Positions 1 to 64,000 are shown, counted from the first letter of the stretch. The stretch is 64,000 bases of DNA from Azolla caroliniana (GCA_043228905.1 JBHGNT010000014.1:3844001-3908000), one strand, 5' to 3'. A program made the numbers and translations. Notes: generated by a model not told the origin, from the letters alone.

Positions 1-365
1 GAGAGAGCGTTCCGAACGTGGGGTTTCTCTGAGTGCAGGTTCGCGTTTGCTAAGCTTCCACTGCCTTGGTGCTTCTGTGCTTCTTGGCTCGCGAAAAAAG
101 GTCTCCATGCGTTCTTCTTTTTCTCTGTGCGTCTTGGCGCCTTTTTCGAGCATGCGCACGTCGTGTACCAAATTAGTATTAAGCAATGTGGCGGCTCTTA
201 AATGCCCACTACGTACCTTTTCGCTCCTTGCTTTCACGTCCGTTCATACCTCGATTTTTAATGTTTTTTTTTTTTTAAATGACGGTGTGTGATCTTACAC
301 ATCCGTAGGTCCCTTCGGACCCTTACCGTTTTCCTTACGGGTTGCCGTGTCTTCCTTCGTCTCTG

Positions 366-3300
366 CTACGGGTTCCCGTCGTCTTTTTCTTCCATCCGTA
401 CCGCTCCCGGACAGGTTCCCGGTATAGTGCCGGTGAGCTGCATAAACGGGTTCTTTGGCATCGGTCCTTTATAGGGCTTTAGTCTAAATCCGTTCACCCA
501 CTTGCCTAGTACTTCACCGGCAAGTGTCCCTATCTGATAGGACCCGTTGTATTCCCGTGTCAGCCAATACGGGCCTGTCCATCTAAACCGGAGTTTACCC
601 GACATCTTGCCCATCCTCGTTTGGAATACTAGCACCGGCTTTCCGATTTCGAACATCTTTTCGTTACCTTTCCGGTGACGGTCAACGAACGCTTTCCGTC
701 GTCGTTGCTCCAGTTCCATGTGTAGGATGCTGGCCAGCCGTTGCTCCTCCAGTTCGCATAGTGTTGCTAGCCGCATTTCCTCCGACTTCTTTTCATTCAG
801 CCGTTCCCGTAGTTGGATCCGTAAGCTTGGTACCTGAAACTCCACCGGCATGACCGCCTCTAAGCCGAACGCTAACCGGAACGGCGTTGTCTGGATACTT
901 GTTTTGTATGCCGTTCGGTACGCCCATAGCGCGCTATGGAGCTTTGTATCCCAGTCCATCCGGTTTTCATTGACGATTTTGCGGAGAATGTTCTGCAGCG
1001 TTTTGTTGGTTGACTCTGCTAACCCGTTCGCTTGTGGGTAGTACGGTGTGCTCCGTTTATGGACCACGGCATAGAACGTTGTTAAGCTTTCCACTACCTG
1101 GCCGAGGAAGTGCCCTTCTTGGTCGCTGATTAATTCAATCGGACATCCATATCGGCACCAAATGTTCTCGTACAAGAATTTTGCTGTGGATGACGCGGTA
1201 TTGTCTCTCAAGGCCTTAGCCTCCACCCATTTAGTGCAATAATCCGTTGCCACGATGACATAACGATTACCCGTTCTCATTGCCGGTGGCTTGAACGGTC
1301 CGACAAAATCCAACCCCATTTCTGGAATGGCTCTAGTGGAAGTACCGGTTGGTGTGGCATCCGTGCTTGCTCCGTAGGCTGGCCCATTCGTTGGCATAGG
1401 TCACATTCCTTAGCATACTTGACGACGTCTTTTAACATCGTGGGCCACCATAACCCGCTCTGCCATACTTTCCTTGCCGTCGCTTCCCCGGCATAGTGTC
1501 CTCCAGCAACCCCACAGTGTGCTTCCCGTAAGATTACTTGTTTCTCGTCACTACGGACTGCCCGTCTCCATATTCCATCTGCTCCCTTGTGGTAGAGAGT
1601 GTCCCGTAACAGACAGAAATTGCGGCTCTGCACCGCCAGTCGTTTCCTCTCGTCCCGGTTCATTTCCTCCGGTGGCAGGCCCGTGCTTAGGAACTGGTGC
1701 ATGTTTGTCAGCCACCTATCTTCTGATGCCACCGTGTCGTCCGCTGCCGTTTCCGGGGTGATACGGAATAACTCTGCGTCCAAGAATTCATCCGCTACTC
1801 CGTCGCCTGATTCTCCGGACTCTAACCGGCTCAGATAGTCTGCTACGGCATGCTGGATACCGGGCCGGTGGAAAATCTCGAATTCGAACTCCTGCAACAG
1901 CAAGGTCCAACGGGCCAACTTACCGGTCAGGGACACCTTGGACACTAAGTACAGGAGCGCCGAGTGATCCACATGAAAGGAGAACTTCCTTCCCAATAGG
2001 TAATGACGAAACTTTGTGACACTGTAGATCATGCCCAGGGCCTCCCGTTCCGTCGTCGAATAGTTCTTCTCCGCTTGGGACAGCTTCCGGCTGGCGTAAT
2101 ATACCGGCTGGTACCATTTGGGCTCTGTAAGTTGCATTAAGGAGCTGCCGATAGCGATGTCGGAAGCGTCCACGAACACATGAAATTCCTTGCTCCAATC
2201 CGGAGGCTGCACGACGGGTGCTTGCGACAAAAGTACCTTCAGGGCATTGTATGCCTTATCCTCCGTATCCGTCCATTGGAACGGTGTCCGATGTACCGCG
2301 GTGTGTAATGGTGTAGCCAAGTCAGCCAAGTGACGGAGCATCCGGCTGTGCCACCGGATCTATCCTAAGAATCGGCTTAGTGCTTTGGCTGTTTTCGGCG
2401 CCGGTGCCCCTAGTATCGCGTTTACTTTGTCCGGGTCGACCGCAATGCCCTCCTTACTTACAATGTGTCCCAGCAATATTCCACTTGAAACTCCAAAGAT
2501 GCATTTTGCTGGGTTTAAGCTTAGCCGGTATAACCTACACTTTTCAAGGCATAACCGTAGGTGCTGCAAATGGTCTTTTCCCCGGCTATAGACTGCAAAA
2601 TCATCCAGGAAAACCTGCATCAAGGCAGGAATGTATTCGCCGAAGATCTCCATGATGATTCGCTGGAAAGTTGCTGGTGCCGTTTTTAGGCCGAACATCA
2701 TTACTTCGGCCACAAACACCCCCCATTCGGTGACGAACGCTGTCTTCTCCTGGTCGTCGGGGTGCATCCGGATTTGATTGTATCCGCTGAACCCGTCTAG
2801 AAAGCTATAAACTTCATGGCCGGCGACGGCATCCAGTACTCCATCCGTGAACGGAAGCGGGAATGCATCCGTAATTGTGGCTGCATTTAGTTTCCTGTAA
2901 TCTACACACACGCGGATTTTACCGTTCTTCTTTGGGACGACGACGATGGGGCTCAGCCACGTCGCTTTCTTTACCGGCCGGATGAAGCCCACTCTTAGGA
3001 GTTTGTCGATTTCCTCCTTCACTTTGGCGGCGTAGTTGGGGTTCATTCGGTAACGTCTTTGCGCCACTGGTTTCGCGTCCTTGCCTAAGTGGATCTGATG
3101 CTGATATAATTGAGGGTCCAGCCCTCGCATGTCTTCGTATGACCAGGCGAATACGTCGCGAAACTCCGTGAGAAGTTTGATCATCGCCGCTTTATCTTCC
3201 GGCTTCATTTCTTTGGCGATGTGTACCGGCTTTGATTCGTCCTTGCTTCCTAGGTTCACTTCGTCGAGCTGGGATGCTTTTACCCGTTGGGAAACGGCCA

Positions 3301-6151
3301 TTTCCCGTTCCAACGCTTCCTGTGCTTGCCGTAATTCCCGAATCGCATCTTTGTCTGGTTCGGCTTCGGTTTCGTCCCGCTGCGGCAAGTATGGCGCTAC
3401 GGCTTCAGCCACGTCAATCTCGAAGAGTGGTACGATCTTCGGGTGTTCCTCCAAGTACTGGGCTTCTTCGTCGTCTGCCAACCCTTCAAGCATGTTCACG
3501 CATTCCGCATACAGCGGTGTGCATTCCTTACCGTTGCTCGTCCGTGGTTGTGTCGGTACCCGGACCTTGGCTTTTCCGCGCCGGAAGGTAATCATATTTT
3601 TCCGCCAATTTTGCTTGATGTGTGCTGTTTTCAACCATGGTCTGCCCAGCAACAGTGGGTACGCGCCTTGCGCCTGTAGCTGCAGCACTACAGCCGAGAT
3701 GTGAAATGTGTGACCTCCTATGGTGACTTCCAATTTCCGTATTAAGCCCGTCGGCCGTACAGAGCTCGTATCCGCCATCCGTAGCCAGAACGGACATGGC
3801 TCCCATTCATGTATACCCAAGGCATCGCACGTGCGGAGGCTTATTACGTTCACCCCGGAACCTCCATCGATTACTGTGCCGGGAAGTTCGTGCCCTTTGA
3901 CAATAGCTGTAATCACCGGACTACTAGTGTCCACCACCGTCGGTCCCTCCTCCGGGTTCGAGAAGAGGACTGGTGCCGGTGAGGCTATACCGTCTGTCAT
4001 GCCCGTTTTTAGTCCTTTCGTAAATCGCGGCACGAGCTGCAAGAGTCTTCCTAACGGCAACGTGATCTGACATTCTTGCAGTGCTTGCCATGTCTCGTTT
4101 TCTGGGTGGCTACCGCCGGCACTCCCTATGATATTCGCCTTTTGCCGTTCCGCGTCTGCGACGTTCCTTTCATTGGCTTCCTTCACCCATTCCGTCGCTT
4201 GTTTTCGTATGGCCTCTTGTGTTTCCCACTCTTTGGCCATGCCTTTCGACCGTGTGGTTACTTGCTGTATATCCGCCACTTCCGGAACCACCATATTAAC
4301 TGTTGGTCGTTTCTCGTAGCTCTTTACCGGGCACTGGTTACTGTAGTGGCCTTCCTGCCTGCAGTAGTAGCAGTACTCTTTATGGGTATTGCTGGATTCA
4401 GCATTGCTGGTAGCCGGAGTCGGTCCCGTAGTGAGTGGTGCGTTCTGTGCCGGTTGGCTCCTTGGGGTTCCATGTTCCGGGTCCCTAGGGTGACCACCTT
4501 TCTTGAAATTGCGTTTCTTATTATTCTTATTTTTATTTCGGTAGTCCGGTCGTGGTGGATCGTAAAATCGGCCGTAGTCCTCCTGGTGCTTCCGGTAACC
4601 AGGGGAATGGTCTCTGTCGTATTGCTCGTGTCGTCTGTTGGACTCCCGATAACGGTCCGATCGCTCATACCGGTCGTAGTTATCATGCCGATTCCCGTAC
4701 CGGTCATCATTCTCTTGTCTGTCTCCGTACCGAACATCCTGTGCCGGTCGGTACCGGTTCATTTTTTGCCAACGATCGTCATCTTCGTCTCGACTGCTTC
4801 TTGGCTCGATCCGTCGGACGGGTGGTGCTTGTCGGTTTAACAGGTTATACTCGCACCGGTCCGTTGTATGACTCTTGGATTGACAAATCACACACTGGGT
4901 TCGCATGGTGCATTCCACTGCCGAGTGTCCGGCATTCAAGCAGATTGTGCATTGAATTGCCTGCCGGAACCGGAGATCTTCCTCGGTGGGTAGCGCCCGT
5001 TGCAGTGTTCCCAGTGTAAGCCATGAGCTTGACTTTTCCATTTCTCTGACCCGGTCAATGACCTGGTCAATGGTGCTTCCTCGAAAGTCGATTACCGTAC
5101 GCACCGTGCGTAACGGTTCCCGGAGTGCGTTTAAAAATATCGTCCGTAATTCCTCCTCCGGGGGTGCACGGGTAAGCTGGCTATGCATTCGTTGGAAACG
5201 GATGACGAATTGGGGAATGCTTTCCCCTGCCTCCTGTCAGATCGTATAAAACAGGCCCACCATTGTCATCTGGTCGACCTCCTTGTGGAAAAAATGCAAG
5301 AATTTTGCTTTTAATTCTGCAAAGGTTGTAATGGTCGCCGGGTCCTGCGTCCGCCACCATCGTGTCGCTGGTCCTTCCAACGTGACCCCGAACTCCGCTA
5401 TCTTCGAGCGTTCTTCTTCCTCCGGTGTCATTCGCTGGGACGTGTGATTTGCTTCCCATGTCTGCTCGAAGGCATGAACATGCGCTTCCGCGTCCGGATC
5501 ATCGCGATACTTTGAGTATTGGAACGACATGTCGTCGTCCAGTATTAGGCCGCGGTTTAGTGGCATTTGTTGATATCTTTCCGGTTCCCTCTCCGGTTCC
5601 ACTTCCGGTTGTTTTGCCGGTGCTTTTTCCGGTTCCTCTTCCGGTTCTTTTTCCGGTTCTTTCACCGGCTCGTCTTCCGGTACCTTTGCCGGCTCTTTCG
5701 TTGGTGTCGGTGGCTTTGCTTCTTCCACTTCCGGTGTTGATGGGTTGACGGCTTCCGTTTGCGGTTGCGGTTCTGGAGTCGGCACGGTATCCGACCCGTC
5801 GTCCTCCGGGCCGCCGGGGGTATCGTTGCTGCTCCGGTAGTTCGTGTGCACGTTGTATCCCCCTTCGGAATCCGATTCGTAGGCTGAAAAGACTTCTGCC
5901 TCGTTTTCTCCGCTTGCCAGCGCCTCCAGGAGGCGTTCGGTTTCCCGGAGACTACTTAGACTGCTTCCGTCGTCCTGGTCGCGAGTTTGCTGTAACCGAA
6001 GAGATTCCTCCGCGACTCTCCGGATCTCGTTGGAGAACGAACGATCCGAGCGAATTTCGTGCGCTGCTTGCTGGAAAGCCTCACGCCGTCTTTGCCGTTC
6101 GGCGAGGCATCGAGCTCGGTCTGTAACCAAGTCGTGCGTTGGTCTAGTCAT
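366..6151 (-). pseudogene. gag-pol polyprotein with two in-frame stops (5237, 2360) and one frameshift (~1320)
   Basis: CCHC knuckles, protease IDGGS, RT (RVCVDYRKLN, FLDDF), RNase H (VDASD, EREAL), integrase (HHCC, DFVGP, PQANGLAE); ORFs 5237-6151, 2360-5188 and 1277-2341 share one frame. Confidence 0.92.
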
Positions 6152-6186
6152 CCATTACCGTCGTTCGCTGCGAGAAAGCAGGAATC

Positions 6187-6196
6187 GTGGTCGCCA
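6187..6196 (-). promoter_or_regulatory. Primer-binding site TGGCGACCAC (probably tRNA-Arg)
   Basis: Lies a few bp inside the LTR end and begins TGG; tRNA identity is recalled, not searched. Confidence 0.55.
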
Positions 6197-6202
6197 AAAC
6201 TG

Positions 6203-6621
6203 TGTTATTCGCTGGCCGGACAAGGCCTAACACAAGGTGTCACGGAGACACTTCACCAAAGGGTGATTACGGCGTAGGATTAAGATTCAACGATTACACC
6301 GACTTACGTAGGTTACACGATTAGAATGCTTTGGTTAATTACACGCGTAAGATATAACAGTAATTACAGAACGGAAATCAAGACAGAAGTATAAACACCA
6401 TAAGCTCTATTAATTATCCGCTGTGATTACAATGGGGTCCGGCCTTTTAAATAGGTTTCCGGCCCGTAGTACAAAACGGTGCCTATCGCACCTATTCGGG
6501 ATCCGTCCGGATCTGAAACGGCATACCGTTTCCAGTCCGTCCGTCCACACTATGCTCATTTACAACCATATTTAATTAATTCCTTCACTCCGTATTTTGG
6601 ACTCCTTGCCGGCCGGTAACA
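6203..6621 (-). repeat. 5' LTR of the first gypsy element
   Basis: TGTTA...TAACA inverted ends, adjacent to the PBS; partner LTR not in the window. Confidence 0.7.
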
Positions 6622-6797
6622 GGGAGGGGGGTGGAGCCATTCTAGGCACCACCCCCACCCCACAATGCTTCTCAATGCTTGTCTTGCATCTTCATGATCT
6701 CTCACCATCATACCATTCATCATCTCCACCATTACACCATGTCTATCTTCATCATCAATCATCATCATTATCATTCTCATTAACCCTAACCCTAAAA

Positions 6798-7059
6798 ACC
6801 TACAACACTCTATGGGGTGGAAGTATGGGGCGGTAAGATCCCTAAATCTATGTGGAAAGAGTTTGAAAATGTCCAAAAACATTTTCGTACAAATTTTCTA
6901 CAAATTAAGAAACAAACGCCCTACACCATCCTACTCCTTGAGACGGGATTGCTTCCCATTGAGATAATGGCCATGGAAAGGGTTGTTGAATACATGCTTA
7001 AGGTTCAAAAAAGCCCCTCACATCGACTTCCTAGATTTGCATGGGAAGGAAGCAAAAAG
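6798..7059 (+). pseudogene. 5'-truncated non-LTR (LINE) ORF2 relic, left part
   Basis: PTTLYGVEVWG...LLETGLLPI motif typical of the LINE RT C-terminal region; frame continues at 22114 once the DNA transposon is removed (AWEGSKK|IQKTHKS). Confidence 0.8.
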
Positions 7060-7427
7060 AACGGGTTCGCGTTCACAAGTGGAAGGATCGCGTATAAATG
7101 GAAGGATAAGGAAAATTTTGGTTGATTTGAGGGCTTTTTCAATGATTTTACAAAACACATTGATACCAGTATCATACATGTTCAAACATACTATGAAAAA
7201 GGTTAAAAATTCACTATTTTCGTGATTTAGAAGTAACTAAAAAAAGAGGAATTTCAAAAAGTTACATTCTCAATTTATATCACAAACTTTACAACCAATG
7301 TTATTTTATAAGAAATGATTTTTTAGAAATCATAAGAATTCAAAACACATGCTTTTATATTACTCGATTTGTTACAAGCGGAATGTATTTACACTTAATA
7401 GCCAAAAATACATTCATGATCATTCCT

Positions 7428-10120
7428 TTACGGAGAATCACTACTATAACTAATATACAATGACGATTCCTCCTCGTCATCCTCGGATGTACCAATCAGT
7501 GCATTATCTTCGTCATAAACCAAATGGTTTGACTCTAGATTATATGTAGCAGATCTCGTTTGCCTTTGACTCGAGCTACATTGTAGACCTGGTAATTTTT
7601 CTTTTATTATATCTATTGTGGACTTCCTTAATCGTCCGGCTTTTGTAAGTGTGAAGTCGTACACGATGATATCCACATCAGAGATATCAAGGGTAGAGGT
7701 GTTACGAATGTTTCGCTTCCTCTTCCTACCTCCCCTTCTTGTTGGGCATTATATCATCTCCAATGTATACTTACCTGTAAAAGCATTTGCACTTCTAGTG
7801 TTGTACCAATGAACGTTTATAGACTTGGTAGTGTTTTCTATTTCATGCATTATCACTTCTAGAATTTTACCAACCCAAAATTGGTGGCCATGTGAATTCT
7901 CATCAGCAGGCGTTGCAATCAACATCCCCGCCGTGAGCTCTTGCAAATTGCCTTGCCATCTAGCTTTGGCTGCTTTGGTCATCCTTGGTCCCACATAAAT
8001 GTCTCTTTGTTGTGGATGGACCAAACTGTCATTAATCGCATTTGTTGGTTGCTCCAGAGTTCTATTTACACGATCATGTTGCAGCGACCATGTGAATGGC
8101 GTTTCCAAATTCCAATTATCACCAAATACACAATTGTCTATAATTCCTTTCTGATCACTATAAAATACATCCCACCATGACGTGTCTTGTTGTGCAGCAT
8201 ATTTCTTGACGGCCTCAATATGCTTTCTTTTTTCTTCTAAGGCTTGGAGCCATAACCGTTTTTGTTCCAATACCAAGTCACTCTGCAACCGTCCTTTCTT
8301 CTCAATTGGCATTTGCTTAGCTCCATGGACAATTGTACTCGGCATACAAAGTAATAATTGGCAACCACCTTCAGGTTCCCATGTTGTAGAAGATGAATAT
8401 TGTTTCGCATACAAAAGTGTAGAACCACTTATTTCATTTTTCTTTATCATAAAAATGTGATTGAAGCTTATATTGTTTAACTGGGCAAGCACTTTAACAT
8501 TCCCAACACCCCCATCTGATATATATCTCTTAAAGTCATATACCTCCTTCAAGTGTAACACTTTTGGGCGTGGTGTATATGCATCACAAATGACATCAAA
8601 TAGTTTAGGTAATGTGAAAGCATCATGCCGAGACAACTGTCTTGAGAATGTGCTAAACATCTGATCTATATGATCATGTGTGTGGCCAACCAAAAGAAAA
8701 TTGACTTTCAGTTTCCTGAACAATCCTTGGTTGACCAACATAGTTAGATAGCCAAACACAGTTGAATTTTTGTTCTCTCTAGCAGTATTGTCCAATTGAA
8801 TGTATAGAATAGGGGGGAAAGGTTGGCCCCAAGACATCAAAACTCAGTGAATCACTATAAATGTTAGGTTAGGGTCATTGTGAACATTGGGATATGTAAT
8901 GAAGACGTGAGGTCCAACAGACCTATTATAAGCCAAGCATCCCACCAAGTGCATTTGAACAAGGCACTCATCATTGACGTCTTTGGGGAGCCTCCGCATA
9001 TGCGGCAATCACGTCTTCTTCTGGTCTATGCCATCTATCATTAAGAACATGTGTTGTTCGGGCCTCTTCAAACACTTCTCTCTATGATGCATCACCTTCT
9101 TTCGTTCTAACGATTGTGCCTCATGATGCTCTTGTAGTAACTTCTTACTCATATCCTTTTCCATTGATGTCTTTGCACCTTTAGCCAAACTTTCAAGATT
9201 TGCACAAATGGAGTAATACCCCATGCATACTTTACGTGGAATGATCGATAGACATCATAAACTTCCCGACATGAGTAATTATCAGAAAGGTGCATCCTAC
9301 CTGTAGTGGGCATTACTATACAATTTAACTGAAAGTAACTTTTCATCCAACCAATAGCATGTCTTCCAATTGCACCTTTCATACTTGGAACCTCTTTACA
9401 ATTGAGAATCTGATCCCCACTAAGTAGACATTGTTGTACTCTATGTAGCCGCATGTTACTAACATATAACGCAATTTTGAATGCAACTCTACATATCTGT
9501 TGTGCATGGAAGATATAATACTCGAATGATACTTTGATCCCCATACATTTGTCAAATACTAGTTGCATATGTGACCTGAGGTAAGTGTCTTGCTCATCAC
9601 CAGTCATCGAAAAATAGTATCGCCTTAATTCTCCCAACTTTGATTTTCCAATCATAGACATACAACCACGAGCACAACATATTTTTTTGACATCAAATCC
9701 AATCTGTTTATCTGATGTCACCAAGTTAAATCTAGCCAGACGAATTCTTCGTGGGATTCTTCTAATATGCATAGGGCTTCCAGATTTCTCTTCCTGCATA
9801 GAAGTTGGTGTAACCTTGTTATTATCCAATTCTTTGTTGTGACCATCGCCCATGATATTCGATGTTTCATTGGCACTACCTTCATTCTCCGTATCTTTAT
9901 TAATATCGTATTCTCCAATAGAGAACTCTTTACATGTGTCATTATTCACATTCGTTGTGCTCAGACAATACTCTTCGATAGAATATGGTGAGTCTGTGGA
10001 CAGACAATATTCTTCAATAGAAAATGGTGAGTCTGTCGACAAACAATACTCTTCGGTAGAAAACGAAGAGTCTGATGACAAACAATATTCTTCAATCGAG
10101 AACGGTGAATCTTCACTCAT
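7428..10120 (-). pseudogene. Sola-like DDD transposase, disrupted
   Basis: Motifs MIDGIDQKKT, YIQLDNTARENKN, FLLVGHTHDHIDQMFS; N-terminal CCxxxC and CRVAF; stops near 9009, 8850 and 7749, frameshift or deletion near 9240. Confidence 0.82.
9955..10112 (-). repeat. 39-bp coding tandem repeat x4 (SPFSIEEYCLSTD) at the transposase N-terminus
   Basis: Four visible 13-aa units in ORF 9149-10120. Confidence 0.85.
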
Positions 10121-10422
10121 GGCTTAATGTCTAGACAGAGCTCTTTAAGTTATGTGCTTAGGCTAAGGCAAAAAACTAATAAGCTCCTCTCTAAACATAT
10201 ACTCCTCTCTAAACATAAACTCCTCTCAAAACAGAAGCTCCCTCAATATAATGTCTATATTATTCAATATTATATTAATAGAATAAATAAAAAATATTAT
10301 TTTAAATATAGTAATTGTATTTAACATATTAATAATTACTTAAACTAGTCTATATGAAGTTAAATCAAGTATAATATAATTACAATCATTACCAAGCCAT
10401 ATATATGTTGGATTAAAGTTAA

Positions 10423-10823
10423 AATCATTGGTTAATTAATGGCACCCATATTTAATATAGAACTTCTCAATCATTGGTTCATTATGCCCACCATTTTAAA
10501 TATAAGACTTTTCAATCATTGGTTCATTCATGCCCACATCTTTAATACAAAGCAATTAAGAGTCATAAAAATGTTGATTTCAGTAATCAATCATTGGTTC
10601 ATTCATGAACCTCTATCATTGTTTCCTTCATGACCTTCAAAGTCATTGTAAGTTATTTTGACTATAAAATATTCATCAATATGTTAGTTTGACTTTGTAA
10701 TCATTAATGCAATCATAAGTTACTCTCATTAATGTGACCGTGGTTACTAACTAACCTCACGCTTTCCAACCCTAGTTAAAGTGAATGTGGTTACTTTAAC
10801 CACTATGGTCAATCCCTATAAAT
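10423..10823. promoter_or_regulatory. Putative promoter region between divergent genes: 4x AATCATTGGTT (reverse CCAAT boxes) and TATAAAT at 10817
   Basis: Motif at ~10423, 10469, 10514, 10589; TATA box 150 bp upstream of ATG 10967. Confidence 0.55.
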
Positions 10824-10966
10824 AGGAAGACCTCGTCATATTTCACTCACACGAAACACAAGAGCACACACAACAAACAAAACAAACAAAGCAAACAAAG
10901 CACACAGAGCACGAAGCATGAAGCACGATAGCGAGATCTCCACCTAAAAATCGACAAATATCAACC

Positions 10967-12828
10967 ATGTCTTCAAAGAAAATCGAGCGCCAAGACTCCA
11001 GGTAAGCCTCTGACACTGTAGACATTTTTGTAAATATGTTTTAGCATCAGGAACTCGATACGCCGTATCGAGTTCCTGTATAAAACACAAACAATAGACA
11101 TGAACTCTATACGGCGTATCGAGTTCTTGTGTGATGTTTAGGTTTTATACAGGAACTCGATACGGCGTATCGAGTTCCTCTACTTTGTGTTTTAAACAAG
11201 AACTCGATACGGCGTATCAAGTTCCTGTATTATGTTTGCGTTTTAAACAGGAACTCGATACGCCGTATCGAGTTCTTGTATTATGTTTGCGTTTTAAACA
11301 GGAACTCGTTACACTATATCGAGTTCCTGAATAAAACACAGATATTATATAGGAACTCGATACGCCGTATCGAGTTCCTGTACACAATTTATATTTTCTT
11401 GTATATAGTGTGCATTTTAAACTAGAACTCGATACGCCGTATCGAGTTCCTGTGTGATGTAACTCTTTTATTGAGGAACTCGATACAGCGTATCGAGCTC
11501 CTAGATTATGTTTGTGTTTTATACATGAACTCGATACGGCGTATCAAGTCCCTGTATAAAGTTTGTGTTTTAAACAGGAACTCGTTACGCCGTATCGAGT
11601 TCCTGTGTAAAGTATGTGTTTGATACACGAACTCGATACCCTGCATTGATTTCATGTACAGACACGAACTGTATACAGGAACACGATACGGCGTATCGGG
11701 TTCCTGTATAAAATAAGAACTTGAAAGAGGAATATTGTGTCTTTGGGGCAACAACTTAGTATTGTGTGAAAAGATATCAAACTTTCTGTCAAAATCAGTC
11801 TTTTTTTAGGGTGATTTGCCTTATTTTGTAAAAAATAGGGGCCTTAATTATAGAGGTTTTATGACCTAGTATAGCTTAAAATAGTACAAAATAACCCACA
11901 AATTACCTTTACAATACCAAATTCAAGTCTATGATATGCAAATTCCCTACAATATGGATATGGAATCAATATAAGCTATACCTGCCCTTCAAGACAATAT
12001 ATATCCTTGTATACTTATTAAGATATATATATTTTAAGTTGAATAGCCCTTACTAGAATAGATTTCTGAATATAGGACTACCATGTACACTCAATGCATG
12101 ATTGATATTTATAGTTTACCGCAAATCGCCTGCTAGTTTATTTCTTCATCTATTTATTTGTATTTTAATATACAATCTTAATCTACGTGACCACCTAACT
12201 TATGTTTTCGCATGTCCTTTCTTAAATAGGTCGTTTGAGAACTTGTCGGACCGACCTGTGAAGAAGATAAAGCTCCGGATACAGGGTTCTCCAATTGAAA
12301 CACAGACCCTAATAGCTCCCGAGACCATGAAGAGAGGAAAAAGGCTTCTTTTCAACGAGGAGACAAAATCTCAATCACACATTGAGGTTAGCCAAAAGAA
12401 ACTAGTAGTAGCTACTGGAGGTGAAGACCTTCCTGACCGTGATCTAACGGACAAGGAATGGTGTATGCAATACGTCGACTCCAAGAAAAAAGTTGTATTG
12501 TATACAACAAAGAAGAAGGGTGAGGGGCAGTTGAAAATGAAACCCCATTTATGTATGGCCATATTCTACGATTGGACTACGAAGATGCAGATTTGGCAAC
12601 GATGTCGTAGACATGATCCAAAAAGTGCCAAAGAAGGAATATACGCTAATGATTGCGGATATTCCTTATGGATTTCGAATGGTTGGGTCATCATACGACG
12701 ATGAACCGTTTAGGTTTAAACAGTTGGAGAAGATGGTCAAGGATTTTGCTGAGCTAACGACTGCATCCTTGTGGAGAATAGTTGTCTTTCATAGTATGGA
12801 CCAAGGGTACTCGGTAGCTCAAGCTTAA
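10967..12828 (+). pseudogene. Transposon accessory gene, amino (N6A/N4C) DNA methyltransferase-like; exon 1 10967-11001, exon 2 from 12230, frameshift ~12591, truncated
   Basis: GTAAGC donor, CTAAC branch point and TAG acceptor splice in frame (MSSKKIERQDS-R-SFENL); FGNDVVDMIQKVPKKEYTLMIADIPYG resembles the GD...LP...DL...DPPY start of beta-class amino-MTases. Confidence 0.62.
11048..11706. repeat. Array of 13 palindromic 31-bp units (CAGGAACTCGATAC-GSC-GTATCGAGTTCCTG), mostly 51-bp period
   Basis: Unit starts ~11048, 11099, 11150, 11197, 11248, 11299, 11350, 11422, 11473, 11524, 11575, 11626, 11676; ~20-bp AT-rich linkers. Confidence 0.95.
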
Positions 12829-13673
12829 TGAGTTATAATTTATACTTTGACCCATACTTGCATGTATATAATTGTGGACAATGTAGGATAGTGCACTTAC
12901 AAGTACACCTCATATTTTTGTAAAACTTACCAAATTAATATAAGTCTTTAACTTAAAGTTTCCCATGTCACACATTAGTGACATATTGAGCCGTTGTTGA
13001 ACTTTATTATGCCTACATTAACTTATCAACACATTGTCGTAGTGTAATTCGCACACTACGTGGAAAATGCATTTTTTGTCTCTACAGATGGGACATAAGC
13101 AGGACCCGGTAAGAACCGGATAAAGAAAACCGGCAAGAACTGGATAAAGAAAACCGGTGAGAACCAGATGAAGCAGACCCAGTGAGAATCAGATGAAGAA
13201 GGCCGGTGAGAGTCTCTCATCGGATGAAGAGACATATTTGTAAATAGAAGAAAGTATAAAAATATATATTACATGCATAGGGCAAGACTCAAACCTTGCA
13301 CCTCCATGTTTATAATGTAAAGCCTTACCATTACACTAACATATCATTAGCTCGACTCTCGAAGCGGGAACAAAGATTGTTCGGGGAGGATAAAGTCCTA
13401 ATGTTCGTAAGATCGATCGATCAAAAAGAAAGGATGGACATTGGGATCCAACTCGAAGATGATGGCGGTGCAAATGGACTTACCGAGGATTGGGATGAAG
13501 TCGAAAGAGTATGCCGAAGACATGATAAGAGGAAGATGAGAATATCATCGGCAACAACATGGCCTATAAGGGATGACCGATTAAGGATGAACGATGTGAC
13601 TGATTCGAAGGCCGAAGTACGATTCAACGGTACCACGGGAGAGGGTGTGGAATAAGGCATCCTCTTTTCTTGT

Positions 13674-14001
13674 TGTTGAGCGGCAAGCTCAACCGGAGCC
13701 GGATCGGCTGAATAAGCCGGACCCGGTAAGCGAGACGGATCGGGCGAAACGGATCGGTATGACGGTGAGCAACCGAATCGGCAAGCAGTGGAGGCCGGGT
13801 GCAATCCATAACCGGAAGTCTAATCGGAAGCCTAGTATAGGATAGACTGCTAGGTAGCTATAGTCTCGTAGTAAGTGTCAAATGCTCGTGTGAGCATTGA
13901 AGTACATGGTACTTCTCTCAGTCCCAAGAGGACTTGTATAAATAGTGCTACTTAGCACAGTGTGTATACAGAGTTTTGATATAATTTTGAAATTGCGTTC
14001 T

Positions 14002-14037
<36 letters not shown>

Positions 14038-14076
14038 GTTCTCTGTTTTACGCTTCCGCAAACACTTACGTTTAGA
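13674..14076 (+). repeat. copia 5' LTR
   Basis: Direct repeat of 19207-19605; TATA box and (CT)n tract. Confidence 0.93.
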
Positions 14077-14170
14077 TGGTATCAAAGCGCGAGGGTTGAG
14101 AATCTCTACTGCAGACATTTACTCTTGAGAAGAAAACCCTAACAGGTTGAAAACAGACACAGTAGAAGAC

Positions 14171-17100
14171 ATGGATAGAGGCATGGCTACGTCGCTCCCG
14201 GTGGAGAAGCTCGACAGGAGCAACTACGCATCCTGGTCTTACAAGATGCACCAGTACCTGCTTGGACACGGGTACTGGAGTTATGTCGAAGGAGCGAATG
14301 ATGCAGCGCCAGACTTGGCACACAAGGACTTCCCGGTATGGGAACAGGCGGCAAGCAAGGTGATGTACTGCTTCGCGTCCAGTGTCGGCGATCAGCTGCT
14401 CAGCCACATCCGTGACGCCAAGACACCGAAGGATGCTTGGGGGAACCTGAAAAAGGTTTTCGCCACAAGCACCATTGCCCGGAAGCTGCAACTCAGACAG
14501 GAGTTGAGCAATGTTTGACAGAAGAACATGTTCGTGGCAGACTACACGGGCCGGATAAAGGAAATCTGCGATTCGCTGGCCTCTATCAATATTACCATAG
14601 AGGAAGACGAGATGGTGCAGGTATGTCTCGGAGGCCTGGCGTCCAAGTTCGGAGCGTTCTGGACTGCGGTGTGTACAAGGGAGAATACCCCCTCATTCTT
14701 CGACTTACAGTCGATGCTCCTTGTAGAGGAGAACCACGCCGGTGCATCTACCAGTGCATCCTCGGACAGCCAAATGTTGTACACGGTAACGGATCGGCTC
14801 CGTGGGCGTGCTGGAAGAGGTGGGTCGGCACGCAATGGAGGCGGCCGACAAGAGCAGGAACGAAGGCACTATGAGTGTGCCGACAGCAGTTCCGGGACTT
14901 CCACAAGCAGGGGGAGTCAAGGCGGTGCCGGAGGCCGGCAAGACAAATCCGGTACGGAATGCTGGTACTGTGGCAAAAAAGACCACAGGGAAAGCGAGTG
15001 CTGGAGAAAGCGTGCAGATTCGGACAAATCCGGATCCGGCAAGACCGGTAAGGATGGCCGGCAAAACTCGCACTACGCAAACGGATCAGGAGGATCCGGA
15101 ACCGGAAAGGCCGGTAAGGGGCCAGCCTTGGTGATGAATCACAAGGCAAACTCAATGAAGAAAACCACTTCCAAAATGGAGGAAGTGTGGTATGTTGATT
15201 CCGGCGCGTCGAACCACATGACGAGCCACAAAGAGTGGTTCTCCTTTCTAGAGAAACCGGATCAACCAGGAGTAGTCGAAACCGGAGACGACACTCCTCA
15301 CCCAATCGTGCACGTCGGAGAAGTCCCTCTAAGCCACGTCGAACAGAAAGGGAAGCTGATGAACGTATTACACATTCCGACAATCACGAAGAACCTGGTG
15401 TCCGTCGGTCAGATTGTCGACCAGGGTATGCAGGTGCGGTTTACGCACCTCGGGTGCTTCATTGAGGATGAGGGCGAAGTCATTGTGCAAGGGCGCAGAG
15501 ACGGGAGGATGATTATCCTCAACACCAATGACTTTGGCACCGCTCTGTTCGCGAAACGATAGAAGGTCGAGTCGTACATCGACCTGTGGCACAAGCGGAT
15601 AGGCCACGTCAACTACCGGAGGCTTCAAGATCTGCAAACGAAACAAGTCGTTTTCGGTTTGCCGAAGTTCAGCGGCCGGAGAGCCGAAATTTGTGAAGCC
15701 TGCCAACTTGGGAAGCAATACCGGCTTCCATTCCCCACCGAACGGAACCGGAGCCGTAACAAGCTCGATCTCATCCATTCGGATGTGTGGGGACCGGCAC
15801 AAAGTGTAAGCCTTCGCGGGAGTCGGTACTTCGTCTCCTTCATCGACGACTATACTCGACATACTTGGATCTACCTCATTGAGCGGAAGAGCGAAGTCTT
15901 CGACTGTTTCCGGAGCCTCCAGAAGATGGTGGAACGGGAATCGGAGAGGAAGATTAAATGCCTTCGGTCGGATGGCTGAAAGGAATATTTTTCCGGCCAA
16001 TTCACTAGTTATCTGCAGTAGAAGGGAATTCAGCGAGAGTTCAACTGCAGATACACACCGGAGCAAAACGGTGTGGCTGAAAGGAAGAACCGGACACTCG
16101 TCGAAGTGGCAAGGACAATGCTGGAGGAGAAGAGCATGCCCCGGTTCTACTGGGCGGAGGCGGTCCGGACGGCCGTCTACATACAAAACCGCATTGGTGA
16201 CAAGGTGTCAGCTCATGAGCTGTATTTCGGGTGCAAGCCGAACTTAAGACACCTTCGGATATTCGGCAGCATAGCGTATGTGCATGTGCCCGATCAGAAG
16301 CGGAGAAAGCTGGATGCAAAATCGGAAAAATGCATTCTAGTCGGCTATGCTCAAGAGCAAAAGGGGTATAAGTGCTATAACCCCCGAACGAAGGAAGTCC
16401 GAGTTAGCCAGGATGTCGAGTTCAATGAATCGGCATCCTGGTACTCCGTACCGACTCCGACTTCCAATCCCGACCCAATGCCGGAAGATCAGGCCAGTGA
16501 GCCTGAATCAACCCTGGTAGAGGATGATGAAGTCGGGACTCAAGATGAGAGTCTGGAATCGTTACGGTTGAGTGGACCGAACAAGCGACTGAGTCGGTTG
16601 GATCAGTCGGATGAAGAGACGGCAAGTGGTGGAGACTCTGCCATGCTCTCCCAGCGCAAGGAACCGAGGAAACGGTTCACGCGCAAAGAGAAGGGGAAGA
16701 GGAAGATGCCGGAATTCGAAACCGGCAACGATGAGTCAGATCGGTGCGTATCCGACTCCGGAAAAGAGAAAGGCGGATCTTCGGCAACGAAGACCGAACT
16801 GGCCAAGAAGGGCCTCAAATCAGGTTACGGTGCGTTGCACCGATCAACCCGCCAGAAGGATCCCGTCATGCGGTACGGGTACAATGAATACATGGCGCAT
16901 CATTATGCGTACATGACTAAGGTGATAGAAGTGCGTGAGCCGGAGAGCTATGCAGAAGCGGCAAAGGACGCAAATTGGCGTGCCGCTATGGATGAAGAAA
17001 TGCGGGCGCTCGATGCCAACGAAACTTGGGACCTAGTTGACCCTCCCCGTCACTGCAAACCGATCGGATGCAAGTGGGTGTACAAGGTCAAGTACAACGC

Positions 17101-18577
17101 CGACGGTTCTGTTAACCGGTACAAAGCCCAGTTAGTGGCGAAGGGATATGCACAGACCCACGGAATCGACTACGACGAGACCTTTGCTCCTCTGGCGAAG
17201 ATGACGACGGTTCGTGTGGTACTGGCGGTTGCTGCGGCAAGGGGGTGGCATCTTCACTAGATGGATGTGAAGAACGCCTTCCTTCAAGGAGAGCTTGAAG
17301 AAGAAGTCTTTATGACTCAGCCCCCCGGATTTCAATCGGAGATGAACAAGTCGGCGGTATGCCGACTGCAGAAGTCGCTTTACGGCTTCAAGCAAGCCCC
17401 CCGAGCCTGGAACGCGAAGATCACGCACCGATTGCGTAAGCTGGGGTTTGCTGTCTCTAAGTCAGACTGTTCGTTGTTCATCCGGCAAGGCTCTGACGGT
17501 CCGGTATGTATACTCTTGTATGTGGATGATTTAGTCATCACCGGACCGGGTCTTCCCGAAATCAACCGCGTCAAGTCCCAGTTGTCGGACGCATTCGAAA
17601 TGAAGGACCTGGGGGACCTTCATTATTTTCTTGGGATCGAAGTGATCCGGACCCCCGACGGCATATTGCTTTCACAACGACATTACGTGTTGAATATGTT
17701 GTATAAGTTCGGCATGACGGATTGCCGACCTGTCTCCACACCCCTGGACCGGAACCAGAAGCTCCGTCCCAACTCCGGACCGGCCTGCAATGAGAAACGG
17801 TTCCGACAGGCTGTCGGAAGCCTGATCTACTTAACCATCACCCGACCCAACATCAGCTATCCGGTCGGCATGGTAAGCCAGTTCATGCAGAAGCCAACCG
17901 TGGAGCACCTTCAGTGCGCGCAACAAATATTACGGTATGTCAGCGGCACTAAGGACCGGGGACTGCTATACCGGCGAGGTATACCTGAAGAGCTTGTCGG
18001 TTACATAGATGCTGACTGGGCCGGCGATGCGTCTGATCGCCGCTCCACTTCCGGATACATGTTCTCCATAGGTAGTGCGGCCGTTGCGTGGAGCAGCAAG
18101 AAGCAGCCCACAGTGGCTTTGTCAAGCACTGAGGCTGACTACCGGGCCGCTACCGTTGCCACTTGTGAAGCCATCTGGCTTCGGCGACTGCTGCGAGACT
18201 TGCGGATCGAGGTACTGACCCCGATCCCGATTTACTACGATAACATGAGCAGCCTGCAGCTCGCCAGGAACCCTGTGTTCCATGCTCGCACAAAGCACAT
18301 CGAGGTGCACTACCACTTCGTGCGTGAGCGGGTCCTGAGCGGTGAAGTTGACCTACGGTATGTTCATACAGATCGGCAAGTTGCCGACATCTTCACCAAG
18401 CTGCTCGGATCGGACAAGTTGCAGCACTTTACTGACATGCTTGGTATTCAGCATCTTGACGTGTCGCACTTGAGGGGGAGAAGCATGGGCAAAGTCTCTA
18501 TCGAAACGGGCAAATGCCAAAAAACTGTTGAACCCATCGGTAAGAGGAGAGCCGGAAGAAGAGGAGACGAGAAATGA
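14171..18577 (+). pseudogene. copia gag-pol, single frame with five premature stops
   Basis: CCHC, WYVDSGASNHM, LIHSDVWGP, LYVDDL, DADWAG, RTKHIEVHYHF; stops at 14516, 15560, 15977, 16019, 17258. Confidence 0.94.
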
Positions 18578-18972
18578 AGGAAGCCGAGTCAACAAAGGAA
18601 GTCGACACATCCGAACAGGTCGGACCAAGCGGCTGTGAAGAAGAATTGTGCACTCAGGAAGAGAAGTGCATGCTGTGCGGAGGTCATCACGACGGTACTG
18701 ACCATGATACAGAGTCGAATGAAGAATTCGATTTCGGTTCACCGGCTGAAGAAGCCGAGGGAAGCTTGGAGAAGGCCAAGACTCGGAAGTGGTCCGATGT
18801 GGTGAGAGGCCTGAAGCCGGAAGTCGAATCGGAGTGTACCGATTCGGACAAGAGCTGGAACGAGTCGGAGACAGCTGACTCGGATCAACAGATGGATCCG
18901 GATGAGTCAGATCGATTGAAGGCCAAGGGGACACGGACACAACGGAAGTCGCCGCCATCGTGGGAGAACTGA
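18574..18972 (+). CDS. Extra acidic 132-aa ORF between pol and the 3' LTR, unknown function
   Basis: ATG overlaps the pol stop (ATGA); no recognisable domain. Confidence 0.35.
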   Translation: MKEAESTKEVDTSEQVGPSGCEEELCTQEEKCMLCGGHHDGTDHDTESNEEFDFGSPAEEAEGSLEKAKTRKWSDVVRGLKPEVESECTDSDKSWNESETADSDQQMDPDESDRLKAKGTRTQRKSPPSWEN

Positions 18973-19206
18973 CGGATCGGTAAGCGCCGGAGTCACAACA
19001 ACGTGAGTGTTGAGATGGGCCTATTGAGCAGACATGCCGACCGAGAGGGTCGAGGCGCGCAAAACCAAAGGTGTCGCGGCAAACGGGACCGGACCGAACG
19101 AGGAGCGCGAGCAAAGCGGAGTGACGCCAGGAGAAGTCGGTTGGAAGAACCAACTGCCATAGAGATCGACACTACGACCCCACCTCAGGTTGAGCTTGAG
19201 GGGGAG

Positions 19207-19535
19207 TGTTGAGCGGCAAGCTCAACCGGAGCCGGATCGGCTGAATAAGCCGGAGCCGGTAAGCGAGACGGATCGGGCGAAACGGATCGGTATGACGGTG
19301 AGCAACCGAACCGGCAAGCAGTGGAGGCCGGGTGCAATCCGTAACCGGAAGTCCAATCGGAAGCCTAGTATAGGATAGACTACTAGGTAGCTATAGTCTC
19401 GTAGTAAGTGTCAAATGCTCGTGTGAGCATTGAAGTACATGGTACTTCTGTCAGTCCCAAGAGGACTTGTATAAATAGTGCTACTTAGCACAGTGTGTAT
19501 ACAAAGTTTTGATATAATTTTGAAATTGCGTTCTG

Positions 19536-19566
<31 letters not shown>

Positions 19567-19605
19567 GTTCTCTGTTTTACGCTTCCGCAAACACTTACGT
19601 TCATA
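19207..19605 (+). repeat. copia 3' LTR
   Basis: Direct repeat of 13674-14076, preceded by a PPT. Confidence 0.93.
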
Positions 19606-22109
19606 CTTGCAAAAGAACCACGGCCAAGGATAAGGTCGATTACTTGAGAGTGGTGAACACCACTTCAAGAACGGAAGAAGGTTTCGGAATACAAGTATTC
19701 GAAACATCGGGTGAAAAAGGGGTAAGCATAATCGATGCTTGCATGATCGAGGGAGATAAAGAGTGTGAGGCGGACTTGATTGAGGAGGTCGCCATGAAAG
19801 ATGACATCGAATCGAAGGTGGCTATAGATGAATCAATGGCGGATGGTCGTATGAAGACTTTCCCACCACTAGTTCTAGATATTTCGGCGGTTGCGTTCGA
19901 AAAGCAACGTGAGACCAAAGAGACGGAAGATGGCGGAGAGAAAACGAAGGCCGACGCCGATGCATACGACGGAGAGATAGCCGAGAAGGTGGCTATGGGT
20001 GAAACGATGGAGGACGGTAATACCGAGGATTCTTGCCCACTAATTCTAGAGACTTCGACGGTTGTGTACGAGTACCAACGTGAGACCAGAGAGACGAGAG
20101 GTGGTGGCAAGAAAGGTAAAGTCGGAAGTCGTTCGGATGGAAGATGATCCGGACGAAATTCCGATCTAAACAAAAACCAACCCGGAAGGGGACCGAATCG
20201 GTGAAAACAGATCAACTGAGTCCGGTTCGAGTGAATACGAATCCGATCAGAACCCGATCCAATCGAAAGCCGATCTGACGAGAACGAATTGGAAAGAAGC
20301 TAATACGACTCAACCAGAGGTCGAAACAATCGAGGCCAGTGAAGATAAGGAAGAGGTCAAGCAAAGGCACTACCACGGATGACAAGGACCAAGCAGGCAA
20401 AGTGGATTTGAAGATTGTTACCAAGGATGAGATCTTAACAAAGACGGTGAGCTCTAACATGAAGATTATCAACTCTAATGCGAGATTATACGACAAAGGT
20501 GAACAAAGTGGGAAGCATGGCACATGCACGAGACAAGAAGAGTTATGCTCAAGAGAATCACAAGGAGCCATGACAATCGGCCATGGCAATGCAAACAGTG
20601 AACGAAGAGTATGGTGGATCGGATGGCGACAATGGTTTGGGTGGAAAGAATGGATATGCTCAAAATGGAGAGACAAAGTTGACATAGCGAGCGAAACGAA
20701 GGGATTGCGAGTAAAGGAGAAATACGAGAGCCGACAACCGGTAATCGAGCAGAGCAAGCAACTGAAAACTGGAAACCGGATGGAGCCGGCAAACGAACAG
20801 AACCGGAAACCGAGCGGAGCCGGCAACCAAGCACGACCGACGACGAAACCAACCAGGCGGATATCGAACGGGGAAGACTAACAATCACCGACAGCTTCGA
20901 CACATACCGGAGGATGTGCGGGCTCGGAGGGGGCGAGTGTTGTAGTGTAACTCGCACACTACGTGAAAAATGCATTTTTTGTCTCTACGGATGGGACATA
21001 AGGAGGACCCGGTAAGAACCGGATAAAGAAAACCGGTGAGAACCGGATGAAGCAGATCTGGTGAGAACCGGATAAAGAAAACCAGTGAGAACCGGATGAA
21101 GCAGATTTGGTGAGATCCGGATAAAGAAAACCGGTGAGAACCAGATGAAGCAGACCTGGTGAGAACCGGATGAAGCAGACCTGGTGAGAACCGGATGAAG
21201 AAGGTTGGTGAGAGTCTCTCACTGGATGAAGAGACATATTTGTAAATAGAAGAAAGTATAAAAATATATATTACATGCATAGGGAAAGACTCAAACCTTG
21301 CACCTCCATGTTTAGAATGTAAAGCCTTACCATTACACTAACATATCATTAGTGTTAAAAAGGTAAACGTCCCACATAGAAAGGTAAGTTCACACGAGGA
21401 TAAACTTTAGTTAGAAGAAAACACATGATAAAAGCTACGCATGCACATGTAGCGTGCATGAACACCATAATCGATAAAAACGCATCAAATTAGAAAAAGT
21501 AAGATCACTTTAGAAAAAGCATAGAGTCTATCTATAGAAAAGCATGGATTGTTAAAGTCTCTCTCATCGTTATATAAGGATGGGGAGCACAATGTAATAG
21601 GTGTGTGGATTATTTGGAAATTGGATATATTTCCTAAAACACCAATTAACAAACTATATTCGTGGGATTCACGAAATAATCTATACTTGGGAGATTCACA
21701 AGTTCTTTTTAATCTCTTTCTTTCAATCTAAATACATATTCTTATCTAAATATTGATTAATCTAATACAATACACTCGTGGGATTCATGAGATTTCTATC
21801 TCTCTTTCTAATAATCTATCCATAACTATAAACTTGTCTCAAATTCTTCCTCTTCCTAGTCCAAAACCCCAGCGGTTCTCACGCAACGATCTGGCGTCGA
21901 AAGGCACGACAACGTCCAAACTTGCATGATTTCTAATGATCTCCACTCGTAGACCTATCATGTATTTTTATATTTGCAAATTCTAATCAAGTTGTGGAAC
22001 ATGTGATACTAGTGCATCCAATTTTTGTAGAGAGGGTATATTTGGATAGTTTCAAGAAGATTCTACAAGTGGAATGCATAATCCTTCCACTTGTGAACGC
22101 GAACGTGTT

Positions 22110-22700
22110 AAAGATCCAAAAGACGCATAAAAGCAAAATTTTGTGTTTCGGTTGGATGCTAGATTTAGAAAAATGGTTTGGTAGATGGGATGCAAGACAC
22201 TTGCTTCATGATGTCTCACTAGATTCCTCTGTAAATGAGACCTTTTAGCAACGCCAATGTATCATGACATGGGACAAATGTGGTGGCTCACGCTTCACAC
22301 ATTATACTACAAATGTTGCACCTAACTACAAAACCATATTCTTCGCGGAATGGGGAAGCCATACACATCGATGCATGTTAGAGTGCATCCCGATATCTGC
22401 AATTCGAACCATTGCTTCCATGTGACTTAGCTCGCACGCATTGTGATGTGAGATGGGGCTTTGGGGCACAAGTGATGAGAGTGGCCGACTATACACACTT
22501 TACCCTAAACAAGTTTGAGAGTCTGAGTATCACACTTTGATACAATGCTCTGCCTTTGATCATATTCGACCATGCTTTCCACATCTCTTCGATCGAGCCC
22601 AATCCATGCACGAATTTCTCTCACAACCACGATGTGCACTCTCAATTGCAACATTCATTGGTAAAGTTCTTGAACATTGAGAGTCGCTACTCACTTTGAC
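22110..22700 (+). pseudogene. LINE ORF2 relic, right part with degenerate C-terminal zinc-finger region
   Basis: LSSHAL*CEMGLWG...ESEYHTLIQC...IR motif; contiguous with 6798-7059. Confidence 0.75.
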
Positions 22701-22765
22701 ACGTATCACGTGAAATGTAATATTTTTGGTCTCATAGGTCATATTTGACCTCCGAAGACGATAAT

Positions 22766-22768
<3 letters not shown>

Positions 22769-22821
<53 letters not shown>
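22769..22821. repeat. (TC)n(AC)n compound microsatellite
   Basis: Direct reading. Confidence 0.95.
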
Positions 22822-23593
22822 AATATGTACACCATATGTATGTATATATGTATCGCGTATAGATTTCAATCATACTTGGAGTCATTTCACATATGAGAAT
22901 GATAAGAATACTCAGGTATGAGTATGGCACGAATGGGAAGTATAGCTAGAACTGTGCCATGACTTAGTCGGCATGGTGATATCATGAGTGTATAAGATGT
23001 GTACGAACCATTAATAAAGACTTTGCACACAAGTTTGCAAAGTGATTCATATAATATACTTCAAAGTTTTAAAAATTGTAAGGATCGTAGCGTATATACC
23101 CCATTTCCTTGGAGATACAGTTAAGATTATGTCTACATTGAGTATGGAATTCCTGAAAGATTATGTGGATGTGACATGCATTGGAAGTTCGGTAGATAAC
23201 CATTAAGGATATAGAAGAACGGTTTTTTGCATCATGTTATTATGAATCTCAATGGTTTTGAGAAGGATAGTAATAACTATTCAGCAATTCCAGAATATGG
23301 TAGAGAAAAAGGAATGCTTTCCGTTTTATGAGATGCAACAGAAGGTGATATGTATAGAAGCATCATCATAGATATGGTGAGGAATTAACTAAAGCCATCC
23401 ATTTCCAAACTTTATTTTCTAGGGTATTATAGAGACTATAAAAAACAAGGCTACTCTTTCACATTGAAAATGTTGCCATCGATGAATATGTCTACATGAT
23501 CTACAAGTATTTTAGCACAAAAGGCTATGACACTTAATGAGTAGAAAGCACTTGGAAATTTTTATGGTGTTAAAAAAATGATAGATGGGAAAG

Positions 23594-23638
23594 TAGGGTT
23601 TAGGGTTTAGGGTTTAGGGTTTAGGGTTTAGGGTTTAG
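23594..23638 (+). repeat. Interstitial telomeric repeat, ~6.4 x TTTAGGG
   Basis: Perfect units abutting the broken end of a copia gag. Confidence 0.97.
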
Positions 23639-24815
23639 TTGTTGTCGGCATCACTTCGGTGCCATCTTCCTTGATCTCGTCGGCCGCTTCCATTGTGTAC
23701 CGACTCGCCTCGTTCGCCACGACCACGGGGCCTTTCTCCCTCCGTGTACAACATCTTGCTTTCGGTGTGCGTGCTCGTCGACGCACCCGCGTGGTTGTCC
23801 TCTACCAGGAGCATCAACTGTAAGTTGAAAAAGGACGGCGTATTCTCCCGGGTACACACAGCCGTTCGGAACGCTCCGAACTTCGACGCCAAACCTCCAA
23901 GACAGATCTAGACCATCTCGCTCTCCTCGATGTTCACCTCTATGGAGACGAGGGAGTCGCAGATATCCTTGATCTTCGAGGTATAGTCCGCCACCGACAA
24001 GTTGCGTTGTCGTAGGTTGCTCAACTCCTGTCGGAGCTGAAGCTTCCTAGCTATGGTGCTCGCGGCGAAAATCTTCTTCAGATTTTCCCACGCACCCTTC
24101 GGTGTCTTTGCATCCCGAACATAGCTCAATAGCTGTTCACCCACACACGACGCGAAGCAGTATAGTACCCTGCTCGCTGATTCCTCCCACGACGGGAAGT
24201 CTCTGTGTGTCGATTCGGGTGCCGCGTCATTAGCTCCTTCGACATAACTCCAGTAGCCATGCCGGAGCAGGTACTGGTGCATCTTATAGGACCAAGAAGC
24301 ATAGTTGGTTCTGTCGAGCTTCTCTGTTGGAAGCGAGCTCGCCATGCCTCTATCCATCGTTCTTCTTGTTCTTCTTCGTCAAGCTGTGTCTGCTGCAGAG
24401 AGGTTCTCAACCCTCGCACTTTGATACCATGTAGAAAGTAGCGTGCGGAAGCAGGTATGAAGACAGAACAGAGGAAGGAAACTCAGGTTCAATGGAGAGC
24501 TTGGGCTTACACGGTATACGCGGGAGAGACAGAGAGAGTAGACACATAAAACTATATTCAATAATAATACTCAATCTGTACATAAGACGTGCTCAGTGAG
24601 CACTTTTATACAAGTCCTAGAAGGACTGACCGAAGTACTGACAGTACTTCAATGCTCATCAAGAGCCCCTACACTAACTCCCAAATATATTCCTCACGGA
24701 ATATCTTTCCTAACGACCTCCCGGTTTATGTACTCGGCCTAACCAATCGGTCCCAACCGATCCGGTCCTCGGCTTCTTCAGCCGATCCGGCCGATGTTGA
24801 GCTTGTCTCTCAACA
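23639..24815 (-). mobile_element. 5' fragment of a copia (LTR 24430-24815, PBS-Met, gag), relative of 13674-19605
   Basis: gag MDRGMASSLPTEKLDRTNYASW; LTR starts TGTTGAGAGACAAGCTCAAC; truncated at the telomeric tract. Confidence 0.92.
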
Positions 24816-25662
24816 TGCACGTTCTTCACTGGAATGAGGTTGTCGTCTGCAAGCCTCTTTATCCCCTTCTCGCTCATGTGACACAGCTTCTTGTGCCATA
24901 GCTCACCGGCAGTGTCGAATGCCACGTTCACTTCCTTCGGACATAGTCGGATAGTGGCCACAACTTTCCTAATCAGAAGCTTCCAATCCGACTCCAATAC
25001 CCCCTTTGGTATTTCCAATCTGTCGATTGGCTCGTACAGGTCTTTTACAATGAGAAGGTCTACCATCTTAATCTTCCAGTCTGCATGGTTCTGTGAATTT
25101 AGAACCATCATACCTGGGAAGTCGCTCTCGCCTCCTTCCATTTTCTGTGTTGCTAGCTCTGATACCAGTTTGAAGTTAAAATCGTTGCCGGCCACAACCG
25201 GTTGTATGTGTGCGGAATAATAGTCAATATAATGGAAAGGAAAAACAAAATACAGAAACTGAGAATGACATAGATTTTAACGTGGAAACCCGAACTGGGA
25301 AAAACCACGTGGAGTCCACAAACTCCGAACAGAACACTATGAGAGAAAAGGAATACAATCAGAGATCTCAGAGGCAACGACCTCGAGATCCTGCTTCGCC
25401 AACATGCGGCTATGGAGCTCACATGCTTCCACTAACACTCGTTCACTCTCACAGTTACGGAGGCAACAACCTCGTCAACAATAACTTTACAACAACGCAC
25501 ATATCTAACATGATTGCCCTAAGTACTTATATACCTTTCAACTATTTACAAGTTTAGCCTTCCGTGTTGGCTATCTCCACGATTTCCGGATTCGGCCTCG
25601 GCCGAGTTGCTCATCAACACGGTTCTTCTCACTTCCCATCCGGAGGGACCTGTTTCCTAACA
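24816..25662 (-). mobile_element. 5' part of an internally deleted copia (LTR 25171-25662, PBS 25156-25167)
   Basis: TGGTATCAGAGC PBS; gag N-terminus fused to the pre-integrase LWHKKLCHMSEKG segment; LTR start homologous to 30835. Confidence 0.85.
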
Positions 25663-26147
25663 TGTGTGTGTGTGTGTGTGTATGAAGATACAAAGTTATA
25701 AATGTTGCACAATAAGGAAACTATAAGACTGAAGACACAGAGAGAACGTGTGATTGAGAGAGCAGACACAGAAGAAGAGCATATGACAGAAAAGAGAGCA
25801 GAAAAATAGCAAACAAAGAGACAAAGTGCGAGAGCACGAGAGCAAGAGCAAGAACGTCCTGCAAATAAGGAGATAGAGATTTTTGGGGAGATGTTCGTGC
25901 CTCCAAGAACCCATGACGGTGCAACAACTTTCTTGTCCATTGTATCAGGTTACTTTGTTCTACGTTTTTTTGTTTACTGTTTTCTATTGTTCTTTCCACC
26001 CAATCAGGTGAAGCTTATTACCAAGGTTGTTGGCTTGAGGCATATGTATTCCTTTAGTGAAAACTAGTGAGGTTGTACTTAGAGCATAGTGAAATTGTTT
26101 GGAACCCTAAGGGTTCAGTTGTTTTTCCTTATTTGGGTTTTCCACGT

Positions 26148-26795
26148 TGTCGGGAAGAAAACCGGCCACAAGAGGAATCGGTGCACCGGAGCGTAGGAAC
26201 CGGCTCTTCATGCACGTACGCCATATGTTGTACATAAGAGAGAATTAGGTACATAGGAGATCCTAGGTAGGTAGATTCGGTAGGTAGGAAGTTAATGGGA
26301 AATGGCTCCTTCCTTGCCTATAAAGGGAGGGAGACGAGGAGGGGGGAAGCGTCGCGGTTAGAGAGGACGAAGTGCTGTCGGGTTGTTGGCGGAAGGCTTC
26401 TCTCTCTTCCATACTCCGTAGCTTCTTCCTGTGCAGGTTTTCGGGAGGCTCGCGTTGCTCTGAGGAATGCCCGAGTGCTTCCGGCAGCACCTCCAACCTA
26501 CTCCTTTCTTTCTGAGCGTTTACGAACAGGCATCGGCATCTGTTCGCCGGCCTGTTCGGTTGTAACCGACTTCGTGCTTCTTGTTGTTTGTCCTCGTTAA
26601 TATATATATATATACATACATTCGTCTCTCTCTGCGTCGGTGTCCCACTCGCGTCTTCGCGTCGAAGGGCCGTGTCCCTGTGAATCTACGCCCACACGTA
26701 GTGGGTCCCTTCCCTTCTCCTTTGTCTCTTGCTCTTCGGTAAAAGACCCCTAAGGCCCCGCCTCATTCCACGCATCCGCGAGGAATACCTCGACA
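26148..26795 (+). repeat. gypsy 5' LTR
   Basis: Near-identical to 34084-34707 apart from small indels. Confidence 0.95.
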
Positions 26796-26798
26796 TCT

Positions 26799-26816
26799 TG
26801 GTGAACCCGACGTGAA
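26799..26816 (+). promoter_or_regulatory. PBS TGGTGAACCCGACGTGAA, complementary to the tRNA-Trp 3' end
   Basis: 3 bp downstream of the LTR; matches the recalled plant tRNA-Trp terminus TCACGTCGGGTTCACCA. Confidence 0.8.
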
Positions 26817-28816
26817 GGACGCGGCAGAAGAGCAGAAGATGAAGGGGTCGGATCTTGCGGAGGCCATGGCTTCGGCCGTCGATCGGATATTGAGCCATTG
26901 AGGTGGTCGTCGGTACAATCAGCCGGTTCAGCGGAAAGGATGCCACGAAGTATTTGGCGTCCTACGGGGCAGAAATGTTGATGCGGGACATTCCGAAAGA
27001 GAGGCGTCTTGCCGGGTTCCCTCGAGTGGCGATGCCGAGCATCCATGCGGAGGTGCTCGAGGTACGGGCGGAGAGCCGTACCTAGGAGGAGTTTGAAGGC
27101 CGACTCCTAGAAAAATACGGGCTGGACGACACGCTCCGGCTTTCGAAACGGGACTTCATGGAATGGGTGGAGTCCCCCGGCAAGGGAAGAAACGTGTCGG
27201 CACTCCTCCGAGAGTTTGAGGAACGCTTTGCGCGCCTTTCGGCGCTCGACCGAACCGTTCTGGATACGAGCTGGGTCTTACTGTTCGTCAAGTCGGTGGA
27301 CGAGCGGGACCGGAATCAAGTCGGCTCCTTGCTGGAAACCGAAGACGGGCTGACGACCGACTGGGCTGCGGTTAAGAGAGTCTGTGGCCGTTTCGACAAA
27401 CGGCGAGAATGGGCTGATAACGGGGCGGCCGGTGCGGGCTCTGTCATAGCAAGGAGGCTTGAACCGGCACTGCAAGGGCGAAGGGAAGAGACCCGGGAGT
27501 GGCTCGAAACTGGTTCGGCTTCGACCGGCATGGTTAATGGCTCGTCCGGAGGAGCGGCGTTGGAGGAGTTGACGCGGGCGATAAAGGATCTCCAGATCGC
27601 CCAGGCTCGAAGGGAAGGCGGCGAACTGGCTCGTAACCGACGGCCGGTAGCAGGGAACAGGTGCATGTGGTGCGACGAGGTCGGCCACATTCGGAAGGAC
27701 TGTGGCGATTTTGCAGAGGCGTTGAGGAACCAGGTGGTGTACCTATGGGAAGGCCGGGTGCACGTCGGTGATACCAGAAGGGCCCTAAACCGGAACGACG
27801 GGCGAGGGGGTATGAAGAGACTGATGGAAGAGGCAGCGGCTCGACACGTGGAGGCCATCCACTACTCGGCGTCGGCCGGTATTCGGGTCGGGAGCAGCGA
27901 GGCCCGAAAAGAGAGCAAAGACGGATTCTGGACGGCAATGCTGGAAGGCCTCGCAAGCGCACGACTGAGGAAAGATGAAGCGGACCGTGCTGCGAGACGG
28001 GTCCGGGAAATAACCGGGTGGAGCGACCCGGTCGAGGAGAAGACGGGCTTCGTAGAAGCCACCTGCCGGAACTACGAGGCTCTGGTAGAAGACAAACGAG
28101 TAGGGGAAGCCGGAGCGGCCGGGCCCTCACAACGATACGAGACCCGATTCGGGCAATGACGGAACGATGCCGGTGGGTCCAGTGCGCAAGATAACCCCAG
28201 GAAAGGCGGATACCGACTGGCGATGGAAATAGAAAGGACCATGGACCTACGAAAGGTCCTAGAAGAACGGATCCTCGATAGCAAAGTGGAGCTGTCATTG
28301 CAGGAGGTGCTAGGGATCGCTAAGAAGGAGTTCCACGACTCCATTGTGGACTTGGTGAAGCGGAAGAGGCTGTCGACGGAGACGGAACCGGAACCGGAAA
28401 GACCGGTGGAGGTGCGGACGACGCACATCGACGACTTGGCGCTGGAAGATGAGTGGGCGGAGAGCCACTATTCGAGGCCACACTGGGCCCGAGCGACCAC
28501 GGAGACCCCGGTAAAGATCGGAGATGTTCAAGAACCGGTGGTGGCACTGGTGGACCACGGTTCGGAAATAAACCTTATGTCCATGGACTTCTATAAGAAG
28601 GGAAAGTGGCCGATCAACACCAAGCATGGGTGGAAGATACGGGCGGCGATGCGCGCCACCGAGGAACTACACGGGGCCTGCCCGAACGTGCGAGTCAAGA
28701 TCGGCGACGTCGAGATTGACCAGCACTTCTTTGTACAGGAGACGTCCTCGCACCCGGTCATATTAGGGGAACCATACATCACGGCGGCACGAATGGAGAC
28801 CAAGGTGCTGGACAAC

Positions 28817-28846
28817 GGTTAGGGTTTAGGGTTTAGGGTTTAGGGT
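28817..28846 (+). repeat. Interstitial telomeric repeat (~4 units) inside gypsy coding sequence
   Basis: GGTTAGGGTTTAGGGTTTAGGGTTTAGGGT between codons DN and RVKSQDG. Confidence 0.93.
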
Positions 28847-29946
28847 CAAAAGCCAGGACGGGCGCCATTCGGTCCAATTTCTGACGGTGAGGCCGAACCA
28901 CGAGCGAAACCGCGAATCCCTTGGTGGCGAGAACCGGGGGGATTTTTAGAGAGGGCTGCCAAGGCGTGGGGCCGAGACAGTCCGGACACTCGGGAAAGAC
29001 CCCACAGTTGTACGATAGAACCGAAACGGAAGAAACCTTGTACGATAGGTAGAAAAATTTTCTTCTCCAACGACAGAGGGTGTATGATAGTCGGCATCGT
29101 TGGCCGAGAAAAGGCAAGGGCGGAGGAGCGACTTCGAGAGTGCGGAGTTCTCAGCCCGGACGAGGAAATCAGCGGAGGCGGTCTCCTTCGACGACACCTT
29201 GGGGATGTTGAGGGAGGTAGCCGGAGAAGACCTTAACAAAGACCGGACGATACCGGTATGTTACGAAGAGATGTACGAAGTCATCACGAACTTTAGTCAG
29301 GGGCTCGGGTTGGATCGGACGGCCCGGGTTAGCACGAAGTACAAGACGGTGGACCGGAAGGTAAGGCCAGTCGCGGCACCCTTACCGGAGGGTAGCGAGT
29401 CCCGAATCAGAGGGGTTGCGTCGGACCCCAGTTTACGAGATTCGGTCTACATAGGACACACCTTCACCGACGGGATGCTCTGGGAGCTCAAAATCGGTGG
29501 GGGCGGGTTCCTACTGCCGGCGGAGGAAGACCGGTTTCGGAGAATGCTCGGAAGGCACGGGAAAGCCTTCGCATTCTCACCGGAAGAGATCGGGTGCGTA
29601 GACCCAACAATCGTGGAGCAGATGGTGATATTCACGGTACCGCATGTGCCGTGGAATCTCAAGCCGATTCCAGTACCGAGAGCTCACATCCCGATGTTGA
29701 TGGAGCTATTGAGGCAGAAAGTCGATATGGGCATTCTCGAACCGTCGAGTGCCCCATACTCGAACCGATGGTTCACCGTACCAAAGAAAAATGGAACATT
29801 GCGCTTCATTCAAGACCTGCAGCCGGTCAACAGAGTGACCATTCGGAACGTAGGAATAGGACCGACCATAGACGAGTTTGCGGAGGCCTTCGCCGGGAGG
29901 TCGATTTACTCGGTCGGTGATCTGTACTCGGGGTACGACCAGTTCC

Positions 29947-31516
29947 TGTTGGGAGACAGGTCCCTCCGGATGGGAAGGGACCGGTCAAAGAAGCAATTAT
30001 GCCTGTCACAGGAGAAGTACGTGACAAAGGTGCTTCACCGGTTCAACATGACAGAAGCAAAACCGGTCGGATCGACACTTCCGGCAAACTGCAAGCTGTC
30101 CGGCAAGCAAAGCCTGAAGACGAAAGGAGAGAAGGCAGATATGATGAAGATTCCATATGCCTCTGCCGTCGGGAGCTTGATGTACACAATGGTTTGTACC
30201 CGACCGGACATAGGATACGCAGTCGGAGTGGTGAGCCGGTTTATGAGCAATCCCGGCAAGGAGCACTGGAACGCGGTCAAGTGGATACTCCGGTATTTGA
30301 AGGGCACTTCAAATATGTGTCTCCGATTCGGCTCCGGAAAACCTCAACTGGACGGTTTCACCAATTCGGACATGTCGGCTGATGTGGATACCAGCCGGTC
30401 TACATCCGGGTATGTGATGACATATGCTGGGTGAGCTGTTTCGTGGCAGTCGAGGCTGCAGAAGACGGTTGCATTGTCAACCACAGAGGCGGAGTACATG
30501 GCGGATGTGGAAGCCAGCAAGGAAATATTATGGATGAAAGACTTCATCGGAGAGCTCGGTATCCGGCAAGAGGAATACCGACTCTACTGCGACAGTCAAA
30601 GTGCCATCCACCTTGCTAAGAATGCGGCCTACCATTCCCGGATGAAGCATATCCAGCGGAGGTATCATTGGATCCGGGAAAGAGTAGATGACCAGGAGTT
30701 CACACTGACGAAGGTCCACACGGCCGAGAACGGGTCAGATATGCTGACCAAAGTGCTGACACCCGACAAGTTGGACGCATGCCGGAAGAGGATCGGACTG
30801 GTAAGACACCCCATGCCGGAGTGAAGGGGGAGTTTGTTGGGAGACAGGTCCCTCCGGATGGGAAGGGAGAAGATCAGTGACGATGAACAAACTCGGCCGA
30901 GGCCGAAACCGGATGAGGAGTACCCGGCTACGGAGAGCCGGATGGTGCAGGCCCGGTATGAACCGGATGAGGAGTACCCGGCTACGGAGAGCCGGATGTT
31001 GCAGGCCCCGGTATGAACCGGATGAGGAGTACCCGGCTACGGAGAGCCGGATGGTGCAGACCCGGTATGAACCGGATGAAGAGACATATTCGTACATTTT
31101 GTAAATAGCCGAAAAGTCATATTAGTATAAATATGACTTAGGGCAAACTTTTAGTAACTGTTGTTGTTGTTGTTACTTTTCTTGTTGGTGCAAGAAGAAG
31201 AGAGAGCACGTAATAGTGTACAGAGTGAGAGAGAGAGAGAAAGAGGTCGTTGCCTCTGTTGTAACCGCCGCCTATGGCGAAGATCGTGAGCACGAGGTCG
31301 TTGCCTTTGTGAACTCACTGTTTTGTACATTCCAACTTAGTGATAGTTTGCAACCTGTGGGCTGCCGTGGTTTTTCCCTCTTTGGGTTTTCCACGTAAAC
31401 ATTCTGTGTACCCTTTTTCTTTCTCTCCTTTGTGTTGCGTGTTTCCTGTTTCCTGTGTATTGAAGAGGCTCAGTTGTGGCCGAGCGTTGGGTATAAGGAG
31501 CGTTGAGTTCCCGACA
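29947..31516 (+). mobile_element. Internally deleted copia: 34 bp of 5' LTR, RT 3' half and RNase H, full 3' LTR (30835-31516)
   Basis: TSD GTTCC (29942-29946, 31517-31521); 29947-29980 identical to 30835-30868; PYASAVGSLMY, CDSQSAIHL. Confidence 0.93.
30907..31080 (+). repeat. ~55-58-bp tandem repeat x3 within the copia U3
   Basis: AACCGGATGAGGAGTACCCGGCTACGGAGAGCCGGATG repeated. Confidence 0.9.
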
Positions 31517-34083
31517 GTTCCAGCTATCCGTGGAGAGCAGAGACATTACGACGATGCAAACTCCCCTCGGCCTAGTGCGAATGTGTACCCTGCCACAAGG
31601 AGGGACCAACTCGGTGGCCCACATGGTGAATGCAATAAACAAGGTACTGAGGGATTGCATCCCGGACATCACCATGCCATTTCTAGACGACATCCCGATC
31701 AAGGGGTGCCCGGTGGAAGAGAAGGACGAGACACTGGGGCCGGACGGATGCCGACGATTCGTGGCAACACACATCGACGACTGCGAGAAGGTGCTACAAA
31801 GGCTAGAGGTTGCGAGGCTCACCTTCTCTGGGGAGAAATCGGCCTTCGGGCAATCAGAAATCCTGGTGGTCGGACACCTATGTGGACCATATGGCCGGAA
31901 GCCGTCTCTGGCAAAAGTAGAAGCCATCTCCGCGATGAAGACCGAATGTAGCTCGGTTACGGAAGTTCGGAGGTTCCTGGGGGCGTGCGCATTCTACCAC
32001 ATATGGATCCCGCATTACGCCCACGTTGCCGAGCCGCTATACAGGTTGCTGAAGAAAGGGCGAAAATTCGAGTGGCGAGACGAGCACACGGAGTCGGTCC
32101 GGAAGCTGAAAGAAGCTCTTGCGGCAGCACCGGCGCTCCAGAAGGCTATCTACGAGAAGGGTACCCCGGTATACATAACGGTGGATACGAGTCCGACCGG
32201 GATCGGATGGGTCGTCAACTAAGAAGACGAGGACGGCATTCGGGTCCCGATCCGATTCGGCGCAAAGGTCCTCAGTGAGCGACAACGAGGGTACGCCCAA
32301 GTTAAACGCGAACTCTGGGGTATCGTTTCGGAAGTAAAGGACGACAAAGACTACCTGATCGGGACAGAAGTGATTATCGAGACGAATTGCTTGCCAATTC
32401 TCGGCATGGTCTCCGGATGCGCGACACCGGACCTGACGATGCTCAGGTGGATAGCGTACATCAAGTCCCTGAACCCGGAAATACAACACATTTCCGGAAA
32501 GGACAACGCCATGGCCGACATGCTTTCGAGGGCGAGGTTTGATGACGAGGGCGGCATGGTTTCGGAGGACGAAGAAGTCGGCGTGGACTTCTTCGAGGCG
32601 GCGTACGTGACGACCAATGGGGCGAGCACTCCGGCACTTAACGGCTTCGACGAGAGCAAGTACGACGGCGAGTGGCTACGGATCGGTGGGTTTTTGAGGA
32701 CAATGACGCCGGATGAGTCATGGACAAGGGACGAGGCCAACCAGATCCGGAAGAAAGCATACCGATTCTTTCTCCGAGATGGATACTTATGGAAGCACCC
32801 GAAGAAGAGGAGCGGCGTCCCGCTCCGGGTGGTGGCGACGAAGGAAGAACAGGAGGAGCTGCTAACGGCCTACCACGACGGCCCTTGGGCTGGACATCGT
32901 GGAACGTGGGCCACGTTCGAGAAGATGAAAGGGAAGTACTGGTGGTCGGAACTGTACCGGGACGTGCATCTGTTCGTGACAACTTGCGAGAGCTGTCAGA
33001 TGCACTCCATAGTCCGACATCGGGACGAGCTTCACCCTACGTACCCTCCGACCATCCACTTCAAATGGATGGTAGATCTGGTGACGATGCCGATGGGAGT
33101 AGGACAGATGCGGTATTTGGTCCTGGCTCGGGAAGATCTGACGAACCAGGTGGAAGGCCGAGCCCTTCAGAACAAAACGACCGGGGCCGTATGTTGGTTC
33201 CTGATCGAGGACGTGATATGCCGGTACGGGTGCGTCGGGAAGATCATGGCTGATCGCGGGGAGTTGGACGCCGAAGAGGCCGAGGAGCTGTTCGACCGGC
33301 TAGGAGTCAAGCTCTCGCTTACCACTGCGTACAATCCGGAGGCGAATGGGAAGGTGGAGCACGGACACGGACCGATCGTCAAGGCGTTAATTCGGGCATG
33401 CGGAGGTCAAGTCGGGAACTGGTCGTGGCTGTTGCCTTACACGTTGTGGGCGGACCGAACTACGCACAGTTCGGTAACCGGATTCATGCCGGCAGAGCTC
33501 ATGTTTGGGCAGAAGCCAATCATGCTGATGGAACGTATGATCTCCTCATGGGCAACCGTGGACTGGAAAGACGAGATGAGCCGGGAGGAACTGTTGGCGG
33601 CGCGCATACGACAGCTCGAGCGAAGACCGGAGGACGTGGAGCAGGCTGCGGGAAAGCTTCGGGTGGCACGGACGAGGAACAAAGCCCGGTTCAACCGGAC
33701 GCACCGGCTCCGACCAAAGAAGATCGAGGAAGGCGACTGGGTGCTAGTCTACGACAGCAGCCTCGACAACCAGCACCGAGCGACACAGAAGTTCGCAAGA
33801 AGGTGGTTCGGGCCTTACGTGGTACAAAGCGCCAACGACAACGGGACGTACCATCTAGCGGAGCTCGATGGCACGAGAATGGCGATACCGGTAGCTGGGA
33901 AGCGGATCAAAGCGTTCAAGAAGCGTCACGACGACGAGCCAGATCCGGTTAACCTGGACCGCGATGACGAACGATCCGAAACCGAGGAAGAACCGATGGG
34001 CGGGGAATGGAGGCTGGACCGGTTTTCTCCGTCCCAACTCAATTTGGCGCATGCCGGTGGATGCGCGGTTAGGTGGGGGCGGA

Positions 34084-34707
34084 TGTCATGAAGAAAACCG
34101 GCCACAAGAGGAATCGGTGCACCGGAGCGTAGGAACCGGCTCTTCATGCACGTACGCCTTATGTTGTACATAAGAGAGAATTAGGTACATAGGAGATCCT
34201 AGGTAGGTAGATTCGGTAGGTAGGAAGTTAATGGGAAACGGCTCCTTCCTTCCCTATAAAGGGAGGGAGACGAGGAGGGGGGAAGCGTCGCGGTTAGAGA
34301 GGACGAAGTGTTGTCGGGTTGTTGGCGGAAGGCTTCTCTCTCTTCCATACTCCGTAGCTTCTTCCTGTGCAGGTTTTCGGGAGGCTCGCGTTGCTCTGAG
34401 GAATGCCCGAGTGCTTCCGGCAGCACCTCCAACCTACTCCTTTCTTTCTGAGCGTTTACGAACAGGCATCGGCATCTGTTCGCCGGCCTGTTCGGTTGTA
34501 ACCGACTTCGTGCTTCTTGTTGTTTGTCCTCGTTAATATATATATATACATACATTCGTCTCGCGTCTTCGCGTCTTCGCGTCGAAGGGCCGTGTCCCTA
34601 TGAATGTACGTAGTGGGTCCCTTCCCTTCTCCTTTGTCTCTTGCTCTTCGGTACAAGACCCCCGAGGCCCCGCCTCATTCCACGCATCCGCGAGGAATAC
34701 CTCGACA
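34084..34707 (+). repeat. gypsy 3' LTR
   Basis: Direct repeat of 26148-26795. Confidence 0.95.
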
Positions 34708-37700
34708 ACGTAAAATCCAATGTACTCTGATTTCTGTTTTTGGTTGCATCTGTTATTAATTGAGTTGGTAGTCTAAGCTAATCTTGATTCATCCAAGAAG
34801 TCCTAGCAAGTGGTATTAGAGTTGAGGTTCATACTTCCACAAGATTGGAATATGGATGAATCTCTTGGTGGGATGCTTAAGTTGACTAGACCCAACTATT
34901 CAGTATGGAAGTCCAAAATGAGGGATATGCTATTATGCAAGGATTTGTGGTTGCCGGTACAATGTGGTATAGACAAACCAGAAAAAATAGATGCATCGAC
35001 TTAGGAAGTCATGCATTTAAAATCAACCACATAGATACGATGCTTCATAGACATGAGTCTATATAACAACTTTGATGGTGAAACCGAAGCGGATATATTG
35101 TGGAAGAAAATTGAGAGCAAGTTTGAAACGAAGAATGCCTTGAAAAGAGTTTCTATATTCAAAAAGATTGTAAGGTTGAGATAGCAAGATGGCTCTAGTA
35201 TGGTTGAGCACCTGAATGTATTTCAAGGGTTGATCAATCAAACGGTCTCTTTAGAAATACCTCTAGCAGATGAGGTATTGGCTTTTTTATTGTTAGGTTC
35301 TCTCCCAAATAGTTGGGAAACACTTGTGGTGACACTTGGGAATTTAACACCAGAAGGAAAGCTAACATTGGACATGCTTAAGTCAAGTCTTCTTAATGAA
35401 GACACACAACGAAAGGCGTGTGAGTCCAACTTTGAGGATAAAGCCCGAGTCACATAAAACAACTCAAATAGAGGAAGAAGACATACTCGGGGTTCATTAT
35501 ACAATAGAAACATCTCTGAGGGGAGATTTAAATCCAGAAATAAGAAAGACTTTAAGAAAGATTTTTTATGCCATTATTTTGGTGTTCGTTATGAAGAAGA
35601 GAGACCAAAAGAATGGAACCACTCACGAGAAGAAAATGATCCTACAACAGCCACATGTGATGGTGATATTATCATTGTTTGTGATGATGCTTGTGTCAAT
35701 TTAGCATACCAACAAATTGATTGGATAATTCACTTGGGAATCTTGTATCATACTACCCCGTACCGAAAGATGTTTACATCATATGCTGGTGGTGAGTTTG
35801 GTAGACTCAAAATGGCCAACCATGGTGTGGCAAAGGTTGTTGGCATAGGAAATGTCATTTTGGTCACAGAGACAGGTTCTAAACTTGTATTGAAGGATGT
35901 TAGACATGTTCCAGACATTCGGCTGAATATAATTTTTGCCAGTAAGCTTGATGATGAGGGCTATTCAAATGGAAGCTCACCAAAGGCTCTCAAGTCATAG
36001 CAAGATGTCAAAAACGAAACTCTCTATATATGATGCATGCTATGGTGTCCAGTGGAGAGGTAAATGTAGCCGACAAAGATGTCTCTATTGAGCTATGGCA
36101 CAAGAGACTTGGGCACATGAGTCAAAAAGGACTCGAGGTTCTAGCAAGGAAGAACATTTTTCCGAAGATAACATGTATGAATTTGGAAACTTGTATCGAT
36201 TGATGGTCCTTGTGATGATGGTCTAGTTGGAATGCACCATGTAATTGTACTGGTTGGCCAATAACCATGTTTTCTATTGCAGGGTTTTATTGGTATGTAA
36301 ATTTGTATGTTCAAGCCTATGATGCAGCAACGATTCCGTTCAGTTCGGGTTAAGTTCAAGTTTTTTAATAGTTCGATTTTGGTTCGGTTCGGTTTAGGGG
36401 GGAACGGTTTGGTTTAAGCAATTTGATGGCTTAGGGTTGCCAGTGGAATTTTTTTTTAATATTTTTTGAAACAACCCTTTCATTTTTAAGCTTCATTCTC
36501 ACATTTTAGGAAAAATCTTTAAAATTTTGAAATTTTAAAATTTTAAAAAAGAAATTTTTAAAATTTTTAAAATTGAAATTGCCCTAGAACTTAAAAACCA
36601 AAACCAAACCATGAAACCGCAGTTTTAACGGTTTAACAGTTTGGATTTTTTGTAATAGTTTGGTTTAAATGGTTTCATGGTTCAGTTCAAGTTTCAAATA
36701 TATTAAACAATTTGGTTTTGACACTCTCGAACAGAACCGTTGTCGATTGTTAACACCAACCATGGATGTTGAGGTCAACCAACCATAGGAAAAGTGGGCT
36801 AGGACAAACCAAATAGGAAGTAATGTAAGCAATGGGCAACCTAGTGTGAAAGGAACTCGCTTACCTTGTAAAAATCTATAAAAGCCACCTTTTGGTGTCT
36901 TTTGTAGCACTTCTCCAATATTAGGTTTTCTCCTTTTCATTAGTGCACTAGGGCTCTTTTTATCTCCCTAAGCCTTCATTAGGGTTAAGAGCTAAGTAAG
37001 CCAAACCCTAATCTCCTCCTTTTTTAAGGTGCTAGAGCTTTTTGCAATAAGAAGTGGTGTGCTTATTTCTATCTTCGTTGTTTCTACATTCATGTTTATG
37101 TGCAAAAGAGAGAGAGAGAGAGAGAGAGTGTGTGTGTGTGTGAGTATGTGTGTGTGAGCTTTAGTGCTAATATTCATAACTAAGTAAACTCGTAGCTCCA
37201 AGGTGCTTGACAACCACCTTGGCCTGATTTGCCATCAAAAGGGTATATGGCGGTCTAAATCCTAGGCTAACAATATCAACTCCGTTGATCCATAGACGCA
37301 CTCCCATTAGGCACACGAAAATGACACGTCTATTTGGAGTCATCACTGAGTATAAGACTGACACAGCTAATGATGAACTTTTTGGCAAATCTACTTAGCG
37401 TAGGAAGACACTAATAAGGTGAAACATTTCTTATTTTGTTTCGTTAGTTAAGTTAAACTAAGCTAACTTAATCTATTTTCATCCTTTTTGACCCCTATTC
37501 GCTCGAATGTTAGCTTATTAATAGTCTAGATTAATATGTTTTGTGTTAAATATATATTTTAGATCTTTGTTAGGTTTGTTGTGACATGATTAGCATTAGT
37601 CGACATTCCTAACCACCCATAAATTTCGAATTTTCTTTGGCTTGGCGTCATTTTCACATCCGCACCCCCTCCATTCAAGTCCCCCCCCACCCCTTCGAGT

Positions 37701-38679
37701 TCCCCCTCCATTCATGTTACCACATAAATTTGAGTCCCCACTTACATCTGAGTTTCCCCTCCATTTGCATACAACCCAGATCCACATCTCAAATCCATTC
37801 ATGTCTCCCATACCTACCTTCCATTCATAACCTTAAAAAGAAAAATTTGTTCTTGCCCCTCCATGCATTCAATAAAATTATATGTATAATTATATCTCAA
37901 TAAAATTATGTATATATATATATATTAATATAATTATATCTCAATAAAATTAAAATTATATATATCTATAAAAATAAAAATAAAATTATAAGTAAAACTC
38001 ATTACACATCCACTTGAATGTAACAGAAAAATAGATACAAATATGACCAAAAGGGAAATGTACGGAACTAGCCAAATTTGGGCCAATTTCTTCATGCTCT
38101 ACATCACCCCCAACATTGAAATGGCTCGAGCTAATACAAATGCCGAAGCCAACACCTCAAACCCCTCAAAGTATTATGAAGGTTGGTTGACACTGAGAAT
38201 ACATCAACATTAAAATCTAACCCCTAGCCCCTAAAGGCATGCCTCAATAAGCGTGTATCCCGATGGATCAGCGGAGTTTTAATTGACATTACCAAGATAC
38301 GATGCAAGAACTCAACATCATAAAACAAAGGTTTCCAACCTAAATCCATCAAGCATGGCATTGAGGCAACCATTTCTGAACAAATAACTGCATATTTAAC
38401 AGCACAACACAACACACACTCACACTCCTTGAAGCCACCATATAAAGTATGAGAGACCCTCCTCTCAACGTGGACCCATGGGATATCAAGTCGTCGTGTG
38501 GTGTGTCTCCAGAAAATCAAGCCTCCAAAACTTTAACTGAAGCGCAAGGTTGGTAGAAGGACACCACACAATTCTGGGTACCTACACAAAGTCAGATACG
38601 GTGACGTGAAGTTACACATGTGCGACTGAAATTTGACCAAGACCGTCAAGGACTTGAACCAGACCATGTGGGATATTAG

Positions 38680-40194
38680 GTGACTCGAAGGCTCCTTGAA
38701 CTTGAAGACTCGTCAAAGTTGAAGGCTTGTAGAGTCGAAGGGAAGGCCGAGTCGAACACTTCCTTGTTCATCCAGAAAGGTCAAAAAGGTCTGATATTCA
38801 TCTTGCTATATGTTGATGACCTTTTCATCAACGGAGCCGACTTTGGTAAAATCTGTTGTGTCAAGTCTCAACTATCGGCTACATTCGAGATGAAGGACCT
38901 AGCGAACCTTCATTACTTCCTCGGGATTGAAGTGATCCACACCCCTGACGACATATTGATTAGTCAACACCACTATGTGTTGAATATGTTACAATACAAA
39001 TTCGGCATGATAGATTGTCGATCTGTCACAACTCCTCTCGATAAGAATCAGAAGCTTAAGACGAGAAATGGTTCTGAAAAATTGTTGGAAGCCTCATCTA
39101 CTTGACCATCACTCGTCCAAAACTTAGTTATCCAGTCGGACTTATCAATCAATTCATGTCAAAGTCAACGGTTGAGCACCTTCAATGCGTGCATATAGGA
39201 TATTGAGATATGTCAGCAGCATGAAGGTCCATGGGTTGTTGTATCGGTTCGGCTATACGAACGCCGATTGAGCCGGAAACGTTGGCGATTGCCAATTGAC
39301 ATCAGGATATTCGTTCTCTCTTGGGAGCATAGTGATCGCATGGAGCAACAAGAAGAAGCCGACAATAGCACTGTCGAGCGCTGAGGCCAAATACAAAGGA
39401 GTGGTTATCACAATATACGAAGCAATATGGCTCAAAGGGCTGCTGCAGGATCCACAAGTGGAGGTTGTTGATCCAACGCCGATCTATTGTGATAACCTTA
39501 ACAACATCCAACTAGCAAAGAATCTCGTTTTCCACGCTCGCACCAAGTACATAGAAGTGCACTACCACTTTGTGTGCAGGTGTGTCGTGAGTGGAGAGGT
39601 CGAAGTGAGTTATGTTCAGACTTATTGGCAAGTAGACGGCATCTTCACCAACCCCCTTGGATTAGACAAGTTACGACACTTTCAGAGATTCTTTAATTGT
39701 AGCATCTCGACGTGCCGCACTTGAGGGGGAGAACTGAAGGAAGCATGGCTAGGGAGAGACTAGTCGATAGGGGGAGATCAGACGAGAACAACATAGCGAA
39801 TGAGCTGGCCAAACGAGCGGAACAAGGCAGGGGGAGAGTTTAATGGAGCACTGAATCAAAGATAGCCAATTTAAACAATGTGGACTATTCAGACGAGCCG
39901 AATGAGGAGAACGTTGAACAAGCAAGAGGCCAGCCGAAGCCGAAGCCGGAGCGGGAGAGCCAACGGATCGAGGGGTGTTGACGCCGTAGAAGTGGGAAGA
40001 AGGCCAACGAGGGCCAAAGGAGCAGACAAGACGATCAAACAGGTTGAGGTGCGCAAGCTAGGAGAAGAGCCGGCAGAGCAACGGGGAGCTGAGGCGAAGA
40101 ACCGGTAGAGCAAACGGAGCAAGCCCCTAAGTTGAGATCGAGGGGGAGTGTTGAGTGACAAACTCAACGTGAAGCCAGACTGGCTGAAGAAGCC
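38680..40194 (+). mobile_element. Degenerate copia 3' half (RT-RH, extra 3' region, start of 3' LTR at 40149), related to 13674-19605
   Basis: LLYVDDL, FEMKDL, FHARTKYIEVHYHF; LTR start TGTTGAGTGACAAACTCAAC. Confidence 0.85.
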
Positions 40195-40379
40195 ATTAGG
40201 CCCTATAATGTTCCTATTTTATTAATAGGAATATTATAGGTTGTTTAGTGGCAGAGCTCATAAGTACTCCACTATGTACTCCATCTCCATTCCCTGTGTA
40301 TTCCTAATTGTCTACTGTTGTCCAGCTCATCCTACTGTGTTTGTTGTCTACAAGCTTTTGCATCCAAGTTTTTCTTTAC

Positions 40380-42050
40380 ACCAAATGACCGATCAAAACT
40401 GGCCAACGTACCAACTCACTAGTCGAATACTCCCAAGGAAGGGGCAAGGAAGGGGTAGATCTGACATATAAACAAAATCATTGCCAAGGCGGATCCCCAA
40501 ATAAATCTCCATTGAACAAGAGTTCACAGAATGTCCACCGACCACGCGGTCGGGTCAAAGAATCCGAACCTAGCAATTTGGCACCGAGGAGATCTGGACG
40601 AGTCCGAAAACCAATAGAGTTCAATCAATCGGGGTTAGACTACGTCAACTATATGGATGCAGGAGAACTGAGCTCATACAAAGAAGCCACCACTGTATCG
40701 GATGTCGAAACATGGCAACAAGCCATGCAATCCAAAATGGACTCAATCCGACAGAACAACACATGTGAGCTGGTTTAATTGCCAGCCAAAAGGAAGTTTT
40801 TGCCTTGCAAATATGCCAACCGGCCAAGCGCTCAGGTCAAACAATCTGAACCTAACAATTCAGCATTGAGAAGATCTAGAAAAGTCTGAAAACCGACAAA
40901 GTTCTATCAATCAGGGCTAGACTATGTCAACTATATAGACGTAGGAGAACTGGGCTCATACGAAGACGCCACCATTCCATCGGATGCTGAAACCTGGCAA
41001 CAAGCCATGCAATCCAAAATGGACTCAATCCAACATAACGACACATGGATGCTGGTCGAATTGCCAACCAGAAGACATTTGTTGCCTTACAAATGGGTTT
41101 ACCGGTACAAATATGTATCTAGTTTAGACAAACCCAAATACAAAGCTCAACTCGTCACCAAGGGTTTCAAACAAGAACATGGCATCGACTACAATGAGAT
41201 TTTCTCCCGTAGTCAAAATGATGACCCTTCGGCTCTTACTCGGAGTCATAGTGACGGAAGACTTTGAGCTCGAGAAACTGGACGTCAAGATGGCATTCCT
41301 TCATGGAGAATCTAGAAGAGGATATCTACATGTCCCAACCGTCAAGTTTCACAACGAGGAGGGAGGAAGTTCACCTTGTTTGCCGACTGAAGAAAAACCT
41401 TTACAGCTTGAAGCAAGCACCACGGATGTGGTACCAAATGTTTGATTGCTACATCCGGCAGCTTGGGTACAACTGGTTCGACCCTAACCCATGTATGTAC
41501 ATTCGGCAATTAGCTGACGATTCCCGGATCCACCTGATCCTTTATTTAACGACATTCTTATCACAGGAAGCGATAAAGCCGAAATCCGCAAGCTAAAACG
41601 ACAACTTCACGAGAAATTCTCGATGAAGGAACTCGGACAAGCCCGACACATCCTAGGCATGAGGATAGAGCGAGATAGGACAAGAAGATCCTAGGGCTCT
41701 CCCAATCCAACTATATCTGTAAGGTGCTAAGGCGATTCAACATGGACAAATAGAAGCCGACACCGACTCTGCTCCAGACGTCGATCCGACTGTAAGAAAG
41801 GGAGTCTCCCTCTACAAAGCTTGAGACTGAGCAAATGAGGAAGATATCCTATGCATCAGCTGTAGGAAGTCTCATGTACACGATGGTGGCCACCTAACCC
41901 AACCTTACATATGTCGTAGGCGTCACCATCTGTTACATGTCTAATCTTGGAAAGAAGCTCTGAGAAGTTGTTAAATACATATTCTGGTATCTTCGCGGAA
42001 CCGAGAACTTATAACTGCTCCCAGATCATTACTTCAACGCACTAAGGAGA
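40380..42050 (+). mobile_element. Degenerate copia RT relic with a ~290-bp tandem duplication (~40540-41090)
   Basis: KWVYRYK, LDVKMAFLHG, LKKNLYSLKQAPRMWY, YASAVGSLMY; the RRS..LDYVNY..WQQAMQSKMDSI segment occurs twice. Confidence 0.8.
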
Positions 42051-44579
42051 CAAATGTATCTACAACAAGCTGAGGAGTGCAAGGAAGCCGAATCGAAAGA
42101 AGTAGCAGAAGAGTCAAAAAGCACCAAAAGGTCAAAAAGCATCAAGCAGAAAAATCAGAAGAAGCAACCTATTATGATGTGTCTTGTGTGAACGGATCAA
42201 AGCAACAAAAGGTCAAGGTTTGTTATGACTGAGAACTAGAAGAAGTATATTCTGCCAAAATCAAGTTCTAATGCAAGGGTGAGGACAAGTGCATGTAAGG
42301 AGAGAGAATACTTTCTTTATTCAACAAGGGAGCACCTAAAAGCTATGGAATAAGGAAGAGAGCTTAGTTTCAGGCTCAAAATTTTTAGGATTCAAACACA
42401 TGAGCTTTGTCAAAATTTTGCTTAACCCAAGGAGGAAAATCTCAAGGGCCTACAATGACTGAGGCGACATAGTCATCAATCACTTGCCACAATGAATCAC
42501 AGATATCTCTCCCGCACGCAATGTCTTGTCACCCTATGTAAAAGGGGTAATTTGTTCTACAAGATTGAGTAGCGCATTAGTTTTAAAAAGAAATCTACTA
42601 TATTCCATGGGATTATTAATTGTTATGAAAATTCAATTGAATATATCACTCTAAAACTTATTTTCTTGGTAGACAAACCTTAATGTCTATTTTGAGTGAA
42701 TCGAAGCAATAAAGCATCGCAACGTGAGCAGGTGAAAACTAGGAAACTCATTTTACACACTTTACCCACAACCTTGAAGGGGAATTTTATGTTCCCAAAA
42801 TGCCCTCCAAGTCCAGCAAAATTCAAGGCATTCGTTAAAGTACTAAGGTATATCCCCCTTTTCTCTTCACATACATGAAGATATACACACATAAACAAGC
42901 AACCCACACACCACAACAATTCCACGCACACACATCTTGTACACGACTCACTATGAACTATTAACACACTCACTTACATCTCTAAACAACACAAGCACAT
43001 TGCACATACGCACACATTCCGAGTATTACACACATTTGAACCTAAATGTGTGCATTACTTAATCTAAAAAACACGCAACCCCCCTCCCCTCTTATACTAT
43101 ACATATTATACACTCACTCACACACACATATGTAACCATAATCTAGTTTTCAGCTTTGACACATGATAGTTTGAAGTAATCCCTTTTTATCAAAGACCTA
43201 AGGAATGGACGGTATGGAGAATAAAATAATCTCTCTTAAATCATGCCACACCTATCAAGATTCATCAGATCATGTGTGTGAGACTCATCCCTTCCACTCA
43301 TCCTTAAAAACAGTCCACAAACCATACAAAGATCTTCAACATACATGTGTGACGTATATTTCAGATAATTTGCCACTCTAATAATAATAGTATCAGCATG
43401 ATTAATCGGCAATTCGACAGAGATACATAACATGATTTGCTAAGAGAAAATTGAAGGGCAATAAAATTGTGTTGTAGACGAGAAGAAATCCGCCCAAAAG
43501 GACAGGCACCGACAGTGATGGCCCAGAGAATAAGACCATCAAATATTACAACAGAATTAGAGCGAGAGACACGATGGATAGACAGACAAGCAAGCCAATA
43601 TTGTTGCTTCACATACAGAAAGAGTTCTTATGTGAAAGTCTAGCAAAGAATTTAATGCATCGAGCACTTTACCTCCCGCATAGGTATCTCCATTTGCAGA
43701 CCATTCTTCTGGTGTATAGATGGGGCTAAAAATTTTCGAAAAACAAAGAAATTGGTCATCAGATATTAGAAAACAGCCCATTACCAAAATAATGAATCCG
43801 CTCATGTATTAACCAAATCATTTAAAATGATCGAACCAACCATGATATCCCACAGACCATAGTAATAGGTTAACTAATGTATGTCCGAAAATTTATGGAC
43901 GCAGAGCCGAGTATTTAAGTGAATCAAGTATTTCTGATTGCCAGACAATGACTTAACTTACTCATTACCCAGATTTACCAAATTTGGCAATAGCACATTT
44001 CATCTACAAGAGTTTTCATGGACACATTGTTTAACCAATCGACCAAACTATGGATAATTCAACAGAAACAGTTAATGCCATAACCAGTAGAACAAATTCA
44101 TAAAAACAATCTCCCAAAAATTATTCACAGACATGTTGCTTGAACAATCAATCAAATGCTCCACCAAATCGCTCAACTGGTCTATAGCCAACTACTTAGG
44201 TTGTTTACCCAGGTGGCAATAACCCCACCATGGATCTCCTAGTAGATTGACTAGAGAAGGGATTACCAGATAAATGGATTCGATACCAATAACCTAGTTG
44301 ATCAACCAAACTAGCAAATAACAAAGAATGGGTTGTGCTAGTAATGATCTAGTTACACAACCAGGGTAATGATAATCAATCAAGCAATGCCTTTAACTAG
44401 GAATCAATTGCTTGAACCAGCCATGGCTTCTCAACTAGTGCAAATGTTTACTCCATTCCATTGATGTTTCGCCAACTTTTTAGACTCTTATATGTTGAGA
44501 AATCAAAGATGGAAAACCTTACTAGAGCTAGAATTTTAGACCGAGGCATTGGTGACAACAGTATATTTGATAAATCTAT

Positions 44580-45795
44580 CACCGTCGAAAGCAATCAGGC
44601 TTGAAGTTCCCCATGCACTATGGTAAGGAAAAGAGCTGACCTACGATAGGCTTTGTATATTCGGATGCGAAGCCTATGCATGTATCCCTAGGGAGAAACA
44701 AACCAAGTTGGCGCCCCATGCAACAAAGTGCATATCCCTCGGTTCTGGAACCGATGGGGAATTCGACTATAGGTTATGGAATCGAAACAATCGGAAATGG
44801 ATCTGGAGTAGTGATGTAGTCTGACGTAGTCTTCAATGAAGACTTGATTCTCTTTGAACGGAACCAACCAAAAATGGTCGGCAAAAAGGTTTCCTTCGAA
44901 ATCGATAGAGACATCGTAGAAGTATCGACCCATCGGGCCGAATCAGAAATTTGACAAATAGTCGAAGAAAACCAAGCCAACAATCCCTCTACCGAATCTG
45001 AATAGGCAAGAGGTCCACTATTCGAAATAGATTTGACTAAAAGATTGACAAGAGGTGAAAGAGATGGAGTCGAAATGACCAAATCACCCAAACCGGCCAA
45101 AGGCACTGAAAGGTCGCAGAGAATCGATCAAGGCACCAGCCAATCCGTCAATCAATCCCAAAGAAGGGGAGGATGATTCGATATTGCCGAAATCCTATTG
45201 CAAGGGCGAATCATCCCGAAGGACTCCGGAGGATGGTTCAACCAATACCGATAAGCCAATAGAGTAGATCGAAGAATCCGAACCAATCAACTCGGCACCG
45301 AGGAGATCAGGATGAATTCGAAGGCCAATAGAGTTCTATCAACTAGGCCTCGACTACATCAATTGCACGGACATAGGCGAACCAATCTCTTACGACAAAG
45401 CTTTAGTCGCGCTAGATGCCAACACATGGCGACAAGGCATGAAATCCGAGATGGACTCGATTCATTAGAATCAAACATGGGAGCCAATCGAATTACCAGC
45501 TAGAAGGAAGCCGCTACCTTGCAAATGGGTCTTTAGATACAAATATGTATATGACTTAGAGAAGCCCAAATATAATGTTCGGCTTGTCGCAAAGGGATTC
45601 AAACAAGAACATGGGGTTGAGTACGACAATATATTCTCATTAGTAGTCAAGATGACCACCTTTCGGCTCCTACTTGAGGTTGTGGCGATTGAAGACCTAG
45701 AGGTCGAGCAACTGGACGTCAAGACAACATTCCTGTAGGGAGACTTGGAAGAAGACATCTATATGTCTCAACCGGCAAACTTCATAGTGACGGGG
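44580..45795 (+). mobile_element. Degenerate copia (integrase end to RT), left part of the chromovirus host
   Basis: CKWVFRYK, LVAKGFKQEHGVEYD, QLDVKTTFL; continues at 63777. Confidence 0.8.
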
Positions 45796-46706
45796 TGTCG
45801 AGACTCGTGGGTAGAAGATAGAGTGAGAGCGAGAGCGAGAGCGAAAGAGAGAGGGTGTGTGTGTGTGCGCGTGAGAGAGAGAGAGAGTGAAAGAGATAGA
45901 GTGAGAGAGAGAGACTGAGAGAGATAAGACTTGAAATAGAAATGAGATTATATTATGATGAAACAAGATTACAATGAGTAGGCTAAGGGCTAAAGACTGG
46001 TGTTGAACCGAATGAGTTGAAACGAATGTATAGACAATTATTTATAGGTCCTTATGGAGTAATCTAGAATGTTCTAGAATATTTTAGATTTTATGATAAG
46101 AAATATAATCATGAAATATTCAAGGATGTTCTAGAATGTTCTAGAATATTCTAATATCTTGTAATAACTAGAAACATAATTATTATAATCACACAAGGGT
46201 AGAAGCACGCTACGGTGTACCAGAAAAGTACTGTTTTTGGCCACAAAAATTGTCAGTACTTTTAGTACTGTTAGTATGAATAATTCAAAAAAAAAAAATC
46301 AGAGAAAAAGAAAATCGATTTTGGAGAGTGGGGTGACTGTAGTACAAGTGTCATTTATTGTAGAAGGAGTGGGGGGAACAGGTGAGGAGATGTTCATTCC
46401 ATTTTGGGGGCTATTTTCCCCTCACGTCGATTTTGGCGCTTCCCCTCACGTCGTTTTGGCGGTTCCCCTCATACTCCTCTTCCTCTATCCCTCTGAGCTT
46501 TTCATCACAGATCCATGTTCAGTTTCTGATTTCCTCCAATCTAAATCTCAGACATCCATGTCTGTTTTGAGCGTTTAAGTTGAGGATTTCTGATTTTTTT
46601 AGGGTTTCTGTTTTTGTTAGGGTTTAGGTCGAGGTACAGAGACTGTTGGTAGCAGCCAATAGTGACTTCTTCGACAACGACTTTCTTACATCCATCCATT
46701 GAAGTT

Positions 46707-47300
46707 GGTGTCGTGGTGATTTGTGGCTTTTTCCACCAAATCGAGGCGGCATTGGAGGTTCCTTCCGCCAAATCGAGGCGGCATATCCAACGCTCCGTCC
46801 ACCATTGGAGGTTCCTTCCACCAAATCGAGGCGGCATATCCAACGCCCCCTCCATCCATTCGAGGTTCCTTCCATCCGTTTTTTTTATTTTCAGTACTAA
46901 AATGTTACATTTCTTCATATTTCAGTACAAAAATTTTAGAACTGACAATTGTCATATTTGATATGTAATTCTAATGTTTGAAACGAAATATCTTTCACTT
47001 TGCAGGCCACATTTAAAAACATTTGATTTGGTGTCGTGGTGATTTGTGGCTTTTTCCACCAAATCGAGGCGGCATTGGAGGTTCCTTCCACCAAATCGAG
47101 GCGGCATATCCAACGCTCCGTCCACCATTGGAGGTTCCTTTCACCAAACCGTTTTTTTTATTTTCAGTACTAAAATGTTACATTTCTTCATATTTCAGTA
47201 CAAAAATTTTAGAACTGACAATTGTCATATTTGATATGTAATTCTAATGTTTGAAACGAAATATCTTTCACTTTGCAGGCCACATTTAAAAACATTTGAT
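46707..47300 (+). repeat. Tandem duplication (~320 and ~270 bp) with CCAAATCGAGGCGGCA subrepeats upstream of the transposase
   Basis: 46707-47027 and 47029-47300 share long identical blocks ending TTTGCAGGCCACATTTAAAAACATTTGATT. Confidence 0.85.
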
Positions 47301-47380
47301 TGTGTTTTCTTGGTTGAGTCTATATAACATTAACTACTTTTGCAAGCCACTTAATTTTTGCGGATAAATCTAGTGACCGA

Positions 47381-50300
47381 ATGGGGGTTCCTAACGAGAG
47401 TGAGTTGTCAAGTAACTCATGCATATCTGAAAGGACTAAGAGACGAGTGGTTCTTCACATAGTCCGTTATTTGGTAGAAATAACAAAGAGATTTAGTGAA
47501 GAGGATCGTAGGGATATTATCTGTAGAGTGTTACACCATCAAAGTTTGAATGAAGACATGGAGAGAATAAAATTTAGGGACCAATGTGTTTCAGAAGAGA
47601 TTGTAGAGTCTATGAAGTCATCCCTAGACTTAGTGAAAGGTGTAGAGAGCTTAGACAAACTTGCTGCAAAGAGGGCAGCCCTACACATGGTTGTGAACGG
47701 TGCGAGAGGAAAAAAATATAGTGATACTAAAGTTGCCTTAGCCCTGGGTATTCAAAGAAGGAACTTGAGGAAACATCGCCAAAATATACACTCAAACAAA
47801 TTCAAGTGGATGGGGTTGGGACGTAGACGACGATGTGATGCCTTATCTCAAGAGATTATTGAGAAAGTGGATTCATTTTGGGCCAAAAATACGCGTGTCT
47901 CACCAAATAAGAAGGACGTGTGTAGACAACGAATAAGTCAGGGTAAGTACCAGATTCACCCTAGACACTTCTTGGAGATGACAGAGGTATTCCATTTTTT
48001 TATATCATTTCACATTCCATAACTTTGTGTTTTGACCAACTGTATATTAATGTTTGCTATATATATTGGTTGATGTAGGCTGAATTGTACATGAACTTTA
48101 AAGATCAACATCCAAGCTTGACTGTTGGATTCCGCAAGTTCCAAGGTTTGAAACCATTTTATGTTAGAAAATTAAATGAGAGGAATACATGTTGTTGTGT
48201 GTACCATGTGAAGATGGACATGTTAAGGCTAGCCGTGAATGCAATGCGTACTGATTGTAAGGGTATACACGGGGAATTATGTGTCTGCACTTGTGAGATA
48301 TGTAGACCAAATGGGGAGGATAATAGGTGTAATGCACGAAACATGACTTATGCATCTGTTTCTGAGCTATGGAGGTCTTGTGTTTGTGAAAAAGAACCAT
48401 CATGTGAGTGGCATCGTCGTACATGTCTATTAAGAACATGTAAGGTTTGTCCGCTACCATTATTTTGTATGCAGGAGCTTGATTTGGGAAACAGTCATAT
48501 CGTGAAATGGAAATATTTAGAGTATGTGACTGAAAATATTGGCAAGGGAGTTGTAACTAAGCGTATCAAGGAAGTATATAAGGAGACATGTGCTGCTACC
48601 CTTGTCTCAGAATTTAAGAAACAACTTGGGGAGTTCATTCCACATAACTTCCGGAGTTATTGGCAAAATTCACAATTCAAGGAATGTATTAATAACTTAC
48701 CAACGGGTGTCATCGTATCTGTTATTGACTTTGCAGAAAACTATACATTTAAAGTTCAGAATGAGGTTCAATCAATGCATTGGTACAATGATCAATGTAC
48801 AATACTTGTGCATATTTGCTATTGGAGGCAAGACGGTGAGTTACATAAGAAATCAATATTTTACATTTCAGATGATAAAAAGCATGATACACTATTTGTT
48901 CAACATTGTTTTAAGCTTCACCATGCAGATTTATTTTCTCTAGGGGTAACCTTTAACCGTCATTGGGTTTGGTCTGATGGTGCTGCCTCGCAGTTTAAGG
49001 CGGCACGATCGTTCTACTTTATCGCCAGGTAATTTTTAATCCATATGTTTAGTACTTACCATGCAATGTGTAAGGAAGTAATTCTTGTGTTAGTGCATGC
49101 ATACTAATTATGTTTGTAATTATTAACAAACAGTACTATTCACATGGATGCATACTAATTATGTTTGTAACTATTCGAATCTTGCACTTGTGAATGGATG
49201 CATGCATACTAATTTTGTTTGTACTATGTTTTAATCCATGTGAAGGGTTCTCCATAGACACATTGTACTATGTTGTGTGTTGTATCTGTACTATGTTGTG
49301 TTTACAGGAGGATGTAAAGTACTCATCTTGTACTCATAGTATTGTCCGTCCTTAAGAGCATTGTACTAAGTATGTTTTAATCCATGTGAAGGGTTCTCCA
49401 TAGACACATTGTACTATGTTGTGTGTTGTATCTGTACTATGTTGTGTTTACAGGAGGATGTAAAGTACTCATCTTGTACTCATAGTATTGTCCGTCCTTA
49501 AGAGCATTGTACTAAGTATGTTTTAATCCATGTGAAGGGTTCTCCATAGACACATTGTACTATGTTGTGTGTTGTATCTGTACTATGTTGTGTTTACAGG
49601 AGGATGTAAAGTACTCATCTTGTACTCATAGTATTGTCCGTCCTTAAGAGCATTGTACTAAGTATGTTTTAATCCATGTGAAGGGTTCTCCATAGACACA
49701 TTGTACTATACAAGAGGATGTAAAGTACTCATCTTCTACTCATAGTATAAACCATACTAAGTTAGTACTAAGTTATATCCATACTAAGTATCGATTAATC
49801 AATGTGAAGGGTTCTCCATAGACACATTGTAGTATGTTGTGTGTTGGTTCTGTACTATGTTGTGTTTACAAAAGGATGTAAAGTACTCATCTTGTACTTA
49901 TAGTATTGTCCGTCCTTAAGAGAATTGTACTAATTATGTTTTAATCCATGTGAAGGGTTCTCCATAGACACATTGTACTATACAAGAGGATGTTAAGTAC
50001 TCATCTTGTACTCATAGTATAAACCAGACTAAGTTAGTACTAAGAATTGTACTAAGTATCGACTAATCAATGTGAAGGGTTCTCCATAGACACATTGTAC
50101 TATGTTGTGTGTTGCTTCTGTACTATGTTGTGTTTACAAAAGGATGTAAAGTACTCATCTTGTACTTATAGTATTGTCCGTCCTTAAGAGAATTGTACTA
50201 ATTATGTTTTAATCCATGTGAAGGGTTCTCCATAGACACATTGTACTATACAAGGGGATGTAAAGTACTCATCTTGTACTCATAGTATAAACCAGACTAA

Positions 50301-51309
50301 GTTAGTACTAAGTTATATCCATACTAAGTTAGTATTAAATGGATGCCAGTATTAATGGAAGTGTAGTACTCTCTATTGACAACATAGTACTAATTTTGTT
50401 GGAAACCTGAGTTACAAAAGCAGGTATTTCTCCTTATTCAACATTCGTATGCAATGGAATTACTTCGGGTCTGGACATGGAAAAGGAGAGCATGATGGCG
50501 CGGGGGCTGTGATCAAACGTGCCCTTACAAGTGAGCAGTTGGATAATAATGGTGCTAAGCTACAAAATGCACATGATGTTGTGCAGTGGCTAACATGGAA
50601 GATGTCAAATGATGGTAAGAACAGATTGTTTGTTGAAGTTCGCGCTGATGAGGTCGATAGAACTAAATCATATGGTTGTAAAACCGTGAAAGGCACACGC
50701 AGCACCCATTGTGTGTTAGGGTTTAGCCGCAAGGACACAACACAATTGTTACTACGTAGTTTATCATGCTTTTGTTCCATGTGTATAGATGAAGCTTGGG
50801 ATAAATGCATCAACCTATCAATCCTGGAGCCCTGGAAGTTGCAGAAGCTTGAGCCTGAACGACAAGATGATATTGAAGATGATGTGCATTCAAACGATAT
50901 TGTATACTACAACCAAAATCAAGACTTGGCAGTTTTATTGGAAGTTGGAGATCATTTTGCAGTGCTCAAATCTCCTCAGAATGAAGATTTAGAAGACTAC
51001 TACATTGTGGTGTGCAAGCAAGGAAAGACATTATTGAAAGAAGTGGTGAGGGATGGCTGGGGCAACAATTTCAACGTTGGTGAGTCTGTCGTGTATGGAA
51101 ACTATTATGCAAAGTTGCCGCAGTGCAAGAACACATATGCATTACTAAAAGAAGCACCCATCGCAATAATCTACGCTGATGCCATTCTTGCGATCAAATT
51201 CAATATGACTCAAGCAAAGCACAAGGTTAAGGGATACAACACTGTCTACAAGGTCCCCCAAGAGGTTCATGAGCACATATTAGGGGAGGTCTCTCTATTT
51301 AATGCTTGA
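47381..51309 (+). CDS. Sola2 transposase, 3 exons (47381-47986, 48079-49028, 50424-51309), 813 aa, apparently intact
   Basis: GT-AG introns join in frame (MTE|AELY; FIA-R-YFS); motifs IDFAENY, QSMHW, ISDDKKHD, WSDGAASQFK, GHGKGEHDGAG; Cys-rich region. Confidence 0.9.
49225..50330. repeat. 146-bp GTAC-rich tandem repeat (~8 units; first three look identical) in transposase intron 2
   Basis: Unit starts 49225, 49371, 49517, 49663, then alternating short and long variants. Confidence 0.93.
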
Positions 51310-52230
51310 AAGTCACCCTCTCAATACATTGTACCCTCTCAATACTTGGAGTTCACTATTAATTTTGATGATTGACAAATGAATTGATATATTTCATCTT
51401 TCTTCTAAAGTGTTTATGCCTGTCAACCACTTGTACTTATCTTTCATAATATATTAGTTGTTGTCAACAAGACTTGGATTTCTTCATTGCCGATATTGCT
51501 CATGTTTCCTGATGTTATTTGAGCATAGAAGTTTTGCAGAGCCATGGTAAAATGAGTAAAAATATTGTATATCTTCTTGATAAAGTCTAGATTCATTGCC
51601 GTTGGTGTGTCCTCTGTAGGCACATAAATCTGTAAGTTGAATTCAAATTATGACTTTAATATTGTAAGATTTTATACTGTAAGTTCATTCTTCAAGAACG
51701 CTGATGTGCAATGAAGCCTCAAATTCCTTAACAAAATAATCCAACTCCTGAAACAATAATTTGTGATAGCTCAAAAAGGGGAGTGTTTCCTTACTACTGT
51801 TAGTGGATAGTTCATCCATTGGGATGATATCATCAAAATATGGCCCACATTGCTTCAACAATTTGCACAAATTCTGGTTACCCTCCAAATGGGATTGATG
51901 AAACAGTCTATACTTCAATAACACCCGATATTTTCTGTTTATCATCATTAACACCTGAAAACCTAAATTTTCCTAGCAAGCTAAGAAGAATTTCAAGCAT
52001 TTTATCTACAACAGACTCAAAGACTTGGCAACTCATCAGGAGATGATCTCAAAAAAGAAACAAAACGTTGTAAAAAGAGGAATACTTAGATCAAAAAGTA
52101 TATTCCCATTGTTTCTACAAAATACAGAAGTGGAATTTTGACATTGGCAATTGAAACAGTATTTTGGTATCCAAATAGAGGTATTTCAGACATCACTAAC
52201 AGCTAAAGTTCAAGTACAATCGGAAGAAAA

Positions 52231-55200
52231 TCAGGCACTAGAGGGTAACTTGGCCGATCTTGTAATGCGCTTGTTGTTGGTGCCAGATTTTACATTCTTC
52301 TTTATCTTAAAGCCTTTAGGTATGAGCTGACTAAGTGGCACTTCATCATCAGAGGCATCAGAGATAGGCGTGGATGCGCGGGCACCTTGTACTGGTGGCA
52401 AGCTTGAGAGAGCAACTGTGTTTTCTGCAACTGCAATGCTTGTACACAAATCCACAAAGGTGCTGTCGATAGTCAAATTATCACTCATCTTTATTCCCCT
52501 ATCATCATCAATGATGCCTGTACACTCGTTCTTATTAGACTCCTGTATGTGGACTATGGCAGTAGTCATGGTCAACTCCTCTTGTACGGTGGCTGTCAAC
52601 TCATTCTTAAGACTACGTGTACAATCAGGCTTATCTGTACAATCAGGCTCCTCATGTGATTCTGTACAATCAGGCTTATCTTCAGGGAAAGCGATGTTCT
52701 TTCCACGATCCATTTGGGCATTCTCAGTACAATCAAGCTCCTCTTCATTACTAGCAATGTTCTTTCCATACTCCTCATCAGAATCTTTAGACAGTACTAG
52801 CACATTATCAGTAGACACTACTAACACATTATCAGTACAATCAGTCTGCTCTTCAGTACTTGCCATATTCTTTCCACACTCTTCATGGGCTTCAGTCTTC
52901 TCTTCAGTACTTGCCATATTCTTTCCACACTCTTCATGAGCTTCAATCTTCTCTTCAGTACTTGCCATATTCTTTCCAGAGTCTTCATAGGCTTCAATCT
53001 TCTCTTCAGTACTTGCCATATTCTTTCCAGACTCTTCATGGGCTTCAATCTTCTCTTCAGTACTTGCCATATTCTTTCCACACTCCTCATGGGCTTCTTT
53101 AGACATACTGTTGTTTGGACATGCCAGCTGCTCTTCACATATGAATGCTTCGTTTTTCTCACAATCCTCATGTGTGGAAGATGTGCTTCCAGAATCTGCC
53201 TCCGTGGAAAGGTTAATCCCAGAATCTGACTCTGCACTTGTGCTCCATGAAGTTCCCGATTCAGGCTGCTCTTGTAAACCTAATTAATGGGATTCCAAAC
53301 AATATTAGTATCAACTCACATACTCAAAAGTTTGCAAACAATGAACATAGGGTTTTGGGCCACATTTTTACCTAATGTTACATGGTCATACTGTACAGCC
53401 GTAGATACCCCATTGCAAGTGGTGGGCTCGGTCATCTTCTCCACAACATCTAGGTGCTCAACAGTGTTGCTATGATCTATAGAATGCACCAAAAGCAACA
53501 ATATAATAGGGTTGTTATGAGCTAAATCATTGTTTTCAAAGTCTGGCTTTTGACGTTTACCTGGGAGTGTGATAAATTCGTCTTCACGATCAGGTTTTGA
53601 ACTCGTATCTCCGTCACCAAATATCATTTCGTCATCAGCTAGCAACACAAGTACATGGTATTAGACAATGGATTAGGTTGACAACGCTCCTGACAGGTGA
53701 GAACTTATATGACTCACCATTGCATTCAACTTTCCTTTTCTTGCCGTTTCCATACAACATTCTTGCAGCATTTCTCTTCTTACTGGGCTCTATTTCTAAA
53801 GACACATCATTTCTCTTCTTAGTGGGCTCTATTTCAAATTGTTGACCGGAGCTTGGGGAATTTGTTTGTAGAAGCATATGTTCCACTGCTCCAATGGCCC
53901 TTCTCATACATTCATCCTCATCATAAAAATCATAGGTTATTGGTAATGATGGTCCCTGAACCTTGGAATGTGCGGCAGATATTGAGGGTTTAGGCACAGG
54001 GGCTGGTAGTTCCATGACCTTCCCTGGCGTGGAGTTGCTTGACACTACGACATTCATTGCAAGAAACAAAAAAACGTTGAACGTTAGTACCATCATCTAA
54101 AATATACAATGTAGGTCACAATGTACTCCTCACATAGTTCCTAATTTACTGAACTAGTACTAATAAGGAACAATGTACTGCTCACTTAGTTCCCAATTTA
54201 CACAAGTAGTACTAATCATGCACAATATACACAAGTAGTACTAATCATGCAGAATATACTACTCACTTAGTTACCATGTTACACAAGGAGTACTAATCCC
54301 GAACAATGTACCACTGTACTAATCATGAACAATGTACTACTCACTTGTTTCCTAAATTAGTGGACTAGTACTTATAAGGAACAATGTACTGCTCACTTAG
54401 TTCGCAAATTACACAAATAGTACTAATCATGCACAATATACACAAGTAGTACTAATCATGCACAAGTACTAATCCCGAAAAATGCACCACTGACTTTGTC
54501 AAATTTATAAGTAGTACTAATCTTGAACAATGTACTACTCACTTATTTCCTAAATCACTGAACTAGTACTAATCCCGAACAATGTACTGCTCACTTAGTT
54601 CCCAAATTACACAAATAGTACTAATCATGCACAATATACTACTCACTTAGTTACCAATTTACACAAATAAGGTACAAATCTAGTACTAATAGGGAACAAA
54701 GTACTACTCAGTTCCCAAATTACAAAACTAGTACTAATCATGAGCAATGTACTACTCACTTAGTTACAAAACTATTACTAATCATGAGCAATGTACTAGA
54801 AACTTAGTTCACAAAGTACAAAACTAGTACTAATCATGAACAATGTAGTAATTACTAAGTACTAATCCAACAAATGTAGATTGGTATTTTGCACACAAGT
54901 AATACTAAACGTGATATGTGTTCTACACACCTAGTTACATAACTTGTACTAATTACACCAACAGTATTGAACTTGAACAGTATTAGTACTAAACGTGATA
55001 TGTGTTTCACACACCTCATTTCCAAATTACAGAAACTGTACTATTATTCAGCAATTTAAGTGACACCTTGTTCCCAAATTACATTACTAGTACTAATTTC
55101 CAAGTTACACAAACAATACTAACAGTCAACAGTGTACTATAAGTATAGTGTTTACTAAACTAATACTAGGCAAGTTACAATATAGATTGGACGATGTTGT

Positions 55201-56732
55201 ACCTGGTTCCCTTTTAGTACTACTAATTCTGGAAAATATCCCTTCAACTAACTACACATACCAATTATATATTAAGAGTACTGCCAATACTATCCCATTG
55301 TTGTTAGAGATACACTAATACTAATCCATTGTTCTCCTAAATTTTAAGTATGACTTGTGGCATACACTAGTTCTAGTCCAAATGATAATTGACATTATAT
55401 AATACAAACAATAGAATAGTAGAGCCACATACCGTACGGGTGTACTTTTAAACCCCAAGCATAGTACCACTCAGCCGCAATTGTAGTTTTACAGTCCATA
55501 CATGTATTCTCTTTCTCAAAATGATACTTAGCACATAGCACATGATATGTGTGCAAGCATGGTGTAATCACAACATCCATAGCCTCCAGCTTGAATCCGA
55601 GGCCACAAAATATACACCTGGAAGATTGCAAACACAAGTTATAATATATTAGCTGCTCACTTATTTATACCATAAAAGTAGAAATAAATAACTTTTAAAG
55701 CTAATACCGTGATATAGCTATACTAGTAATGGTACTTTCTATACCACTTGGGTGCTCAATTACAGATGGACACAAAGTATCAAAACCATTATGTTTTAAA
55801 TCCTGCATCAAGCATGCAAGGTTCTCAGAATGCAACTTTAAGGCTGACAACTTATTATCTATTTCTTCATGTGCATTCCTGCAAGTATCAAGGTCTGTCA
55901 TCTGTGAATGTAATTGAGCACCCATATTGTTCAGCTCTTTCTTCAACTCCTCTTTCAACACCTCACTTTCTGAATTTTGGATTGTCGATGCAATCCATTC
56001 ATATGTAGTCTTTATTGAAGAAAATTTCTTTTCTGCCTGTATCTCAGCTGATTTAACTGCTTCCAAATCAGCAAGTAGTGCTTGTATTCTTGAGCTCATA
56101 GAAGCTATGCAACCAGCCATCATCTGTTCATGTTTTTCAGTCATTGTGGCCCGTACCTTTGCCTCTAGAACTTGTTGGACAGGTGTTGTAGCTGGAATAT
56201 CCACATGAGAGGTTCCAGATGACTTCAAGCCAGTGTTGGTACTGGAGGACCCTTTGTAATGTTCTGACCGGTGCCGATTAAAATCTTCCCAATTAACGTC
56301 GATGCCACCTTGAACTTCACATGCAAAAGCACGTGCAAAAACAGTACCCACCTCATTGTTAGTGATTTGATTTGTATCATAAACATGTTCGTATCTCGTC
56401 TTCAATAAATTGATGTATTCCCTCTTCAAACCACTCATGTGGAATCCTCGCCTTGTGTCGGGATGTGCTGACCCCCAGGTTTTTAACAACCACTCTCTCA
56501 GCTCTGGGTAAACGTCAGGTCGTGCCCGAAGGAAATAATTCCATCCAAGAGGTGTGTCTCGACTGATGGACTGGTACTGCCAGGTCTTCTTTCTCTGTGT
56601 TGATGAATTCATCACCCTTTCTCTTGTGGGTGTCTTCTTGCTTTCTTTCATGGGTGTCCTTCTTCCTTCCTTCACTGGTGTCTTCACTTTCTCTTTCATC
56701 AATGTCTTCTTTATGGGTGTCCTTCTCGTCAT
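52231..56732 (-). CDS. Sola2 accessory multi-exon gene: basic TPxK N-terminus, coiled coil, RING-H2 finger, acidic repeat tail (one acceptor possibly mutated)
   Basis: Exons 56732-55708 and 55617-55433 splice in frame giving C-x2-C-x16-C-x-H-x2-H-x2-C-x10-C-x2-C; further exons from 54056, ~53640, ~53478, ~53280; acceptor at 54057 reads CAA. Confidence 0.68.
52850..53100 (-). repeat. 51-bp coding repeat x5 (EAHEECGKNMASTEEKI)
   Basis: Visible in ORF 52231-53106. Confidence 0.9.
54100..55330. repeat. Degenerate array rich in TAGTACTAAT and AATGTACT in the accessory-gene intron
   Basis: Dozens of AGTACT/GTAC copies in ~50-55-bp units. Confidence 0.85.
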
Positions 56733-57689
56733 TTTCCTAGTCAACACAATTCTCATCAACACATAGCAAATCAATTACCATCAACACATCGCAATTACCA
56801 TCAACACATAGCAAATCATCACATTGCATGTACAAACCACATGTACAAACCACATAGCAAATCATCACATTGCAAATCAACACACAATAACCCTAAATAG
56901 TCAAACACACAGAAAATAAAACTCATCCATGTCAAACACACAGAAAATAAAAACAGACGAATAGGAAAGTCAAAGAAAACGAAAACTTTGTAAATCATCA
57001 TAACCAACTCCATCACATCGCATGTACAAGCCATGTCCAACATACAAAAACCCAAAATAGTAGGAAAAAAACTCATCCATGCCAAACTCACACAAAATAA
57101 AAACAGATGGACATGAAACATTAACAAAACAAAAACATAGCAACTCATCATAGCCAACTCCATTTTGGCCACATGTACAAACATGTCTAACACACAACCA
57201 CATCGAACAAAATATTGTGATACATTTTTAAAAGAAACACAGAGAAACACAGAGAAAACAAAAACATACCAGTTGGGCATGCAACACATAGACTATGAAT
57301 AATCAAAACCTACAAATGGTCATACACATACAAATAAAAAACAGACAGAGAGGAAACATTCAGAAAAAGAATACATACCAGTTGGGCATGCAACACAGAG
57401 AATACCTGGAGGTCGCTAAACTTGCAGAGGTACCACACCGTCTTGATTTCGATACCTTGGGAGACAAACGAGAAAACTTCAGGATGACAAACGAGCAAAA
57501 CGTCAGAGGCTGCTGCAGAGGAGACAAACGAGCAAACTTCAGAGGCTGCTGCAGAGGAGACAAACTTCAGAGGCTGCTGCAGAGGCTGCTGCGTATACAG
57601 AGTTCAGAGATCGAACCTGGCACAGAGGGGAACACAAGAACAACAACAACGGGGAAACAGAGAATCGAAGGTGGAGTGAGAGAGAGAAA

Positions 57690-57865
57690 CAGAAAGAAAG
57701 AAAGAAAGAGACCTTCGAAGGTGGAGTGAGAGACAGAGAGAAACAGACCTTCGAAGGTGTCTGTCTGACAACTTCGAGGTAGAAGAGAGAGAGAGAGAGA
57801 CAGAGAGTGAGTGAGAGACAAAGAGAAACAGACCCTCGACGGTGTCTGTCTGACAACTTCGAGAC

Positions 57866-57919
<54 letters not shown>

Positions 57920-58008
57920 CAGACAGACAGAGAGACAGAGAGACAGAGAGTGAGTGAGAGACAGAGAGAAACAGACCTTCGAAGGTGTCTGTCTGACAAC
58001 TTCGAGAC

Positions 58009-58050
<42 letters not shown>

Positions 58051-58060
58051 GAGAGAGAGA
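57690..58060. repeat. (GA)n tracts interleaved with 3-4 copies of GACCTTCGAAGGTGTCTGTCTGACAACTTCGAG
   Basis: Direct reading; upstream of the accessory gene. Confidence 0.85.
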
Positions 58061-58471
58061 CATACCAACTGACACGTTCGACTACCAATACCAGAGAGAG
58101 AGAGATTGACACTGACCACCTGTCACAATGGAAACCTTCTCCAGGTGTGCTTTCGTACAACTCTACCTAGGAGACTGGGGCAACACTTAATGCATTAAAT
58201 ATGGCCTAGGGACATTCGAGTGTGACGTATAATATCTTTGAACATTCGAGTGTGACGTAATGAATTTGTTTTTGGTTTTTTGAAATTTATTTACAATTTT
58301 TAATGTTTCTTTTCTTCTTCGATTTAGTACTAAATTTTTGGCCAAAAGTTGGTACACCGTAGCATGCTTCGACCCACAACATATATGTTATTACAATGGT
58401 TAAGGGTTCAACACATAGACCAAGAAGTCGTGGGTTTGATTCTTGATAACCAAAATGTTGTCTTCATGATA

Positions 58472-61400
58472 TTATCCCCCCTTTCGATGACGAGTTCCAC
58501 GAGTCGGAAGACAAGAGTTCAGACTTCGTTTATGGGGATATTTGTCTTGAAATGCAACAACCATGTCAGAGGCATTAGCAAGACGCTCGGCAGGCTCCCA
58601 TGTTCGATCATTAGGTGTATAATCTAACCAATCAACCAAATAATATAGTTTGTTGCGGATGATCTTGGAGTCGAGAATAGCAACAACCTCATATTCAGAG
58701 CCATTGGAAACTTCGATTGGAGGTGGGGGAGGTGTAAGACGACCCGGAATAGAGCTTGTTGTGTAGGGCTCCAAAAGTGAAACATGGAAGACCGGGTGAA
58801 GACGCATATGAGGAGGGAGATCAAGACGAAATGTCACATCATTGATCTTACCAGAGATCACATATGGGCCGAAACGTTGATAATCCAATTTGTAACAAGG
58901 TCGAGTGGTTTTAATGCTACCTTGTAAGAGCCATACACGATCTCCTACTTGAAACGAAGTCGATGAATCACGCCGATGACGATCATCAATATTCTTTTGA
59001 GTGTTTTGGGCATCACATAAATGATGCAAAAGTATATCTTGAATTTCTTGGAGTCGAGTAGCCGATCTTTAGCAGCCGGGTTTTTCGGGAGTTCGGGATG
59101 TTCAAGCATCGTCCAACGAGGATGGTACCCAATGTTAGCAAAAAATGGGGAATAGCCAGTAGAAGAATGTTCGGAGTTGTTGTAAGCAAATTCCGCCAAA
59201 TGTAATAAATCCACCCAATCATCTTGTTGATAGTTGACAAAACAACGTAGATATTGTTCGACTGTTTGGTTGGTGCGCTCACTCTACCCATTAGTCTCTG
59301 GATGGTAGCCGGAAGAGAGTTTATAAGAAGTATGTAAGAGTTTGAACATGTGCCGCCAAAATTTCGAGATGAATTGGGGACCCCGATCACTGATAATGTC
59401 ATCCGGAAGACCATGATGGCGAAACACTTCCCGCATGAGTAAATCGGCTGTCTCTTGACTAGTAATGGTCTTCGTGCATGGAAGGAAATGCGCCATCTTC
59501 GTAAAACGATCAACTACCGTGAGAATAGAATCAAATCCCTTGGAAGGTGGAAAATCCGTAATAAAGTCCAAGGAAATAGATTTCCATGGGCTCTCCGGAA
59601 TAGGCATTGGCTGTAATAGGCCATATGGATGATGTCGAGCCTTTTTTGATCGGCAACATGTATCACAACTACGAACATAATCCGTAACAAAATGGCGAAG
59701 CCGTGGCCACCAATATCGGCGAGAAATCAACTCAAAAGTCTTGTGGATGCCGAAATGTCCAGCCATTGGCGTGTCATGACATTGTTGCACGACTTTGAGT
59801 CGAGAAGGACCGTCAGGCACATACAAGAGAGTTTGTCGAAAAAGCAAACCATCATGCCAATTGAACTAGGTGTAGTCTAGACAAGGATTTTTAGATTGAG
59901 AGCTGGAAGCACGATCTGGGATAATATGACTCAAAACCTCTTGGGCGAATCCATCTGTCGCAATCTGCTCCCGAATGGAATCAAGAAGCCTCGAATCTCC
60001 TGGTGTGTTGATAGTATGTATTGCCATTACTCGTAGACGATCAGGACCTAAGAGGATTTGCTTTTGACTTTCAAATGTGGCCTCTCCTGGTTGAAGTTCC
60101 ATATACGAACGTCGAGATAAGGCATCTGCTTTTCCTTGTTGCATCCCAGGGCGATATAGAATTACAAAATCAAAACGAGGTAAGAACTGCGCCCAACGAG
60201 CTTGTTGACGATTCAAGACTCGAGCACTTTGGAAGTATGTTAGATTTTTGTGATCATTGAAGACAATAATCTGTTGAGAATAGCCCTCCAAAAAATGACG
60301 CCATTGTTGAAAAGAATCCACAATGGCAAGAAGCTCTTTGTCGTGAATCTCATAGTTGATTTCTGCGGCTTCAAATTTCCGTGAGTGAAAAGCCACAAGG
60401 TGCAGTTCGCCATCTTCACCAATCTGGGATAGTACGCTTCCAAGTGCGAAATCAGATGCATCAGCTTCAAGTATAAAGCGCCTCATTGGATCGACATGCA
60501 TTAAAATTGGTGCAGATGTAAACGCTTGCTTTAAACCCTCAAATGCAGAGTTCGCATCGATACCCCAGACAAATGGTTGATTCTTGCGCGTTAGTTGAGT
60601 GAGGGGCAATACAATCTTTGGATAATCTTTGATGAACTTGCGATAAAAGTTTGCGAACCCCAAAAAACATTGTACATCTCGCACAGACTGTGGTGTTTGC
60701 CAATCCAAAATTGTTTGAACCTTTGATGGATCCATAGAGATGCCATTTGAAGAGACTATGTACCCCAAAAATTCCACTTGACACTGGTCGAAACTACACT
60801 TCTCCAATTTTGCATAGAGACCATACTCTCTTAACCGTTGCAAAACTTGGCGAACGTGTATCTCATGCTCCTCTTGAGTTTTTGAGTAGATCAAGATATC
60901 ATCCAAGTAAACTATGATGAAGATATCGAGGAAGTCTCGAAAAATGTCATTCGCCATATGTTGGAAAACTGTTGGTGCATTCGTGAGACCAAATGGCATC
61001 ACTGTATATTCAAAATGACCATAGCGAGTGCGGAATGCGGTCTTCCATTCATCCCCAGGACGAATTCGAACAAGGTTGTAGGCACCTCGAAGATCTAACT
61101 TCGTGAAAAACTTGGCTCCACTGAGGTGTTCTAGAAGGCTTGAGATCAATGGTAGAGCATATCGGTTTCTAATAGTTACTTTATTCAAGCCCCGATAATC
61201 CACGACCATACGAAGCGTACCATCTTTCTTCTTAATGAAAAAGATGGGTGCACCAGCAGGAGATCTTGAATGTTGGATAAAACCATTTGCCAGGTTCTCA
61301 TCTATATATTCTTGAAGAACCTCTAACTCCGTGGGCGAAAGGTTATAAATTGGCCCCCATGGAGGCTCTTTTCCTGGCTGCAAATCAATTGGGCAATCAT

Positions 61401-62067
61401 AGGGTCGATGCTCTGGTAATCTATTAGCCTTCACCTTATCGAACACATTGGAGAATTCTATGTACTTCTTTGGTAATTGGACCCCCAATTCTTGTGAGGT
61501 AGATGAGGGAGTTGCTAAAACCGCAAACACCATCATGTCTTCCTTCCTTCCATCCTCTCGTAAATGATGTATGGAGATTGTTGAAATCATGTGGGATCCT
61601 AGATCCTTTGTTGGAGTTTCAAGAGACTCGGATTGTACTATGACCTCTTCAATAGTTCTTTTTCTCCAATCAATAGTTGGGTTATGTAACTCAAACCAAG
61701 GAAGACCAAGAACTAGACAGTGCTCTGGACTACTAATGATGTTGAATGAGATGATACTAGCCAAATTACCTAGGACTACACGAATTGATTCAGACTCTTC
61801 GACTATATCACTTGATGCTATAGGGCGACCATCAATGACTCCTACAACTACTGGGTTTGGGAGCTTGTTCAAGATGATGTTTTGGGTCAATGCAAACTCG
61901 CGATCCATGAAACAAGAATTGGCTCTAGAATCTAGGAGGGCAGAGGCTAGGACTCGATGACTTGTAGATGTGCTAAGCTCAACTTGTGCAGAAAAAACTC
62001 TACTAGCTTGATTTGATGAAATGGAACCACAACTAGGTACAGACTCTACATATCTAGGATGGTCCAA
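58472..62067 (-). pseudogene. Chromovirus pol (PR-RT-RH-INT-chromodomain) with two stops and a frameshift
   Basis: LLDSRA (DSGA mutated), YLDDILI, ADASD, SLDFITDF, FHVSLLEPY, YEVVAILD...YLVDW...TWEP. Confidence 0.93.
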
Positions 62068-62093
62068 TCAAATGGCTCCTATTTTGGCCGGAC

Positions 62094-63221
62094 TTATTCG
62101 TTTAACACATCCTCTAATTGGCTCAAGACATCAAATCTATTCTCATGGCATGGGTTATTAGGCTTAGTAGTTAAATTATTAGAAGTGATAGTAGAACTCA
62201 TGGTAGGGTTGTCATGTGCACTTACTTGGTAAACTTGTCGTCTGGGTTTATGTGGACAATTCACAGCAATATGTCCTAGACCACCACAATAGAGGCATAG
62301 GCGATGCGCCCGACGTCGTTGTTTCTCAGCATCTAATAAAGGCCCTCGACGTTGTGTTGACTCTATTTCGATCGGAGTGGGACCATCCCTCGTAACGGGT
62401 CTGGGAACTTGTGGCAGTGTTGCGACTATTGAAGCATACGTCTGTTCCGGTTGACGGCGTATCATTTGTTGACATTCAGAACGTCGCTCAAATAGGCGAT
62501 TATCACATCGCACAGCTCGATTAATGGCCTCTGTAAGAGACTTTGGATCTTCGTGGAAAGTAAGAAGAAGATCTTTAACATCGTTACGCAAACCCTGACG
62601 AAATTGATCCATTAAGGCTGCTTCATCCCAAGGGATGTCACATGCCAAGAGAAGGAAATCTGCTGCGTAGGCTGAAGCGGGACGATCTCCTTGTCGGAGT
62701 CTTCGAATCTTGTTTATTTCCGTTCTAGTGCTATCGGTGTCTTCAAAACTAGCTTGAAACTCTTTAAGGAATGCCTCGAAATCCTCCAAGAATGGTGATT
62801 TCTTCTCTAGAAGTGGTGCAAACCATGCTAATGCGGTACCACTTAGCAAGGTTCCTATTAATCCCACACGAGCAGCATCAGTTGGGTACCGATTGGGATG
62901 TAACTGAATCACCAAACGGACTTCATTCAGGAAACCTCGAAACAAAGATCGGGTACCATCAAACTTGGCAGGGAGGCTAATCTTTGGTTCCCTTGGGGAG
63001 TTTTGAACCCCCGCCGCTTGTTCTCGTAATGTTAATATAGTAGCCTCGAGTTGATGAACCCGTTGTGATAACTCCTCATATTGATGAGCTTTCTCGGTAC
63101 TGACTTGTTGTAAATCCCCAAGTAGCCTATGATTTTCTTGCTCTAATGCCACAAACTTAGTCGTGAGCATGTCGAGCTCAGAAAGGACACGCATATACTC
63201 TTGCTCGCTGACGGATTCCAT
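62094..63221 (-). CDS. Chromovirus gag
   Basis: PAKFDGTR, LRQG, FRQGL, CLYCGGLGHIAVNC; open 375 aa. Confidence 0.9.
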   Translation of the reverse strand: MESVSEQEYMRVLSELDMLTTKFVALEQENHRLLGDLQQVSTEKAHQYEELSQRVHQLEATILTLREQAAGVQNSPREPKISLPAKFDGTRSLFRGFLNEVRLVIQLHPNRYPTDAARVGLIGTLLSGTALAWFAPLLEKKSPFLEDFEAFLKEFQASFEDTDSTRTEINKIRRLRQGDRPASAYAADFLLLACDIPWDEAALMDQFRQGLRNDVKDLLLTFHEDPKSLTEAINRAVRCDNRLFERRSECQQMIRRQPEQTYASIVATLPQVPRPVTRDGPTPIEIESTQRRGPLLDAEKQRRRAHRLCLYCGGLGHIAVNCPHKPRRQVYQVSAHDNPTMSSTITSNNLTTKPNNPCHENRFDVLSQLEDVLNE

Positions 63222-63776
63222 AACTGAGGGAGAAAAAGAAAGAAGGGAAAAGAAGAAAGCTTGCTAGGGTTATTGGAAAAGGAAACAGAAATATTCATTG
63301 TAATCTTGTTTCATCGTAATATAATCTCATTTCTATTTCAAGTCTTATCTTTCTCACTCTCTCTCACTCACTCTATCTCTCTCACTCTCAGTCTCTCTCT
63401 CACGCACACACACACACACACCCTCTCTCTTTCGCTCTCACTCTATCTTCTACCCACGAGTCTCGACAGTTTGAACCGAATGAGTTGAAACGAATGTATA
63501 GACAATTATTTATAGGTCCTTATGGAGTAATCTAGAATGTTCTAGAATATTTTAGATTTTATGATAAGAAATATAATCATGAAATATTAAAGGATGTTCT
63601 AGAATAATCTAGAATGTTCTAGAATGTTCTAGAATATTCTAATATCTTGTAATAACTAGAAACATAATTATTATAATCATACAACATATATCTTATTACA
63701 ATGGTTAAGGGTTCAACACATAGACCAAGAAGTCGTGGGTTCGATTCTTGATAACCAAAATGTTGTCTTCATGACA

Positions 63777-64000
63777 CGGGGGAGGAAGGTAACCTCCACC
63801 TCGTATGTTGACTGAAGAAGAAAAGCTTTTACGGCTTAAAACAAGCGTCAAGGATGTGGTACCAGAAGTTCCACTCCTACATTAGCGAGCTTGGCTACCA
63901 CCGATCCAATTCCAACCCATGTATGTACACTTGACAACTGGCTGACGAGTCCCGGATCTATCTGACCCTATACGTCGACAAAATGCTCATTGTAGGGAGT
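63777..64000 (+). mobile_element. Right part of the degenerate host copia RT
   Basis: LKKKSFYGLKQASRMWYQKF...LYVD; joins 45795 across the TSD. Confidence 0.85.

What the first reader, a model, noticed from the sequence alone, without database searches (positions are those of the whole stretch)
10967..12828. Sola-like DNA transposon carrying a divergently transcribed amino-DNA-methyltransferase-like gene
Seen: inside TIRs 7060/22109, head-to-head with the transposase, lies a spliced gene with TATA, ATG and an in-frame GT-AG intron. Its 3' part reads FGNDVVDMIQKVPKKEYTLMIADIPYGF...WRIVVFHS (DIPY at 12658-12669). Known: beta-class N6A/N4C MTases begin GD-x-LP-x-DL-x-DPPY; eukaryotic examples are rare (bdelloid N4CMT, Marchantia 4mC enzymes, DIRS-borne adenine MTase domains). 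Inference: this plant DNA-transposon family may carry its own 4mC/6mA writer, perhaps for self-marking or anti-silencing. This copy is frameshifted (~12591) and stops before any SAM-binding motif, so it is not functional itself.
Basis: partly seen in the sequence, partly recalled or inferred. Interest (0 to 1): 0.85.

Follow-up and report, generated by a model that had tools for sequence, protein, structure and literature searches.

The report
Plant transposon carrying its own methylase
This is a broken copy of a many-copy cut-and-paste transposon of a likely fern, whose intact relatives keep a conserved bacterial-style ParB-plus-DNA-methylase gene that likely binds a row of palindromes in its own intron and would mark the element's own DNA; the design is published for algae, and my searches did not find it described for land plants.

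Summary
The element spans 7060-22109, has 29-bp TIRs and a 4-bp target duplication, and carries a DUF7869 transposase head-to-head with a spliced second gene. That gene is not merely frameshifted at ~12591. It has a 1-nt loss at 12530 and two ~1.7-kb deletions (~12598 and 12826). Related contigs hold the intact gene: six exons, 975 aa, with a ParB-like domain and a beta-class amino-methyltransferase (DIPY, NPYQKP, DLFSGTG). The SAM motif is present in 48 of 57 contigs that reach it, dN/dS is about 0.04, and a fern homologue folds like CcrM. Best model: the protein docks on these palindromes and methylates its own element, probably 6mA. Binding, activity and expression are untested. The same design is published for Ectocarpus Sola1-1_Ec32, with related cargo in red-algal Plavaka elements, so this is a new land-plant member of a known kind. 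This scan noted the family before, twice in this genome and once in another.

The parts
7056..7059 (+). Left 4-bp target-site duplication (AAAG), inside a LINE-like reading frame
   Evidence: empty site seen table 7
7060..7088 (+). Left TIR, 29 bp (family terminus AACAC...; two changes near the tip in this copy)
7161..7172 (+). Subterminal site TGATAC-YR-GTRY, ~100 bp in from the left end, kept in diverged subfamilies
7428..10120 (-). Single-exon DUF7869 DDD-type transposase; 3 in-frame stops and an ~80-nt deletion near 9244 in this copy
10121..10966 (.). Divergent promoter region between the two genes; TATAAAT at 10817
   Evidence: sequence; TATA box at the same place in L020
10967..11001 (+). 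Exon 1 (35 nt) of the ParB-methyltransferase gene; same length and phase in intact L020
11002..12229 (+). Intron 1 (GT-AG)
11051..11703 (.). Array of 13 palindromes AACTCGATAC-N3-GTATCGAGTT at ~51-bp spacing (candidate parS-like docking sites; also folds into long RNA hairpins)
12230..12597 (+). 5' remnant of exon 2 (low-confidence N-terminus and start of a weakly PH-like domain); 1-nt loss at 12530
12592..12600 (.). Junction of a ~1.77-kb deletion (ParB-like domain, exon 3 and start of exon 4 lost)
   Evidence: L008 848 to 2628; loose ends
12601..12826 (+). Remnant of exon 4: catalytic half of a beta-class amino-methyltransferase, DIPY at 12658-12669
12827..12896 (-). Probably an inverted scrap of 3' non-coding DNA at the junction of a ~1.7-kb deletion (exons 5-6 with NPYQKP and the SAM motif lost)
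   Evidence: table 5 (opposite-strand joint 12827/12897); weak match (E 0.018)
12897..13034 (+). 3' non-coding part of the element
   Evidence: L008 4567-4705
13035..21911 (+). Nested LTR-type insertion (TGTCGT...ACGACA, flanked by ACAT/ACGT) that itself holds a Copia-like element at 13674-19603; not part of the family
21912..22109 (+). Right end, with subterminal TGATAC site at 22004 and right TIR 22081-22109
22110..22113 (+). Right 4-bp target-site duplication (AAAG)

Best explanation
This is a dead, doubly deleted copy of a Sola1-like DNA transposon family whose intact members encode a conserved ParB-like/beta-class amino-methyltransferase fusion that likely binds the palindrome array in its own first intron and would methylate the element's own DNA near the shared promoter, probably at adenine N6, likely to keep the element transcribable in a host that silences transposons with 5mC. 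Shown: the anatomy, the head-to-head layout, the intact gene in relatives, both folds, strong purifying selection, and a conserved, symmetric palindrome core. Inferred: dimer binding to the palindromes (~0.7), catalytic activity on DNA (~0.7), 6mA rather than 4mC (~0.6), and a pro-transposon purpose (~0.5).
For: Intact gene: six GT-AG exons give a 975-aa open frame in L020, and 27 of 31 hand-picked contigs have no stop in the aligned exon codons. Linkage: 9 of 10 contigs with at least 2.2 kb before the gene have the transposase head-to-head. L033 is a whole 7.7-kb element with both TIRs, a perfect TGTT duplication and no stop in either gene's aligned codons. Transposase and cargo identities correlate across 10 elements (Spearman 0.81, Mantel p 0.0002). 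Selection: median dN/dS is 0.040 for the MTase (20 usable of 465 pairs) and 0.040 for the ParB part (14 pairs), against 0.051 for the transposase core (2 pairs). Enzyme features: catalytic motif before SAM motif; DLFSGT in 48 of 57, NPYQKP in 52 of 59. A family profile hits M1.HpyAVI (2.7e-10), MboIIA, CcrM and RsrI, and Foldseek ranks N6-adenine MTases first. DNA-binding features: the exon-2 model matches ParB/Noc (E 4e-5) and PadC (Z 9.9, rmsd 3.0, 99 aligned), with pNOB8 ParB and KorB covering the nucleotide-binding and DNA-binding parts. Sites: the palindrome is present in 23 of 28 contigs with at least 400 nt before exon 2, with 115 sites in 27 kb there against 12 in 148 kb elsewhere. Variable columns stay complementary (0.90 vs 0.33 and 0.90 vs 0.53 expected). 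Precedent: the same two-domain gene lies on the opposite strand in Ectocarpus Sola1-1_Ec32.
Against: No activity, binding or methylome data. Motif IV is DIPY/DAPY/DVPY, not DPPY; its 80-of-80 presence in my loci is forced by the scan pattern. The ParB motif reads GGSHSxEAR, without the arginine of the recalled GxxR CTPase box. The MTase model is of an Adiantum homologue only ~33% identical to the window fragment. The KorB match has rmsd 10.4 and the isolated DNA-binding-domain match is only Z 4.0. The intron also folds into very stable RNA hairpins (z -28), so symmetry could be selected in RNA. Palindrome counts and dN/dS pairs are not independent, high-coverage contigs may be collapsed majorities of many copies, and loci were selected through the methylase. 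Only 1 of 4 contigs with both TIRs has a matching TSD. In this dead copy 3 of 13 substitutions in the array are CpG transitions, so the array was not spared there. D versus S at motif IV does not settle 6mA versus 4mC (PMC8885841 notes the domain repeatedly switched).
Confidence: 0.55

Rival explanations
1. The protein is mainly a DNA-binding helper. It binds the array and the subterminal GATAC sites to bring the ends together or to shield the promoter (like En/Spm TnpA or VANC, recalled), and the methylase fold serves for base-flipping or binding rather than for writing a lasting mark.
For: A TGATAC-YR-GTRY site lies ~100 bp inside both ends in the window and is kept in diverged subfamilies; it shares the GATAC half-site with the array. 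Motif IV is non-canonical.
Against: The SAM-binding motif and NPYQKP are near-invariant, and the MTase is as constrained as the transposase core. The subterminal sites have a 2-bp, not 3-bp, spacer and could be transposase sites.
Confidence: 0.15
2. The enzyme writes 4mC rather than 6mA, for example at the CG dinucleotides of the palindrome, occupying cytosines that the host would otherwise 5-methylate.
For: PF01555 covers both specificities. Bdelloid N4CMT and PvuII are among the fold hits (E 7.8e-12 and 6.9e-11). The array is CpG-rich (o/e 1.8 vs 0.6 in the transposase).
Against: Known eukaryotic 4mC writers have SPPY (TSPPY in Marchantia). The 11 best fold hits are all enzymes labelled or known as N6-adenine MTases, and most of the best phage hits are annotated adenine-specific.
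Confidence: 0.15
3. The mark is self-limiting rather than anti-silencing. Methylation of the array or subterminal sites represses the promoter or blocks end binding, so that transposition is released only on hemimethylated DNA after replication (as Dam does for IS10, recalled).
For: GATRC half-sites occur both at the promoter-proximal array and near both ends. The array lies in the methylase gene's own first intron, a natural place for feedback.
Against: No direct evidence. The family is very abundant in the source organism's runs, which fits either reading.
Confidence: 0.1
4. The target is RNA: the intron array forms long hairpins, and the enzyme (same class as METTL3) modifies the element's transcript, or the hairpins serve as a small-RNA source unrelated to the protein.
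For: The intron folds at -391 kcal/mol, z -28 against 20 shuffles. METTL3-METTL14 appears among the fold hits at E ~1e-8.
Against: Any tandem palindrome array folds this way. The core sequence, not only the pairing, is kept across subfamilies with saturated synonymous sites. The partner domain is ParB-like and the DNA MTases score six orders of magnitude better.
Confidence: 0.05

Closest known systems
Sola1-1_Ec32 of Ectocarpus (PMC12477816; passages and two supplement rows read)
   Same: Sola-1 DNA transposon with a second gene on the opposite strand encoding a ParB-like domain plus a 4mC/6mA methyltransferase domain (1104 aa there, 975 aa here); 4-bp TSD; AAC...GTT termini; the authors propose the same self-binding, self-modifying role.
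   Different: Brown alga versus land plant; 21.5 kb with 282-bp TIRs versus about 7.7-8.6 kb with ~30-bp TIRs; AACCG versus AACAC termini. The supplement calls the extra gene Ectocarpus-specific. No palindrome array or selection analysis appears in the passages I saw. The proteins were not compared directly.
Plavaka elements of the red alga Bostrychia, PAG2 and PAG3 (bioRxiv 10.1101/2025.02.11.637652; passages read; supplements closed)
   Same: Transposon cargo with a PF01555 methylase (PAG2), a ParB-like domain (PAG3, best hit 7BNR, also my top hit) and tandem inverted repeats beside the ParB gene, proposed as its binding sites.
   Different: EnSpm-type transposase; methylase fused to SET and ParB fused to a 2OG oxygenase, in two genes. 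Here ParB and methylase are one protein and the array is inside its first intron.
Bacterial beta-class N6-adenine MTases (CcrM, M.BceJIV, MboIIA, M1.HpyAVI, RsrI)
   Same: Fold, domain order and SAM motif.
   Different: 14-20% identity; DIPY instead of DPPY; fused to ParB; spliced and transposon-borne.
Bdelloid N4CMT (PMC8885841, passages) and Marchantia MpDN4MT1a/b (bioRxiv 10.1101/2021.02.12.428880, passages)
   Same: Eukaryotic PF01555 beta-class amino-MTases of bacterial origin.
   Different: Host genes; TSPPY motif in Marchantia; chromodomain in N4CMT, which marks transposons for silencing; no ParB domain in the passages seen. Orthology with the Marchantia enzymes was not tested.
TET/JBP-carrying fungal DNA transposons (PMC12730594, passages) and ParB-HTH-fused chlorophyte Dam (PMC4738411, passages)
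   Same: Transposon-borne DNA-modifying enzymes proposed to counter silencing; a ParB-plus-MTase fusion known in algae.
   Different: Different enzyme (dioxygenase), or a different MTase group (M.EcoKI/TaqI-like) in that review.

Membership tests
Sola1-type element like Sola1-1_Ec32 | 4-bp target-site duplication | tested here: met
   AAAG in the window, TGTT in L033; no match in L037, L045 or L065, which may join flanks of different copies
Sola1-type element like Sola1-1_Ec32 | TIRs with AAC...GTT termini | tested here: met
   AACAC or a one-letter variant at the right ends found in 23 of 80 contigs and at 6 left ends; Ectocarpus has AACCG-CGGTT
Sola1-type element like Sola1-1_Ec32 | DDD transposase homologous to named Sola1 transposases | tested here: inconclusive
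   DUF7869 at E 1.4e-41 with three invariant Asp-bearing motifs; no named Sola1 sequence was available to align, so the link DUF7869=Sola rests on recall and on the shared anatomy
Sola1-type element like Sola1-1_Ec32 | ParB-like plus amino-MTase gene on the strand opposite the transposase | tested here: met
Sola2 | Sola2 catalytic motifs (DFxENY; SDG...QYKN; ATSHGK...D) | tested here: not met
   Compared by eye with part 1 of 2 of the Sola2 alignment in PMC3627910: this family has IDGMDQK, QLDNTARENKN, VGHTHDHID
Beta-class N6A/N4C DNA methyltransferase (PF01555) | Catalytic motif IV precedes SAM-binding motif I | tested here: met
   DIPY at aa 692, NPYQKP 827, DLFSGTG 852 in L020
Beta-class N6A/N4C DNA methyltransferase (PF01555) | Motif IV (D/N/S)PP(Y/F) | tested here: inconclusive
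   D-[I/V/A]-P-Y across plant homologues; the first Pro is replaced. ErmC-type NIPY enzymes are active (recalled)
Beta-class N6A/N4C DNA methyltransferase (PF01555) | SAM-binding FxGxG motif | tested here: met
   DLFSGT in 48 of 57 contigs reaching it; 23 of 80 gave no alignment there; deleted in the window copy
Beta-class N6A/N4C DNA methyltransferase (PF01555) | Fold | tested here: met
   Model of homologue P0145, pLDDT 83.6; CcrM E 1.7e-14
Beta-class N6A/N4C DNA methyltransferase (PF01555) | Methyl transfer to DNA; 6mA or 4mC product | not testable with these tools
   needs biochemistry or a long-read methylome
ParB/KorB-type DNA-binding protein | ParB/Srx nucleotide-binding fold followed by a helical DNA-binding domain | tested here: met
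   ParB 7bnr E 4.2e-5; PadC Z 9.9, pNOB8 ParB Z 8.2 over 208 residues, KorB Z 8.6 at rmsd 10.4
ParB/KorB-type DNA-binding protein | CTP-binding GxxRxxA arginine motif (recalled) | tested here: inconclusive
   GGSHSxEAR in 27 of the 28 loci covering it, one reading GGSHSAELR and one GGSHSAEAC; conserved but not canonical
ParB/KorB-type DNA-binding protein | Binds a cognate palindrome | not testable with these tools
   A candidate array exists; binding not assayed
N4CMT / MpDN4MT1 4mC writers | SPPY motif IV | tested here: not met
   DIPY here; TSPPY in Marchantia

The most novel reading that the evidence does not exclude
Streptophyte plants (homologues named in Chara, Riccia, Diphasiastrum, Adiantum and Ginkgo) harbour an old lineage of Sola1 transposons that bring their own parS-ParB-methylase circuit. 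The protein loads on an intronic palindrome array, spreads or bridges to matching GATAC sites near both ends, and writes 6mA in cis, giving the element a private Dam-like switch that controls its promoter and times excision. It would be an unrecognised, sequence-targeted source of non-5mC DNA methylation in fern genomes.
Probability: 0.25. Interest if true: 0.8.

Novelty: new member of a known kind. Interest (0 to 1): 0.52.

Why it matters
A 2016 review states that land plants show few N6A-MTases (PMC4738411), and the known plant 4mC writer is a host gene in Marchantia. A high-copy transposon family that keeps an amino-methylase under dN/dS ~0.04, with a predicted 17-bp docking site, gives a concrete enzyme, a target sequence and a genomic location at which to look for 6mA or 4mC in ferns. 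It makes the self-modification idea proposed for algal transposons testable in a land plant with a model species (a 62%-identical transposase is annotated in Ceratopteris richardii). The concept itself is already in print for algae, which limits the surprise.

Tried and rejected
No whole genome is held, so copies in this genome could not be counted. The window fragment alone gave nothing in Pfam or the PDB, nor did a profile of 61 close exon-4 sequences. Viral contigs: 5 pattern matches, none confirmed. Phage genomes: 210 records, all under 60% and the 15 shown about 25% identical, so no near donor was identified. Expression: no RNA holder listed. The RNA?-labelled run X19 gave only short pieces without a splice joint, and X20 gave none; this is no evidence either way. 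Summed contig depth in DNA run X1 was of the same order over the ParB/MTase exons (25-89k) and the transposase (55-141k), but the tool states depth is no copy number, so I do not use it as a count. Locus-tag adjacency in named genomes: none of 6 Riccia and 6 Adiantum methylase tags seen is next to a DUF7869 tag seen; sampling is too sparse to conclude, so transposon linkage outside the fern-like contigs is not shown. Palindrome class follows the protein tree, which shared descent explains; I do not claim co-evolution. The N-terminal domain had no usable atlas hit and only weak PH-like matches (Z<=5.1). Rejected: termini CAC..GTG (CMC type), because only AAC..GTT gives a TSD and fits the empty site. 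Rejected: host-gene capture by this one copy, because the layout recurs in subfamilies with 54-72% transposase identity. L043 and L059 have transposase DNA beyond their own right TIR (neighbouring elements); L043 was left in the Mantel test. L006 is 5'-truncated with no transposase. Iyer 2011 (PMID 21507349), the source cited for green-algal cases, is not held and could mention plants.

Full report
Observation. The element runs from 7060 to 22109. Its 29-bp ends are the only TIR matches in the window and are flanked by AAAG on both sides. Removing the element restores a continuous LINE-like frame, and a public contig shows that empty site. A DUF7869 transposase lies on the minus strand (E 1.4e-41), with three stops and an ~80-nt deletion. 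From 13035 to 21911 the element is interrupted by nested LTR elements. The host is likely a fern: the closest named transposase is from Ceratopteris richardii (62%). This is an inference.

What the gene is. The window fragment by itself matches nothing in Pfam or the PDB. A search of 1.84 billion representatives found 96 proteins at E<=0.001. Of 29 proteins scanned (25 longer hits from that search and 4 close relatives), 12 hit PF01555, 9 of them at or above the curated cut-off. Those that carry names come from Ginkgo, Chara, Adiantum nelumboides, Riccia sorocarpa and Diphasiastrum. A metagenome scan gave 129 pattern matches, 86 confirmed and 80 kept. In L020 six GT-AG exons give a 975-aa open frame. 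It begins with a low-confidence stretch and a weakly PH-like domain, continues with a ParB-like part, and ends in a beta-class amino-methyltransferase with DIPY, NPYQKP and DLFSGTG. DLFSGT is present in 48 of 57 contigs that reach it and NPYQKP in 52 of 59. DIPY in 80 of 80 is forced by the scan pattern. A family profile hits M1.HpyAVI, MboIIA, CcrM and RsrI. A model of an Adiantum homologue (pLDDT 83.6) matches CcrM at E 1.7e-14. A model of L020 exon 2 matches ParB, Noc, PadC and KorB.

What happened to this copy. Against L008 and L011 the window gene has a 1-nt loss at 12530, a ~1.77-kb deletion at ~12592-12600, and a ~1.7-kb deletion at 12826 followed by what is probably a short inverted scrap. 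The apparent FGND start and the stop codon are products of these junctions.

Is it family cargo? Twelve of 80 contigs contain transposase DNA. Ten have it head-to-head, and two have it beyond their own right TIR. Of the 10 contigs with at least 2.2 kb before the gene, 9 have the head-to-head transposase. A right TIR follows the gene in 23 of 80. L033 is a complete 7.7-kb element with a perfect TGTT duplication and no stop in either gene's aligned codons; L037, L045 and L065 have both TIRs but no matching duplication. Transposase identities among subfamilies fall to 54-61%, and the two genes' distances correlate (rho 0.81). Median dN/dS is 0.040 for both the MTase and ParB parts (20 and 14 usable pairs of 465 among 31 hand-picked contigs; most other pairs are saturated or too close), close to the transposase core (0.051, 2 pairs). 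Three caveats apply: the sample was chosen through the methylase, the pairs are not independent, and high-coverage contigs may be majorities of many copies.

The palindrome array. Intron 1 holds 13 copies of AACTCGATAC-N3-GTATCGAGTT at about 51-bp spacing. The core CGATRC-N3-GYATCG occurs before exon 2 in 23 of 28 contigs long enough to show it, with 115 sites in 27 kb there against 12 in 148 kb elsewhere (10 of those in one contig). Positions that vary among subfamilies stay complementary (0.90 vs 0.33 and 0.90 vs 0.53 expected); these sites are related by descent, so this is not a significance test. A related site, TGATAC-YR-GTRY, lies ~100 bp inside each end in the window and in 10 of the 11 other contigs with a mapped end among the 12 checked, a shifted match in L045 and none in L079 making up the rest. 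The intron also folds into long RNA hairpins (z -28). I had seen these repeats, but analysed them as binding sites only after reading the scan's earlier notes.

Mechanism. The most likely reading is that a dimer docks on the palindromes through its ParB-like part. This would tether the methylase next to the divergent promoter, where it marks the element's own DNA. The Asp of motif IV and the best fold and phage hits favour 6mA. The presumed benefit is continued transcription in a 5mC-silencing host. None of binding, catalysis, product or benefit was tested. Rivals are a binding or end-bridging helper, a 4mC writer, a self-limiting replication switch, and an RNA target.

Comparison with what is known. 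PMC12477816 describes Ectocarpus Sola1-1_Ec32 with a 1104-aa ParB-plus-methyltransferase gene on the strand opposite the transposase and proposes self-modification (passages). Its supplement gives AACCG-CGGTT termini and a 4-bp TSD. The Bostrychia preprint describes Plavaka cargo with a PF01555 methylase, a ParB-like protein and adjacent inverted-repeat arrays (passages; supplements closed). So the design is known. The present family meets the anatomical features of that Sola1 element; direct protein comparison was not possible, and Sola2 motifs do not fit by eye. It is not of the SPPY type of the Marchantia 4mC writers. Ten literature searches (listings, with passages of seven papers read) turned up no description in land plants.

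Verdict. It is a new land-plant member of a kind recently described in algae, with added evidence of strong selection and a candidate target site. The scan had noted the same family in two other places of this genome and a similar element in another genome. Interest 0.52.

Noticed in passing
L020:5245-6111 (ParB-like part; deleted in the window): In the ESM atlas the ParB-like part is nearest to fungal DUF3723 clusters (scores 0.96 and 0.95). DUF3723 is mentioned in Starship transposon papers, none of the 15 listed of which contains the word ParB (listing only). DUF3723 may be a ParB-like accessory protein of Starships.
   Followed up: partly
window 13035-21911: Nested LTR-type insertion with TGTCGT...ACGACA ends, a truncated 5' repeat (13035-13350) and a longer 3' one (from ~20939). 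Inside it lies a young Copia-like element (13674-19603; LTRs 98% alike over the 300 nt compared) with several stops.
   Followed up: partly
window 6796-7059 and 22114 onward: The transposon sits in a LINE-like reading frame that continues across the insertion site.
   Followed up: yes
P0088 (Chara braunii CBR_g41648): Annotated 1825-aa protein holding two tandem ParB-like-plus-methylase units; possibly two adjacent copies merged by gene prediction.
   Followed up: no
L020:4660-5020 (exon 2, aa ~75-195 of the protein): Confidently modelled N-terminal domain with a weak PH-like/SANTA-like fold match (Z 5.1) and no atlas hit; evolves faster (dN/dS ~0.25 over aa 13-250); a candidate partner- or chromatin-binding module.
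   Followed up: partly
window 9950-10115 (minus strand): The transposase N-terminus carries short tandem peptide repeats (FSxEEYCLSxDSP), also seen in looser form in L020.
   Followed up: no
window 49211-50338, 52656-53097, 54094-55097: Other tandem arrays (146-296-nt, 51-nt and 52-nt units) lie in an AT-rich stretch later in the window and may belong to another DNA element.
   Followed up: no
L043:4040-6332: A left end and partial transposase of one subfamily (99.7% identical to L079's) sits right behind the right TIR of another subfamily's element.
   Followed up: partly
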